A stretch of DNA of 64,000 nt from Lepidodermella squamata (Eukaryota; Animalia; Gastrotricha): assembly GCA_047495785.1 (NCBI GenBank), contig JBLDXI010000029.1, positions 3,534,001 to 3,598,000 of the forward strand, given 5' to 3'. This document shows, piece after piece, positions 1 to 64,000 of this stretch. The position numbers were made by a program, and so were the translations under genes. The notes beneath the pieces were generated by a model. The model did not search any database. It was not told where the DNA came from and worked only from the letters and a program-made list of their open reading frames with translations. The first letter of the stretch is position 1, and each line of letters begins with the position of its first letter.

Positions 1-489
1 CCTTCGATATCTCTTCTAATGAACGCCTGAACCACAACAGCGCTGACATGTTGTATCGACGAGGGTACGAATCTATAAGTGAAGAAGGTGGCTTTGGGGT
101 CGATGGTGCCCAGAGAACATTGGAATATTATGACGATTACGGCTCATCGCAGAAAATAAAGGAGCTGGCGGCTTCAATGAAAAGTGCTCAAATCTCTCTT
201 TTCTACACGTTTACGGCTGAGGAAAGTGGATCCCCTGGGTAACACCACTCAAATTAGCCGGCCAATTATGAGTACCGAGTCCGGATCCTTCAAAGGTTAC
301 GAGTGAATAACGAGTCGAGCCACCGATCGAATCGTCTTTTCTGTTTATGCAAGATGCCATTAAATTTTTTGCTTCGGAAAATCATTGTTATATGTCGAAT
401 TCGGGGACGATGTCTAAATAAAAATGTCCACCACGTTTCCTGATAATTTAATTTGTGTAATTATTTATCTCGACTTATTTTGTTTCGTC

Positions 490-860
490 CCCAGACCGGC
501 ACGAAATAAGCTGAAATGTGCTGGTTTCATCAGCTGAAATACGTTGTAATAAGGCATGGCTAGTTCGTCGCCGCTGAAATACGCTGGAGCCGATTTCTGG
601 GATGCGCACTTTTCAGCCGATTTTCGTCAAGCGATGTTGATTTTCTATCCATCAACTCACTGCGCTGAAATACGCTGAAAAAAGCACGTGGCGACATCGA
701 CAAGCTAAAATACGCTCATATCCGTAAGACGCATTGCGCGAAATTCAAATCGGTTTTCCAGGACTTGGCAGTTGGCAGACGCTGAGTTTCAGTTTATTTT
801 CCGTACAATTTCAGCTTGATTAATTTTTAGCTGGAAATTGCTGGAGTTTTACGCTAACGC
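490..860. repeat. Cluster of GCTGAAAT(ACG) motifs, probably the subterminal repeats of a DNA-transposon end
   Basis: Repeated gctgaaat/gctgaaatacgc motifs resembling the GCTGAA-rich end of the MULE at 18460-18720. No partner end or TSD is visible. Confidence 0.3.
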
Positions 861-1501
861 AGTAGCTCTCAAACTATCTTCGCTCGCGGTCAAAAATGGC
901 GGCCGGCTGACGACCTTCCCGGCCGCATTGCCTCTTGAACCCTCAACCGGCTGCTTGATAATGATAAAATAGGACCTTCCCGGCCGCACGCCTGTATAAT
1001 CGAGGATCGAGGATTGAAGTTTTCGAGTGCGCTTTTGAGCGGATTGGTTATTAAATTAGTAGCATCAGTAGCATCAGCATCAGCAGCATTTTTATCTTTT
1101 GTTTTTTATGGCTCTCTGCCGATTCATCCTTCTATGTGCTCATTAAACGCGAACGCACGGATTATTATGTTTGCGCCTGAAGATTTTTATTGGGGGTAAT
1201 TAAGGTGCGCGCCGTCGCCGTTAACTGGGTCACTCGACCCAGAAGATGAGAACTAAAGCAATAATTTAAAACGATATCGACAGTGAATATTCTCGCTCGC
1301 AAATTAATTTTTTTCAGAATATTTCACATGTATTTATTTTTGGGGAGGGGCGATTGAATGTTCCCCTTGAAGATGACCCACAAGGGGAACTGCAAGGGGT
1401 GGTTGACTTTGAACCCTTGTGGAACATTTCTATTGGGCCCAGCGCCAAGCTGCCAGATACTAAAAAAATTCACGCAAGATTTCCTTGCATCCGTTTTCCT
1501 G

Positions 1502-2051
1502 GATTCGGCTCGAAAATCAGCGTGCAGTCAAGCTTATCGAAAGGAAACATCTCAAATTTGAACGACTGGCATTTGGTGTCAATGCGCCGAATTCCTACGT
1601 ACAGACCACGTGGCGGTGTCGAGATAGAAAATGGTGTTATCGTTATCTCATCGCCGCCTTCGATATCGAAAGGCAGAGGATTCTTCACCGCGTTAAGGTG
1701 GCTCAGGTAAGGATGCCAGTAACTTTTAGCTTCAACGTAAAATTGAACTTTATCGAGACCATATTTATAGTTGCATAATTTAGCGAGTTCCGGGTGATTT
1801 TCGGCCATTTGCCAGCAGTTCATAACGGGGCATGGGTAGTTCCATGAGAATATGAAATAGACAAAAATTGACAGCGTTTTCGCGAGATCGTTGATTTCGA
1901 GTATTCGAACAAGTAGTAGGGTCAAGTCTATTTTAAATGGATCACGAAATTCGTTGAGAACTCCATTTTCAAAGGGCAAATTAAGGACTCGAACGGGTGG
2001 GCAGGCATTTGCGAATGCCGCCTCGAGGGCTTCGGAAGCTGTTGTATTCAT
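1502..2051 (-). pseudogene. Truncated Cys-loop ligand-gated ion channel (nAChR-like), extracellular-domain exon, copy 1
   Basis: Motifs ILEINDLAKTLSIFVYFIFSW, YWHPYLSHLNA and Cys-loop CQSFKFEMFPFDKLDC. Nearly identical to 52469-53024. Homology stops abruptly at 1502, where unrelated sequence (CAGGAAAAC.. on -, hAT-like end) begins. Confidence 0.8.
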
Positions 2052-2905
2052 CGTGTTGAAAAAAAAATCACACTGCTGATTAGGTTTTATTTAGGCAGCG
2101 CAATAAATCGTCATGCTGCTATGTTTTATGCAAATACGGCAGTACAGGAAATGAATCTCCTACAGGCAGTACAGAAATGTGAAATCGTTATTTTGGTTTA
2201 TTTGATGAAATTTCATTTTATTTAAGCTTGTAAGCATTTCAATCGCGTTTTCTGTCGTTTTAATTGCATTTAAAATTTTTTTGCTGACTTCAGAATTTCC
2301 CATAAGTTATTGATTAACGCATCAAAGGTTAAGGTTACGGTTATTTCCATAGATTTAATACAAACGAGCTGTAAACCGGGAATTTGTACCTTGCGAATTG
2401 AGCCGGGCCCAACCACTCGGATCCTAAGAGATAAGATAGTATTAAGCCCTTAATCCCGTTCATTTCGCAGCAAGTTCAAAACTTTTTAACACGGTCAGGA
2501 CCCAGAGCTCCAGGATCTAGATCCAAATACTGGATCCAGATTTTGAATCATCCAATAATCCATCGCCTAATGAGATCATCGCGTGCCCTTTAATCGAAAA
2601 AGCCGAAACAAACAAAAAGCTTTTTATTCTGGTATTGTTAGACACAGCAGAAGATGGGCGGCTAGCAAAATATCTAGAAGAAAGCATACCGGATGAGATG
2701 GAAGACCACAGAAAGTAGACAAGGAAAAAGCAGAAGATGGCATGGGCCTAGCAACAACGCTGTTCCAGCGAACTCGATCCTCAAGACGGAAATGCAAAAG
2801 GCTCATAGACAGTAGCAAGGTAAGTGTTGCGCGGTACGGTGGCCGGCAAACAACCGAGCGGTAGCATGAACGATTTTGCCTCCTCGGAAGTTTCACTCGT
2901 TGGCA

Positions 2906-5494
2906 TTAAATACGTTTCAGCTCAAAATCTCGCAAGAATTGAACAACTTCGATCTGGTCATTTTCAGCAGCTATCGAGAGCGGGGTTGTGCCATCGTTGT
3001 CAGCCATAGAAACAGTTGCTGGAGCTAAGTTTGCCAGGAATCGAACAACTTCAATGTGGCCATTTTGACCAGCTATCCAAAGCGGCGTTACGCCATCCTT
3101 ATTAGCCATAGAAACCGTTGTTGGAGCCTTGTCTGCTAGGAATCTAACGACTTCGATGTGGCCGCTTTCAGCAGCTACAAATAGCGGGGTTGTGCCCTCG
3201 TTATTCGCCATAGAAACCGTGGACTCTGCTTTGTCTGCTAAGAATCGCACAATCTCGATGTGACCATTTTCAGCAGATATTGAGAGTGGCGTTCTGCCAT
3301 CGTTATTACACGCGGAAACTGTGGTTGGTGCCAGGATTGCCAGGAGTCGAACAACGTCAACGTGGCCATTTTGAGCAGCTATCCAAAGAGGCGTTATGCC
3401 ATCGTTGTCAGCCATAGAAACCGTGGTTGGTGCCGTATCCGCCAGGAATCGAACAACATTAATGTGGCCATTCTGAGCCGCAATCCAAATCGGGACTGTG
3501 CCGTTTTTATTAGCCATAGAAACCGTGGATGGTGCCTCGTTTGCAAGGAATCGAACGATTTCGATGTGGCCATTTTCGGCAGCAATTAACAACGGGTTTG
3601 TTCCGTTGTTTTTAGCCGTAGTTACCAGGCTTGGGGCTTTGTCTGCCAGGAATTTAACTACTTCGAGGTGGCCATTTTGAGCTGCAATCCAAAGCGGCGT
3701 TGTACCGTTTTTATTAGCCGTGGATATTGTGGTCGGGGCTTTATCTGCCAGGAATCGAACGACGTCGATGTGGCCATTTTCAGCTGCTAAAAAGAGTGGT
3801 GTCATGCCGTCGATGTCCCTCGAAGAAAGGGTATCACGTGACCTTCCAGCTGCGAATTCTATTATTTTTCTGTCGCCTAGTACAGCAGCAATGCCCACAG
3901 CTGTGCGTGCCTCTGCTGGGCTGAAATTGCGTTTCACCGCTGCTAAATCACGGCCTATAACCGATCGAATGAACTGTGACGTATCCTTGCTATTAATTAG
4001 GACAGCCACATTTCTTCTCGCTTGATATCTCCAGTAGTGGCCATTAAAGAAGTTCACTATTTTGTCTCTCTCGTGCTTCAGCATCTCTAATTCATCGTCG
4101 TTCCAAATTTGCATCAGAAATGCCAAGTCATTGTGGTCTGCTAGGCATTTTATGTGGCTTTGATATCGCGCTTCGTCGCCCTGCAGTCTTGCGAGTATCC
4201 ATGCAATCAGACGGTAGGAATGATGTGTTCCGTACATTTTAAATTCGTCCTCTGCGCCTCGACTGAAATTGTCGTCCCATTCCAAGCAATAGAGGAAATG
4301 AATGAAAGACTTGCCCTTATTAGATGTGCTATTAGACGTGCATACTTCCAACAATGCATCGCAACTCAAACCCTCCAGGATATCACGCAGCAGTTGCCGA
4401 TGGGCTGATTTATGCTTTTGGCTGTTTCCGCCCTTGAAAAACTCGAAAAGCATCATCTCAGCATTCGAAATATTCTTTCTGTGAAGAAGGAATAATCGGA
4501 CTTTGCCATACAGATCGGCGTCGTTTGAGGCAGTTATCTTAAATTCTTGAGCAGCTCGTCGAAAACCAGCTTCCCAAAGGAGTTGATGCACGGACGATAG
4601 CTCATGCTCTCCGCCAACTGTTCTGATAACAGCGCGCTGATCAAATGCATTGAACACGTCCTTTGCCCTAAGCTTAGGTGCAAGTTGGCGCCATATCATT
4701 GTCAGATTTTCGCTGGAAATTAGAGTGTTTGGCCCGAAAAGTAAGAAGGCATAGAAGCACTGTCTATAGTCGTGTCCGAGTCGGTCGAGAGAAAACTGCA
4801 ACAGACTATCGACAGTTTGTTCTTTGAAACGGGAATCACCGCCAGTAATAGAAGTATCAAGGTCGTTGGTCTTTTGCTGGACCACTTCTTCATACTCCTC
4901 GTCCCAATTGTAAGTTCCGAACATGAAGCGATTGGCGATGAGAGACATGATCAGAGGCACAACACATTTTCGAAAGGTTAGCTATCTTATCTTCGGCGTT
5001 CGCCTTGAGTTTCTCCTTCAACTTGCAAGTTCTTTCGAGAAATCTTTCAATCGCTTCATTCGTGAGACAGTCGATCTTCTCCAACTTGTAGATGAGCTGT
5101 CGCTGTTGCATTAGAATCGCAAATGGGTCACGGGTGATGACACAGCAGGCCATTTCTGATTGCTCTTGAACGAAGAAGCGAAGTAGCTCCACGTTGAACA
5201 TGTCATCGAGGACGACTAATACACGACGGCGCTTTTTCTCTCGAAAATACTCGCTAATATGAGATATTTCCGACCCATTAAAGTCCGCTGCGGCTTTCTT
5301 TGCCAGAGCTATTAGACTTTCACGGAATTCTTTCTTGGCTGAGTCATCAAAAGATGTTCCCTGCCACTTGAAACACTGAAGCCATAGAACAACCGTTGGC
5401 GATTGCAGCCCTCTTGGGATCGATTCGTTGCGTAGCAATTTTGCCATCAAAACAGACTTGCCTACTCCCCCCTCGCCAGCTACAACCAGAATGC
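2906..5494 (-). pseudogene. NB-ARC-ankyrin (9 repeats) NLR-like pseudogene, copy 1; TIR exons deleted
   Basis: Walker A GEGGVGKS, Walker B VLVVLDD, VITRD, VHQLL and 9 ANK units. A 4-nt deletion in the GLPL codons (~4960) frameshifts it relative to copies 2 and 3; upstream TIR exons are absent. Confidence 0.85.
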
Positions 5495-5849
5495 CTAGTT
5501 AAGACTTTTATTAAGCTGGATCGAAGAAACCCCGGTATTGCGCACACTGTTTGACACTTGATAAAATGCGTCCGAGAGTGAAATAAGTATGTCAGAAACT
5601 ATGAAGAATTAGGAGCTTTTACTCTATGTGTCAATCCCAAGATATCATACGTTTTCAGTATCATGAGTCTTCCCAGTTGTCGCTGTCGATTCCACTGACG
5701 AGTGTTCATCTACTTGCATCGCACAATTTCACATGTAAAAACAGATATGCTTTTCTGATAACCAATAGTTCTAATACTCAACAGAAATCGTACTAAAAAT
5801 CGAGAACTTACGCTTATCAGGTTTGAACAACCCGGCGGATTATCACTAT

Positions 5850-6240
5850 CACATTATCACAAAGGAAATCTTCGGCAGTAGGAAACGCACGCAAATAAAT
5901 GGGAGGCATGGAGTATACTTTTTGGGTAAGAAAAATGGAATAGGTTTAGACCCCGTCACAAACGGGAGGATCGAAGTATCTGTGTACAACATCGGGACGA
6001 AACCTGAAAAGATCTATTCCAAGACCGTGCTAGGATCGGAGGAAGCAATTACGGAAGGGACAGGATAGGACAGGGAGAGGATAGAAAGGGAACCCCCGGT
6101 AGATTTGACGTTTCAAATGGTGAACGATGGGGAATACGTGACAATGTGAGAAAGCTGTTCATCGAGTTCAATGACATCTTTAGCATGGATGACGACGACG
6201 TTAGATTCTGCCCATTGGTAGAACACGAGATTCAGACATA
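5850..6240 (+). mobile_element. Degraded Ty3/Gypsy pol fragment (protease-RT linker region)
   Basis: Translates to ..VSVYNIGTKPEKIYSKTVLG.. and VRKLFIEFNDIFSMDDDDVRFCPLVEHEIQT, resembling the pre-RT segment of Gypsy pol; stops present. Confidence 0.4.
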
Positions 6241-8549
6241 GAACAGAGGGGTAACACTGCACTGGCAACGCGGAAAAACAACACTTGTGGAGGTAGTTAG
6301 GTAGTTTCATTAGAAGCCAGTGCTGGGTATAGAAAATGGCATTTTTTTCTCACACCGTAATTCCGGACACCCCTGTACTTGTATTAGTCGAAACGGTTAC
6401 TGTTTTTGTCATTAACGACAGTGTTCACGGCACGGCAGCGTACTCCTTTTGGAAACGCCATCGATGGTAACAGCGAACACCGCTTAGGTTATCATATCCG
6501 ACGCGCTTGTTGTAAGCGACTTCTTGAGCGGTAGTTGAAACACCGCTAGTACTGATCTGCGCTGCGGGTTCAAACGGTGGCGCTGATCACCGCAGTATAC
6601 TGCGGTCGTAAGAGTCTGAGTTGTGAATGGAATCTATGAGCGGTGATTTCATGCGCCGCCAGTTGTCTGAACGGAAATAATGATCGTTCAGATTTAATGA
6701 TGTTGGGTTCGTAGAAATAATATTGATGCTCGATTACTACAGGGAAGAAGATGCTATGTGGAATATATAAGCTACCATCGAATAATGATTAGTATTAGCC
6801 AACGATTATCGTCAGTATTATTTTCCATATTATTGTTAAGTACTCTTTATTTTTATACTACTCTCTATGATGTTATATACAAAAAACACAAATCTTCTGT
6901 TTTGTGTACAGTAGTAGTTTTATTTTTGTAGCTGTAAGTTACCGCCAGTACTTGAACAACAGGTTACAGGTGCAGCAATTTAACGTCAACAAACATGCCT
7001 TCCGTATTTTTTTATCTAAAATACGTGTCATCTAATACTATGTGGATACTAATGTAGTAATAGTAAAAATGATAATAATAAGAAGTTGAAGGTGAAAAAG
7101 TAAGTTGAATGAAACGAATGAAACAAGTGAAAATGGGGGTTGCGCATTTTCTGTAGTGCGTTGACTTCAAGTGGGACAGTTCCTACATTTTCTTACTTCT
7201 TACTTAGATTCTCTCGAAGATTTTGAATTAAAAAGGAAATGAGACCTCTAGGAGGTTCCCATCAACCTCAAAGACATTAGATCCCAAAGTGTCGCCGAAA
7301 CGGCTTTTCAGAGGCACACATCCTAGCGGGTTGCCGCCAAGCTGTGGAACAGTTCGCATTGCTTACTGCTAAGATCTCATCCATGTGTGTGGCCAAGACA
7401 TGGCCGACAGCCACTTGGGCAGGAAATAACAATAACAGCAGTTGTCGGCAGAGAGTGTTTGAATGTCCTTATTGTCGCGGCTACGCTGAAGGCAGCCTGA
7501 CGACGGCACTGGCATTAGGCAACCAACAAGATATAGCACATTCAGGATTTTCCTGGCAGTGAGGCCTTGGATCTTTAGCTGGTCGAGCGGTACCACCACG
7601 TCAAGGTTCCAGTGCAAAGGTCCGTTTTTTGTTAAGGACACCGGGTCTGCGGAGCGGGCCACATTGTGGTACCCTCAAGTGAGCCATTAGCTCACAAGTC
7701 CAATCAAACCCACAAACCAACTGCAAACTTAATGCAGTCAAGAAAAGCCGTACGGATATGGCGTACCAATGAGTTGGCACGCACGTGCAGTGCGCGCAAT
7801 TGGCGCACACCGCCACGCTCTAACATAGGGCATCAGCCCAAGTGAGAGTTGAAGCCAGGATGCGTACCTGGCGGCTGATACCAGCCAAGCGGGCATTGCC
7901 TGCTTATTGGTTCCTGCCCTCAGGACCGGAGGCTCACCTAGGGCGCGGACTCCATCCGTAACGTCCTTTTAGCAGATGTCAAGGCACTAAAGTTTAAGGG
8001 ATCGTTGAGGACGCCTGACGCCGTGCGTAAAGGGCCTCATTTCGACTTACGTGCAAGCATTACCTTGATTGCATCGAATTCTTCGAGCGGCTGCAAAATC
8101 TCACGATGTCAAAGATTTCACCAAACCCCACTTTTCACTTGTTAACAGTCGTCAAATGTAATAAATATGCATGTTAATGCAATCTGTAGCGATAAAAAAC
8201 CTACTTAGCCTTAATGCACACGTATCTTCAACAAGTTGTGATAGTGGAAACCGGAAAGCGTCTTGCCGGCGTGTTTAGTGAAAGTTGTTTGAATAAACAA
8301 TATAGAATTGTCTTCAAAAATATAAGTCGAGTAGCTTGGCCAATTCGATATTTTACGGTATAACATTCGTAAATCGTTTATATCTGAACTCGCCGTACTC
8401 GATTTACTCATCTCCACTCGTCTGCGACTCGTTCCGATTCGTAAATCTCGGCCGGCTCCGTTCAGATATAGACTCTTTACTCGTGCTATATCATACAAAT
8501 ATAAAAAAGTAGGTCGGACTAAGTGCAACGTCGTTGGCGGTAAAATTGA

Positions 8550-8605
8550 CAATAAAGCATACAATCGGGCTAACCTTATCCTCAGGGCCCTGAAAGGCCA
8601 ACCTC
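8550..8605 (+). mobile_element. CR1-type LINE fragment (piece upstream of 10171-10795)
   Basis: KAYNRANLILRALKG, the motif that normally precedes YVRPLLEY in CR1 ORF2. Confidence 0.5.
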
Positions 8606-8661
8606 CTCTATATTGGACATAGAGGAGGAAATATGTTGAAAAACCGAAATATAATGGCCGA

Positions 8662-9153
8662 GCCTTAGGCTAAGGCGCCTTTATGCGGTTTTTTTGCATT
8701 ACGCTAACCCGTCTTTTCTGTGAGAGTGTAGACTGGTCAGGCAGAGTTAACGCAGAACGCTGAAATTTGGTATAAAAAAATCCGCCGTCTTTCAAAGTTT
8801 AATTGACCCGGCTCCCAGCTTCGGCCCCAGCAATCGAAGCGAGCGATAAGTGCAATCGATCGAATTGTATTTAGTTCAGTATCTTGTATATTAATTGTCG
8901 AATTGTATATTAGCAGGACAATGAGTTAATCCCCTACCATCTGGTGCCCGTAGCGTTCCACCCTCTTAGCTGCGAGTGAGCACTCTATCATCTCTATGCC
9001 TCTAGTTGAAAACTTTGCGCACCACTGCTCCAACATGATTCGTTCAAAGGACCTCCAAATGCAGAGGAAATGATATGCTACTCAGTGTTACGTGTAACCG
9101 ATACTGACATCAAACAAAAGACTAAAATAAGTGTAAGGCATGGAGAACAGAAG
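8662..9153. repeat. 492-bp inverted duplicate of 19420-19911 (includes the CACTC-MITE end / P-transposase junction)
   Basis: Reverse-complement match with at least 2 mismatches. Confidence 0.9.
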
Positions 9154-9940
9154 GAATGGAATGGCACGGAAAACAAGACGAATACGGCGCTGTTTTGGCA
9201 ATTTCGAGGAGGAATGCTGCGCGATTTTCTCAACATTGATGACGACTGCTGCTTGGATGTCTCGATTGTCCCGGTGGAGTTCTGGGTGCTGGAAGATTGC
9301 CGCTGAGTGCTGCTCAATTCTCACGAAATGTTGGCGATTGCTGCTCGATTTTGTCGAAAATTGGACGGAATGCTGCTCGGTTTTCGGGCTGCGACAACTT
9401 TGTGAAGGGCTTAATTGATTTTGAATAATAAAGCTATTTTGGTTTCCACGGGTTTCTTGGGTTTCTTGAGTTTCATGGGTCTGAACAATAGACAACTGTC
9501 CAATATGTGCTCCTCCTTAAAAAATCAAGTGTCAAATATGTGAAAATCAACTGTCCATTATGTAACATTATGTAAACATATAATTACATATAGCCCTAAC
9601 ATATACTTGGCCTAGGGGTATATGCGCTTCTATGCGCTGGGTGTAATAAAACTATGATCTATGAAAACCGCGCGGGGTCCTGGCCGTGAAATGGCAGAAA
9701 GCGACGGTGGTCAGCTGTGCGATGGGGAAGCTTTCACTGCCGAGAGGCCAATATACTGGACTGCAGCGGCAAAAACTGTAGCTGACTTCAAGATAATTAA
9801 TGCGAATGACGACTCTAAGGAGCCCATTAATTTAGTTCTTGGAGAGCAACCAGTGATTAAAATAGTCGCAATGGCAACTTATATGGCAACTGTTTGTGGA
9901 GCTAGATTTAGCTTTCTCTTCAATGGAATATTGTGGATAA
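8871..9940. repeat. Left arm of a 1070-bp inverted repeat (right arm 12928-13997)
   Basis: Reverse-complement match; mirrored ORFs (9070/13798, 9088/13780, 9661/13207) translate identically over the shared span. Confidence 0.95.
9490..9618. mobile_element. End of a non-autonomous DNA transposon (..CATATACTTGGCCTAGGGG|TA) with CATAT subterminal repeats; also at ~10045-10170 and inverted at ~13250-13380
   Basis: CCCC/GGGG terminus next to TA in all three copies; at 10170 it abuts the CR1 coding sequence. Confidence 0.45.
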
Positions 9941-9949
9941 GTTGTGGAT

Positions 9950-10177
9950 ACTTTGTGAAGGGCTTAATTGATTTTGAATAATAAAGCTATTTTGGTTTCC
10001 ACGGGTTTCTTGGGTTTCTTGAGTTTCATGGGTCTGAACAATAGACAACTGTCCAATATGTGCTCCTCCTTAAAAAATCAAGTGTCAAATATGTGAAAAT
10101 CAACTGTCCATTATGTAAAATTATGTAAACATATAATTACATAAAGCCCCAACATATACTTGGCCTAGGGGTATATG
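9950..10177. repeat. Direct duplicate of ~9398-9624
   Basis: About 228-bp direct match with a few substitutions. Confidence 0.9.
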
Positions 10178-10795
10178 TTAGGCCATTATTGGAATATTGC
10201 ACAACTGTATGGTCACCCTGTCTGAAAACAATAATTGATCTTATCGAGAAAGTACAAGCAAATTTCACTCGCCGTGCTCTTGGATTCTCAACTATCAACT
10301 ACTCTAGGCCGAATTATATACAGCGCCTCAATATTCTGAATATTAAATCCCTCGAAGAACGACGCCTTATCTACGACCTTTGCTTCTTATTTAAAATTAT
10401 TAACGGGTCCGTGCAAACAACCATCAAAAATAGTATCATTGTTGTGCAAAATAATAATCGTGATCATCGTTTCAGATTTAATGTACTTAACCCTAATAAT
10501 AACTTTAAAAATCCTACGAAGCCTATATATAAAAATTACTTCTTAAATCGTATTGTAAATATATGGAACCGTTTACCGCCTCATATTTTTGACTTCGATG
10601 ATAGCCTGCCTCTTACTACGAAGAACGCTTTATTTAAAAATAATCTTGATCGTGTAAATTTATTGCAATACTGTAAAGGAAACTTAATATCAGAAAATAG
10701 TACGCTATATGACAACTAATCGGGTTAGTGTAAGTGGCCTGCCCTTCTAATCCTGTAAATATTTATTTACGAATAAAATGATGATGATGATGATA
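10171..10795 (+). mobile_element. CR1-clade LINE 3' end (ORF2 C-terminus, 3' UTR, (GAT)n tail)
   Basis: YVRPLLEYCTTVWSP..IEKVQANFTR..SLEERRLIYDL..NRIVNIWNRLP, then AATAAA and gatgatgatgat. Confidence 0.85.
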
Positions 10796-12927
10796 AAATT
10801 AAACAAGCCTAGAGGTTCCTTCTGCCGCGCTGCCAACGATATATCAAACGACCCTGAATAATTTCTGAACGATTCTTAGTCCGCGGTCCGCGGATGAGAG
10901 ATGCACACCTTTGTTTGGTCAAAATGAACTGCAACAGGCTGTTTCACGTTGAAAACGGCAGTGGTATCATGTAAATAGGTGGAATGCCGGCCGAATTATT
11001 TTATTCTATTTTATTTTAATTTTATTTTATTAATCCCTGAAATTTAAAAAATATGAAGTTGACGGTTGGAAAGGTTGAAAGTTTAAAAATCGTAGGCGTC
11101 GAAGGTTACAAAGCTAGAATCAGGTTCCAAGTTCCAAGTCGGAACTCTAAGATCAAGAGAACTCGAACTATGAGATGTAGAGTTGAGCGAACTACTTTCT
11201 TAAGACAAAAAGGAACTCAACCAAGCCATGTGTTGATTATTCCATTGAGTTGTTTTTCTTTTTCACGTGGCGATTATGCAAGGATGATCTTTGCCGTCAT
11301 TAACTTTGTTGAAGTACTATGCAACGAATTGGTGGTAGCTGACTCCGTGTTTCCGCACAAGGAGATTCATAGTCATGTACTCCCCTCAATCCGGTAGTAC
11401 CGTTCAGACTTACAGCGATGAAAGCAACAATCACTGCAAGGCGATTCAATTTCCGCCATCCTTCCGCCATCACATCCTACATAAACCGCGAGTAAGCGAG
11501 CGGAATTTTAATGGCGATCTCAAGTCCATCTTTTTTCGACCGCTGTCACGAACGCTTAGTATTCAAGTGACCGATTGGCAAAGTATGGAGAGCCGCCCTT
11601 AATTAGGTTCGGCGAGCAACTGTTTTCTTGCTCTTCTTGTATTATATAGTAGATATATTACATTATCTTATATGCATTTAACGTCGGCATATAACTTCAC
11701 CTCATGAAACCTGCTCGCTGTTAGCCTCGCGCGTAAGTGTTGAGGGAGGACTGCGCAGCATGTTGCTATCCTAGGTCACACGACGCACCTACATCCCTAC
11801 TCCCCTTCTAGAGCGTACAGCGTACTCATGGATTATGTGCAGAGAGCGAAGTAACGCTAGGGATGGTACCAGTTCCATCGGTCCGTCCGGTGAGCTCATC
11901 CATAGACCTTATGTCGATTTTTGTAATACCAACCAGTTCCGCGGTCCTACTTTGCTCTATGATTATGTGCCTCTAGCGTGCCTCTAGCGTCAAGGGGCCG
12001 CGAGCAATTGTTTCTTGTTTCCCATTGTGCACTCGAGTAGCATTTTATTGTCTCACCGGTGGATTGCTTGAAAGGTAAGTAGCATGGCGCCATCTCAGAG
12101 ACAGGCCCGGACGATGCACGACTGTGTGAAACTAGGACAAATTACGCCCGCACCGTTGGAAGACGTGGTCTATGTGAGTCTTCCAAGTGAGCTTTTTATC
12201 AAAAACGGGCCCGAGTATGCGCAACGCTGTCACCTGTGGAACGGCGGCGCCGCGTAGTTCGACTCGGAGGACTAGGGGCTGGCTTCGCTTTTAGAGGAAT
12301 TAAATTGCTGGCGCCAAAGGCAGGCCCAGGCGGCAATTCGATCGACCTCGGTCATGTCAAACCGAATCGTACGCGGCCTTCACAAGGAGACAAACAACTA
12401 TCATCTTCTGCTTGGCCGCGCGAGCCTGATGCACGCAGTGGGCGACACGAACTGGAATATTAGTCGCCGAGCCTCCATAATCTGGGTCATCAAATACGCG
12501 GTAATCTTGGCATCCGGCGGCAACGGCGATATTGGACGCTGAGACGACACGGCCGACATGGGCACGGCCACGGCAACTGCCTCCTTCAGATCCGGCGTGT
12601 GTATTGGCTGCCGCTGAGGCACATGTTGTAGAGCAGACGAAGGTGAGTCTGTAGAGGCACACCACCCCACTTATAAAAGACGTTGCCGACACCGTCGATT
12701 CCAGGGGAATCATTGAAATATCGTCCCAACACAGGAGGAATAGAGAATGGAGGGCCTAAAAGTTGAGGGAACGGAATCTACTTGACCTCTCGCTCTCGTA
12801 TAAAAACTTTAGTTCGCTAAACCATCGCGAAAAAATAAAACAACGTCCATGCTGCTGATGATGGCTAAAATGTTTCTATTATGAAATAACCTAGCCCGGG
12901 CGAGTCTCCAGGACTTAACTTCGAACC

Positions 12928-13997
12928 TTATCCACAATATTCCATTGAAGAGAAAGCTAAATCTAGCTCCACAAACAGTTGCCATATAAGTTGCCATTGC
13001 GACTATTTTAATCACTGGTTGCTCTCCAAGAACTAAATTAATGGGCTCCTTAGAGTCGTCATTCGCATTAATTATCTTGAAGTCAGCTACAGTTTTTGCC
13101 GCTGCAGTCCAGTATATTGGCCTCTCGGCAGTGAAAGCTTCCCCATCGCACAGCTGACCACCGTCGCTTTCTGCCATTTCACGGCCAGGACCCCGCGCGG
13201 TTTTCATAGATCATAGTTTTATTACACCCAGCGCATAGAAGCGCATATACCCCTAGGCCAAGTATATGTTAGGGCTATATGTAATTATATGTTTACATAA
13301 TGTTACATAATGGACAGTTGATTTTCACATATTTGACACTTGATTTTTTAAGGAGGAGCACATATTGGACAGTTGTCTATTGTTCAGACCCATGAAACTC
13401 AAGAAACCCAAGAAACCCGTGGAAACCAAAATAGCTTTATTATTCAAAATCAATTAAGCCCTTCACAAAGTTGTCGCAGCCCGAAAACCGAGCAGCATTC
13501 CGTCCAATTTTCGACAAAATCGAGCAGCAATCGCCAACATTTCGTGAGAATTGAGCAGCACTCAGCGGCAATCTTCCAGCACCCAGAACTCCACCGGGAC
13601 AATCGAGACATCCAAGCAGCAGTCGTCATCAATGTTGAGAAAATCGCGCAGCATTCCTCCTCGAAATTGCCAAAACAGCGCCGTATTCGTCTTGTTTTCC
13701 GTGCCATTCCATTCCTTCTGTTCTCCATGCCTTACACTTATTTTAGTCTTTTGTTTGATGTCAGTATCGGTTACACGTAACACTGAGTAGCATATCATTT
13801 CCTCTGCATTTGGAGGTCCTTTGAACGAATCATGTTGGAGCAGTGGTGCGCAAAGTTTTCAACTAGAGGCATAGAGATGATAGAGTGCTCACTCGCAGCT
13901 AAGAGGGTGGAACGCTACGGGCACCAGATGGTAGGGGATTAACTCATTGTCCTGCTAATATACAATTCGACAATTAATATACAAGATACTGAACTAA
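12928..13997. repeat. Right arm of the 1070-bp inverted repeat (left arm 8871-9940)
   Basis: Reverse-complement match. Confidence 0.95.
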
Positions 13998-14225
13998 CTG
14001 AACCGAACGGGATCGATACCATGATTGAGCTTGAGATCGACAATGACCAGATCGGCGACTAGTTGCCATGAGTCGAATTCACTCGCCAGGTTGATTTGAT
14101 GAGCCGACAGTTCAAATAGCTCGAGCCATTGTGCGATTCTTCATCGTAGCAGCGTGCCAGTTTGACGCGAAGATCCGGCGGCAAAAAAGCGAGTGAAAAT
14201 CAAAACGAAAATCGACCGAATGAGC

Positions 14226-17200
14226 GGTCGTATGACATTTCGGCCCGCGACTTTTTGGTTACGACTTTTCAGCCCCGACTTTTCAGTCCCGTCAATTGAG
14301 CCGAAAGACAATTCAGCCCGCGACATAAGAGCCAAAATTTAAATGAAAAAGAGCGACATTTTAGCCGCGACAATTCAGCGAGCGACGTTTCAGCCCAAAA
14401 TAATTATTTCAAAGACGACATTTCCGCATTCGACATTTTAGCCAGCGATAATTCAGCCCTAATTACAAATTTTACTGAAGTTCCTTTCCGACTTCATGAC
14501 TCCATAAAATTATAATAAGGGCAAAACCTGTTGCAAGCGCTTTTATTTTGAATTCTTAGAAAGATTGTTACAACTACAACGTCAGGCATAAATTTGAACC
14601 AGGAAAAACTTAATCGAAAATCGAGTTAACGTGTATTAATTAGTTAACCATTAATTACAATTAAAGTCTGATAACGCTAAAGAGAGATAGCAGTGCTCCG
14701 CAGTCTTAATCGGAGTCTTCATGACCGCCGTTTCCATCGTCGGCATCGTCTACTTCATCAGTCCGGAAGCAGCGGCTTGCAGCTCCGATGTACTGAAGAA
14801 GCTGGTCATCCGTCCAGGTGTCGCTTTCGTTCTCGTAGCGGCTTACGAGGCGCTGAAGGTTGTCGTCGAGGCGCTGGTATTCGGCGTTTCTCGCTCGTTG
14901 AATCCGGGCGCCGTTGCGGAAAAGTTGAACTGTTTGATTCGCCCAGTTCGCCTCATTTCGCAGGCGCTCGACAAAGACGTAAAACTGTGGGTGAGCGCCC
15001 AGCAAAGCCTGGATTGCAAAGTGCCATCCTTCCAAGCTGGCGTCAGATCTCGGCAGCCGCTGACTATTTTAAGTTGACACAATTAAGCAAAAATTAGTGA
15101 CAGAAATAAATGCTTACGAACCGGACTCGATCGAATTGGTTCCAGTCGCTGACACGATATCGCGGGGGGTGGTAACCATGCTGGTGGTAGCCGACGAAAT
15201 TCCGACGGAAATAATCATAGACATCCGCCAAGCGCGGAAACTCCACAAGGAGCTCCGCGATATTATCATCGAGCATGTCAAAAGCACTGGAAACGCGATG
15301 CGAGGGAAGAAATGCCAGAGCGGGTAGCATACGAACGGCTTTCCGCAGGGCAGCAGACCGATTTTACGCGCGGCAAAGGTGATACCTCCGTACCTAAAAT
15401 CGTTAAGTTGTTTGAAGCTTAGAAATGGATTTCAAATGCTAACCTGTTTTATTAGGCATTGGGCCAAGTGGAAGAAACAGCCCGCAAGGACAATGTTGCG
15501 GAAAATTTCCACGATTGATGACCGGCTGGCCCGTTCAAAGTCCATGATCATGGTTAGCGGTTGCTCACTCTCACCCTGTTCGCTGACAAGTAAGTCGCGC
15601 ACAACGGTAAACAGGCGATCGTAAGTGGCCCGGGTGCGATCGGGAAGCAAGGCGAAAAGAGCGGGCACGACAAGACCCATCGCAAGAACAACGTGAATCG
15701 TGAAAAGCTGCGCGAACAGCCCTGGGCAAACCTTGAATGTGCCATCAGCAGCGAGGTTTCGGTAGGTGTGGATCCATGACAGACTACGTCGTGTGCCGAA
15801 GAGGAAGAAACGACGCGGATCAGCTGGTCCGGAATCGTGTAGTACGAATGGCTCATCGGCATGCGTGGTAGATAACTCAACGGGAATCTCGATAGCAGCC
15901 AAGCTTGTGGGAGCATTGCTTGATGTGACCCTGCTACGGCGCCTTGCTCGTTGTGCCATTCGCAACTGGGCGGTTCGACTTGGCATGTCGAGAACAGCAT
16001 CGTCCGGTAACCCAAGAGTTTCACTTTGAAGGACGTTTCTGGTTCTTTCACTAGTAACTCCTGCTCGTTGCTGAAATTGGATATTAAAAAGATTAATTTT
16101 GAAAAATTTGAAAAAACATTTGAAAACATATTCAAAAAAAATTAAAAAATGGAAAAATTTAATAGAATTGAATCAATTCAAGTTCGAAAAAGGATCATTG
16201 AAAATATTGAAGTCAATAAATGCTAGAAAATAAAAAATAATAATAATAGTAAATTAAATTTTAATTTTAATTTTAATAAATTTTTAAAATTTTTAAAAAA
16301 TTTAACAATTTTAAAATTAAATTGAACAATTAAAAAAATTAAATTCATTCTGGTTAACTTATTCTACAAAAATTATTTATATAGTTAAATACCTTAATCA
16401 AATTTTTTGCATAATGAGCCATAAGCTCATTGTTGGTCGGAAGGTGATGATTGTGCTCCTGACCATTCTGTCCCGCCAGAGGTTGCAGATTTCTATCGCA
16501 AACGATACGACAGCGGCAATTTCCTTCGGCTTCATTGCAGCGCCAGCTCGAAGTTCCGTCAGGATGTTGCCGGTGGAAGCGAAACCGGCAATTTTCAAAA
16601 ACAACTAGAGTTTTTCCCCTGTTGGACACCAGTTGCCGAGGAACTTCCCACGTTCGAGTGATGGTTGGTGGCAGCAACCCACTGGGAGCAGCGTTTGGGG
16701 CAGCATTCGATGTCGACAACGTACGCTGCGAACGAACCAAAGGTATAGTGGGACCTCCGGTGGATAGCGTACGTCTTTGGCGATTCCCTTGGTTTCGATT
16801 CCGATGCACGACGAATTCTTCTTCAGATGACGAAGATAATCGACGCTGGCGAGGAGCAGCATTCGTGCGGCGATCGCTTGAGCTTGGCTGGAGTAGGCGC
16901 TCATTGAGGACGAATAGGTCATCGAATGGATCTAAAAAAACATTACGATGCATTTACAAAGGCGAGTATTTAAATAATACCGAAATCCAAATCGTAACCC
17001 GCAACATCAGCTGAATCGTCGTTTAGCCCACCGATGGCTTGGTCGAGCAAATGATCTTCTACGGAGAAGAGAATAAACGAATAAAAAATGGAAGAAAGTA
17101 AATGAATAAAGATGTTCACCTTGCCTAACAACTGAGGTTCCGGCTGCTTGGTTTGATGGACCACCTATAGGGAAGATTTTACAGTAAGATAATCTTAACG

Positions 17201-18720
17201 TCAAAGAAATCCTGAAATACCTGAATCGTATCTTCTGGGCTGAGTCAAAGCATTGTCAGCTGAGCGCAAAGCTGCCAGAGGAATGTCGGCATCCGAATCT
17301 GAAGTGTTCAAGGTTACCCGCCTCCTGACTGGTCGAGGCTCCATGGCAGAACTACGCTGGGCTAGAGGTCGTCTTCGTGGCTGAGGCGATTCGAGCGGTG
17401 GCAAGTCGTCTTCGTCAACAGCACTTTGGCGGTTTGCTGGAGGGCGACGAATAGGGGAATACAGCAGAGAACGATCAAGCTCGTCTTCAATTGGCCGCTG
17501 CCGTTGAGCAGTGGTTTGGCGACTTCTGCTGCCTCTCGGGCGCCCTCTCGCTCTGCCACCACGAGTTGGAGCTGCAGTTGACGTCGGCTGAGTGGGCAGG
17601 GTTGCGTTCGAACCAGTTGGTTGAAAGCCTTCACTTTCGCCGAGTTCCGATCCAGAATCGGAATCATCGCCATCTTGTAGCCTCAACTTGATGATTTCCC
17701 TTGAAAAAGCATATATTTACTGCGATAAATGTAAGTATAGGAAAAATTTTAACCTGATAACTATACGCCGCCTACAGAGAGGACATTGCTTGTTAACCTC
17801 GCTGTCGCCCAGGACAGTGCGAATCCACTGCTTTAGGCAGCTTTTACAGTAAATGTGGCCGCAAATTAGCACCCTGGGATGCCTTGCCATCTCCCGGCAG
17901 ATCAGGCATTCCAAGAATGGTCGGAGATCTTGGGCTGCTTGGGCGCCTTGAGCAGGTGGCCATTCGCCTTCTTCCGGCAGAGCAGGGAGATCATTGTTGC
18001 CGTTGCCGTCGGGAGGCTGATCAGCGCAATTGCCAGTGCTCGCAAAGAGATATGCGATGAAAAAGAATATCTTTATGTGCATTTTAAAATTCAAATAGAT
18101 GCTAACGTTCAGAGTGATGGATTAAACCAATTGATTGCAGCTTAAATACCCGCAGGAATCGCAAGTTTCAATTATGGCGGAAAATCGGCGGGCTGATTAT
18201 GGCGCCCTGAGCATGAATTTTTCCTTATTTGGATATGTTTTTCCATCAAAAACTCGTTTATTACGTTTTAACCTTGAGCTGGACTGTCCATTACCAGTTT
18301 ATTGCTAATTTAATGAATGAAAAATTAGATCACGCGCTGATTAGTCCGTTTCGAGTTTATTGAAAATGAGAGAAGAACGAATAACAAAATCAAAACATTG
18401 GATAACATGATCCCAAAAAATATCAGTAACCCTGAGCAATACTGAATTTCTCCAGCTAAATGACCGTTTAAGCTGGGGCTGAATTGACGTTGGCTTATTT
18501 GTCGCCGGCTGAAACGTCATCACATTTCCATGTATTATGGGCTGAACTGTCATCAGCTAAATTGTCGCAGCTGAAATGTCGCCGAGATTTGATTGAATTT
18601 TGGCTGAGATGTCGCAGGCTGAATTGTCGTTCAATTATTTGGGCTGAACTGTCGTTGGGCTGAAAAGCCTGGCCGGAATAGTCGCGGCTGAATTGTCGTG
18701 TGCTGTATTGACGCCACACC
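14226..18720 (-). mobile_element. Full-length Mutator-like element (MULE), ~4.5 kb
   Basis: 8-bp TSD GAATGAGC at 14218-14225 and 18721-18728; GGT..ACC termini; arrays of GCGACAATTCAGCC-type subterminal repeats at both ends; internal FLYWCH-MULE transposase. Confidence 0.9.
14706..18082 (-). pseudogene. RING finger - FLYWCH - MULE DDE transposase (8 exons; one nonsense codon at 15364-15366)
   Basis: C3HC4 RING (CLIC..CGHIYCKSC..CPLC), FLYWCH (WRC..C..HNH), DGTFKVCP, MDFE, GCFFHLAQ, ALAFLP, EGWH. Seven GT-AG junctions splice in frame by hand. Confidence 0.85.
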
Positions 18721-19058
18721 GAATGAGCGTTTGATTTAAAAATGGCGAAAAGCTCAGTTTTTGATGAAAAATTAAGTTGGATGTTTTATTTTCCCATTTT
18801 CCATGATTTTTTAACCTTCGCAACGTGGGGGTAGGTATTTCAATGGAGCCCTGGCAATCGGTAGATGCTACTATGCCTCGGGGTATATGCAAATATTGGA
18901 CTTAGAGTCGTAAATATGTTGAAAAACCTCACATATTTCCTCCTCTATGTCCAATATATACACATATCACCGCATTTTTTATTTGCCGCTAACCGGTTAT
19001 ACACACGGTCACACGTTACCCTGCCTCTGGTTGGGAACGGCTTGGCCGTTGCATAATA

Positions 19059-19197
19059 CAGTGCTCTCTCGATAACTGCACGGGGTCGGGGTCCAGACCC
19101 GTGAAATTATCGAGGGAAACAGTTAACGAGGGATTTGCGTTTTTTTGCTTAAAACAGATGGTGCCACGCGACCGCTGCAGTTATCGAGGGAGCACTG
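19059..19197. mobile_element. pogo/Tigger-like MITE (139 bp)
   Basis: TIRs CAGTGCTC(T/C)CTCGATAACTGCA flanked by TA on both sides. Confidence 0.8.
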
Positions 19198-19844
19198 TAT
19201 ATCGGCCGAACCTTTTGCAATTTTTAAATTCAAGACCAGGTCCACTCGCCATAAGCCTGATGTGATTCCGATTCGAAGTAGTACAGCCGGAGAAAAGTTC
19301 TGCCGAAAATTGGTGGGATTTTGCGAAAGAATTACGCTAAAAAACACGCGCTTTTGTGAAGAGATCATGCTTAAAGAAAACCGCTATGAATTCTTGTTTC
19401 AAGCAGCGTGTCTCTTGTTCTTCTGTTCTCCATGCCTTACACTTATTTTAGTCTTTTGTTTGATGTCAGTATCGGTTACACGTAACACTGAGTAGCATAT
19501 CATTTCCTCTGCATTTGGAGGTCCTTTGAACGAATCATGTTGGAGCAGTGGTGCGCAAAGTTTTCAACTAGAGGCATAGAGATGATAGAGTGCTCACTCG
19601 CAGCTAAGAGGGTGGAACGCTACGGGCACCAGATGGTAGGGGATTAACTCATTGTCCTGCTAATATACAATTCGACAATTAATATACAAGATACTGAACT
19701 AAATACAATTCGATCGATTGCACTTATCGCTCGCTTCGATTGCTGGGGCCGAAGCTGGGAGTCGGGTCAATTAAACTTTGAAAGACGGCGGATTTTTTTA
19801 TACCAAATTTCTGCGTTCTGCGTTAACTCTGCCTGACCAGTCTA

Positions 19845-20543
19845 CACTCTCACAGAAAAGACGGGTTAGCGTAATGCAAAAAAACCGCATAAAGGCGCCT
19901 TAGCCTAAGGCGCCCTGTATTTTCGTAAGACGCCTTGAAGGCGCCTTTACTAATACGTCTTAGCCTGCTGAGGCGCCTTTATCAAGACGTCTTTGTGGCA
20001 GAATTGAGCTTTAAAGAAATCTATTAAAAAATCTATATAGGTTGTTGGGTTCGAACCCACGCACAATCATCCTCTCAGACAACCCATCATCCTCTCTGAC
20101 CACTACGCCACCACTGCTCTTGAAAACATTGTGCGATTTTTTGTTACTTGATCTGAATTTTTTTGGTCAGTTGCACTCGCAAAAAATGTCAAGTCCCTGA
20201 AAAGACGTCCTAAGAAGACGACTTGGTAAGGCATCTTTAAAAGACGACTTCGTAAGACGTCTTAAGAAGACGCCTTGGTAAGGCAACTTTAAAAGACGCC
20301 TGGGTAAGGCGTCCATGACGAAGACGTCTTGGCAAGGCGCCTTAAAATTTTTGATTTTTTGTCAAAGTCCCCGGCTGACCGAGTTTTTTGTCATTAATCA
20401 GCCTAGGCTGTGAATCACAGCCCTCTAAGACGCCTTGGAGGGATGAATCATGATGCAAGGCGACTTGAAGACGCCTTAAAGGCGCCTTGGAGCGGCTCTA
20501 AGGCGCCTTAGGCCTCATCAAACCCGTCCTAAAAATGAGAGTG
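19845..20543. mobile_element. Non-autonomous EnSpm/CACTA-type element
   Basis: CACTCTCA..GACGGGTT termini, 2-bp TA TSD, many AAGGCGCCTT/AAGACGTCTT subterminal palindromes; removal restores the transposase frame. Confidence 0.85.
20040..20118 (-). other. tRNA-derived Pol III promoter-like (SINE-head) segment inside the MITE
   Basis: A-box TGGCGTAGTGG and B-box GGTTCGAACCC about 40 nt apart; no complete cloverleaf. Confidence 0.55.
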
Positions 20544-22689
20544 TAGTTTGCGCGATTACTGCGCCTCTGTAAATTGCAACCCTGGTTATCTTCGTGATGT
20601 CATTGGCTCTATTTCGAACTGGTTAGTCGGTAAAGATGGAAGAATGTCTCAAATCGCCCTATCCTTGGATAGTATGTCAATCAGGAAAGACTGCATTTGG
20701 GACAGTAAGGACGAAAAGTTTGTTGGCACTGTCGATTTCGGTAATTCTGCAGCTGTTGGTTCAGATGGTGATGAAACAACTGCAACAGAAGCTTTAGTTC
20801 TGATGGCAGTTGGACTTCACGGTCATTGGAAAAGCCCATAGTTGCTTATGTTTTTGCCGATCATCCCGATGCCGAAATTTTGAAATCGCTCTTGAATGAT
20901 ACAATATCGGAGTTAGCAAAACAAAACATTATCACTCGAGCAGTTATTTATGATGGGGAAAAGGCTAATCAGCGGCTCGGACGACTGCTCGGCGCTGCGT
21001 TTGATGCCGACCCGGAAAAGTTGTCGTGTTCTTTCCAGCACCCCGACTTGCCAGACCCGATTTTCATCATTTATGACATTTGTCATTAGTTGAAACTGTT
21101 GAAGAATGCGTTGTCAGACTTGGGAATATATCACCTAAGAGATGGATCGAAAGTCGATTGGCGGTTTATTCTTGATTATTTTAAATTCAATCAACAGCAA
21201 AGCCATATAAAATTACCCGCACCTCTCTTCCCTTCCCCCTTCCCATATGGTTTGGGAAAATCAGAAAATGAAAGTTCGATTAGCGGTCTAAATTTCTAGC
21301 TTATATCAGTTGCCGATGCGATCAAGTACTGCCGCGAAACGCTGAAATTACCGCAGTTTTGTGGAAGTGAAGCAACCGAAGCCTTTATTCGCCGAATCAA
21401 CAATACCTTTGACCTACTTAATTCTCGTGTCGTGTCTGAGAAACAATTTCAAACAGCAATCACGAAGGAGAATTACGAATTTTCTTCATCCTATTTAATC
21501 GAAACCGCTCGAATTCTCGCAGATTTGGTTGATAACAATGAGAACCCATTCTACAAGCATCGGCGATCAACCGCAGTTATCGGCTTTTGCGTATCGATTA
21601 AATTAATTTTATCGTTATCGCATTATCTAAGCTGGAAAAATGATGGACAACCCCCAAGTTTCGATTCTTTCCCAAGCTATCGAGTCTCTCACAGTGTAGG
21701 AAGTAGCGGGGGGATGAAGGGGTTTACCCCCTCTTCGCGAATTGTTGCGCCCCCAAGAAAAGAGAACATCCCCCTTCTATACAGGTAATCGTAAATGTAT
21801 GGTCCCAGTTAACAAATACGCAATTTTCATTATAACATCGATATTCATGCATATTCTAACAATTTGTCGCTCGCCTGCTGTACCCTGCATTACACGCAGA
21901 TGGTTACTTATTTTGCGACAGCCAGTGAAAGTGAGTTCCTTTATTCCTCAGCACCTGTAAACGATAGTAGCCCAGGATTGATTAGCATACAATATTCTCA
22001 TTCTGCTTCCATATACAGCATTCAACAAGGAGAAATCCCATTTACATTGCAAAAATTAAAAAAAATTATTAGTAAAGACGGCGTGAAGCCTAATAGCAGA
22101 TGAACCATAAACCGGTGAATTATTTCATAAAGCCATTTAAAACACAGTGAAGCGCCGGTTTTGGATAAAGTTTTTATATGCCTACTACAATTGTTATTAA
22201 CCGAGCTTTCCAAATATGCTTAAAATATTTCTCCTATAACATCATAGATTTCGTGAAACTGAGGAGCAAAATACTAGCGCGCCTGAAATCACCGCGCGTA
22301 ATGGCGAGATGCTGCTTTTTTATTTGAAATTATTGTTAATCGGCCATTTTTTGCAGTCGCCGCGAAATCGCGCGTTCAAAAAGCAGTTTTTTGCTATCAG
22401 AATAATATTGCATGGAGAAGATGGGGAGTTTCGAGCCCATCTACTATTAGTCCCAAGAATAAAGCTACACTCCTTGGTGAATCCAAGTTAAGACGTCGAG
22501 TTTGTCGGTCAAAAACAAAGATTTTTTTCAAGTTTTTGGAAATATCATTGGATTTATTGCGCGTAAAATAAGGAACCAATTGGAAATACCTCGCGCGGGC
22601 TTTCTTTTTGAATTCTTCAAGTCAAAAGAAACCAAGTTTTTCCTGTACCATTCATCTGTCGATAAAAAGTTAAAATTGCCCTCCTCCCA

Positions 22690-23423
22690 CGGTGGTCTTC
22701 GCATCTCCATTGACTGAGCAGGATAGAAATAGAATGCTTTAGCAATGCCTCCATAGCGACAACCGTGCGTCCTTGGTGATCAAAAGAATGGCAGTGTTTT
22801 TTCAAGCGGCTTATAGGTTTTACAATGGCTTGGTAAACAACGAAATCTAAAACTTGTCAATGCCTGTTAAATACGACGTTCTGTTACAGTATGGGGCATA
22901 AATATTGAGCCGACTTTATTTATTCACAGCGCAGTCATTTCGGCTCCGATTCTCACAAATCTCATACCGTTGGAAAGCCCATGAAAAATGGTTTATTCCC
23001 CCTAAAATTTTCGATCAAGGGATCCAGACCAAATCCAAGTTATTGAAAGTTTAAGAAGTCGAGCCGATCGCACAAAAATCACCATCTGCTGAAAATAAAT
23101 CCTAGTTTTCGTACATATCAAAGGCAAACTCTGGACCCTGCCAAACCCTAAAAAATTGACGCATCACTACCCCGACATGCTCCAGACATCTCTGGCAATG
23201 ATTTGGGACATTGATATGTGCCCCATTGCGACACGATGGTATTTAACAGGCATTGACAAGTTTTAGATTTCGTTGTTTACCAAGCCATTGTAAAACCTAT
23301 AAGCCGCTTGAAAAAACACTGCCATTCTTTTGATCACCAAGGACGCACGGTTGTCGCTATGGAGGCATTGCTAAAGCATTCTATTTCTATCCTGCTCAGT
23401 CAATGGAGATGCGAAGACCACCG
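22690..23423. repeat. Perfect 185-bp inverted repeat (22690-22874 / 23239-23423) with diverged outer extensions, upstream of NLR copy 2
   Basis: Exact reverse complement; outer ~80 bp are diverged paralogs that also match ~57910-57990 upstream of NLR copy 3. Confidence 0.9.
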
Positions 23424-23778
23424 CGGTAGGAGGGCAATTTTAAATGTTTATTGAAAGATGAATGGTGATGGAAAACCTGGATTCCTTTCACTTGAAGAAT
23501 TAAAATCATCAAGCCTGGAGAAGTCTGAAACAATCATCTGAAAAACCTACAATATTCCTCGTTCTAGGAGTAGAATTCCAAAGATTTAGCGAGGCATTTC
23601 TATGTTTGCATTTTAGAATAATAAAACCTGATTGCTTGTGGGTTTCTACCAGCAACATGGGAAGCACATCAGGAAAAGTAGGTTTCACAAGAAACTTATT
23701 CGCTATCTACAAAATGGTGCCACTTTACAGCAAACTATCCCTCATGTAGAAGGGGCGAAAGGCTCGTCGGAATCGAAT

Positions 23779-26700
23779 ATGACGACAGAGGAGACTTCTT
23801 TATCGCAAAAAGTAAGCTCGAGAAATTAATTCAATGCATGTGGCTTGTAAACGTTTTTTTAACAGCAACCTATTACCGAATCGGGGAATTCGTCAGAATC
23901 AGCTGTCTCTACCAAAAAAGCTCGTGTTTTTGTGAGCTATTCTTGGAGTTATCGCGAAGCTGACGTTCGAAACCTCGCAGATGAATATCTCAGCCAACAG
24001 CCTGACTTCGATGTGTTTTTAGATATTCATAAAATCTGCGGTGATCTCGATCAGGCGATGATTGAGGCAAGTTTTCAATCTATTCCGAAGTTTCTCGCTT
24101 TAATGAGTCCAGTTATAGAAAGTCGACTGGGCTGATATCGTTGTTTGCTTCCTTTGCGAACCGTACCTTAGACCAGGTTCTAATTCCGCTAAAGAATTTG
24201 ACTACGCCATCTTCAAGAAAAAGAAAGTTCTCCTCGTCAATCTGGAAGATGACTTTGTCCGACTCGATGAGTCTCGAAACCTGGGAAATTTACTTCGAGT
24301 GTTCTTGCGAACGGAGGCCATGCACTTCCATGATGATGCAAATGATATTTGTCAGCAAATCCGACTGATACTGATGATGCCTGCCCAGAAAGCTGTCGTT
24401 TTGAATCGGTTCTACTGTCCGAACCTACCTATCAGCATCTCGAACTACTTTGAGCGGAATGAACTTGAAGCAAAAATGATGACATATCTAATCGATATCT
24501 GCAACCAACCAGCAAAAGGTAAGTAACCCTATTTCTGTAATCCACCTTCTAAAAGTCGTAAATAGGCAATACAAGCATTCTGGTTGTAGCTGGCGAAGGA
24601 GGAGTGGGCAAGTCTGTGTTGATGGCGAAATTGCTTGGTAGCGAATCGATCCCAAGAGGACTGCAATCGCCAACGGTTGTTCTATGGCTTCAGTGTTTCA
24701 AGTGGCAAGGAACATTTTTTGACGACTCGGCCAAGAAAGAATTCCGCGAAAGTCTATTAGCTCTGGCAAAGAAAGCCGCAGCGGATTTTACTGGATCGGA
24801 AATATCTCATATCAGTGAGTATTTTCGAGAAAAAAAGCGCCGTCGTGTATTGGTCGTCCTCGATGATATGTTCAACGTGGAACTGCTTCGATTCTTCGTG
24901 CAAGAACAATCAGAAATGTCGTGTTGTGTCATCACTCGCGACCCATTTCCGATTTTAATGAAACAGCGACAGCTCATTTACAAGTTGGAGAAGATTGATA
25001 GTCTCACGAACGAAGCGATCGAACGATTTCTCGAAAGAACTTGCAAGTTGAAGGAGAAACTCAAGGCGAACGCTGAAGGAAAGATAGCTAACCTTGCCAA
25101 AATGTGTTGTGGCTTGCCTCTAATCATGTCTCTCATCGCCAATCGCTTCATGTTCGGAAATTACAATTGGGACGAGGAGTATGAAGAAGTGGTCCACCAA
25201 AAGACCAACGACCTGGATACTACTCTTACCGGCGGCGATTCCCGTTTCAAAGAACAAACTGTCAATAGTCTGTTGCAGTTTTCTCTCGATCGACTTGGAG
25301 ACGACTATAGGCAGTGCTTCTATGCCTTCTTACTATTCGGGCCAAACACTCTAATTTCGAGCGAAAATCTGACGATTTTATGGCGTCAATTGGCACCTAA
25401 GCTTAGGGCAAAGGACGTGTTCAATGCATTTGATCGTGGGGCTGTTATAAGAACAGTCGGCGGAGCGCATGAGCTCTCGTCCGTGCATCAACTCCTCTGG
25501 GAGGCAGGGTTTAGACAGGCCGCCCAAGAATTTAAAATAACCGCCTCAAATGACGCCGATCTTTATGACAATGTCAGATTGTTCCTTCTTAACAGAAAGA
25601 ATATTTCGAATGCAGAAATGATGCTTTTCGAGTTTTTCAAGGTCGGAAACGGCAAAAAGCATAAATCAGCCTATCGGCACCTGCTGCGTGATATTCTGGA
25701 AGGCTTAAGTTGTGATGCATTGTTGGAAGTATGCACGTCTAATAGCAAAAGCGAGGGCAAGTCTTTCATCCATTTCCTCTATGGCTTGGAGTGGGAAGAC
25801 AATTTCAGTCGAGGCGCAGAGGACACATTTAAAATGTACGGAACGCATCATTCCTACCGTCTGATTGCATGGATGCTTGCAAGACTACATGGCGATCAAG
25901 CGCGATATCAAAGCCACATAAAATGCCTAGCAGACCACAATGATTTTACATTTCTGATGCAAATTTGGAACGACGATGAATTAGAGATGCTGAAGCACGA
26001 GAGAGACAACATAGTCAAGTTCTTTTATGGCCACCACTGGAGATATCAAGCGAGAAGAAAAGTGGCTGCCATAATTAATAGCAAGGAAACGTCCCAGTTC
26101 ATTAGATCGGTTATAGGCCGTGATTTAGCTGCGGTGAAACGCAATTTCAGCGCAGCAGAGGCCCGCACAGCTGTAGAGATTGCTGCGATACAAGGTGACC
26201 AAACAATAATAGCATTAGTAGCAGAAAAATCACATGGCGTTCTTTCGGCGGCTGAAAACAACGGCACAACTCCGCTTTGGATTGCAGCTCAAAATGGCCA
26301 CATGGAAGTTGTTCGATTCCTGGCAGACAAATCACCAACCACAGTTTCTACAGCTGACAACGTCGGCACAACCCCGCTCTTGATTGCAGCTGGAAATGGC
26401 CACGTGGAAGTTGTTCGATTCCTGGCAGACAAAGCACCAACCACGGTTTCTACAGCTGACAACGACGGCACAACCCCGCTTTGGATTGCAGCTCAAAATG
26501 GCCACATGGAAGTTGTTCGATTCCTGGCAGACAAAGCACCAACCACGGTTTCTACAGCTGACAACGACGGCACAACTCCGCTTTGGATTGCAGCTCAAAA
26601 TGGCCACATGGAAGTTGTTCGATTCCTGGCAGACAAAGCACCAACCACGGTTTCTACAGCTAATAACAACGGCACAACCCCGCTTTGGACTGCAGCTCAA

Positions 26701-29700
26701 AATGGCCACATGGAAGTTGTTCGATTCCTGGCAGACAAAGCACCAACCACGGTTTCTTCAGCTAATAACAGCGGCACAACTCCGCTCTTGACTGCAGCAC
26801 AAAATGGCCACATGGAAGTTGTTCGATTCCTGGCAGACAAAGCACCAACCACGGTTTCTACGGCTAATAACAACGGCACAACCCCGCTCTTGATTGCAGC
26901 TGGAAATGGCCACGTGGAAGTTGTTCGATTCCTGGCAGACAAAGCACCAACCACGGTTTCTACGGCTAATAACAACGGCACAACCCCGCTCTTGATTGCA
27001 GCTCAAAATGGCCACATGGAAGTTGTTCGATTCCTGGCAGAGAAATCACCAACCACGGTTTCTACAGCTGACAACGACGGCACAACTCCGCTTTGGACTG
27101 CAGCTCAAAATGGCCACATGGAAGTTGTTCGATTCCTGGCAGACAAAGCACCAACCACGGTTTCTACAGCTGACAACGACGGCACAACTCCGCTTTGGAT
27201 TGCAGCTCAAAATGGCCACATGGAAGTTGTTCGATTCCTGGCAGACAAAGCACCAACCACGGTTTCTTCGGCTAATAACAACGGCACAACCCCGCTTTGG
27301 ACTGCAGCTCAAAATGGCCACATGGAAGTTGTTCGATTCCTGGCAGACAAAGCACCAACCACGGTTTCTACAGCTGACAACGACGGCACAACTCCGCTTT
27401 GGATTGCAGCTCAAAATGGCCACATGGAAGTTGTTCGATTCCTGGCAGACAAATCACCAACCACAGTTTCTACAGCTGACAACGTCGGCACAACCCCGCT
27501 CTTGATTGCAGCTGGAAATGGCCACGTGGAAGTTGTTCGATTCCTGGCAGACAAAGCACCAACCACGGTTTCTACGGCTAATAACAACGGCACAACTCCG
27601 CTTTTGATTGCAGCTCAAAATGGCCACATGGAAGTTGTTCGATTCCTGGCAGACAAAGCACCAACCACGGTTTCTACAGCTGACGACGGCACAACTCCGC
27701 TTTGGATTGCAGCTCAAAATGGCCACATGGAAGTTGTTCGATTCCTGGCAGACAAAGCACCAACCACGGTTTCTACAGCTAATAACAACGGCACAACCCC
27801 GCTTTGGACTGCAGCTCAAAATGGCCACATGGAAGTTGTTCGATTCCTGGCAGACAAAGCACCAACCACGGTTTCTTCAGCTAATAACAGCGGCACAACT
27901 CCGCTCTTGACTGCAGCACAAAATGGCCACATGGAAGTTGTTCGATTCCTGGCAGACAAAGCACCAACCACGGTTTCTACGGCTAATAACAACGGCACAA
28001 CTCCGCTTTTGATTGCAGCTCAAAATGGCCACATGGAAGTTGTTCGATTCCTGGCAGACAAAGCACCAACCACGGTTTCTACAGCTGACGACGGCACAAC
28101 TCCGCTTTGGATTGCAGCTCAAAATGGCCACATGGAAGTTGTTCAATTCCTGGCAGACAAAGCACCAACCACGGTTTCTACAGCTGACGACGGCACAACT
28201 CCGCTTTGGATTGCAGCTCAAAATGGCCACATGGAAGTTGTTCGATTCCTGGCAGAGAAATCACCAACCACGGTTTCTACAGCTGACAACGACGGCACAA
28301 CTCCGCTTTGGACTGCAGCTCAAAATGGCCACATGGAAGTTGTTCGATTCCTGGCAGACAAAGCACCAACCACGGTTTCTACAGCTGACAACGACGGCAC
28401 AACTCCGCTTTGGATTGCAGCTCAAAATGGCCACATGGAAGTTGTTCGATTCCTGGCAGACAAAGCACCAACCACGGTTTCTTCGGCTAATAACAACGGC
28501 ACAACCCCGCTTTGGACTGCAGCTCAAAATGGCCACATGGAAGTTGTTCGATTCCTGGCAGACAAAGCACCAACCACGGTTTCTACAGCTGACAACGACG
28601 GCACAACTCCGCTTTGGATTGCAGCTCAAAATGGCCACATGGAAGTTGTTCGATTCCTGGCAGACAAATCACCAACCACAGTTTCTACAGCTGACAACGT
28701 CGGCACAACCCCGCTCTTGATTGCAGCTGGAAATGGCCACGTGGAAGTTGTTCGATTCCTGGCAGACAAAGCACCAACCACGGTTTCTACGGCTAATAAC
28801 AACGGCACAACTCCGCTCTTGATTGCAGCTCAAAATGGCCACATGGAAGTTGTTCGATTCCTGGCAGACAAAGCACCAACCACGGTTTCTACAGCTGACG
28901 ACGGCACAACTCCGCTTTGGATTGCAGCTCAAAATGGCCACATGGAAGTTGTTCGATTCCTGGCAGACAAAGCACCAACCACGGTTTCTACAGCTAATAA
29001 CAACGGCACAACCCCGCTTTGGACTGCAGCTCAAAATGGCCACATGGAAGTTGTTCGATTCCTGGCAGACAAAGCACCAACCACGGTTTCTTCAGCTAAT
29101 AACAGCGGCACAACTCCGCTCTTGACTGCAGCACAAAATGGCCACATGGAAGTTGTTCGATTCCTGGCAGACAAAGCACCAACCACGGTTTCTACGGCTA
29201 ATAACAACGGCACAACCCCGCTCTTGATTGCAGCTGGAAATGGCCACGTGGAAGTTGTTCGATTCCTGGCAGACAAAGCACCAACCACGGTTTCTACGGC
29301 TAATAACAACGGCACAATTCCGCTTTGGATTGCAGCTCAAAATGGCCACATGGAAGTTGTTCAATTCCTGGCAGACAAAGCACCAACCACGGTTTCTACA
29401 GCTGACGACGGCACAACTCCGCTTTGGATTGCAGCTCAAAATGGCCACATGGAAGTTGTTCAATTCCTGGCAGACAAAGCACCAACCACGGTTTCTACGG
29501 CTAATAACAACGGCACAACCCCGCTCTTGATTGCAGCTGGAAATGGCCACATGGAAGTTGTTCGATTCCTGGCAGACAAAGCACCAAATACGGTTTCTAC
29601 GGCTAATAACAACGGCACAACTCCGCTTTGGATTGCAGCTCAAAATGGCCACTTGGAAGTTGTTCGATTCCTGGCAGACAAAGCACCAACCACGGTTTCT

Positions 29701-29811
29701 ACAGCTTATAACAACGGCACAACTCCGCTTCGGATTGCAGCTAATAATGGCCACTTGGAAGTTGTTCAATTCTTACGAGATTTTGAGCAAAAACGTATTC
29801 AATGCCAATGA
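23779..29811 (+). CDS. TIR - NB-ARC - 35x ankyrin NLR-like receptor, copy 2 (exons ..23811, 23866-24066, 24119-24518, 24566-29811; start codon uncertain)
   Basis: TIR: VFVSYSW..VFLD..ADIVVCFL..Y..SNSAKEFDYA..KKVLLVNLE. NB-ARC: GEGGVGKS, VLVVLDD, VITRD, CCGLPL, VHQLL. All three introns splice in frame and are conserved in copy 3. Confidence 0.9.
26254..29775 (+). repeat. Coding tandem array of 35 ankyrin units (102 bp; five units are 99 bp) with higher-order duplications
   Basis: Unit xxxGTTPLxxAAxNGHxEVVxFLAxKxPTTVSxA; units 9-17 recur as 21-29 at a 1215-bp offset. Confidence 0.97.
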
Positions 29812-30870
29812 ACACATCATGGGAACGTCCGAGTTCGTTTGATCTGGTTGTGACTTGATTTTCCAGCTCTAGAACTTTGTTAGAACAGCTATTTTGAAAC
29901 ACGTAAATTACAACACGTTAAGCATCAACCACTACGGCGGTAATAGAACCATTGCTCCGAGTACGGGGGGTAAGGGGGGAGGCTGGAACTATTTGGATCA
30001 CTGAATATAACTAACCTTTCCTAACCAGGTGCGCAAACGTCGACGCCCCCGTTTCTAGCTACCAGCGGCAGCGCTGCAGCACTTTGTGATCCGGCGGCTC
30101 ACGCATCAAAGCCGCGCCTTATCAACTCGCACCACTGTGTCTACGCACTCTCATGACGACGAGGACGACGTAGAACCTCTATCGCACGGCGTATATTCAC
30201 ACTACCGTGGCAAGAATCAACCCCTCCGTCGTCGGCTCACTTCTTGTTTTCTGCTACACCAGTTTTGAAATGCATATTTTGCAAACGTGAAATTTCTTTT
30301 GTCAATAAATGTTGGACATTATTGTGAACCTGCAGTTTAATTTCGAAGAGTTGATTACAGTGCAACCGAGTTTTAGCGAACCACTTCGGTGCCACGTGAA
30401 AAATTCTGCTATAAGGAAAGTTCGCTAGAAATGAAGTAGAAAAACTTTTGGAAATTTGAAAGACACCAATTTTATGGATGATTCGGCATCAGAAGAGTCA
30501 GAAATAGAGTCTAAACTGTGGGCAAGGGATAAGAGAGCCAACGAGTCTGGTAGAGAAATTATTCGGTGGGTCTGATTGGGTTGATGAGCGATGGAGATTA
30601 GCGATTGAATAGGTACCCAGTCGGGAGGTTCCAGGTCTATTCTGGGCCTGGGGTGTGTTTTTAAAGTCCAGTTTGAACGAAGTCTAATTGGTCTGACAAG
30701 TCGGAATATTTTATGAACATGTTCACCTGCGACATATTGCGCACGCGCCGTATTAATTTTGAAAACCAAGAATAGCGAGAAACAACATCGGCCATATGTT
30801 ACATATGACACGTGCCGGAAATTCATTTTATTTTAGTTTCATTATTTTGCTCATTGAAACGACATCGAAT

Positions 30871-31001
30871 TGTTTAATTAAAAATTTACAACTAATTTAT
30901 TTAGCAGGGTCCAAAATTACGGTCTACAAACGAGGGAGTTCTTTTAAGGAGGGTGCCACTAACGAGGGAGCACTGTATTAATTATTCAGCTGCTCAACGA
31001 C
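30871..31001. repeat. 131-bp inverted duplicate of 34325-34455 (pogo-like TIR plus flank)
   Basis: Exact reverse complement, including ~25 bp beyond the TIR. Confidence 0.9.
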
Positions 31002-31060
31002 TGGCTCCACCAAATTAATTTCAAATTGTTCTTTGGCAAAAACATCATTTTCATTTTCAC

Positions 31061-32055
31061 TTATGCAAAAGTTATGCAAAAACACACGCAGCTGCAACTG
31101 CAATCGGAACAGTATTTGAATCGTCGCCAGCGGTTCTTGAACTCGGCGAACGCACGCTCAATGATCGCTCGAAGACTTGATAAAAAGTTGTTGAATTCAA
31201 GACGCGCTTCGCGATCTGATTTCAATAACTCCAACGTATTGAAAGGAATCATCAGGTTTGAAAGAAGGGGAAAAGCGCCGTCGCCGACTAAGTGTAGTTC
31301 GCCGAAGAAATAATTGTCAATCAGTGATTGCATCGCAAAACAAAGGGGATTCACGAAAAATGCGTGAGTCCGGAACGCAAGCCAGGGTAACCGCTAAAGA
31401 TATCAATAAACCTTTTGTTGTTGTCACACGTAGCCATCAGTACAATGCCGTGAAAGCATTTGTAGTTATTATATGCCACTGGGTTTACACTTGGCGCTTT
31501 TATGGAAATATGAGTGCCGTCAATTGCTCCAATTGTTCCTGGGAAGAAGTACCGTGATTCGAAATCTGCGGCAATTATTTCAGCGTCAGCGCGAGATGGC
31601 CAACAGATGAAATCTTTCTGATTGTCGACAATATTATGAGCTACCGAGTGGAGGATGTTGTGAACAGTAGATTTCCCACGTTGAAAATCATAGCGATCTC
31701 ATCCATGGAAGCCATGGTTGCCAATATTTTCAAAAAAACAAGAAGACACGTGAGCGGAGGGATACCGGGACGGCCGACGCTACAACCATCACCTGCTTTG
31801 ATAATGTTTCTTCTCACCATGTAATTGAGCAGCTTCTCCACACTTTTCTTACTTTCGGAAGTCATCGAGTTCCATTGCGGGGACTGTCACCGAAATGAAT
31901 CCCACCATCCTCGCATGCCGTCGCCTTCGTCGAGCTTTCTTTAGCTGCAAAAGAAGTGCCACAGCCATTAAATCAGAGTCGTCGACAAGAAGGTCCATCG
32001 CGCATGAGCAAATCTTTCCGATGATTTCCATTTTAATAAAAAATTCTACAAACAA
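31061..32055 (-). pseudogene. PIF/Harbinger (HARBI1-like DDE) transposase, frameshifted
   Basis: ICWPS..FPGTIGAIDGTHISIKAP..YNNYKCFHGIVLMATCD..GYPG; LVGDGAFPL; FNNFLSSLRAIIERAFAEFKNRWRRF. Confidence 0.85.
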
Positions 32056-32130
32056 ATATGATTCGCATATATATTTTTAATTGATTCAACTCGCGGTTCA
32101 CCCTCTCACATAATTTTAGTTGTTAGTTGG

Positions 32131-32789
32131 CTAGTTGTTGCCGATTTTCGGATTTTCTCGTATCCAAGTCAGAACTCCTTGCGCAAGTTCTCGAGCTAAT
32201 TCAAGTTTCTCACGGCCTTGGGCGAGTATATCATTTATTAGGCCGACTTCTTGCTCACCGGGTGAGAGCTTGAGCTTTTTGGAAGGCGCGGCCGACGAAG
32301 ATGAAGAAGCTCTCGACGACGAAGCCCCTGAGGTTGAAGCAGCAGGTCGCTTTTTGCAGATACCGGCAGTTGAGACCACCACATCTGGCTCAAAAGCTGG
32401 ATCATCTTGACAGATACGTTGAACCTGGTTGGTATACCAGGTTTTTTTACCCGAAGATCCAGAGTTCTTCCTCTTATTAGTTTGAGCGCGATAATAAAGC
32501 CATTTTTTTTAACCGCTTCGGCATCAAGATGAGCAACTCCTGGTACAGGCAAAGCCGTTTCTATTTCCGCGGCAATTTTTGCGTAATACGAGTTTTTCGT
32601 GTTGAGGTTGTTGCCGCTGTTCATATTTCCGTACTCGTTTTCAATGAGGTCCAGCATCCGCTGAGCGCGAACTCGGGACCATCTTCGGTCGTTTTTCATT
32701 TTTGAAGCCGAGTCGCCCTCATCCGATTCGCTAGATTCCAGCTCGGCTTGTGCCCTGGCATGCTCCACCGCTTTTTCTATTTTCATCAT
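32131..32789 (-). pseudogene. Myb/SANT-like (MADF-type) companion gene of the Harbinger element, frameshifted
   Basis: RRWSRVRAQRMLDLI..KNSYYAKIAAEI..AEAVKK followed by a Ser-rich, coiled C-terminus; adjacent to the Harbinger transposase, as is typical. Confidence 0.65.
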
Positions 32790-35700
32790 ATGCGTGCTTC
32801 CATCTATTTCATAATAATAATAATAATAATAATGGTTTTATTTAGTCCTCCTCTCGATTAAGCATCTATACCGTAAAAACGGTTTTGAGGAGGGCGAAGG
32901 CAGGCGAAAGATGAAAATCACCCACCCCCACAGTTGAAGATTCTACTTTTTCCAAAAAATTCATAATCATTCATTGAGTCAACAATGTTGCGCCATTCAA
33001 TTTTATCAAAAGATAGTAATTCAGTCAATTGCAGATCAGGAATAATTTTAATTTCAAATTTATTTTCTTTTTCTATTCCATCTATTTCAACCCAGCAAAA
33101 TCCAGGAGGCAATTTGGGAAGGCTCATTATTCAGGAAATCTAGTATAAAATTATATGCTTGATTAGTTACGACTGCTTTCGAAAAAAATCAATGAATAGC
33201 TGCTTGTCATAGCGCCGTAATACCAGAATTTGTAACTGGCAAAATAATGAAAAAATATCAGTCAAATAGATTTATTTTTTTTTCAAAAATTGAAATACAG
33301 CACGAGTTTGTTTGAGAAATCGATTTTATTAATGAAAACAAAAAATGGCAGAATGAAATAGTGAAAATGCGATTAAGATTAGTTCATCCATGAGTAAAAC
33401 TTGGTACGCAAATGTTTACGAGCGCGATAATTGATGGCATCATCGGTGCGGCCTGGTAGATCGGTGCGGAAACTGGGGTAAAATTTAGCGACAAATAGAT
33501 CCAAGTTGCTGTTGCTCGGTTTCCTTTCGCTCTTCCATAAGAAGTAAACGTACGGCTCGAGGATATCGTCATGCTTCTGTTGCCATCGGTTTCCGTTGGC
33601 AGCTTCATTGAAAATTAAAAACAGTTAAAAAGAATGATGATATCGATCACATTTAAAAAAATACGGAGAATTCCAGCAATTATAGCTTGATCGATTGCTT
33701 GGATAATTGGGTTACTGATATTTATGATGTGCCGTTTCTTTTGGCTATCGGTAAGATTTTTAACTGTTTGCCGAGTTAAACGATGAGAAATCGACATCAA
33801 ATAAAATGAAGAATAATGAAAATCCCTGCTACCGCACGCCTTAAAAATACTCACATTTTACACCTTCTTCGCGCGATTCAATATGACGCCATTTTTTGTT
33901 CAAAATCTTTTCGGACCAAGCAGACTCATCAAACCTGAATCAGACCGGACTTTTAAAAACACACCCTGGACGAAAAACCTGAAAAAGGCCCATTTCGGGC
34001 CTACGTTTTGCAGATTTTTATAGATACCCCACAACACACTATATATAGTACCACTGCACACTAAACATGGATGTACTGCAGACACATATCAGTACTACCG
34101 CGTTGCTTTTTCACGCTATTCTTCGAGCCTTAACAAGTTTAACGCGGTTTTTTCGAAAAATTTTCTGATTTTCGTGGATGATGCTTTTTTCTGGGACCAT
34201 GGACCATCGTTTGCTACGACCCTTGATTAACTGATTGCCAGAGAATCCATTTATTTGATTGGCTGGTTTTTTTTAAAAAAGAGTTTTCAAAGGAACAATT
34301 CGACTTGATTTGTTGCTTGCATTCGTCGTTGAGCAGCTGAATAATTAATACAGTGCTCCCTCGTTAGTGGCACCCTCCTTAAAAGAACTCCCTCGTTTGT
34401 AGACCGTAATTTTGGACCCTGCTAAATAAATTAGTTGTAAATTTTTAATTAAACAAATAATAATTGTTTGATAGATTAAAAAAAATAAGCGTGAAAAAGT
34501 AGCGTTCCTAGAAACCTAGCGGCGCGTTGTCGTGGTTTTGAGAGATCCAGTTATTTCAAGTTTAGTTCAAACGAGTTGAAAGAAGTTGAATCAGTCCATT
34601 AAGCTGTTCTTGTGGCTTTGAAATGGCTGTGATTATGCAACAGAGTGTGAGGATTAGCTGCCACTCAAGTCGTGCTGCGAGTCGTCTTGTTTTTTGTTAA
34701 ACTTTTCTATCAGATATTACGCCAATCAGACAAAATCAGCAATTCATTTCAATAACTATAAAAATGCCCGTCAATCTTTCATCTCTTTGATTTGCAGATT
34801 TTTCCTCAGGTCAATTGCTGATTAACTAAAAGACTCATCCGAATTGCCCTGATTTCTCATTTTAAGCTTTATCCCGGCCAGAAAATCTCTTGAAATTTAC
34901 CAGCATGATCAAATTAGGATATAAATCGTGTTTTTTAAGGAAACTGAAACTTCAGTTTTTCCCAATTTTGTTCCCGGCTGTGTTGCGTAATCATGAAGAA
35001 TCACGTCCTTGTTTTAAGATTTATTTTAATTCCGATACATGGATTGATTCTCATATAATTAGACCGATTTCATTCGTTCCAGTTGTCCTGAGTTATTGGA
35101 ATTATTAGCCGATTTTCGATAGTCGATAGGCCTGATCTAACATGAAACTGGCTGCCACTACTCTACGATTTCATTGCTCAACGCCTTGGCAATTTTACGG
35201 GTTTTTCACAACTTTTAATCATTCGATTTTGACTTTGAAAATCGCAACATCCCGAGGAGGGGCGGCGGGAGCTTCTGCCCGATTTTTTACCTTGTTCTGA
35301 TCTTAATAGGCCATTCTTATTAGATCGGTCTGTGATTGCTCAATGCCATTCATTCGATGAATTTAAAAAAGGAAAAGTCAGGTTAACCGCGAAAAAATTA
35401 ACGAAAATACATTTTTCATCCTAATTGTTTCAAATTTAAAATAATTTTTAAATAATTCCACGAATATTAGGCGAAGCGTGAGTTCTGAATTGAACACTGC
35501 ATGATCTTGAGAATGTTTGGCTGAATTTGCTGGTGATTAATTCAGAATTCTGGTAAATCTTGAAGGTGATTTTTTTTTTAACCGGTGATTTCAAATGAAA
35601 TTTGTTTGCGAAATCGGACGAGCTGGGCATTTTTGAAGTAAATTGAAATAATGAGATTCCAGGTTTTTTTATTCTGAGTTCGTTAACCCCAGGCAGGACT

Positions 35701-35837
35701 TAAAATCAGAGTAAAAAAACAAGGTCAACCAGTCAAATCAAAACCGCATATAAGAATAAAAACTTGGCGACGAACTTATGATTCATAGTGTTATTGTTTC
35801 ACAGCCTTCAGCGAGCGAAAATTGTAATGACACGTAA

Positions 35838-38088
35838 CACTGTTAATATAGTAACGCCTTCAAAAAGCCCTGGCGTTACTATTTTGTGACTTTTCCGTGA
35901 TTCACTGAAAATAGTAACGCCTGATGTTGCTACATATTTTAGTAACGCCTTGAGAACATTTTCAGTAAAATTAGTAACGCTTTCAATCTTCGAAGTAATT
36001 CGTAACGCGATACGCTTTTTGAATAGGACAAATTTTTGTATCTTTTAATTTAGTAACGCCTGAGAGTAAATCAGCAACGCGTTTCTGAATATTCGTAAAT
36101 GTATAACGCGTTACTCATTAATGAACAGTGCATTGTAAAACGAGTAGCGCATGCTCTGAAAATAAGTAACGCCTGCAGCCGATTTCTTGTCGTTTAAATA
36201 GTGACGCCTTGCGAACAAAATTACTCCGACAAAACTTGAATCAAAGATTAAACTACAAATGACAAAGGACAACTGCCGCCGATTACGCGCGGTAATGTCC
36301 AGCCAGGTAGGCGAAGTTACGCTCTCCAATCTGATATATAATGTGTCGTTCCGATTTTGCATTATAAAAAACTTTTACGCGCATGGTCTCTTATCTGATC
36401 GTTTAACTGCGAAACCCAAAATCATGTAGCAGAGCCTTAAAATTACTGTGCAATAGACAAAAATTTTCATTTTAAACGTCGTTTCTCGAAAAACAGACCC
36501 CGGGCCGTCCCATATTCGCGCTCGGAAACTATGACGATGACTGAAATCACTAGTAAATCAGTTATGACTTCTTATGACTTCTGCGTTGAGTCAACGTCAA
36601 ATAAGTAACGCCTTGTTTCGATGTGAATGTACAGTACACACAAAAAATAAGGTCCCCCCTGGTGAAGGTCATCGGAAAATGCAAAAATTTAGGGCCAACA
36701 TTTTTACCCGTAATGTTTTTGTAATATTTATATTTCTTATAATTAAATAAAAAATATTTAATATATTTAATATAATTTTAAAAATTAATTTTGCCGCAGT
36801 AGAAAATGTTGTTCCTAATTTTTCAGCACATTTTTTTCAAAATCGGTAACGGTTACATTATGATTTTATTCGTATTTGTTGTAGGCGGCTGTCCGCGGTA
36901 TCTTTTAAGACCAAAATATGCATAGCTTTCCATCTTTTTCTAAACGCTGAGTGTTACTTTGTGTCAAATCGCTCAAAAACATCATAAATTCGAGGCTTTT
37001 GTAGGCGTTATTTCAAAATCTAACATGGTAACGCCTCAATTTCTTTGCGCTAAATGAAAGAGCAAGACGAAAAACGCAAGTTACATGAAGAAAAGCGTGG
37101 CCTTACCATCGTCGTTTCAAAGCTTCTTCCCTTTGAATGAAACTTTCATAAATTCAACTTCTCCGCATTTCTAGATTTCCCGCCCGCAAAGCCCTCTTAA
37201 AGATGCAGTCTTTAGGTGTTTTAGTCACAACTAAGCTAGCTCAACAAGAATGTCAATAGATCACGCTCATATCTTTTATGGATATGAAATTGCAGAGCCA
37301 AATGTAGACACTTGCTCTGTGTTTAACCGCTCTTGGCCCCAAACAATTTCACAACGAGGATGGTAAGGCCACGCTTTTATTCATGTAACTTGCGTTTTTC
37401 GTCTTGCTCTTTCATTTAGCGCAAAGAAATTGAGGCGTTACCATGTTAGATTTTGAGATAACGCCTACAAAAGCCTCAAATTTATGATGTTTTTGAGCGA
37501 TTTGACACAAAGTAACACTCAGCGTTTAGAAAAAGATGGAAAGCTATGCATATTTTGGTCTTAAAAGATACCGCGGACAGCCGCCTACAACAAATACGAA
37601 TAAAATCATAATGTAACCGTTACCGATTTTGAAAAAAATGTGCTGAAAAATTAGGAACAACATTTTCTACTGCGGCAAAATTAATTTTTAAAATTATATT
37701 AAATATATTAAATATTTTTTATTTAATTATAAGAAATATAAATATTACAAAAACATTACGGGTAAAAATGTTGGCCCTAAATTTTTGCATTTTCCGATGA
37801 CCTTCAGCAGGGGGGACCTTATTTTTTGTGTGTACCGTAAATGCGTAACGCGTTACAGTTTTCTACAAAATTTTAATTCGTAGCGCCTTGAGTTGAATGA
37901 GTAACGCCATGGATTGGGGAGAAGTAACGCCTCGCCAAGAAACGAGTAACGCCTGGATATTTAAATAAACAACGCGTTGCTATTTTTCAAGCCCAGGCGT
38001 TACTATATTTTAAATAGGCTACGCGTTACCGTAACAAAGAAATAACGCGTTACGCATTTATTTTTTAGGCGTTATTTTATTAACAGTG
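35838..38088. mobile_element. Non-autonomous EnSpm/CACTA-type element
   Basis: CACTGTTAATA..TAACGCC TIRs, 2-bp TSD AA, numerous GTAACGCC subterminal repeats. Confidence 0.8.
36632..37837. mobile_element. Foldback-type element: ~480-bp near-perfect TIRs around a ~240-bp spacer
   Basis: 36632-37116 is the reverse complement of 37353-37837 with few mismatches; TA on both sides. Confidence 0.8.
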
Positions 38089-38499
38089 AATCCGTGTCCG
38101 TCTCTTTCTGCACGTTGGCATGCCAACTGTCTTAAGGCGTAGAAACGGTCTATTTTTAGCTTCTGCATTCACTTACAGCCCTCGTTATAGCTTTCCCTTG
38201 TTTAAAGACCGGGTCTGGCTCCCGACCCAGTGCTTTTATCGAGGGAGCACTGTATTGCACCTTTAGATGAAAGTTCACTCATGTTGAAACGATGAGAAAC
38301 ACTGAAGGGACCTGGTAACAGCAAAACGAGATTTGTTCAAACGATGGCTTGTTCCACAGCTCAAAAAAGTTTGATATTCAAGTTTTCTAGCACTGAGTTA
38401 TGAATTAGTGTAGCAAGTCAATTTCGTGGATAATGATGCATTTTTTCCGCTGAAAGTCAGAGTCGAGGATCAGTAGAATGAATCTCCTGGGTGAAGACA

Positions 38500-40440
38500 T
38501 TTATTTATTTATTTATTTATTTATTTATAAGCTTTAACGCCCAGAAGAGGGCAGCTTGACAAGAGGTAATTTGAAAGTGAAACATGCAATTGCAGGACAG
38601 TTTACAGATGAATAGGACATTGGCAAATGATAACAAAAATTACTTTTTACGAGTGCAGATAGTGTAGTAGTGATGTAACAACAATTTTTAGGCAACAACA
38701 ATTCTTGACAAGCTGGATAGCTTTATAAAAATATAAGATACATACAAGACAAAATCAAGGCTAATTTATATTCAATTTCAATTTGCCGGCATTATTGGAA
38801 TAACAATACTGATAAACAGCTTCACGACATTCCTGCGCTGATTCTGCTTGATGTGCTGCCGTCGGTAGCTGGTTCCACCAATCAGGCCCGCGGTAGCCTA
38901 AGCTGAGTGCACCGCGCTCTTTGCGTTCTGTTGGCTTGATCATTGGCTCAAAGTGACGAAAGCCGTACGCGCTGGCTTCGTTCAATTGGAATAGTGTTTG
39001 CAACATTGATGGCGCTTGTTGATGTAGACAGTTCCAGATGAATGTAGCAAGGTGGATCGCGTGTTTTTGATTCACGTCGACCCAACCTAGACGGCGTCTC
39101 AATGGTTCGGGATCAGCCAAGGGATGTGCACCGCAAATGACACGAATGGCCCGAGTTGATTACAATTTGGCTAGCGAACTCGGCGCTGCCTGACCCAGCG
39201 TGATGTCACCGTAATTCAAATGACTAAACACAAGCCCGTTGGCCATCATAATCGCCGTCTTTCTATCGACAAACTTGACGGCCAAGCGAAGGGCGTAGAG
39301 CCCTCTTCTCGCCTTGCTCTTGGCACTCCTTATTTGTTTTTTGAAGGTGAGTTTGTCGTCGATGATAAATCCGAGAGTTATCATTTCATTTGACGGTTGG
39401 ACAACCGCATCGCCGATAGTGATAGCGAAGTTTGGAGCCGAAGGAACGGCGCACTTGAGTATCATAAATTGAGACTTCTTACCATTGACAAGTGGAGAAT
39501 TGTTTGCCAACCACTTGCAGACCCGGTTCATTTGATTTTGTAGGACGGAGCGTAATTCATTGATATTACGGCTTGCAAAGTAGATCGTGATGTCGTCGGC
39601 GTATTGTTTTATTTTGCAATGCGTAACAACCGACGGTAGCTCGTTTACGTAAACAGTGAACATCAACGGGCCGAGAACGGATCCCTGCGGCACTCCATGA
39701 TGTATTGGTTCAAAGGATGAAAGTTCGCAATTGACCTTTGTAGCCTGTCTTCGATTGCCCAGATAACTCCGCAAAAGTCGAATCGCTGGTTCCGTCAGGC
39801 CTGCACTTCGGAACGATTCAAGAATACCCTCGTGATTGAGAGTATCGAAGGCTTTCGAAAGATCAATCGACATGGCTCCAACAATCTTGCCTTCGCACAT
39901 CGCTCTGCACCAATCCTCCGTGAATTCGGCTACACATGTGTCCGTTGAATGTTTTTCTCGAAACCCATGCTGAGCCGATGTAAAATATGTCGCAAGATGA
40001 ACCTTGAGCTGACCCGCTAGGCAGCGCTCGAATGTGCGAGCTACAGGGGATGTTATTGAAATAGGTCGGTAATTGCCAACGTCCACTCTGTTGCCAGATT
40101 TGTGCAGTGGGCTAACAATTGAGGCTTTCTAGTCATCGACAAAGACGCTCTCAGCAATCGCTAAATTGAACAGTTTGACAAGATAAGGCACGATTGTCGG
40201 CTTAGCCAGTTTCAAGATACTTTCTGGAATGCCATCAAAACCAGTTGTTGTTTTATGCGTTAACCTGTCGATAGCTGCTTCGACTTCTGTTGCAGAAATG
40301 GAGCGGAATTTGAAGGAAGACTTCGACCTGAAGCGTCGAGTGAAGTTCAGCCCAGCAGCCAATGCTTGAGCGGTCTTTGCGCCAGCTTGGACAAAAAACA
40401 GATTGAAGCAGTTAGCTTTCTCAGCGGCTTCCTCCTTTCC
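38500..40440 (-). mobile_element. 5'-truncated L2/CR1-group LINE, RT with nonsense codons, (TAAA)n tail
   Basis: NYRPISI, QHGFR, DLSKAFD, GVPQGSVLGP, YADD; stops at ~40130 and ~39160; microsatellite tail 38500-38528. Confidence 0.9.
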
Positions 40441-40734
40441 ATAATTCTTGTGGCTAGGTTATTTGTAACGATCCCTTAAATCTCTAAAATCAGTAAAAAT
40501 CATGAATTTAGAGTCCTTAAACGTCATCAAGCTTTAATCGGCTGGATAGAAATTCGAACTTTTCATTCATAGAAAGTCTTGAAAATTCTGCGAGGGATAG
40601 GGCCAGTTAGCCTGAAAGCTGACCGCAAATGATTGACAAGTATTGCGAGCAGTGTCGAAGATGGACCTTTCGCTGAGAGGGGGATAGTGATAGTGATGCG
40701 GAAATATCAGAAAAGCAAGGAAAACCGCGCCGAA

Positions 40735-41330
40735 AATGTAGTTTTTGTCTCAAACCGGGTGATATTCAGTCTCTCGGGGAAAATGAACCAGTGGATGGAT
40801 TTTTGATTTTCGGTATGGTTGGCTAGCCAAAGTCATGCTCTACAAAACTGGTTACTCGCGTTAAAAAATCATTCTGCCGTATTGAATGGAAAGCGACCCC
40901 AAAACTTCAAAATGAGGCTTGAAATAGCAGTTTTTCTCTCAAACCAGGCGACATTTGGGCACACGAGAACATGTAACTAATGGGCGGATTTACAACTTCT
41001 TGCTACCGTTAGAGAGCCCTAAGCATGTTCTACAAATCTAGTTTTTCTGTTCGAAACACTATTGCCGTATCACAGGGAAAGCAAGTTTTTCTTTGTCGAT
41101 TTACAATTTCTTGGTATCGTTAGATGTTAGATAGCTAAGCGTGTGCTCTACAAGGCGCTTGAAATCCATTCAACCGCATCGCAAAGCAAGAGACCCAAAA
41201 TATTGTCAACGTGAGACAAGCCGCAAACCGGGTGAAACCGGGTCCCCCGTGGACTTAACACTCCCGGTGGATTTGTGATTTCTTGGAATCATTAGACAGC
41301 TCAAGACCTGCTCTACAGGATATGGTATGG
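40735..41330. repeat. Degenerate internal tandem repeats (~160-190 bp), probably the body of a non-autonomous TE
   Basis: Recurring caaaccgg..g(g)attt..ttc(t)tggt..ttag..gctctaca motif three to four times. Confidence 0.5.
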
Positions 41331-41606
41331 TACAGGACATGCGGATTCTTGGTACTATTTTTTCATAATTTCAAATTTGGCTGCCTTTTCAAGCCAATTT
41401 CTTAGTTGCGAAGGTAAGGGTTAGGAATTAGGATTAGGGCTAGTTAAGGTTCAGGTTTCAGGTTAAGATTAATTTACCCCGTTTTCAACCATAGGCTACC
41501 GAAAGGAATTACAATTTTCGCGCTATTTTATTTCATTTTCTGCATTCAAAAAATCGATCAGTTCAAAACTTGGCGCGCGTGGGAAAACTCTCCGTCCAGT
41601 TGGTAG

Positions 41607-41725
41607 CACTGTGGCAAAAGTAACGCGTTCCACCCTAAGTAAAGCGTTACTTAAAAAATTAAAATTCTTTTGCTAAACTAGCGTTACTATTAATTTCTCT
41701 AGTAACGCGTTACTTTTCCACAGTG
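41607..41725. mobile_element. 119-bp CACTG-ended MITE
   Basis: TIR CACTGTGG(C)AAAAGTAACGCGTT, 2-bp TSD AG. Confidence 0.85.
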
Positions 41726-42812
41726 AGCAGAAGGAAGCTCACAATCATAAAAACTTTATCCGATTTGAATCAATTCTTAGACTGTCCCCAGCTGATGATT
41801 CAGCAATAATTCAAGTTCGATTCGCTCGCAAATAATATGATTTATAATTTAAAATGCTGTCTTGGAATGGCGATACAGCGTATTCGCACCTTACTTGGCG
41901 TACAAGCTCAGCTTGTTATAACCGAAGACAGAAATATGGGTGCTCAAAAAATTGTCTGAAATCAGCTGGGCCGATTTCGACAACTTTTTGCACAGTCTTA
42001 ACGGTGATAGATAAAGATAACGGTGATATCGGGTTTTAAAATCGTGTTTCAAATGGGCCTTCGAAAACCCCTAAAACTGATGTCGAATATTTTTCCTCCG
42101 GAAAAATTCTGCCGTGAGAGATAGCGGCACGCAATCTGAACGAGAAAGCAGGTTTGGCCGCTGGCCACGTCACCCGCAACCAGCTCTCCTGCCTCGTTAT
42201 AGTTAGGGCCCGGATCGTCGGTCCTGGTGCTGACCCACTCTTTGCCATGATCCTACGAAACGCCCTGAAAAACGACCTTGATTCTACCCTTAGTATTCCA
42301 TCGCAATCAAATCAGACCCATCGATGAGAAGCTTCTCTACCAGACCCGTTGTCTCTCTTATCTCCTGCCCACAGCTGCCGACAATTGAAATCACCACTGA
42401 CAACTTCCGGCCCGAACTAAACGCGCGCACTTGGATGATAATTTAGACTCTACTTCTGACTCTTCTTGTGCCGAATCATCCGGAAAATTGGGGTTTTCCA
42501 AACTTTCAAAACTCTCCACTTCGTTTGTATCGAACTCTTATGGCGAATTTTTCAAGGAATTTTTTACCGAAGTGGTTAGTTATGAATAAGGTTTATATCA
42601 TCTCTTCGAAATTAACCTGCTGGTCAACAAAAATGTCCACAATTTATTAAAATTGGAAGTGTCACAATGGAGAAAGATACATTTACATCTGATGTACGTG
42701 TAGCAGAAAGATAAGAAATAAGCGAAGAGGCAATAACAGCCTAGAGAAGCTGAAAAGGATATTCCAACTCTTCGCGTCCTCAAAGGCGTCATCAAAAGGC
42801 CCGTCACCGAAA

Positions 42813-42955
42813 AGCAGTTGCCGATGGGCTGGTTTATGCTTTTGGCTGTTTCCGCCCTTGAAAAACTCGAAAAGCATCATCTCCGCATTCGAAATATTCC
42901 TTCTGTGAAGAAGGAACAATCTGACTTTGTCATAAAGATCGACGTCATTTGACGC
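42813..42955 (-). pseudogene. ~140-bp remnant of a further NLR paralog (post-NB-ARC helical region)
   Basis: ASNDVDLYDKVRLFLLHRRNISNAEMMLFEFFKGGNSQKHKPAHRQLL, matching ~4390-4530. Confidence 0.85.
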
Positions 42956-44649
42956 TCTTAGACGAGGCAATAGGCCCAGACATGGTAGACCAGGCAAGCT
43001 TGCAGTTAGGTTCAAGTAGAGAGCTTTTTTTAAACTCGACAACACTGTACTCAAAAGTGTTCACCAGAAAAATGACGAACCACAAATGACCCCCAACTTG
43101 TCTTCTTCCCCCCAACCACAGCACGAACTCCGCCAATCGCAGGGTGGAGGTCGTCGAAATTTGTCATGTTTGTTAATTTGTTAATAGCGATTTGTCATGA
43201 TGTACAAATAGATGACATCGCAAACGATGTGCCGTAGTGCCGCAAATGCCCGCCATATAAATGTCGAGAATTCGAATTTTCGATAAACTTAAATGACCAT
43301 ACTTGCCGTTTCTGGTTTGCTTATCGACAGCTATTGGCAGAATTATGAGGGAATAGAGTGTTAAGATGATGCCGCTGATGAATTTTATGACAACTATGTA
43401 GACCAGGTAGACAGTTTCCGAAGTGTGAGGAATTATTGAGAAAACAAGTGTTAGCAGGACTGAATTTCCCAATACGGCTGTGATTGCAAATGAAGCTCTA
43501 AAAAAGGAGAAAACAAGGAACATAAAAGAAACATAACGAAACCTCCTCTAACTTATGGCAGACTCATGGCATAATTTTTTCAAAATTTTTAAATAATTGG
43601 TAAATTTATTGAAAAATGATTAAATGTGAAACTTCAATTTAAATATTTGAATTTTGATTCGAAAATCAATTTTTTTTATTTCACTTGAAAATCGAGGAGT
43701 AATTTTTTTAAAGTTTGATATTCATCCGGATATTTGATATTTAATTGTTTAGGAATTTCGAATAAATTTGTAGAATTGTATTTCAACCTGTCCGGCAGTT
43801 CCGGAGGCATGGCCAGGCTGAAAACTTGAAGCAGATACGTAGCCATAGTTGGTATCAAAATATTAATGATGTAATACAAATATTTCCGCTTCAGACTTAT
43901 CGTACACTCTAAGATCTGACACGGTTTTCGCCTATATTAAAAACCTAGTCCGTAACCCGTGTCATTTTTCGCACGAGACCCGTTATGTAAGGTGAGACTA
44001 TCTGAACCGGGACGCCCGGCTTTCGACCCGGCTGTGGCGTATCGCCATACGTAACGGGTCTCGTGCGAAAAATGACACGGGTTTGCCCCGGCTTTGGCCA
44101 GGCCCGGTTTACGCCCGGTTAATGAAACCCAGCTCCATACTTTCCCGCGGCTTAAACTCGCCGAACTGACAAAAAACAAACAATTTTTCTGCCAATAAAT
44201 TCAATTTATTGGGATTTTCGAAAGTTGCAGATGTGAAATGATAATAATATGGATAATATGAGTATAAGAAGAGTATAAGAAGAAATGAAAAAAATGAGTA
44301 GAATAAGACATAGTTATCTAAGAAATCACATATAATCACATATTGAGGGGCACTTTTCGACATTAAGAAGACGATCATCGAATCACCGGTATATAGATTT
44401 CAACGACGCGACAATTTCAGGAAAATAACAAACAAAACAAACAAAAATCAAGATATAATTTGCTCGCGAATAATAATATGTTTGCGCATTATCACACGAT
44501 AATAAGACATCAGCCACACATTAAACAGCAATTAGCTACGCTGGCTCTGGTTTTGTTCAAAGAAGTGCAACAGCAGTGCACTGTGTTCATGATCATGATC
44601 ATGATCACGACATGAACGACTTGTGCAAGAAGGAGACGAAGAAGTGAGC

Positions 44650-45570
44650 TCAGCTCTTTTTCTTCGTCTCCTTCTTGCACAAGTCGTTCATCTCGTGAGC
44701 ACTACGGCACTTCTTTGAACAAAACCAGAAGCAGCATAGCTTGGACGGGCACTGCTTCCAACCCTTACCGTTGGCTTTGATTGGGTCTTCAGCTCCCTTA
44801 ATCCACGCTCGCAGGCAGAACCGGCATGTGTAACGATCGATAATCACTGGGGCCAACGGCAGCTCGTTAGGCAGCAGGGTTTCCTCATCACTGACGTCTT
44901 CAACATTGACCTATGTGAACGAGATGAAAAATAAATTAACCTCATTTTTAATGATATTTTTAACCAAAATAAACTACAGATTTTCAGGGAATTAAAAATT
45001 ACTTGCAAAAATAAAAAAACTTACTCGACTAGCCGAGGGAGTTTGAGCAGCATCAGCAGCAGCGGCCAGCACAGCTCGCTTCTTACTTGCACGTGAAGCG
45101 GTGGAATCTAGCGCCTGGAGCCACCCCTGAAAAATGAAAATAGGGACATTAATTTAATGTCAGCTTCATTTTACGAATTCATACATAAGGCTTTCGGGCT
45201 CTCATATTCCACTTTGGCCATTTCGGAAAGGCAAGGTACAAATTTTTATAGACTTGATGAATCTCCGAAGACCGTTTTCCAATTTGCTCCTTGGTCGCTT
45301 TTGGTGGGAGCTCAGCCACATTATCTCTGTTGAACGGAAATGGCAAAATATTAATTCAGATGGCTAGAGGAAATCGTTTATGCTTAATGCCCGCCCCGCT
45401 TATATATATTCCGCCTTTATAAATATTCAGGGAATATGCAATGAACTAACCTGACTTTAGAGCGCATTAGCATCCTAAGTACCATCAGTTCACTCGCGTC
45501 TTGTTCCGCTGTCAAATTTTCGAAAATTTGACAGCGGGAAGTCGTCGAACATTTCCTATATGGTGACATT
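44650..45570 (-). CDS. Spliced accessory gene of the CACTA element (at least 4 exons), Cys-rich zinc-finger-like C-terminus
   Basis: In-frame GT-AG splices: ..MLMRSKVR|DNVAELPP..RKPY|GWLQALD..SASR|VNVEDVSD..CRFC..CPSKLCCFWFCSKKCRSAH..C. Confidence 0.65.
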
Positions 45571-45645
45571 GAAATATTAAGAAACGAATTATAATTAAAT
45601 ATGCGTTTAAATTTTTCTCGGACCTTTCTGAAACTCGCCATTGGG

Positions 45646-48600
45646 TTATAGAAATTGTGAAACAAGCTGAAACTGGTTTGAATTTTCCGCAGAACTGAAG
45701 CATTCCATCGGCCAAGGAATAACGAGGGTGGAGGGGTCTACATAAACTTCACTTCCCACATTGTTGAATTCTACGCTGTAGCCGGCTAAGATTGTGTCAT
45801 ACTTCACACTTTTCGACAGCGTAAGCTCCAAGAGATATCCTCTGTTAGTTTTGCAGATATTCGTTATCCTCCCAAATTTCAGATCGGCCGGGTCGAGGTA
45901 ACAGACTACATCGCCGGGCTTAAAGATAACGTTTCTATAAGTTAGTTTTGAATACGTCGTAACTAGTTCTCTCACACCAGGAATTCTTATTGCATCATCG
46001 GGCGCCGAAGTTTCATCAGCCTTGAATTTGAAAGAGGCTGCAAATCGGAGGAGGGCGAATTTAGCAACAGATAAAACGATGTTTCGCCGGTTCCAATATT
46101 TCTTCGCTTTCAGTACTGCGTGATACGCTTCAAATCTCATTGTCCATGTGAGGCGGAGAGGACCCAACACAGTCATCTGCGCACTCAAATGTAGCAGATA
46201 GTGGTGCTTCGGAACAATGTTACTCGACGAGTACAGATTTTTGTAGGCCCTGTGATGGCTACAAACTAGCTTTTCAAGTTGTTTCGCTATAGCGTCGTTG
46301 GCGATCGGCGACATACACAATTTAAAAGCTTGCAGCAATTTCGAAAAACAGGAAGCCTCAGGGGTTTTGTCGTAATTCGGAATAATGTTGCGTAAAATTA
46401 ACGGCAAATTGATCGCAAGTTCAGCAATGCCGTTCGCATTTGCAACACATTTGAAATTGTGTTTGAATTCTTTCGGCTTGTCCGAAGGGAAAGGATACGA
46501 TAGCAGGGCTTCATTTAAAACTTCTACGCTGATCATTCGCTTTTTAGCAAAACTGTTCAACATCAGCTGAATTTCACGCGGAATGACGCCTTCGCCGAAT
46601 ATGTGCATCACATCAAACGCCACTTGAGTTACCAACGAAAAATTGGTGAGCGATGCAAGAGCAGAACGATAATTCAAGCCCAGTTTTATACTACGTTTCT
46701 TTAGATCCTCGGGATTTTTGGCTGCATAAAGCTTCTTCAAGTCATTCACGTACGTTTGAATAGTTCTTGCTTTACAGGACCTGGCTGTTGAATGGAGGTG
46801 CATCTCTTTAAATGAAGTTTTGCAATTTTTGCAAATTCGTCTCGTATTCTTACTGAAAGAGCATTTAAGGCCGCAAATGTCATGTAACTGAAGGCAATCA
46901 CCACAAACAGCAAATAAATCGCCACGAACATTGTACATTTCCGAATTTGGCAACTCGATGCCGTCCTCACTCTGCAAGTCACGAATGACTTGAAAAAAAT
47001 CACTAAGTATCGCCTTATAATTGCCTTCTTTATCAAATCTATGCTTGACTTTCATTGATTTCGATTTTACAAAAGCCAAAGGTATGAACGCTCTCACGCT
47101 GCTACGAGCCCACGGGTAAATATTACTAATCATTACTTGAAAAATCAGTAACTTATCAACACCTCTAGCAGCACCGATGGGGTTGCTAAATTCCAATTCG
47201 TCGCAATACAACACGACGACCAGCCCATTAGGATCAACTGAATAGAGCTTGTGATTTCTAGCGAATGACGTGTGGCAGAAGTCCTGCTCGTAGTTGAGCA
47301 TTTTCTTCAACGGATTCAGATACATATCCCGATATCCGGGTTTTCGGAAGAAACAATCCAACGACTCGCGAAACGGAATTCTGATGCCTTTCTCACCATT
47401 TGGCAACATACATTCTTCCAAAGATGGTACTGAGTAATGGCATTTTAGCATCGCCAAACGTCCATTAGCTGAAAGCAATTTCTTGGCAGCTCTAATCAAA
47501 CGACATTTGTCAGGACCAGGAGGCTCCATATCCCGAACATTCTGTAGATTCATCGCAGCGGCTTCATTCACAACTTTGTCAGTGGCGAAATGATCTGCCG
47601 CCATGCCAACCAAGCGGAGCAGCCACGCTTTCACAATTATTCGAACTCTGTCATCTGAAACCGGTTCCTTGATCTTTTGCGGAATTAGGGGATGATGAGG
47701 GTATGAATTCGGAATTCGGATCATTAACATAACTGAGCGAGTCATTTGGGCTCAGCTGCGGGCATTCTTCTGGGCGACTTTGACCTGAGAGGCTACATTT
47801 CTTTTTAACCTGGTGGACGCGATACTTGTGTTGGTTAGGGAAATTTCCACCACAGCTACACTTGTAAACTCCTACCCCTCCCCCGGCAGAAAGCGACGAG
47901 TGAGTCTGCACATGAGCTTCAAATCGATTACGAAAAGTTGAGTTGAAATCGCAAAAAGGACAACGATGTATCTTAGAGAAAAGGAAATAAGTTTTTACAT
48001 TTATAGGCGACATCGTACCATCGAACGAAATTGATGCGTTGCAGATTACCATTTAAATTAAATCAATTAATTTAATAAAATAACAAACCTTGGCTTTGTC
48101 TTCCAACTTCTTCTTATCGCCGTCTTTCTCTTTGGCTTCCTCATGCTTGCTCTTCTTTGACTTCTTGGTCTTCTTGTCAGAGATATCTTGCTCATCTTCT
48201 GTGGAATCCTCGCTGCTGCTAGGGCGTTTGTCAGACTTCGATGACGTGGCTTTCTTCTGATCCCTTTTCTGCCCGCTCTGAAAATTCTTCTTCTGCCCAT
48301 CAGTTGAAACTGTCTTCTTCTGCTTTGGCTTCGAGCCACTCGATGCATCACTGGGGTTTTCAACTTTGACTTTTTTAGATGGAATGACATGTTCTTTCGA
48401 GAAATCCGTGGACGAATCGCTGTCTTCAGATTCAGAACTTAGAACGAACCCATCATCACATGATACCATTCGTTGATCCGTAGGATAGCCCGAGCCATAT
48501 GAGTATAGCCGATTCTCATTGTTTCCAATGGTCTGTTGATTCTGATCATAAAGCTGCTGTTGCTGCTGCTGAGGCTGGTGAGTTTGGTGAACGACAGGCT

Positions 48601-48661
48601 GATTTTGGTGATAAAGATGCTGCTGCTGCTGAGGCTGGAAAGCGTGAGGCTGATTGTCCAT
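45646..48661 (-). CDS. EnSpm/CACTA transposase with N-terminal Q/K-rich exon and C2H2 zinc fingers (frame break near 47680)
   Basis: LYCDELEFSNPIG, GDCL..CKNC, DVMH..EG, PKHHYLLH..GPL..WTMRFEAYH. Phase-0 intron 48088-47972 links the Q-rich exon to IHRCPFC..H..H; the ZnF and catalytic ORFs overlap out of frame. Confidence 0.8.
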
Positions 48662-49665
48662 AGCAATAAGAGTCTAGAACAATTCGCATAAAGTTTTGTT
48701 TCAGCAAAAGAAAGTAATAAGATTTACCGAGTGTTGAAATGGCATGTGACCACAATTTACACAAATAGGGCTTCCCTCAACCATCCGGCAGAATCCCGGG
48801 CAAGTGCATTGAATGCAAAACCCGAGTGGCTGATTAGCCATGTTGGTGTTCTAGTAGAAAGTAGGACAGCAAAATACAAAATTATAAAACAGATTTATCA
48901 GAATGATCAACTAACCGTCGTCACTGGCGTTTTATCGAAATGATTCATCTCAACTTAAAGCTGCACCTAGGAATTTAAGGAAAAATTGTCTGGTTCAAAT
49001 AGGTACGCTAAGACGTATAAATCATGCGAATCTTTTGGTTGGACCCTTCCTCCGCACGGCACACAACAAGCCAAAAAAAGCCTGAAAAACTGAAAAGGGA
49101 CTGAGCCTGTTCACTCGAAGTGGAAGATATTGATTGTGTTAACACGGTCGATGGCCGATTCTTCGATTCCTGGAACCCAGATTGCGGTTCTATTACGGCC
49201 GCTACAGTAACAAGTAAAGCGCGGGGAGGCGGGAATTTTCAAAAAGTAAAAAGTAAAAATAATCAATAATAAAAACATAAAAACAGGCAAATACAAATTA
49301 TAAAACAATTAAAATAAACGTGGAAATAGTCCGCTAATTATTTTGATTACTGCGCTGTTTTTTGAACCCGATCGCAGAGTAGTGGTAAAAAGGGGCTGTG
49401 TATCATAGCGGGATCCCTGTGTGACAAGACTTATACCTAACTGTTGATGAGTCGCCCTACGTACCTCAAACGTACCTCAAATGGCGCTACGTTTTATCAG
49501 TGACGTATAAGCTGAACGGCCTGGATGAAACTGCTCAAGTCCCTGACTACCTCAAAGGGCACGTTTTGCAAGCCTGCCTCGAAAATGTGAGAAAAACTGA
49601 GAGGTCAAATCTGTTCAAAGAATTATTTAAATGTGTTATCTCTTCATTAGGCATCGTAATAATAA

Positions 49666-50247
49666 TTGTCTGAGATGGACGCCTCCATTCAATGCGATGG
49701 GTCGGAGATTAGTGAAAAACCTTTGCAAGAAACCTGTCCTCATGCACGTGAGTTGCACATCGCGTTTTCATTATCTGTTACATCCTTTAATTCCAAATTT
49801 TTAGACAGAATTTATGCCGCTACCCAGGCTGGTAAAACAGAACAGCAACCGCGGAACGTGAGGCAGCCGAGCGCTAAAAGATGTGCCTTTCAGCAGGATG
49901 ACAAGACGATACAAGCCTATGGAGTAAACGTGGACTCGCAGAATTGTTTATTACCTGTCAATGAAGAGATCTTTGATGACTCCAGGGAGCCGAATGCATT
50001 AGATGGATCTCAAGATGGAGGGGCCTGTAACGAGGAAGCAATCACTCTAGCAAACGGACACATTTTACTGCCGATACCTGGATTCGAGAGAAACGGCGTT
50101 CGACGGCTTCGACGAGCTTGTTTCGTGTGTCTCAGAAAACAGCGATATTTTTGTTCTACTTGTAACTACAAGAGGCCGATGCATCCCCCTCACGTGAAAA
50201 ATTGTGCTGAAGTTGCACATGCCCTGATTCCTCAAATCAAGCAATGA
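49666..50247 (+). CDS. Divergently oriented cargo ORF with a C-terminal Cys/His cluster resembling the piggyBac C-terminal zinc finger
   Basis: RRACFVCLRKQRYFCSTC..H..H..C..H; probably spliced, 5' end uncertain. Confidence 0.45.
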   Translation: MSEMDASIQCDGSEISEKPLQETCPHARELHIAFSLSVTSFNSKFLDRIYAATQAGKTEQQPRNVRQPSAKRCAFQQDDKTIQAYGVNVDSQNCLLPVNEEIFDDSREPNALDGSQDGGACNEEAITLANGHILLPIPGFERNGVRRLRRACFVCLRKQRYFCSTCNYKRPMHPPHVKNCAEVAHALIPQIKQ

Positions 50248-50510
50248 AAAGTAAGTGTTGATCTTTAATTTTCATTTTTGGCCATTTTTTTGTATTTTTC
50301 AAAAAATGCCCTTGGGTCATCGTATTCGGGTCTCTATCTCCCTTAATAATTTTTCATTTTTCAATTGCTCTTCTGACTTGATATCCTGCTCAAGCTTGAT
50401 GAGACCTCGGCGAAATACGGTTGGAGTTTTAAAATCTGAATTAAATTGAAATTTTTGGCCATTTTTTTGTATTTTTCAAAAAATGCCCTTGGGTCATCGT
50501 ATTCGGGTCT

Positions 50511-52020
50511 GGTATATTGGAACATGCGCAAAGTAACTTGCGCACAAGAGTAATTTAGGTAACTTGCGCATTAGCCTTTTGCGCACTTAGTAATTTGCGC
50601 ACACGAGTATTTTTAGTCATTTGCGCACGCAGCGTGAATAATATTCGAAAAATTCATTTTAACACATTTCCATTATTCAATGCCGATTGTGATGCCGGGT
50701 TTGCAGGGTGACCTAGGCCTTTAGAAAATTATATGTATAAAATTGGATAAACTTTGAAAAAATCGCAATTTTCAGTCATTTTATTCGATGTTGATCATAT
50801 CCACATTCTGCGACTTCTCTACGTATCTACGTAATTTTCCATTTCTAAGATTGCGCCGAATGTAGATATGATTGTGATCAACATCGAATAAAATGACTCA
50901 AAATTGAGATTTTAAAGTTTATTTAATTCTATATTTAATTTTTAAAAGATCGCGTTGAAATTGGCCGAGCAGTGGTAAATTATTCGGTGATAAAAGTCAG
51001 CAAGTATTTTAAGATGGATTTTGAAGATTTCTTTTTAAGATGGCAACGCAAACCCCGTTCGATTAAGCGCTACGAAAAATGAGATAGCGATGCGCAAAAT
51101 TGGTCTATTATTCAATTTAGCGAAACTTTAATCTGTTATGTCTTGATAAAGGGTCAGGGTTTTGGCTGCGCTTTTCAGGAATAAAAGTTTGGGATGTGGT
51201 CTACCATAGGTCCCTCGGAGGGCTTTTGAATTAGTAGAGCTCAAAGTAGGCGTACTCGGCCCATAAAACCATCACTTCTATAGGTCCTACGGCGATTTAG
51301 CATGCACCATCGCATGGTCGAATCACCTGAGGTGTCAAGTTTGACACTGATAGGTTGAGAAATCGACAAACAGTTTTAGGAAACATGGAGAGAAAATTAT
51401 CGCTTAAATTAAATCAACTAAAAAGTAAAATCACTAAATCACTAAAAACTAGAAGGAAAATTATTGAAATTCCTCCTTAATGGAAAAATGCGAAAATACT
51501 TTTTGTAGAGAGTTATCTGTTTTCTGCATGAGTTTCCTCTCCGGTTAATCTGATCCTTAGTGTGCGCCTCTTTGTATACTATGGTGGCACGGCGTGTATG
51601 GCGTGTCAGATCTTGTGAGTAATATATTACTCACAAGTGTCAGATACCTTTCACTTGGTAACTTGCGCATTTACCATCAGCACGCGAAATGGAAAATTAC
51701 GTAGATACGTAGAGAAGTCGCAGAATGTGGATATGATCAACATCGAATAAAATGACTGAAAATTGCGATTTTTTCAAAGTTTATCCAATTTTATACATAT
51801 AATTTTCTAAAGGCCTAGGTCACCCTGCAAACCCGGCATCACAATCGGCATTGAATAATGCAAATGTGTTAAAATGAATTTTTCGAATATTATTCACGCT
51901 GCGTGCGCAAATGACTAAAAATACTCGTGTGCGCAAGTTACTAAGTGCGCAAAAGGCGAATGCGCAAGTTACCTAAATTACTCTTGTGCGCAAGTTACTT
52001 TGCGCATGTTCCGATAATTC
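50511..52020. mobile_element. Non-autonomous MULE-type element with ~330-bp TIRs, nested in the CACTA element
   Basis: 8-bp TSD TCGGGTCT (50503-50510, 52021-52028); the empty site survives in the tandem duplicate at ~50310-50350; TGCGCA subterminal repeats. Confidence 0.85.
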
Positions 52021-53949
52021 TCGGGTCTCTATCTCCCTTAATAATTTTTCAATTGCTTAATTTTTCAAAGGCCGAGCCGGGACGGAACCCGGGGTGCGCT
52101 AGTACAGGTTTTCGGACTAGGTTTTTCAACATTATATCGGGTTTGTACCTGGTTTGCGGATTGGTTTGCCGTTGCGAGACCCGCTACTTCTGGCGTAAGG
52201 ATTCGTGGACTAGGTTTTCTAACATTGTCCCGGGTTTAGCTCGGCATTCGTAAAAACGAAAACCATGTAAAGTTTTAGAGTGTAAACTGCAACTGGGTGT
52301 ATTGAATTCCGTTTTCATTTGTGTATGTTATTTTCTCGAAATTCAACGAATCAGAAAGTTGATCATCCGCAAATTTCCAGATCTCCGAATTGTCTAAAAT
52401 TCCGCTTGAATTCATCGCTTCAAGCGGGCGAAAACTGCGAGCTGAAAAATTGACCAAAATGTCAGCTTGATTCGGCTCGAAAATCAGCGTGCAGTCCAGC
52501 TTATCGAAAGGAAACATCTCAAATTTGAACGACTGGCATTTGGTGTCAATGCGCCGAATTCCTACGTACAGACCACGTGGCGGTGTCGAGATGGAAAATG
52601 GTGTTATCGTTATCTCATCGCCGCCTTCGATATCGAAAGGCAGAGGATTCTTCACCGCGTTAAGGTGGCTCAGGTAAGGATGCCAGTAACTTTTAGCTTG
52701 AACTTTATCGAGACCAGATTTATAGTTGCATAATTTAGCGAGTTCCGGGTGATTTTTAGCCATTTGCCAGCAGTTCATAACGGGGCATGGGTAGTTCCAT
52801 GAGAATATGAAATAGACAAAAATTGACAGAGTTTTCGCGAGATCGTTGATTTCGAGTATTCGAACAAGTAGTAGGGTCAAGTCTATTTTAAATGGATCAC
52901 GAAATTCGTTGAGAACTCCATTTTCAAAGGGCAAATTAAGGACTCGAACGGGTGGGCAGGCATTTGCGAATGACGCCTCGAGGGCTTCGGAAGCTGTTGT
53001 ATTCATCGTGTTGAAAAGAATCACACTGCTGATTCGGTTTTTTTAGGCAGCGCAATAAATCGTCATGCTGCTATGTTTTATGCAAATACGGCAGTACAGG
53101 AAATGAATCTCCTACAGGCAGTACAGGAATGTGAAATCGTTATTTTGGTTTATTTGATGAAATTTCATCTTATTTAAGCTTGTAAGCATTTCAATCGCGT
53201 TTTCTGTCGTTTTAATTGCATTTAAAATTTTTTTGCTGACTTCAGAATTTCCCATAAGTTATTGATTAACGCATCAAAGGTTAAGGTTACGGTTATTTCC
53301 ATAGATTTAATACAAACGAGCTGTAAACCGGGAATTTGTACCTTGCGATTTGAGCCGGGCCCAACCACTCGGATCCTAAGAGATACGATAGTATTAAGCC
53401 CTAAATCCCGTTCATTTCGCAGCAAGTTCAAAACTTTTTAACACGGTCAGGACCCAGAGCTCCAGGATCTAGATCCAAATACTAGATCCAGATTTTGGAT
53501 CCGGTAATCCATCGCCTAATGAGATCCTCGCGTGCCCTTTTATCGAAAAAGCCGAAACAAAGAAAAAGCTTTTTATTCTGCCATTTTTTCTTCCCGAGTA
53601 AAATAATTAAATGACAACTACGTGATGACACTATTGATACAATTTCAGACGGGAAAACGCGGTAGCGGTATTGTTAGACACAGCAGAAGATGGGCGGCTA
53701 GCAAAATATCTACAAGAAAGCATACCGGATGAGATGGAAGATCGCAGAAAGTAGACAAGGGAAAACCAGCAGATGGCCTAGCAACAACGCTGTTCCAGCG
53801 AACTCGATCCTCAAGACGGAAATGCAAAAGGCTCATAGACAGTAGCAAATTCCAGGTAAGTGCTGCGCGGCACGGTGGCCGGCAAACAACCGAGCGGAAG
53901 CATGAACGATTTTGCCCCCTCGGAAGTTTCCATGCTGTGTATCGTGGCA

Positions 53950-56900
53950 TTAAATACGTTTTAGCTCAAAATCTCGCAAGAATTGAACAACTTCGATCTG
54001 GTCATTTTCAGCAGCTATCGAGAGCGGGGTTGTGCCATCATTGTCAGCCATAGAAACAGTTGCTGGAGCTAAGTCTGCCAGGAATCGAACAACTTCAATG
54101 TGGCCATTTTGACCAGCTATCCAAAGCGGCGTTACGCCATCCTTATTAGCCATAGAAACCGTTGTTGGAGCCTTGTCTGCCAGGAATCTAACGACGTCGA
54201 TGTGGCCGCTTTCAGCAGCAACAAACAGCGGGGTTGTGCCCTCGTTATTCGCCATGGAAACCGTGGATTCTGCTTTGTCTGCTAAGAATCGAACAATCTC
54301 GATGTGGCCATTTTCAGCAGATATCGAGAGTGGCGTTCTGCCATCGTTATTACACGCGGAAACCGTGATAGGTGCCATGTTTGCCAGGAGTCGAACGACG
54401 TCGATGTGGCCATTTTGAGCTGCTATCCAAAGCGGCGTTATGCCATCGTTGTCAGCCATAGAAACCGTGGTTGGTGCCTTATCCGCCAGGAATCGAACAA
54501 CATTAATGTGGCCATTCTGAGCAGCAATCCAAATCGGGGCTGTGCCGTTTTTATTAGCCATAGAAACCGAGGATGGTGCCTCGGCTGCAAGGAATCGAAC
54601 GATTTCGATGTGGCCATTTTCGGCAGCAATTAACAACGGGTTAGTTCCGTTGTTTTTAGCTGTAGTTACCAGGCTTGGTGCTTTGTCCGCCAGGAATCTA
54701 ACGACTTCGAGGTGGCCATTTTGAGCTGCAATCCAAAGCGGCGTTGTTCCGTTTTTATTAGCCGTGGATATTGTGGTTGGAGCTTTGTCTGCCAGGAATC
54801 GGACAACCTCGATATGACCATTTTCAGCGGCTATCGAGAGCGGGGTTGTACCGTCATTGTCAAGCGTGGAGACCGTGGATGGTGCTTTCTCTGCCAGAAG
54901 TCGAACGACGTCGATGTGGCCATTTTCAGCTGCTAAAAAAAGTGGCGTCATGCCGTCGATGTCCCTCGAAGAAAGGGTATCACGTGACTTTCCAGCTGCG
55001 AATTCTATGATTTTTCTGTCACCTAGTACAGCAGCGATCCCTACAGCTGTGCGTGCCTCCGCTGGGCTGAAATTGCGTTTCACCGCCGCTAAATCACGGC
55101 CTATAACCGATCTAATGAACGTTGACGTATCCTTGCTATTAATTAGGACAGCCACATTTCTTCTCGATTGATATCTCCAGTAGTGGCCATTGAAGAAGTT
55201 TAATATTTTGTCTCTCTCGTGCTTCAGCAGCTCTAATTCATCGTCGTCCCAAATTTGCGTCAGAAAGGCCAAGTCATTGTGGTCTGCTAGGTATTTTATG
55301 TGGCTTTGATATCGCGCTTCGTCGCCCTGCAGTCTTGCAAGCATCCATGCAATCAGACGGTAGGAATGATGTGTTCCGTACATTTTAAACTCGTCCTCTG
55401 CGCCTCGACTGAAATTGTCTTCCCACTCCAAGCCATAGAGGAAATGGATGAAAGACTTGCCCTCGATTTTGCTATTAGACGTGCATACTTCCAACAATGC
55501 ATCACAACTTAAACCCTCCAGGATATCACGCAGCAGTTGCCGACGGGCTGATTTATGCTTTTGGTTGTTTCCGCCCTTGAAAAACTCGAAAAGCATCATC
55601 TCTGCATTTGCAACATTCTTTCTGTGGAGAAGGAACAATCGGACTTTGTCGTATAGATCAGCGTCATTTGAGGCGGTTATCTTAAATTCTTGAGCAGCTC
55701 GCCGAAAACCAGCTTCCCAAAGGAGTTGATGCACGGACGATAGCTCATACTCTCCGCCAACTGTTCTTATAACAGCGCGCTGATCAAATGCATTGAACAC
55801 GTCCTTTGCCCTAAGCTTAGGTGCTAGTTGCCGCCATAACATTGTCAGATTTTCGCTGGAAATTAGAGTGTTTGGCCCGAATAGTAAGAAGGCATAGAAG
55901 CACTGTCTGTAGTCGTCTCCGAGTCGGTCGAGAGAGAACTGCAACAGACTATCGACAGTTTGTTCTTTGAAACGGGAATCGCCGCCGGTAAGAGTAGTAT
56001 CCAGGTCGTTGGTCTTTTGATGGACCACTTCTTCATACTCCTCGTCCCAATTGTAAGTTCCAAACATGAAGCGATTGGCGATGAGAGACATGATCAGAGG
56101 CAAACCACAACACATTTTGGCAAGGTTAGCTATCTTTTCTTCGGCGTTCGCCTTAAATTTTTCCTTCAACTTGCACGTTTTGTCGAGAAATCGTTCGATC
56201 GCTTCATTCGTGAGACAGTCGATCTTCTCCAATTTGTAGATAAGCTGTCGCTGTTGCATTAGAATCGCAAATGGGTCACGAGTGATGACACAGCAGGCCA
56301 TTTCTGATTGCTCTTGCTCGAAGAATCGAAGCAGTTCCACGTTGAACATGTCATCCAGGATTACCAATACACGGCGGCGTTTTTTCTCGCGAAAATACTC
56401 GCTGATATGAGATATTTCCGATCCAGTAAAGTCTGCTGCGGCTTTCTTTGCCAGAGCTATTAGACTTTCTCGGAATTCTTTCTTGGCTGAGTCATCAAAA
56501 GATGTTCCTTGCCACTTGAAACATTGAAGCCATAGAACAACCGTTGGCGATTGCAGCCCTCTTGGGATCGATTCGTTGCGTAGCAATTTTGCCATCAACA
56601 CAGACTTGCCTACTCCCCCCTCGCCAGCTACAACCAGAATGCCATTATTGCCTAATTAAGACTTTTATTAAGCTGGGTCGATGGAATAAAAATATTTACC
56701 TTTCGCTGATTTATTGCAAATTTCGATAAGATGAGTCATCAATTTGGCTTCCAGTTCATCCCGCTCAAAGTAGTTCGAGATGCTGATAGGTAAGTTTGAA
56801 GAGTAGAACCGATTCGAAACAGCTGCTTTCTGGGCAGGCATCTCCAGTATCAGTCGGATTTGCTGACATACATCATTAGCATCGTCGTGGAAGTGCATGG

Positions 56901-57560
56901 CCTCCGTGCGCAAGAACACTCTAAGTAAATTCCCGAGGTTTCGAGACTCATCGAGTCGGACAAAGTCATCTTCCAGATTGACGAGGAGTAATTTCTTTTT
57001 CTTGAAGATGGCATAGTCAAATTCTTTAGCAGAATTGGAACCTGCTCTAAGGTATGGTTCGCAGAGGAAGCAAACAACGATATCAGCCCAGTCTACTTTC
57101 TATCGTTGCGAACATGAAGTGATAAATCTTAGAAGAGGCTGAAAACTTGCCTCAATCATCGCCTGATCGAGATCGCCGCAGATTTTATGAATATCTAAAA
57201 ACACATCGAAGTCAGGCTGTTGGCTGAGATATTCATCTGCGAGGTTTCGAACGTCAGCTTCGCGATAACTACAAGAATAGCTCACAAAAACACGAGCTTT
57301 TTTGGCAAAGGCAGCTGGTTCTGAAGAAGAGCTCGCCGATTCTTGAATAGGTCGCTGTAAATAATAAGGTTTTCTTATGCAAAATGTATGACATAAAGAT
57401 CTCGAACTCATACTTTTTGTGGAAGAGAAGTCTTCTTTGTTGGCAGTATCGTTTTTTTCTTTGAAATAAAATGATGATGTGTATGATTTGATTTTGACGA
57501 GTCTTTCACCCCATCTAAAACTTGAGGGGTGGTTTGCTGTAAAGTGACACCATTTTGTAG
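53950..57560 (-). CDS. TIR - NB-ARC - 10x ankyrin NLR-like receptor, copy 3 (exons ..57414, 57354-57151, 57099-56700, 56651-53950; start not resolved)
   Basis: Same TIR, Walker A/B, GLPL and VHQ motifs and the same three introns as copy 2, all in frame. Confidence 0.88.
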
Positions 57561-58223
57561 CTAATGGACCAAATTAGTATTGAAACCTACTTTCTCCGAA
57601 GAATTTTTCATGTTACTGATATAGGAAGTTGGAAGCACACCAACAATATATTTTATATGAAGTCTTATTAAAACGTAAAAAACGCATGAAAAAACGCTGG
57701 TATTCCATTGATCACCATTTTGACCACACGAGCAGGGAACTTCTGATAGATCAATGGATATGAAAAAAGGGGCTTCCTTTCACATGAAGAATCCAAAAAG
57801 GAGGATCACATTGAATAGAAAAAGTAAACTCCCTCACTGGCAACTAGATAAAAGGGGTAACATAAGTACATGAAAATAATCTTAATGCGATTCTTCAATG
57901 CCTTATTTTTATTTCTTCAAGTGAAAGAAAACCAATTTTTTAATCACCATTCATCTTTCAATCAGAAGTTAAAATTGCCCGCGTACCATCACATGTGGAT
58001 ATTTCAGCCCCGAATTTATCAAACCAAAGGTCCCCCTGTGATTGTTTTGGTGTTTTCTAGCCAAGGTACCTTCCGTGCCCCCCGGTATTGCGCACACAGT
58101 TTGACACTTGATAAGATGCGTCCGAGAGTGAAATATATCAGAAACTATGAAGAATTAGGAGCTTTTACTTTTTCAGCATCATGAGTCTTCCCAGTTGTCG
58201 CTGTCGATTCCACTGATGAGTGC

Positions 58224-58600
58224 TCATCTATTTGTTGCTTTTATATCGACAAAGTATAGCCAATAATATAAATTGCGAAACTTACTTGCATGGCACAATT
58301 TCCCATGGATTAAAAACAGATTTTCTTTTCCGATAACGAATTGTTCCAACTCAACAGAAATCGTACAAAAAATCGAGAACTTGCGCTTATCAACCCGGCG
58401 GATTATCACTAGGCGTAGCGGAGCAACATAAGCCAGGAACACTAACAGCAAACCAACAAAGCAATTGCAATCATTTCTAAGTTTGGCATCATCGATTGGA
58501 GTATCTGCCTGTGCACCAAAACCACGTATCCTAGAAACATCCGCTTTGTGGAAAAATAATTTATGCGGACTCAATCGATCGATACGCAATACGCTAGCTC
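58224..58600 (-). other. Putative exon(s) of unknown function upstream of NLR copy 3, paralogous to ~61600-61750 and ~5700-5850
   Basis: RIDRLSPHKLFFHKADVSRIRGFGA..IDDAKLRNDCNCFVGLLL matches the DNA upstream of the ankyrin-only gene; GTAAGT donor near 58285. Confidence 0.45.
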
Positions 58601-59670
58601 CAATTGCATGCTGAAAGCTGTGGATATAGGCGTGGAAAGGAATGCATCTGAAAAATTAAATAGTGGAAGAATTCCATTCGACTTGTTTCACATTTGATTA
58701 CAGAAGCAATTTCTTTTATCTTGAGAGTTCAATAGAGTAGAAAATCTGAACCAATTAATCGAGGTATGACGGCAGCCAGGATGGAAGAATTTTATTCTAT
58801 TTACATGTTTTTTTTTTTAATTCGGACTCGAAAATACCCCCTAGTTCGAGCATCCTACTTCGCGCACTGGCTAGAGAGGCCGGACTCCCATCCATTCATC
58901 GTCGGGAAACTTGGGAAGATGTAATTATTCCTTGAGTCTAATTCATCGGCTCAGCAGGCGCTGTAGCTGCTCTGTAGTACGTCATATTCGAAGGTTCCGA
59001 TTGCAATAGTCAATAGTCATTTCAAGTAGTAAGTACTATTACTTTGATCCGTGCGCTGATTGGTGAATTTGTTGTTGCTCCGCGATCTGCGATGAAAGCA
59101 TTTTGTCTTGCGACGCTCACCATAAGATGCCCCTTGGACCGTTTCGTGATATGAGCTTCGATAAATTAGTCTTTTTGTGAACCGTTTTTTACCGATTCAA
59201 TGTCATATATATTCTGTAGTAAACTCCGTAAAAATCGCGATAAATTACTGCGGCAAAATGGATCGCACGACTGAATGTTTCATCTGAGAGTCATAAAAGC
59301 GATCGATTATCGATTGAGTTTGGTTGGTTCGATGAAATTGTATTATACCGTTAACATTTGAAAATGGGGTGTGGCGAAATTTTTGACATTATGAGACTCT
59401 GATGACGCTTGAGGCTTTCAAGATCACTGAACGAGCAGTCGCACGATATTAAAAATAGGTTGAAAGTCATCAGGGATCAGGGTTGCTGAGAAAATAGAAA
59501 TGTTGCATGTTGCTAAATACGAAAAATACACACATTACCTACAAATTTTCGTTTTTTATTGCATTGTTGGGGCCCCAGCCCGATTTCGGCCCGTACGCGC
59601 TCCGGCCGGCCTGTACGCAGACGGGTAGCATTGATTTGCTGCTCCGCGCTCTTATTTTTTACTGTGTTCG

Positions 59671-61590
59671 TTAGCATTTAAGTCCTTTTAGGTATCTAAC
59701 AATTTTGTCATAGCCATATTCAGCAGCTTGTGAAATCGGCGTTTCGCCGTATTTATTAACAGCGGAAACTGTGGTTGGCGCTTTTCCTGCCAGGAATCGA
59801 ACAACTTCGATGTTGCCACTTCCAGCAGCCATCAGAAGTGGGGTTGTGCCATTGTTATCCACCATAGAAACTGTCATTGGTGCTTTCTCTGCTAGGAATT
59901 GAACAACTTCGATATTGCCCTTTCCAGCAGCTATGAAAAGTGGCGTTTCGCCGGCGTTATCAGCCGCAGAAACCGTTGATGGAGCCTTATCCGCCAGGAA
60001 TCGAACAGCCTCGACACAGCCAATTCTAGCAGCCATCCAAAGCGGAGTTTTTCCTTCGTTATCAGCCACCGAAACTGTAGCTGGCGCTTTCTCTGCAAGG
60101 AATTGAACAACTTCGAAATGGCAATTTTGAGCAGCTATCAAAAGTGGAGTTGCGCCGTTTTTATTGGTCGCCGAAACGGTGGTTGGTGCTTTCTCCGCGA
60201 GAAATCGAACAACGTCGATGTGGCCTTTTTGAGCAGCCATCCAAAGAAGGGTTCCACCTTCGCTATCGGCCGCGGAAAGCGCAGTTGGTGCTTTTTCTGC
60301 CAGGAATTGAACTACTTCGATGTGCCCGTTTTCAGCAGCTATCCTAAGCGGGGTTTTGCCATTTTTATCAGCCGTGGAAACCGTGGCTGGAGCTTTTACT
60401 GCCAGGAATCGAACAACCTCCACGTAGCCATTACCCGCAGCCATCCACAGCGGCGTCGCGCCGTTCTCATTAGCTGCGAAAACCGTGTTTGGTGATTTCT
60501 CGGCAAGGAATCGAACAATTTCGATATGGCCTTTTCTCGCGGCTATCAACAGCGGCGTCGCGCCAATGTTATTAGCCGTGGTAACTGTTTTTGGCGCTTT
60601 TTCCGCAAGAAATCGGACAACATCAATGTTACCATTTTCAGCAGCCATCCATAGCGGGGTTGCGCCGACGTTATTCACCGCTGAAAGCGTATTTGGAGCT
60701 TTCTCCGCGAGGAATCGAGAAACTTCGATGTGACAATTTCCAGCTGCTGCCAGAAGGGGGGTTACGCCGGCGTCATTAGCGGCAGAAATCGTTTTTGGTG
60801 CCTTGTCTGCCAAGAATCTAACCACATCGATACAGCCCATTTTAGCAGCGATATAAAGCGGGGTTGCGCCGTCGCTATTTGCCACAGAGACCGTAGCAGG
60901 TGCTTTCCCCGCCAGGAATCTAACAACTTCGACGTGGCCATTTTGAGAAGCTATCCAAAGCGGGGTTTTACCGCTGTAATTAGCCGCAGAAACCGTAGTC
61001 GGTGCTTCCTCTGCGAGAAATCGAACGATTTCAATGTGGCCATGCTCAGCAGCAATCCAAAGCGGGGTTACGCCGTTACTATCAGCCGTGGAACTTGAAG
61101 TTGGTTCTTTTCCCGCCAGGAATCTAACAACTTCGATTCGACCCATTCTAGCAGCAATCCAAAGCGGTGTTGCGCTTTTGTCATTAGATGCTGAAACCGT
61201 CGCCGGCGCCTTGTCGGCTAGAAATCGGACTACTTCGATGTGGCCATTTTGAGCAGCTACTAAAAGTGGGGTTTCGCTATCGTAACTTGCCGTGGAAATC
61301 GTGGGTGGTGCCTTTTGAGCCAGGAATTGAACAACTTCGGCGTGGCCGTTTTGAGCAGCAATCCAAAGCGGGGTTTTGCCGTCTTTGTCAGCCGTAGAAA
61401 CTGTGGTTGGTGCTTTGTCTGCAAGGTTTTTAACAACTTCGATATTTCCATTTTGAGCAGCGATCCAAAGCGGCGTTCTGCCTTTTTTGTCACCTGCTGA
61501 ATGAAAACAAAATGATTTTTCAGTTGCAAATGCTGTCATCCTTAATTCACCCTGTGTCGAAGCAATCTCTGCTACGGATTTGCCGGCCAT
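59671..61590 (-). CDS. Ankyrin-repeat-only protein, 18 diverged 34-aa units of the same family as the NLR sensors
   Basis: Units end FLA(D/E)KAPxTVSxA as in the NLRs; likely 54-nt in-frame intron at 61497-61550; no TIR or NB-ARC upstream. Confidence 0.85.
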   Translation of the reverse strand: MAGKSVAEIASTQGELRMTAFATEKSFCFHSAGDKKGRTPLWIAAQNGNIEVVKNLADKAPTTVSTADKDGKTPLWIAAQNGHAEVVQFLAQKAPPTISTASYDSETPLLVAAQNGHIEVVRFLADKAPATVSASNDKSATPLWIAARMGRIEVVRFLAGKEPTSSSTADSNGVTPLWIAAEHGHIEIVRFLAEEAPTTVSAANYSGKTPLWIASQNGHVEVVRFLAGKAPATVSVANSDGATPLYIAAKMGCIDVVRFLADKAPKTISAANDAGVTPLLAAAGNCHIEVSRFLAEKAPNTLSAVNNVGATPLWMAAENGNIDVVRFLAEKAPKTVTTANNIGATPLLIAARKGHIEIVRFLAEKSPNTVFAANENGATPLWMAAGNGYVEVVRFLAVKAPATVSTADKNGKTPLRIAAENGHIEVVQFLAEKAPTALSAADSEGGTLLWMAAQKGHIDVVRFLAEKAPTTVSATNKNGATPLLIAAQNCHFEVVQFLAEKAPATVSVADNEGKTPLWMAARIGCVEAVRFLADKAPSTVSAADNAGETPLFIAAGKGNIEVVQFLAEKAPMTVSMVDNNGTTPLLMAAGSGNIEVVRFLAGKAPTTVSAVNKYGETPISQAAEYGYDKIVRYLKGLKC

Positions 61591-62178
61591 GGACGCTAGC
61601 AGCAAACCAAAAAAGCGGTTGCAATCACTTTTAAGTTTGGCATCATCGATTGCAGCCTCAGCCGCAATGCACCGAAACTACGTATCCTGGAAACATCAGC
61701 TTTGTTAATACATAAATAATTCACGAGGAGTCAATCGATTTATGCGCTAGCTCTAATTGTACAAGGGCAATGCATAAGGGCCCCTTTTCTATTAGGGCAC
61801 CCACGCTCTTTTAAAATGATGTAAGGAATACCTTGATGGATAAGATGTTAAATACCTTAAAAATGGGTACAATTTAGTCAAAAGTACATTTTCAATAGTT
61901 CATTCATTGAAAGTACAACGAGTCCCTTTTTATTGAGAGTATACTCTCCATGGGGGATTGATCACTCACAACATATAGAAAGAAAAAGGCCTATTGAAAG
62001 TTAACTCTCGACGATCCGACACTCTCAAGTTAACTCAATGTTTTAAAACTAAGCCTAAGGAAAACTGACCATTTAATCTTTATTGAAAAAAATTCAAAAA
62101 GGCTCACTACTCATCTCATCTCATGGCATAAGCCCTTAATTCTCACAGCTTCTGCTGACTGAGGTTCATCCGGCTCGT

Positions 62179-62544
62179 CTACTTGACCCAGCTCGTGGCG
62201 TCAATCCTCGCGGGCCCATTATGGCAACCATTCAGCAGGTAACACCTGCGCGCGGGTGTGCCCAAGACGGATTTCATGAACGTCAGGGCTTGACAGCCGG
62301 GTTTTGTTGAGCACATAAGTTTGCAGACATCTTCAGTCAACTGCAATGCGCCGGTTATAAGCTGCACTAGATTGGACGGATTTATGTTCAAGTTTGTAGT
62401 TGTTCGACAATCGCCCAAAGCTGCTTTGTAACCTTCACAAATCAAGAATCACTGTTTATTGCATGGCTATATTTCCCGATGACAGATAACTTACGTGCCG
62501 ACGAAGAACGTCAAAGCTAAGGCGACTGCGAACTTGTTAGACAT
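62179..62544 (-). CDS. Small secreted PAN/apple-domain-like protein (2 exons)
   Basis: Signal-like exon MSNKFAVALALTFFVG; exon 2 has six Cys with CxxxC..CQALTF..CYL; TATAAAT ~70 nt upstream. In-frame splicing needs a GC donor, otherwise it is a pseudogene. Confidence 0.55.
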
Positions 62545-63037
62545 GGCTTGAGTTTATGATGAAAACGAATATCAAATTTGAAGAATGAAAAATTAAGCGA
62601 TTAACGCCGTAATTTATAGGCGTTTTATTGTCTGAGAACTCTTGCGCTAACTAATAACAGACAAAACGGCATACATGCGTGATGCAGCTGAAGCAATGAG
62701 AGTTGAGTGGTACGTGACAAAAAATGCTTGCCGCTTAAGGGAAAATAGCGAAACGGTCTGCCAATTTTAATGAATATTACTTTATGAGTAATTTCTCAAG
62801 TGTTCTACTTTGCATGAATTATAGCGAATCTTCATTGCAATAATAATAGAAAATGTTGCAGCTGATGCGACAGGCCCTGTAACCACCGAAAAATTTCCGT
62901 AGTATGCGAAGGAGACATCGCCGCAAGGTTATGCTCCCGAAATAGCTAATTTAATTTTCATGAAATAAATTCAAGCAAGCTAATTCCCTTGTTCCTTCAA
63001 ATCGCGAATTATTACAGAGAGCCAACATCACCAAATT

Positions 63038-63520
63038 ATGGTCGAAGTTCGGTTGATCTTATTCCTAACAGCAACTCTCGGGTTATGCCAAGTCTAAGCT
63101 AGTTCCAACGACACAGCGAAAAGGCAGAAGAAGCCAATCCGACTTCTGATGCTGTCGTTACTAGTAATGACCGGGCATGAACTTAGGGGCAACATGACGT
63201 GTAAAGCTGCCCGAGAAATGGTTTTTCAAATGGTCAACGAACAGCAAGACTTTCTTTCCAGCTACTAAATCGAGCTCGATTTTCGAAACGAAGGTTTCTT
63301 AGGCGGACTATCCGTAAGAGAAACTATGGCATTTACACGGAGAATCGAAACTTCAACAGTCAAAATAGCCTCCCCAGTTTTAACTGGGCCATTTCTGTCG
63401 TCAGCATGCTGCCCAGTTGCGTCCAAAATTCGTATGTTCGAGTTTCCAGCGTGAATTCAGGCGATCCTCTGATGGCGCTTCGATTTCTGTGCCAATGCTT
63501 TAAATTCGGTATGAAAGTGT
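63038..63520 (+). pseudogene. Venus-flytrap (ANF-receptor / GABA-B-like) ligand-binding-domain pseudogene
   Basis: Signal peptide MVEVRLILFLTATLGLC, then AAREMVFQMVNEQQDFLSSY*IELDFRNE..LTGPFLSSACCPVA; two in-frame TAA stops. Confidence 0.6.
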
Positions 63521-64000
63521 AACCGCTGGGTTCTTTATCCACAAGTCACTCTAGTATTCAACTCTACACTTTATTATCAGCAATTACAGTAATTGTTATA
63601 ACTTGACTCCAGCGATGCTACAGACTACGTGAACCACTAGCGGTGTAACAAAGGTGCATCTAAACCTGAGCTAACAAGACCACTTTGATCCTATCGATCC
63701 GTGGTATTTATATAGCATGAATTCTACATCTATTTGACCATACAAGGAAAGTCTATAGATCAGCAACATCGATTATCGTCAATTCAATCAATTATCTAGC
63801 GCGCTGAATCATCCGGTTATCATCATCAATAATAATATCATTAACAATCATTCAGCCGCTACAAAAGGACCAAGGTATTTGTTCATTTTTCAATTCGTAA
63901 CCTAAGCATTCATTTCCCAACTACTTGGTTGGCGGGTGCAATTATTTGACTTCTAACTGCAAAAAGTGAGAAGCGATCAGCAGAAAAAGGTTGCCTATTT

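Follow-up and report, generated by a model that had tools for sequence, protein, structure and literature searches.

Paralogous genes for a TIR-like head, an NB-ARC switch and an ankyrin array in the gastrotrich Lepidodermella squamata

Canonical NLRs of animals are composed of a death-fold domain, NACHT and LRR. In invertebrates, other STAND proteins from lineage-specific expansions carry TIR in place of the death-fold head or ankyrin in place of LRR, WD40 or TPR. TIR-NB-ARC proteins were reported for amphioxus (PMC2246300), TIR with NACHT/NB-ARC for Hydra viridissima and NACHT/NB-ARC with ankyrin for Acropora (PMC7642931). Furthermore, animal NACHT STAND proteins with TIR-like NADase heads (TeTIR) are described, and for TEP1 NADase activity and cell death were demonstrated (bioRxiv 10.64898/2026.09.21.753143). 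The repeats of fungal NLRs diversify via recombination; ankyrin is found preferentially after NACHT, and NB-ARC with ankyrin is a minority pairing (PMC4986451).

The window, which is the whole stretch of 64,000 nt analysed here (contig JBLDXI010000029.1), contains an animal gene cluster with the design of plant disease-resistance receptors: a TIR-like head, a switch of the Apaf-1/plant type and an ankyrin sensor. This design is real and unusual among animals. No published report on the combination of TIR, NB-ARC and ankyrin was found, and none for Gastrotricha or other Spiralia. The claim of novelty is tempered, because two-part combinations have already been published for invertebrates. With a probability of about 0.7, the genes are paralogous cytosolic STAND (NLR-like) receptor genes with a TIR/STIR-fold head, an NB-ARC switch with helical linker and a variable ankyrin array.

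As given in the preliminary description, the ORF track covers only the NTPase and ankyrin parts of gene A (23779-29811, + strand) by one ORF of 1735 codons (24604-29811). Joining of 23779-23811, 23866-24066, 24119-24518 and 24566-29811 results in an open frame of 1959 codons from four exons with no internal stop. The following features were assigned:

23724-23730, + strand: acceptor-like motif TTTACAG 5' of the ATG, within a block that is also conserved in copy B (A/B alignment)
23779-23811, + strand: putative exon 1, ATG plus 10 codons; first in-frame ATG, then a GTAAGC donor
23812-23865, + strand: intron 1, 54 nt, GT-AG, 68% identity with copy B
23866-24066, + strand: exon 2, N-terminal half of TIR/STIR (strand A, helix A, strand B, BB loop, helix B)
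24067-24118, + strand: intron 2, 52 nt, GC-AG with GCAAGT donor, also in copy B
24119-24518, + strand: exon 3, TIR-like C-terminal half, short linker and pre-P-loop NB-ARC helix
24194-24196, + strand: GAA codon of the Glu in SNSAKEF, candidate catalytic Glu of TIR
24519-24565, + strand: intron 3, 47 nt, GT-AG, 67% identity with copy B
24566-25500, + strand: exon 4 part 1, NB-ARC (nucleotide-binding domain, helical domain 1, winged helix)
25501-26256, + strand: exon 4 linker, helical, HD2-like, between NB-ARC and repeats
26257-29811, + strand: exon 4 ankyrin array, 35 units, then stop codon

The three introns of 47-59 nt described before were recovered in gene A and in copy B (59, 51 and 48 nt), with open frames. 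For intron 2 a GT-AG type was ruled out by the GCAAGT donor in both copies. Gene A and copy B share 90-92% identity in exons and 67-70% in introns, and the intron positions are conserved. Over ~2 kb of coding sequence compared, the TIR exons gave a dN/dS of 0.14 and the NB-ARC exon one of 0.17 (dS ~0.3), values that indicate purifying selection on the exons.

One public contig (run X1, whose RNA status is a guess) matches up to 24066 and continues with AAAGTCGAC, the start of exon 3. Of the junctions proposed earlier for a check in transcript data, this one is supported; for 24518/24566 no spanning read was shown in run X1, and exon 1 had zero depth there. The identity of exon 1 to copy B, 72.7%, is an intron-like value. 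The assignment of this exon and of the ATG is tentative and doubtful. In alignments with NB-ARC relatives whose sequence is uninterrupted, the match extends over the exon 3/4 junction, from exon 4 into exon 3. The TIR-like, NB-ARC and ankyrin parts are encoded in one spliced gene.

The NTPase is a bona fide NB-ARC with NBD-HD1-WHD fold and not a NACHT, in agreement with the earlier assignment. PF00931 was matched with E 4e-10 and 39.8 bits (cut-off 23.5), NACHT with E 0.11 (Pfam). In an alignment with 27 NB-ARC relatives, GEGGVGKS, LVVLDD, ITR, GLPL and VHQ fall in order on the columns of P-loop, Walker B, RNBS-B, GLPL and MHD; in VHQ the Asp of MHD is replaced by Gln. For the AF2 model of NB-ARC (pLDDT 74.6, pTM 0.73) Apaf-1 was the top Foldseek match (6e-12), and the NB-ARC of NRC1 reached a TM of 0.68. 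NRC2, CED-4, ZAR1 and RPP1 were further top matches; no NACHT protein was found among the 50 matches listed. The linker was all-helical in the model at lower confidence, and alignments with full-length Apaf-1 comprised 436-455 columns.

For the head, TIR_2 (Pfam PF13676, STIR clan) was matched by exon 2 at profile positions 1-35 (E 0.12) and by exon 3, colinearly, at positions 49-112 (E 0.14). Taken separately, the matches reach 13.4 and 13.1 bits, both below the curated cut-off of 28. In a scan of 24,736 models, E ~0.1 per exon corresponds to p ~5e-6 for the pre-specified TIR_2. With PADLOC, exon 2 was assigned to bSEFIR (1.3e-5) and ThsB (0.024). Neighbours in the ESM atlas were SEFIR/TIR_2 clusters for exon 2 (0.93) and ThsB/TIR_2 for exon 3 (0.90). 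Joined exons 2 and 3, scored only against a narrow profile built in-house, gave 14.6 bits in hmmsearch vs 9.7, 7.6 and 6.8 bits for single exons and alternative joins (shuffle maximum 7.6, n = 2000). By hhalign against bacterial TIRs, 93% was obtained for the joined sequence, 84% for exon 2 alone and 2.6% for exon 3 alone (shuffles at most 4.4%). The TIR profile alignment is continuous over the exon 2/3 junction. The AF2 model of exon 3 alone (pLDDT 39) was discarded as unusable, and no match to PDB sequences was obtained.

These results suggest that exons 2 and 3 encode, colinearly, the two halves of a TIR_2-like domain, with weak support for the C-terminal half including the Glu. Of the complete TIR claimed for two intact copies, the TIR_2-like character of both exons in A and B stands; the C-terminal half is weak, and so is the intactness of copy B. 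The Glu of SNSAKEF has its codon in gene A where given before, and copy B carries a Glu here too. It is a candidate equivalent of the catalytic Glu that the TIR NADases SARM1, plant TIRs, ThsB and AbTir have at the start of helix C. A single alignment, an hhalign extension of low confidence that needs a gap of four residues, puts it on the Glu conserved in bacterial TIRs, and its spacing is 1-4 residues off bacterial TIRs. The helix-C region is without the usual S-x-W-C-x-x-E context.

The array of gene A consists of 35 near-identical ankyrin units of 34 residues. With TRF a period of 102 nt, 34.6 copies and 92% matches were found; Ank_2 (Pfam) was matched in 34 stretches (E = 0). The units form a higher-order repeat of 12, whose blocks are repeated almost exactly. 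Since the units are so alike, the assembly may have exaggerated their number. LRR and death-fold domains were not matched in gene A by the Pfam scan; with NACHT at E 0.11 and no LRR, the gene does not conform to the canonical animal NLR.

Further members of the cluster in the window are:

53950-57354, - strand: copy B, exons 57354-57151, 57099-56700 and 56651-53950; TIR-like, NB-ARC and ~11 ankyrin units
2906-5529, - strand: copy C, 5'-truncated, begins within intron 3, without TIR exons, frameshift near 4960
42813-42955, - strand: 143-nt linker fragment, 91% identity with 25543-25685
59671-61605, - strand: ankyrin-only ORF, 19 units, ~76% nucleotide identity with the gene A array

Copy B has 1101 open codons over exons 2-4. 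Its exon-1 equivalent (57446-57414) carries CTG at the position of the gene A ATG and a 32-nt insertion; no in-frame ATG was found in this equivalent or upstream, and copy B is not demonstrably intact. Upstream of the ankyrin-only ORF no NB-ARC was detected within the window. Duplication, truncation and repeat expansion account for the turnover of the cluster: copies B and C lie within one segmental duplication, C is truncated and frameshifted, and fragments are present. Birth-and-death evolution, as proposed in the preliminary description, is thereby borne out. In its count of two intact copies, one pseudogene and one fragment, copy B without ATG is doubtful as an intact one. The reported orphan 5' end was not found: TIR exons are confined to A and B within the window (tblastn E<=10, blastn-short). 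As neighbours of the cluster, transposons were observed (RVT, MULE, FLYWCH, KDZ-like transposase).

Among 1.84 billion representatives searched exhaustively, only 35 matched, with a top identity of 29%. This supports a lineage-restricted family, as supposed before. The nearest NB-ARC relatives are NB-ARC-ankyrin proteins without TIR; therefore, no function can be transferred from orthologues. Trichinella 'Apaf-1' and Dark_WHD are among the distant matches. P0014, a bacterial TIR-STAND protein (TIR_2-NB-ARC-WD40), also belongs to the 35 matches (identity ~20-23%). Its TIR_2 head sits directly on NB-ARC, as does the TIR_2-like head of gene A, whose nearest neighbours by profile and embedding are bacterial. 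Gene A differs from it by spliceosomal introns, the ankyrin sensor and the animal genomic context.

With plant TNLs such as RPP1 and Roq1, gene A has the order of TIR or TIR-like head, NB-ARC with five motifs and C-terminal repeat sensor in common; the Foldseek matches of the NB-ARC model include RPP1, Roq1 and WRR4A. In contrast, the plant sensor is LRR with C-JID instead of an ankyrin array, and the TIR of gene A is of a divergent TIR_2-like type unlike that of TNLs. To our knowledge, no EDS1-type pathway exists in animals. The likeness to TNLs is most likely of independent origin through domain shuffling. The proteins of amphioxus, Hydra and Acropora are not close in sequence and were reported with two-part combinations, whereas gene A is three-part. 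TeTIR-NACHT proteins (TEP1, NWD1/2) are animal STAND proteins with TIR-like head and catalytic Glu; in gene A this Glu is only a candidate. TeTIR heads have 200-350 residues and an RWG loop and are located on NACHT with WD40 or TPR (10.64898/2026.09.21.753143), in contrast to ~140 residues, no RWG and NB-ARC with ankyrin in gene A. Fungal NLRs with conserved ANK, WD or TPR repeats share the near-identical tandem repeats in STAND receptors, but their heads are HET, HeLo, Goodbye, PNP_UDP etc., without a TIR of canonical size (PMC4986451).

If the protein works like Apaf-1, plant TNLs and bacterial TIR-STAND proteins, its ankyrin array would hold it off and sense a ligand. Binding of this ligand would, as we infer from the same systems, permit nucleotide exchange and oligomerisation of NB-ARC, by which the TIR heads would be brought together. 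The gathered heads may then cleave NAD+ or else nucleate TIR-TIR signalling. Immunity or cell death would be the most likely biology.

Cleavage of NAD+ is given slightly less than an even chance. Most animal TIRs are adaptors. Animal adaptor TIRs are assigned to clade 1 (PMC13142454). With the same architecture, the head could be a non-enzymatic scaffold that recruits other TIR/STIR proteins once oligomerised, comparable to TLR-MyD88, which would fit the very divergent C-terminal half and a Glu outside the W-C context with deviating spacing. This is somewhat unlikely: by sequence and embedding the nearest neighbours are bacterial TIR_2, ThsB and SEFIR and not the animal TLR-type PF01582, both copies keep a Glu in the helix where it is expected, and STAND TIR heads of plants, bacteria and animal TEP1 are NADases (10.64898/2026.09.21.753143).

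A function other than pathogen sensing, as an Apaf-1-like regulator of cell death or stress, in allorecognition or in control of selfish elements, is unlikely. Apaf-1 is normally a single-copy gene with CARD and WD40. Many paralogues, fast-changing repeat arrays and pseudogenes are the usual signature of immune-receptor families, even though the NB-ARC fold is nearest to Apaf-1, Trichinella 'Apaf-1' and Dark_WHD occur among the distant matches and the mentioned transposons surround the cluster. A decaying cluster, with copies that are mostly or all relics without function and a giant array from recent expansion or an assembly artefact, is improbable. The state of copies B and C, the fragments at 42.8 kb and 59.7-61.6 kb and the 12-unit blocks would agree with decay, but not the low dN/dS between A and B, the lack of stops in 1959 and 1101 codons and the spliced contig, provided that run X1 is RNA. 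Very improbable is a wrong gene model with the TIR exons as a separate small gene 5' of an NB-ARC-ankyrin gene. The junction 24518/24566 without spanning read and the TIR-less relatives would allow it, but exon 3 holds the pre-P-loop NB-ARC segment that forms a contiguous stretch in relatives without interruption, no ATG precedes the P-loop in exon 4, and copy B keeps arrangement and phases.

The TTTACAG motif 5' of gene A could be a spliced-leader acceptor.

The combination of TIR, NB-ARC and ankyrin domains in this bilaterian is real and fairly unusual. The window has a G+C content of 36-50%, is eukaryotic in character and contains abundant transposon ORFs (RVT_1, MULE, FLYWCH, KDZ-like transposase). 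In the ORF list, gene A appears as a single ORF of 1735 codons at 24604-29811 (+), in which Pfam recognizes NB-ARC followed by about 35 ankyrin units. Joining 23779-23811, 23866-24066, 24119-24518 and 24566-29811 gave 1959 codons with no internal stop. The introns removed and the related features are as follows.

Intron 1 of gene A: 54 nt, GT-AG
Intron 2 of gene A: 52 nt, GC-AG, donor GCAAGT
Intron 3 of gene A: 47 nt, GT-AG
57354-53950 (-): copy B, exons 2-4 intact
5529-2906 (-): copy C, beginning inside intron 3, without TIR exons, with a frameshift in the GLPL region
42813-42955: fragment of 143 nt
59671-61605: ankyrin-only ORF

The preliminary description had proposed that TIR exons are spliced to the NB-ARC gene by three short introns. 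For exons 2-4 this splice model is upheld by five independent lines. Copy B has the same structure on the minus strand, with introns of 59, 51 and 48 nt, and the identity between gene A and copy B was 90-92% in the exons but only 67-70% in the introns. For the same pair, dN/dS was 0.14 in the TIR exons and 0.17 in the NB-ARC exon (dS about 0.3). Thus, the upstream exons are coding and constrained like the rest of the gene. Pfam TIR_2 was matched by exon 2 at positions 1-35 (E 0.12) and by exon 3 at positions 49-112 (E 0.14); judged by sequence, the two exons are colinear halves of one TIR_2-like domain. The joined exons 2 and 3 were compared with a narrow profile built from bacterial TIR_2 proteins, and the alignment was continuous over the junction (...DQAMIE followed by KVDWADIVVCFL). 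They reached 14.6 bits, compared with 9.7 for exon 2 alone, 7.6 and 6.8 for two alternative joins and 7.6 for the best of 2000 shuffles. The hhalign probability was 93% for the joined exons (E 3e-7), 84% for exon 2 alone and 2.6% for exon 3 alone; reversed or shuffled controls gave at most 4.4%. For intron 2 a GT donor at 24071 with the acceptors 24113 and 24119 was rejected, as TIR scores were lower and the junction alignment was broken.

In phmmer comparisons of the spliced protein with uninterrupted NB-ARC relatives, including the database proteins P0001, P0002, P0005 and P0006 and the Trichinella Apaf-1-like P0015, the alignments set in 25-45 residues ahead of the exon 3/4 junction. Hence, the segment preceding the P-loop of this NB-ARC is encoded in exon 3. 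In the public sequencing run X1, one contig matches to 24066 and continues with AAAGTCGAC, the nine bases with which exon 3 opens at 24119. As the RNA nature of X1 is a guess, this contig represents one spliced molecule and not proof of expression. Of the three junctions suggested for an RNA-seq check, the public read data (contigs only) yielded one informative loose end, at 24066/24119, and no joint for 23811/23866 or 24518/24566.

The 5' end is the weak point of the gene A model. The identity of exon 1 between gene A and copy B was only 72.7%, i.e. intron-like. Where gene A has its ATG, copy B carries CTG and an insertion of 32 nt, and nowhere upstream does this copy contain an ATG in frame. 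The depth of X1 is zero upstream of 23864, leaving exon 1 uncovered. Within the cluster, only gene A combines an ATG with the full set of parts; copy B, also described before as intact, is so in exons 2-4 but lacks the in-frame ATG. An acceptor-like motif, TTTACAG (23724-23730), is kept upstream in both copies, and this motif and the exon-2 acceptor are both phase 0. The regions concerned are 57414-57560 (-), where copy B is without a genomic start codon, and 23700-23811 (+) of gene A. The missing start codon together with TTTACAG may bear on the use of a spliced leader and on AUG-less genes in this genome; a leader-dependent start of the copies is a lead, not a finding.

For the head domain, the N-terminal half of the TIR is well supported by sequence comparison. 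Exon 2 matched bSEFIR (1.3e-5) and also ThsB in PADLOC, and SEFIR/TIR_2 clusters at 0.93 in the ESM atlas, where the ten best matches all belong to one clan. The assignment of the C-terminal half is weaker than that of the N-terminal half: exon 3 matched ThsB/TIR_2 at 0.90 in the ESM atlas, and the narrow bacterial TIR_2 profile gave no signal past strand C. Nothing meaningful came back when PDB sequences were searched with exon 2, with exon 3 or with an exon-3 profile. The NB-ARC region and exon 3 had no match in word-indexed protein searches, and the AF2 model of exon 3 alone was unusable (pLDDT 39). A Glu at the catalytic position had been claimed for this TIR. The residue (codon 24194-24196) is present and kept in both gene A and copy B, 13 residues past the end of strand C; in the plant pattern S-x-x-Y-x-x-S-x-W-C-x-x-E, the Glu stands 12 residues past this strand. 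Only an hhalign extension of low confidence, which includes a gap of 4 residues, aligned it to the Glu conserved in bacterial TIRs. Structural equivalence to the conserved TIR Glu is somewhat probable, and for the predicted NADase activity of the TIR-like head we would give just under even odds.

Membership of the NTPase in NB-ARC is solid. Pfam gave E 4e-10 and 39.8 bits (cut-off 23.5), compared with an E of only 0.11 for NACHT, and a NACHT identity was rejected. When aligned with 27 relatives, the NTPase shows all five NB-ARC motifs in the columns of the family, and the AlphaFold model on this alignment reached pLDDT 74.6 and pTM 0.73. With this model, Foldseek identified full-length Apaf-1 (6e-12) and the NB-ARC of tomato NRC1 (TM 0.68), further NRC2, CED-4, ZAR1, RPP1 and Roq1; no NACHT protein was among the 50 matches listed. 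The earlier assignment to NB-ARC rather than NACHT is thus upheld by Pfam, motifs and Foldseek.

An exhaustive phmmer search of the NB-ARC region against 1.84 billion cluster representatives identified 35 proteins with E<=0.001, four of them with E<=1e-10; the best match had 29% identity. The top matches, P0001-P0005, are unnamed NB-ARC or NB-ARC-ankyrin proteins, and the contigs of the P0001, P0003 and P0005 clusters are ENA metagenome contigs. Other genes include Band_7 and a protein kinase on contig L001, and CBM_14, a K2P-type channel and TLD on L002. The nearest relatives on L001-L004 are NB-ARC-ankyrin genes with 23-29% identity. Upstream of these genes no TIR exons were found, and their N-termini are helical or unannotated and non-TIR. 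Hence, the TIR head is specific to the branch of this lineage. An upstream ORF on L001 showed a weak match to the plant R1 N-terminal domain (PF12061, E 2e-4).

In the ankyrin array, TRF detected 34.6 copies of a 102-nt unit with 92% identity. The 35 units differ at few positions only (6, 7, 10, 14, 32 and 34, counted from the unit border chosen here), which in DARPin numbering are presumably the beta-turn tip and the first helix, the usual binding face. With its variation confined to few surface positions, the array offers a natural example of how a repeat library diversifies. Nearly exact copies of blocks of about 12 units point to recent unequal exchange; inflation by the assembly is less likely.

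Proteins that place a TIR head on an NB-ARC switch are known best from plants and bacteria, and this family would add a bilaterian example. The ankyrin sensor on TIR-NB-ARC bears on the question of whether domain shuffling has produced TNL-like receptors repeatedly. TIR-NB-ARC was noted in amphioxus (PMC2246300). TIR with NACHT/NB-ARC was reported for Hydra viridissima and NACHT/NB-ARC with ankyrin for Acropora (PMC7642931), and placozoan NB-ARC proteins carry WD40 or TPR repeats (PMC6321704). In fungi, ankyrin prefers NACHT and a minority follows NB-ARC (PMC4986451). Animal NACHT STAND proteins with TIR-like NADase heads were described in 2026 (10.64898/2026.09.21.753143), and divergent uncharacterised TIR clades of invertebrates were mapped (PMC13142454). 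The Lepidodermella genome paper (PMC11660948) does not mention these genes, and a text search of the literature found no report of the three-part architecture.

The gene A family belongs to the known STAND/NLR-like kind, and a mechanism can be proposed for it by analogy. It is possible, with a probability of roughly 0.3, that a spiralian independently built a plant-TNL-like 'resistosome'. The family would then be expanded and fast-evolving, with a TIR head of canonical size that acts as an NADase once oligomerised; NB-ARC would drive this head, and a recombining, DARPin-like ankyrin library would direct it. Some members would need a spliced leader to supply their start codon. Should the TIR cleave NAD+, animals would have, next to SARM1 and the TEP1-type TeTIR, a third kind of TIR-type NADase, this one within an expanded receptor family. 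The TIR exons are missed when genes are called as single ORFs; therefore, similar families are probably under-counted in poorly annotated invertebrate genomes.

With gene A, copy B, the truncated and frameshifted copy C, the 143-nt fragment and the ankyrin-only ORF, birth-and-death evolution, as proposed before, is a fair description of the cluster. An orphan 5' end had also been counted; a low-stringency search of the window found none. Copy C lies in a segmental duplication (1499-5524 and 52466-56681, same orientation) with an identity of 96.5% over the flank and 87-94% over the receptor gene. The flank contains Cys-loop-channel-like exons (ORFs 1470-2051 and 52275-53024) with a weak Neur_chan_LBD match.

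Just upstream of gene A, an inverted repeat of 268 nt (94%; 22607-22874 and 23239-23505) forms a foldback. Pieces of it occur upstream of copy B too (57906-57988), and it may be part of the duplicated unit or a MITE. Furthermore, blocks at 8662-9941, 12927-13997 and 19420-19911 share 99.6-100% identity, in inverted as well as direct orientation, and surround a MULE transposase ORF (15432-15986) and a FLYWCH ORF (16354-16953); the blocks may represent the ends of a large element or a chimera of the assembly. The 699-codon ORF at 45646-47745 (-) has no Pfam match. In the ESM atlas it lies nearest to clusters of the Transposase_21, Plavaka and DUF1258 types (0.93-0.98), and it probably encodes a KDZ/CACTA-like transposase. 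A reverse-transcriptase ORF (RVT_1, E 9e-33) is located between the receptor copies at 39160-40086 (-).
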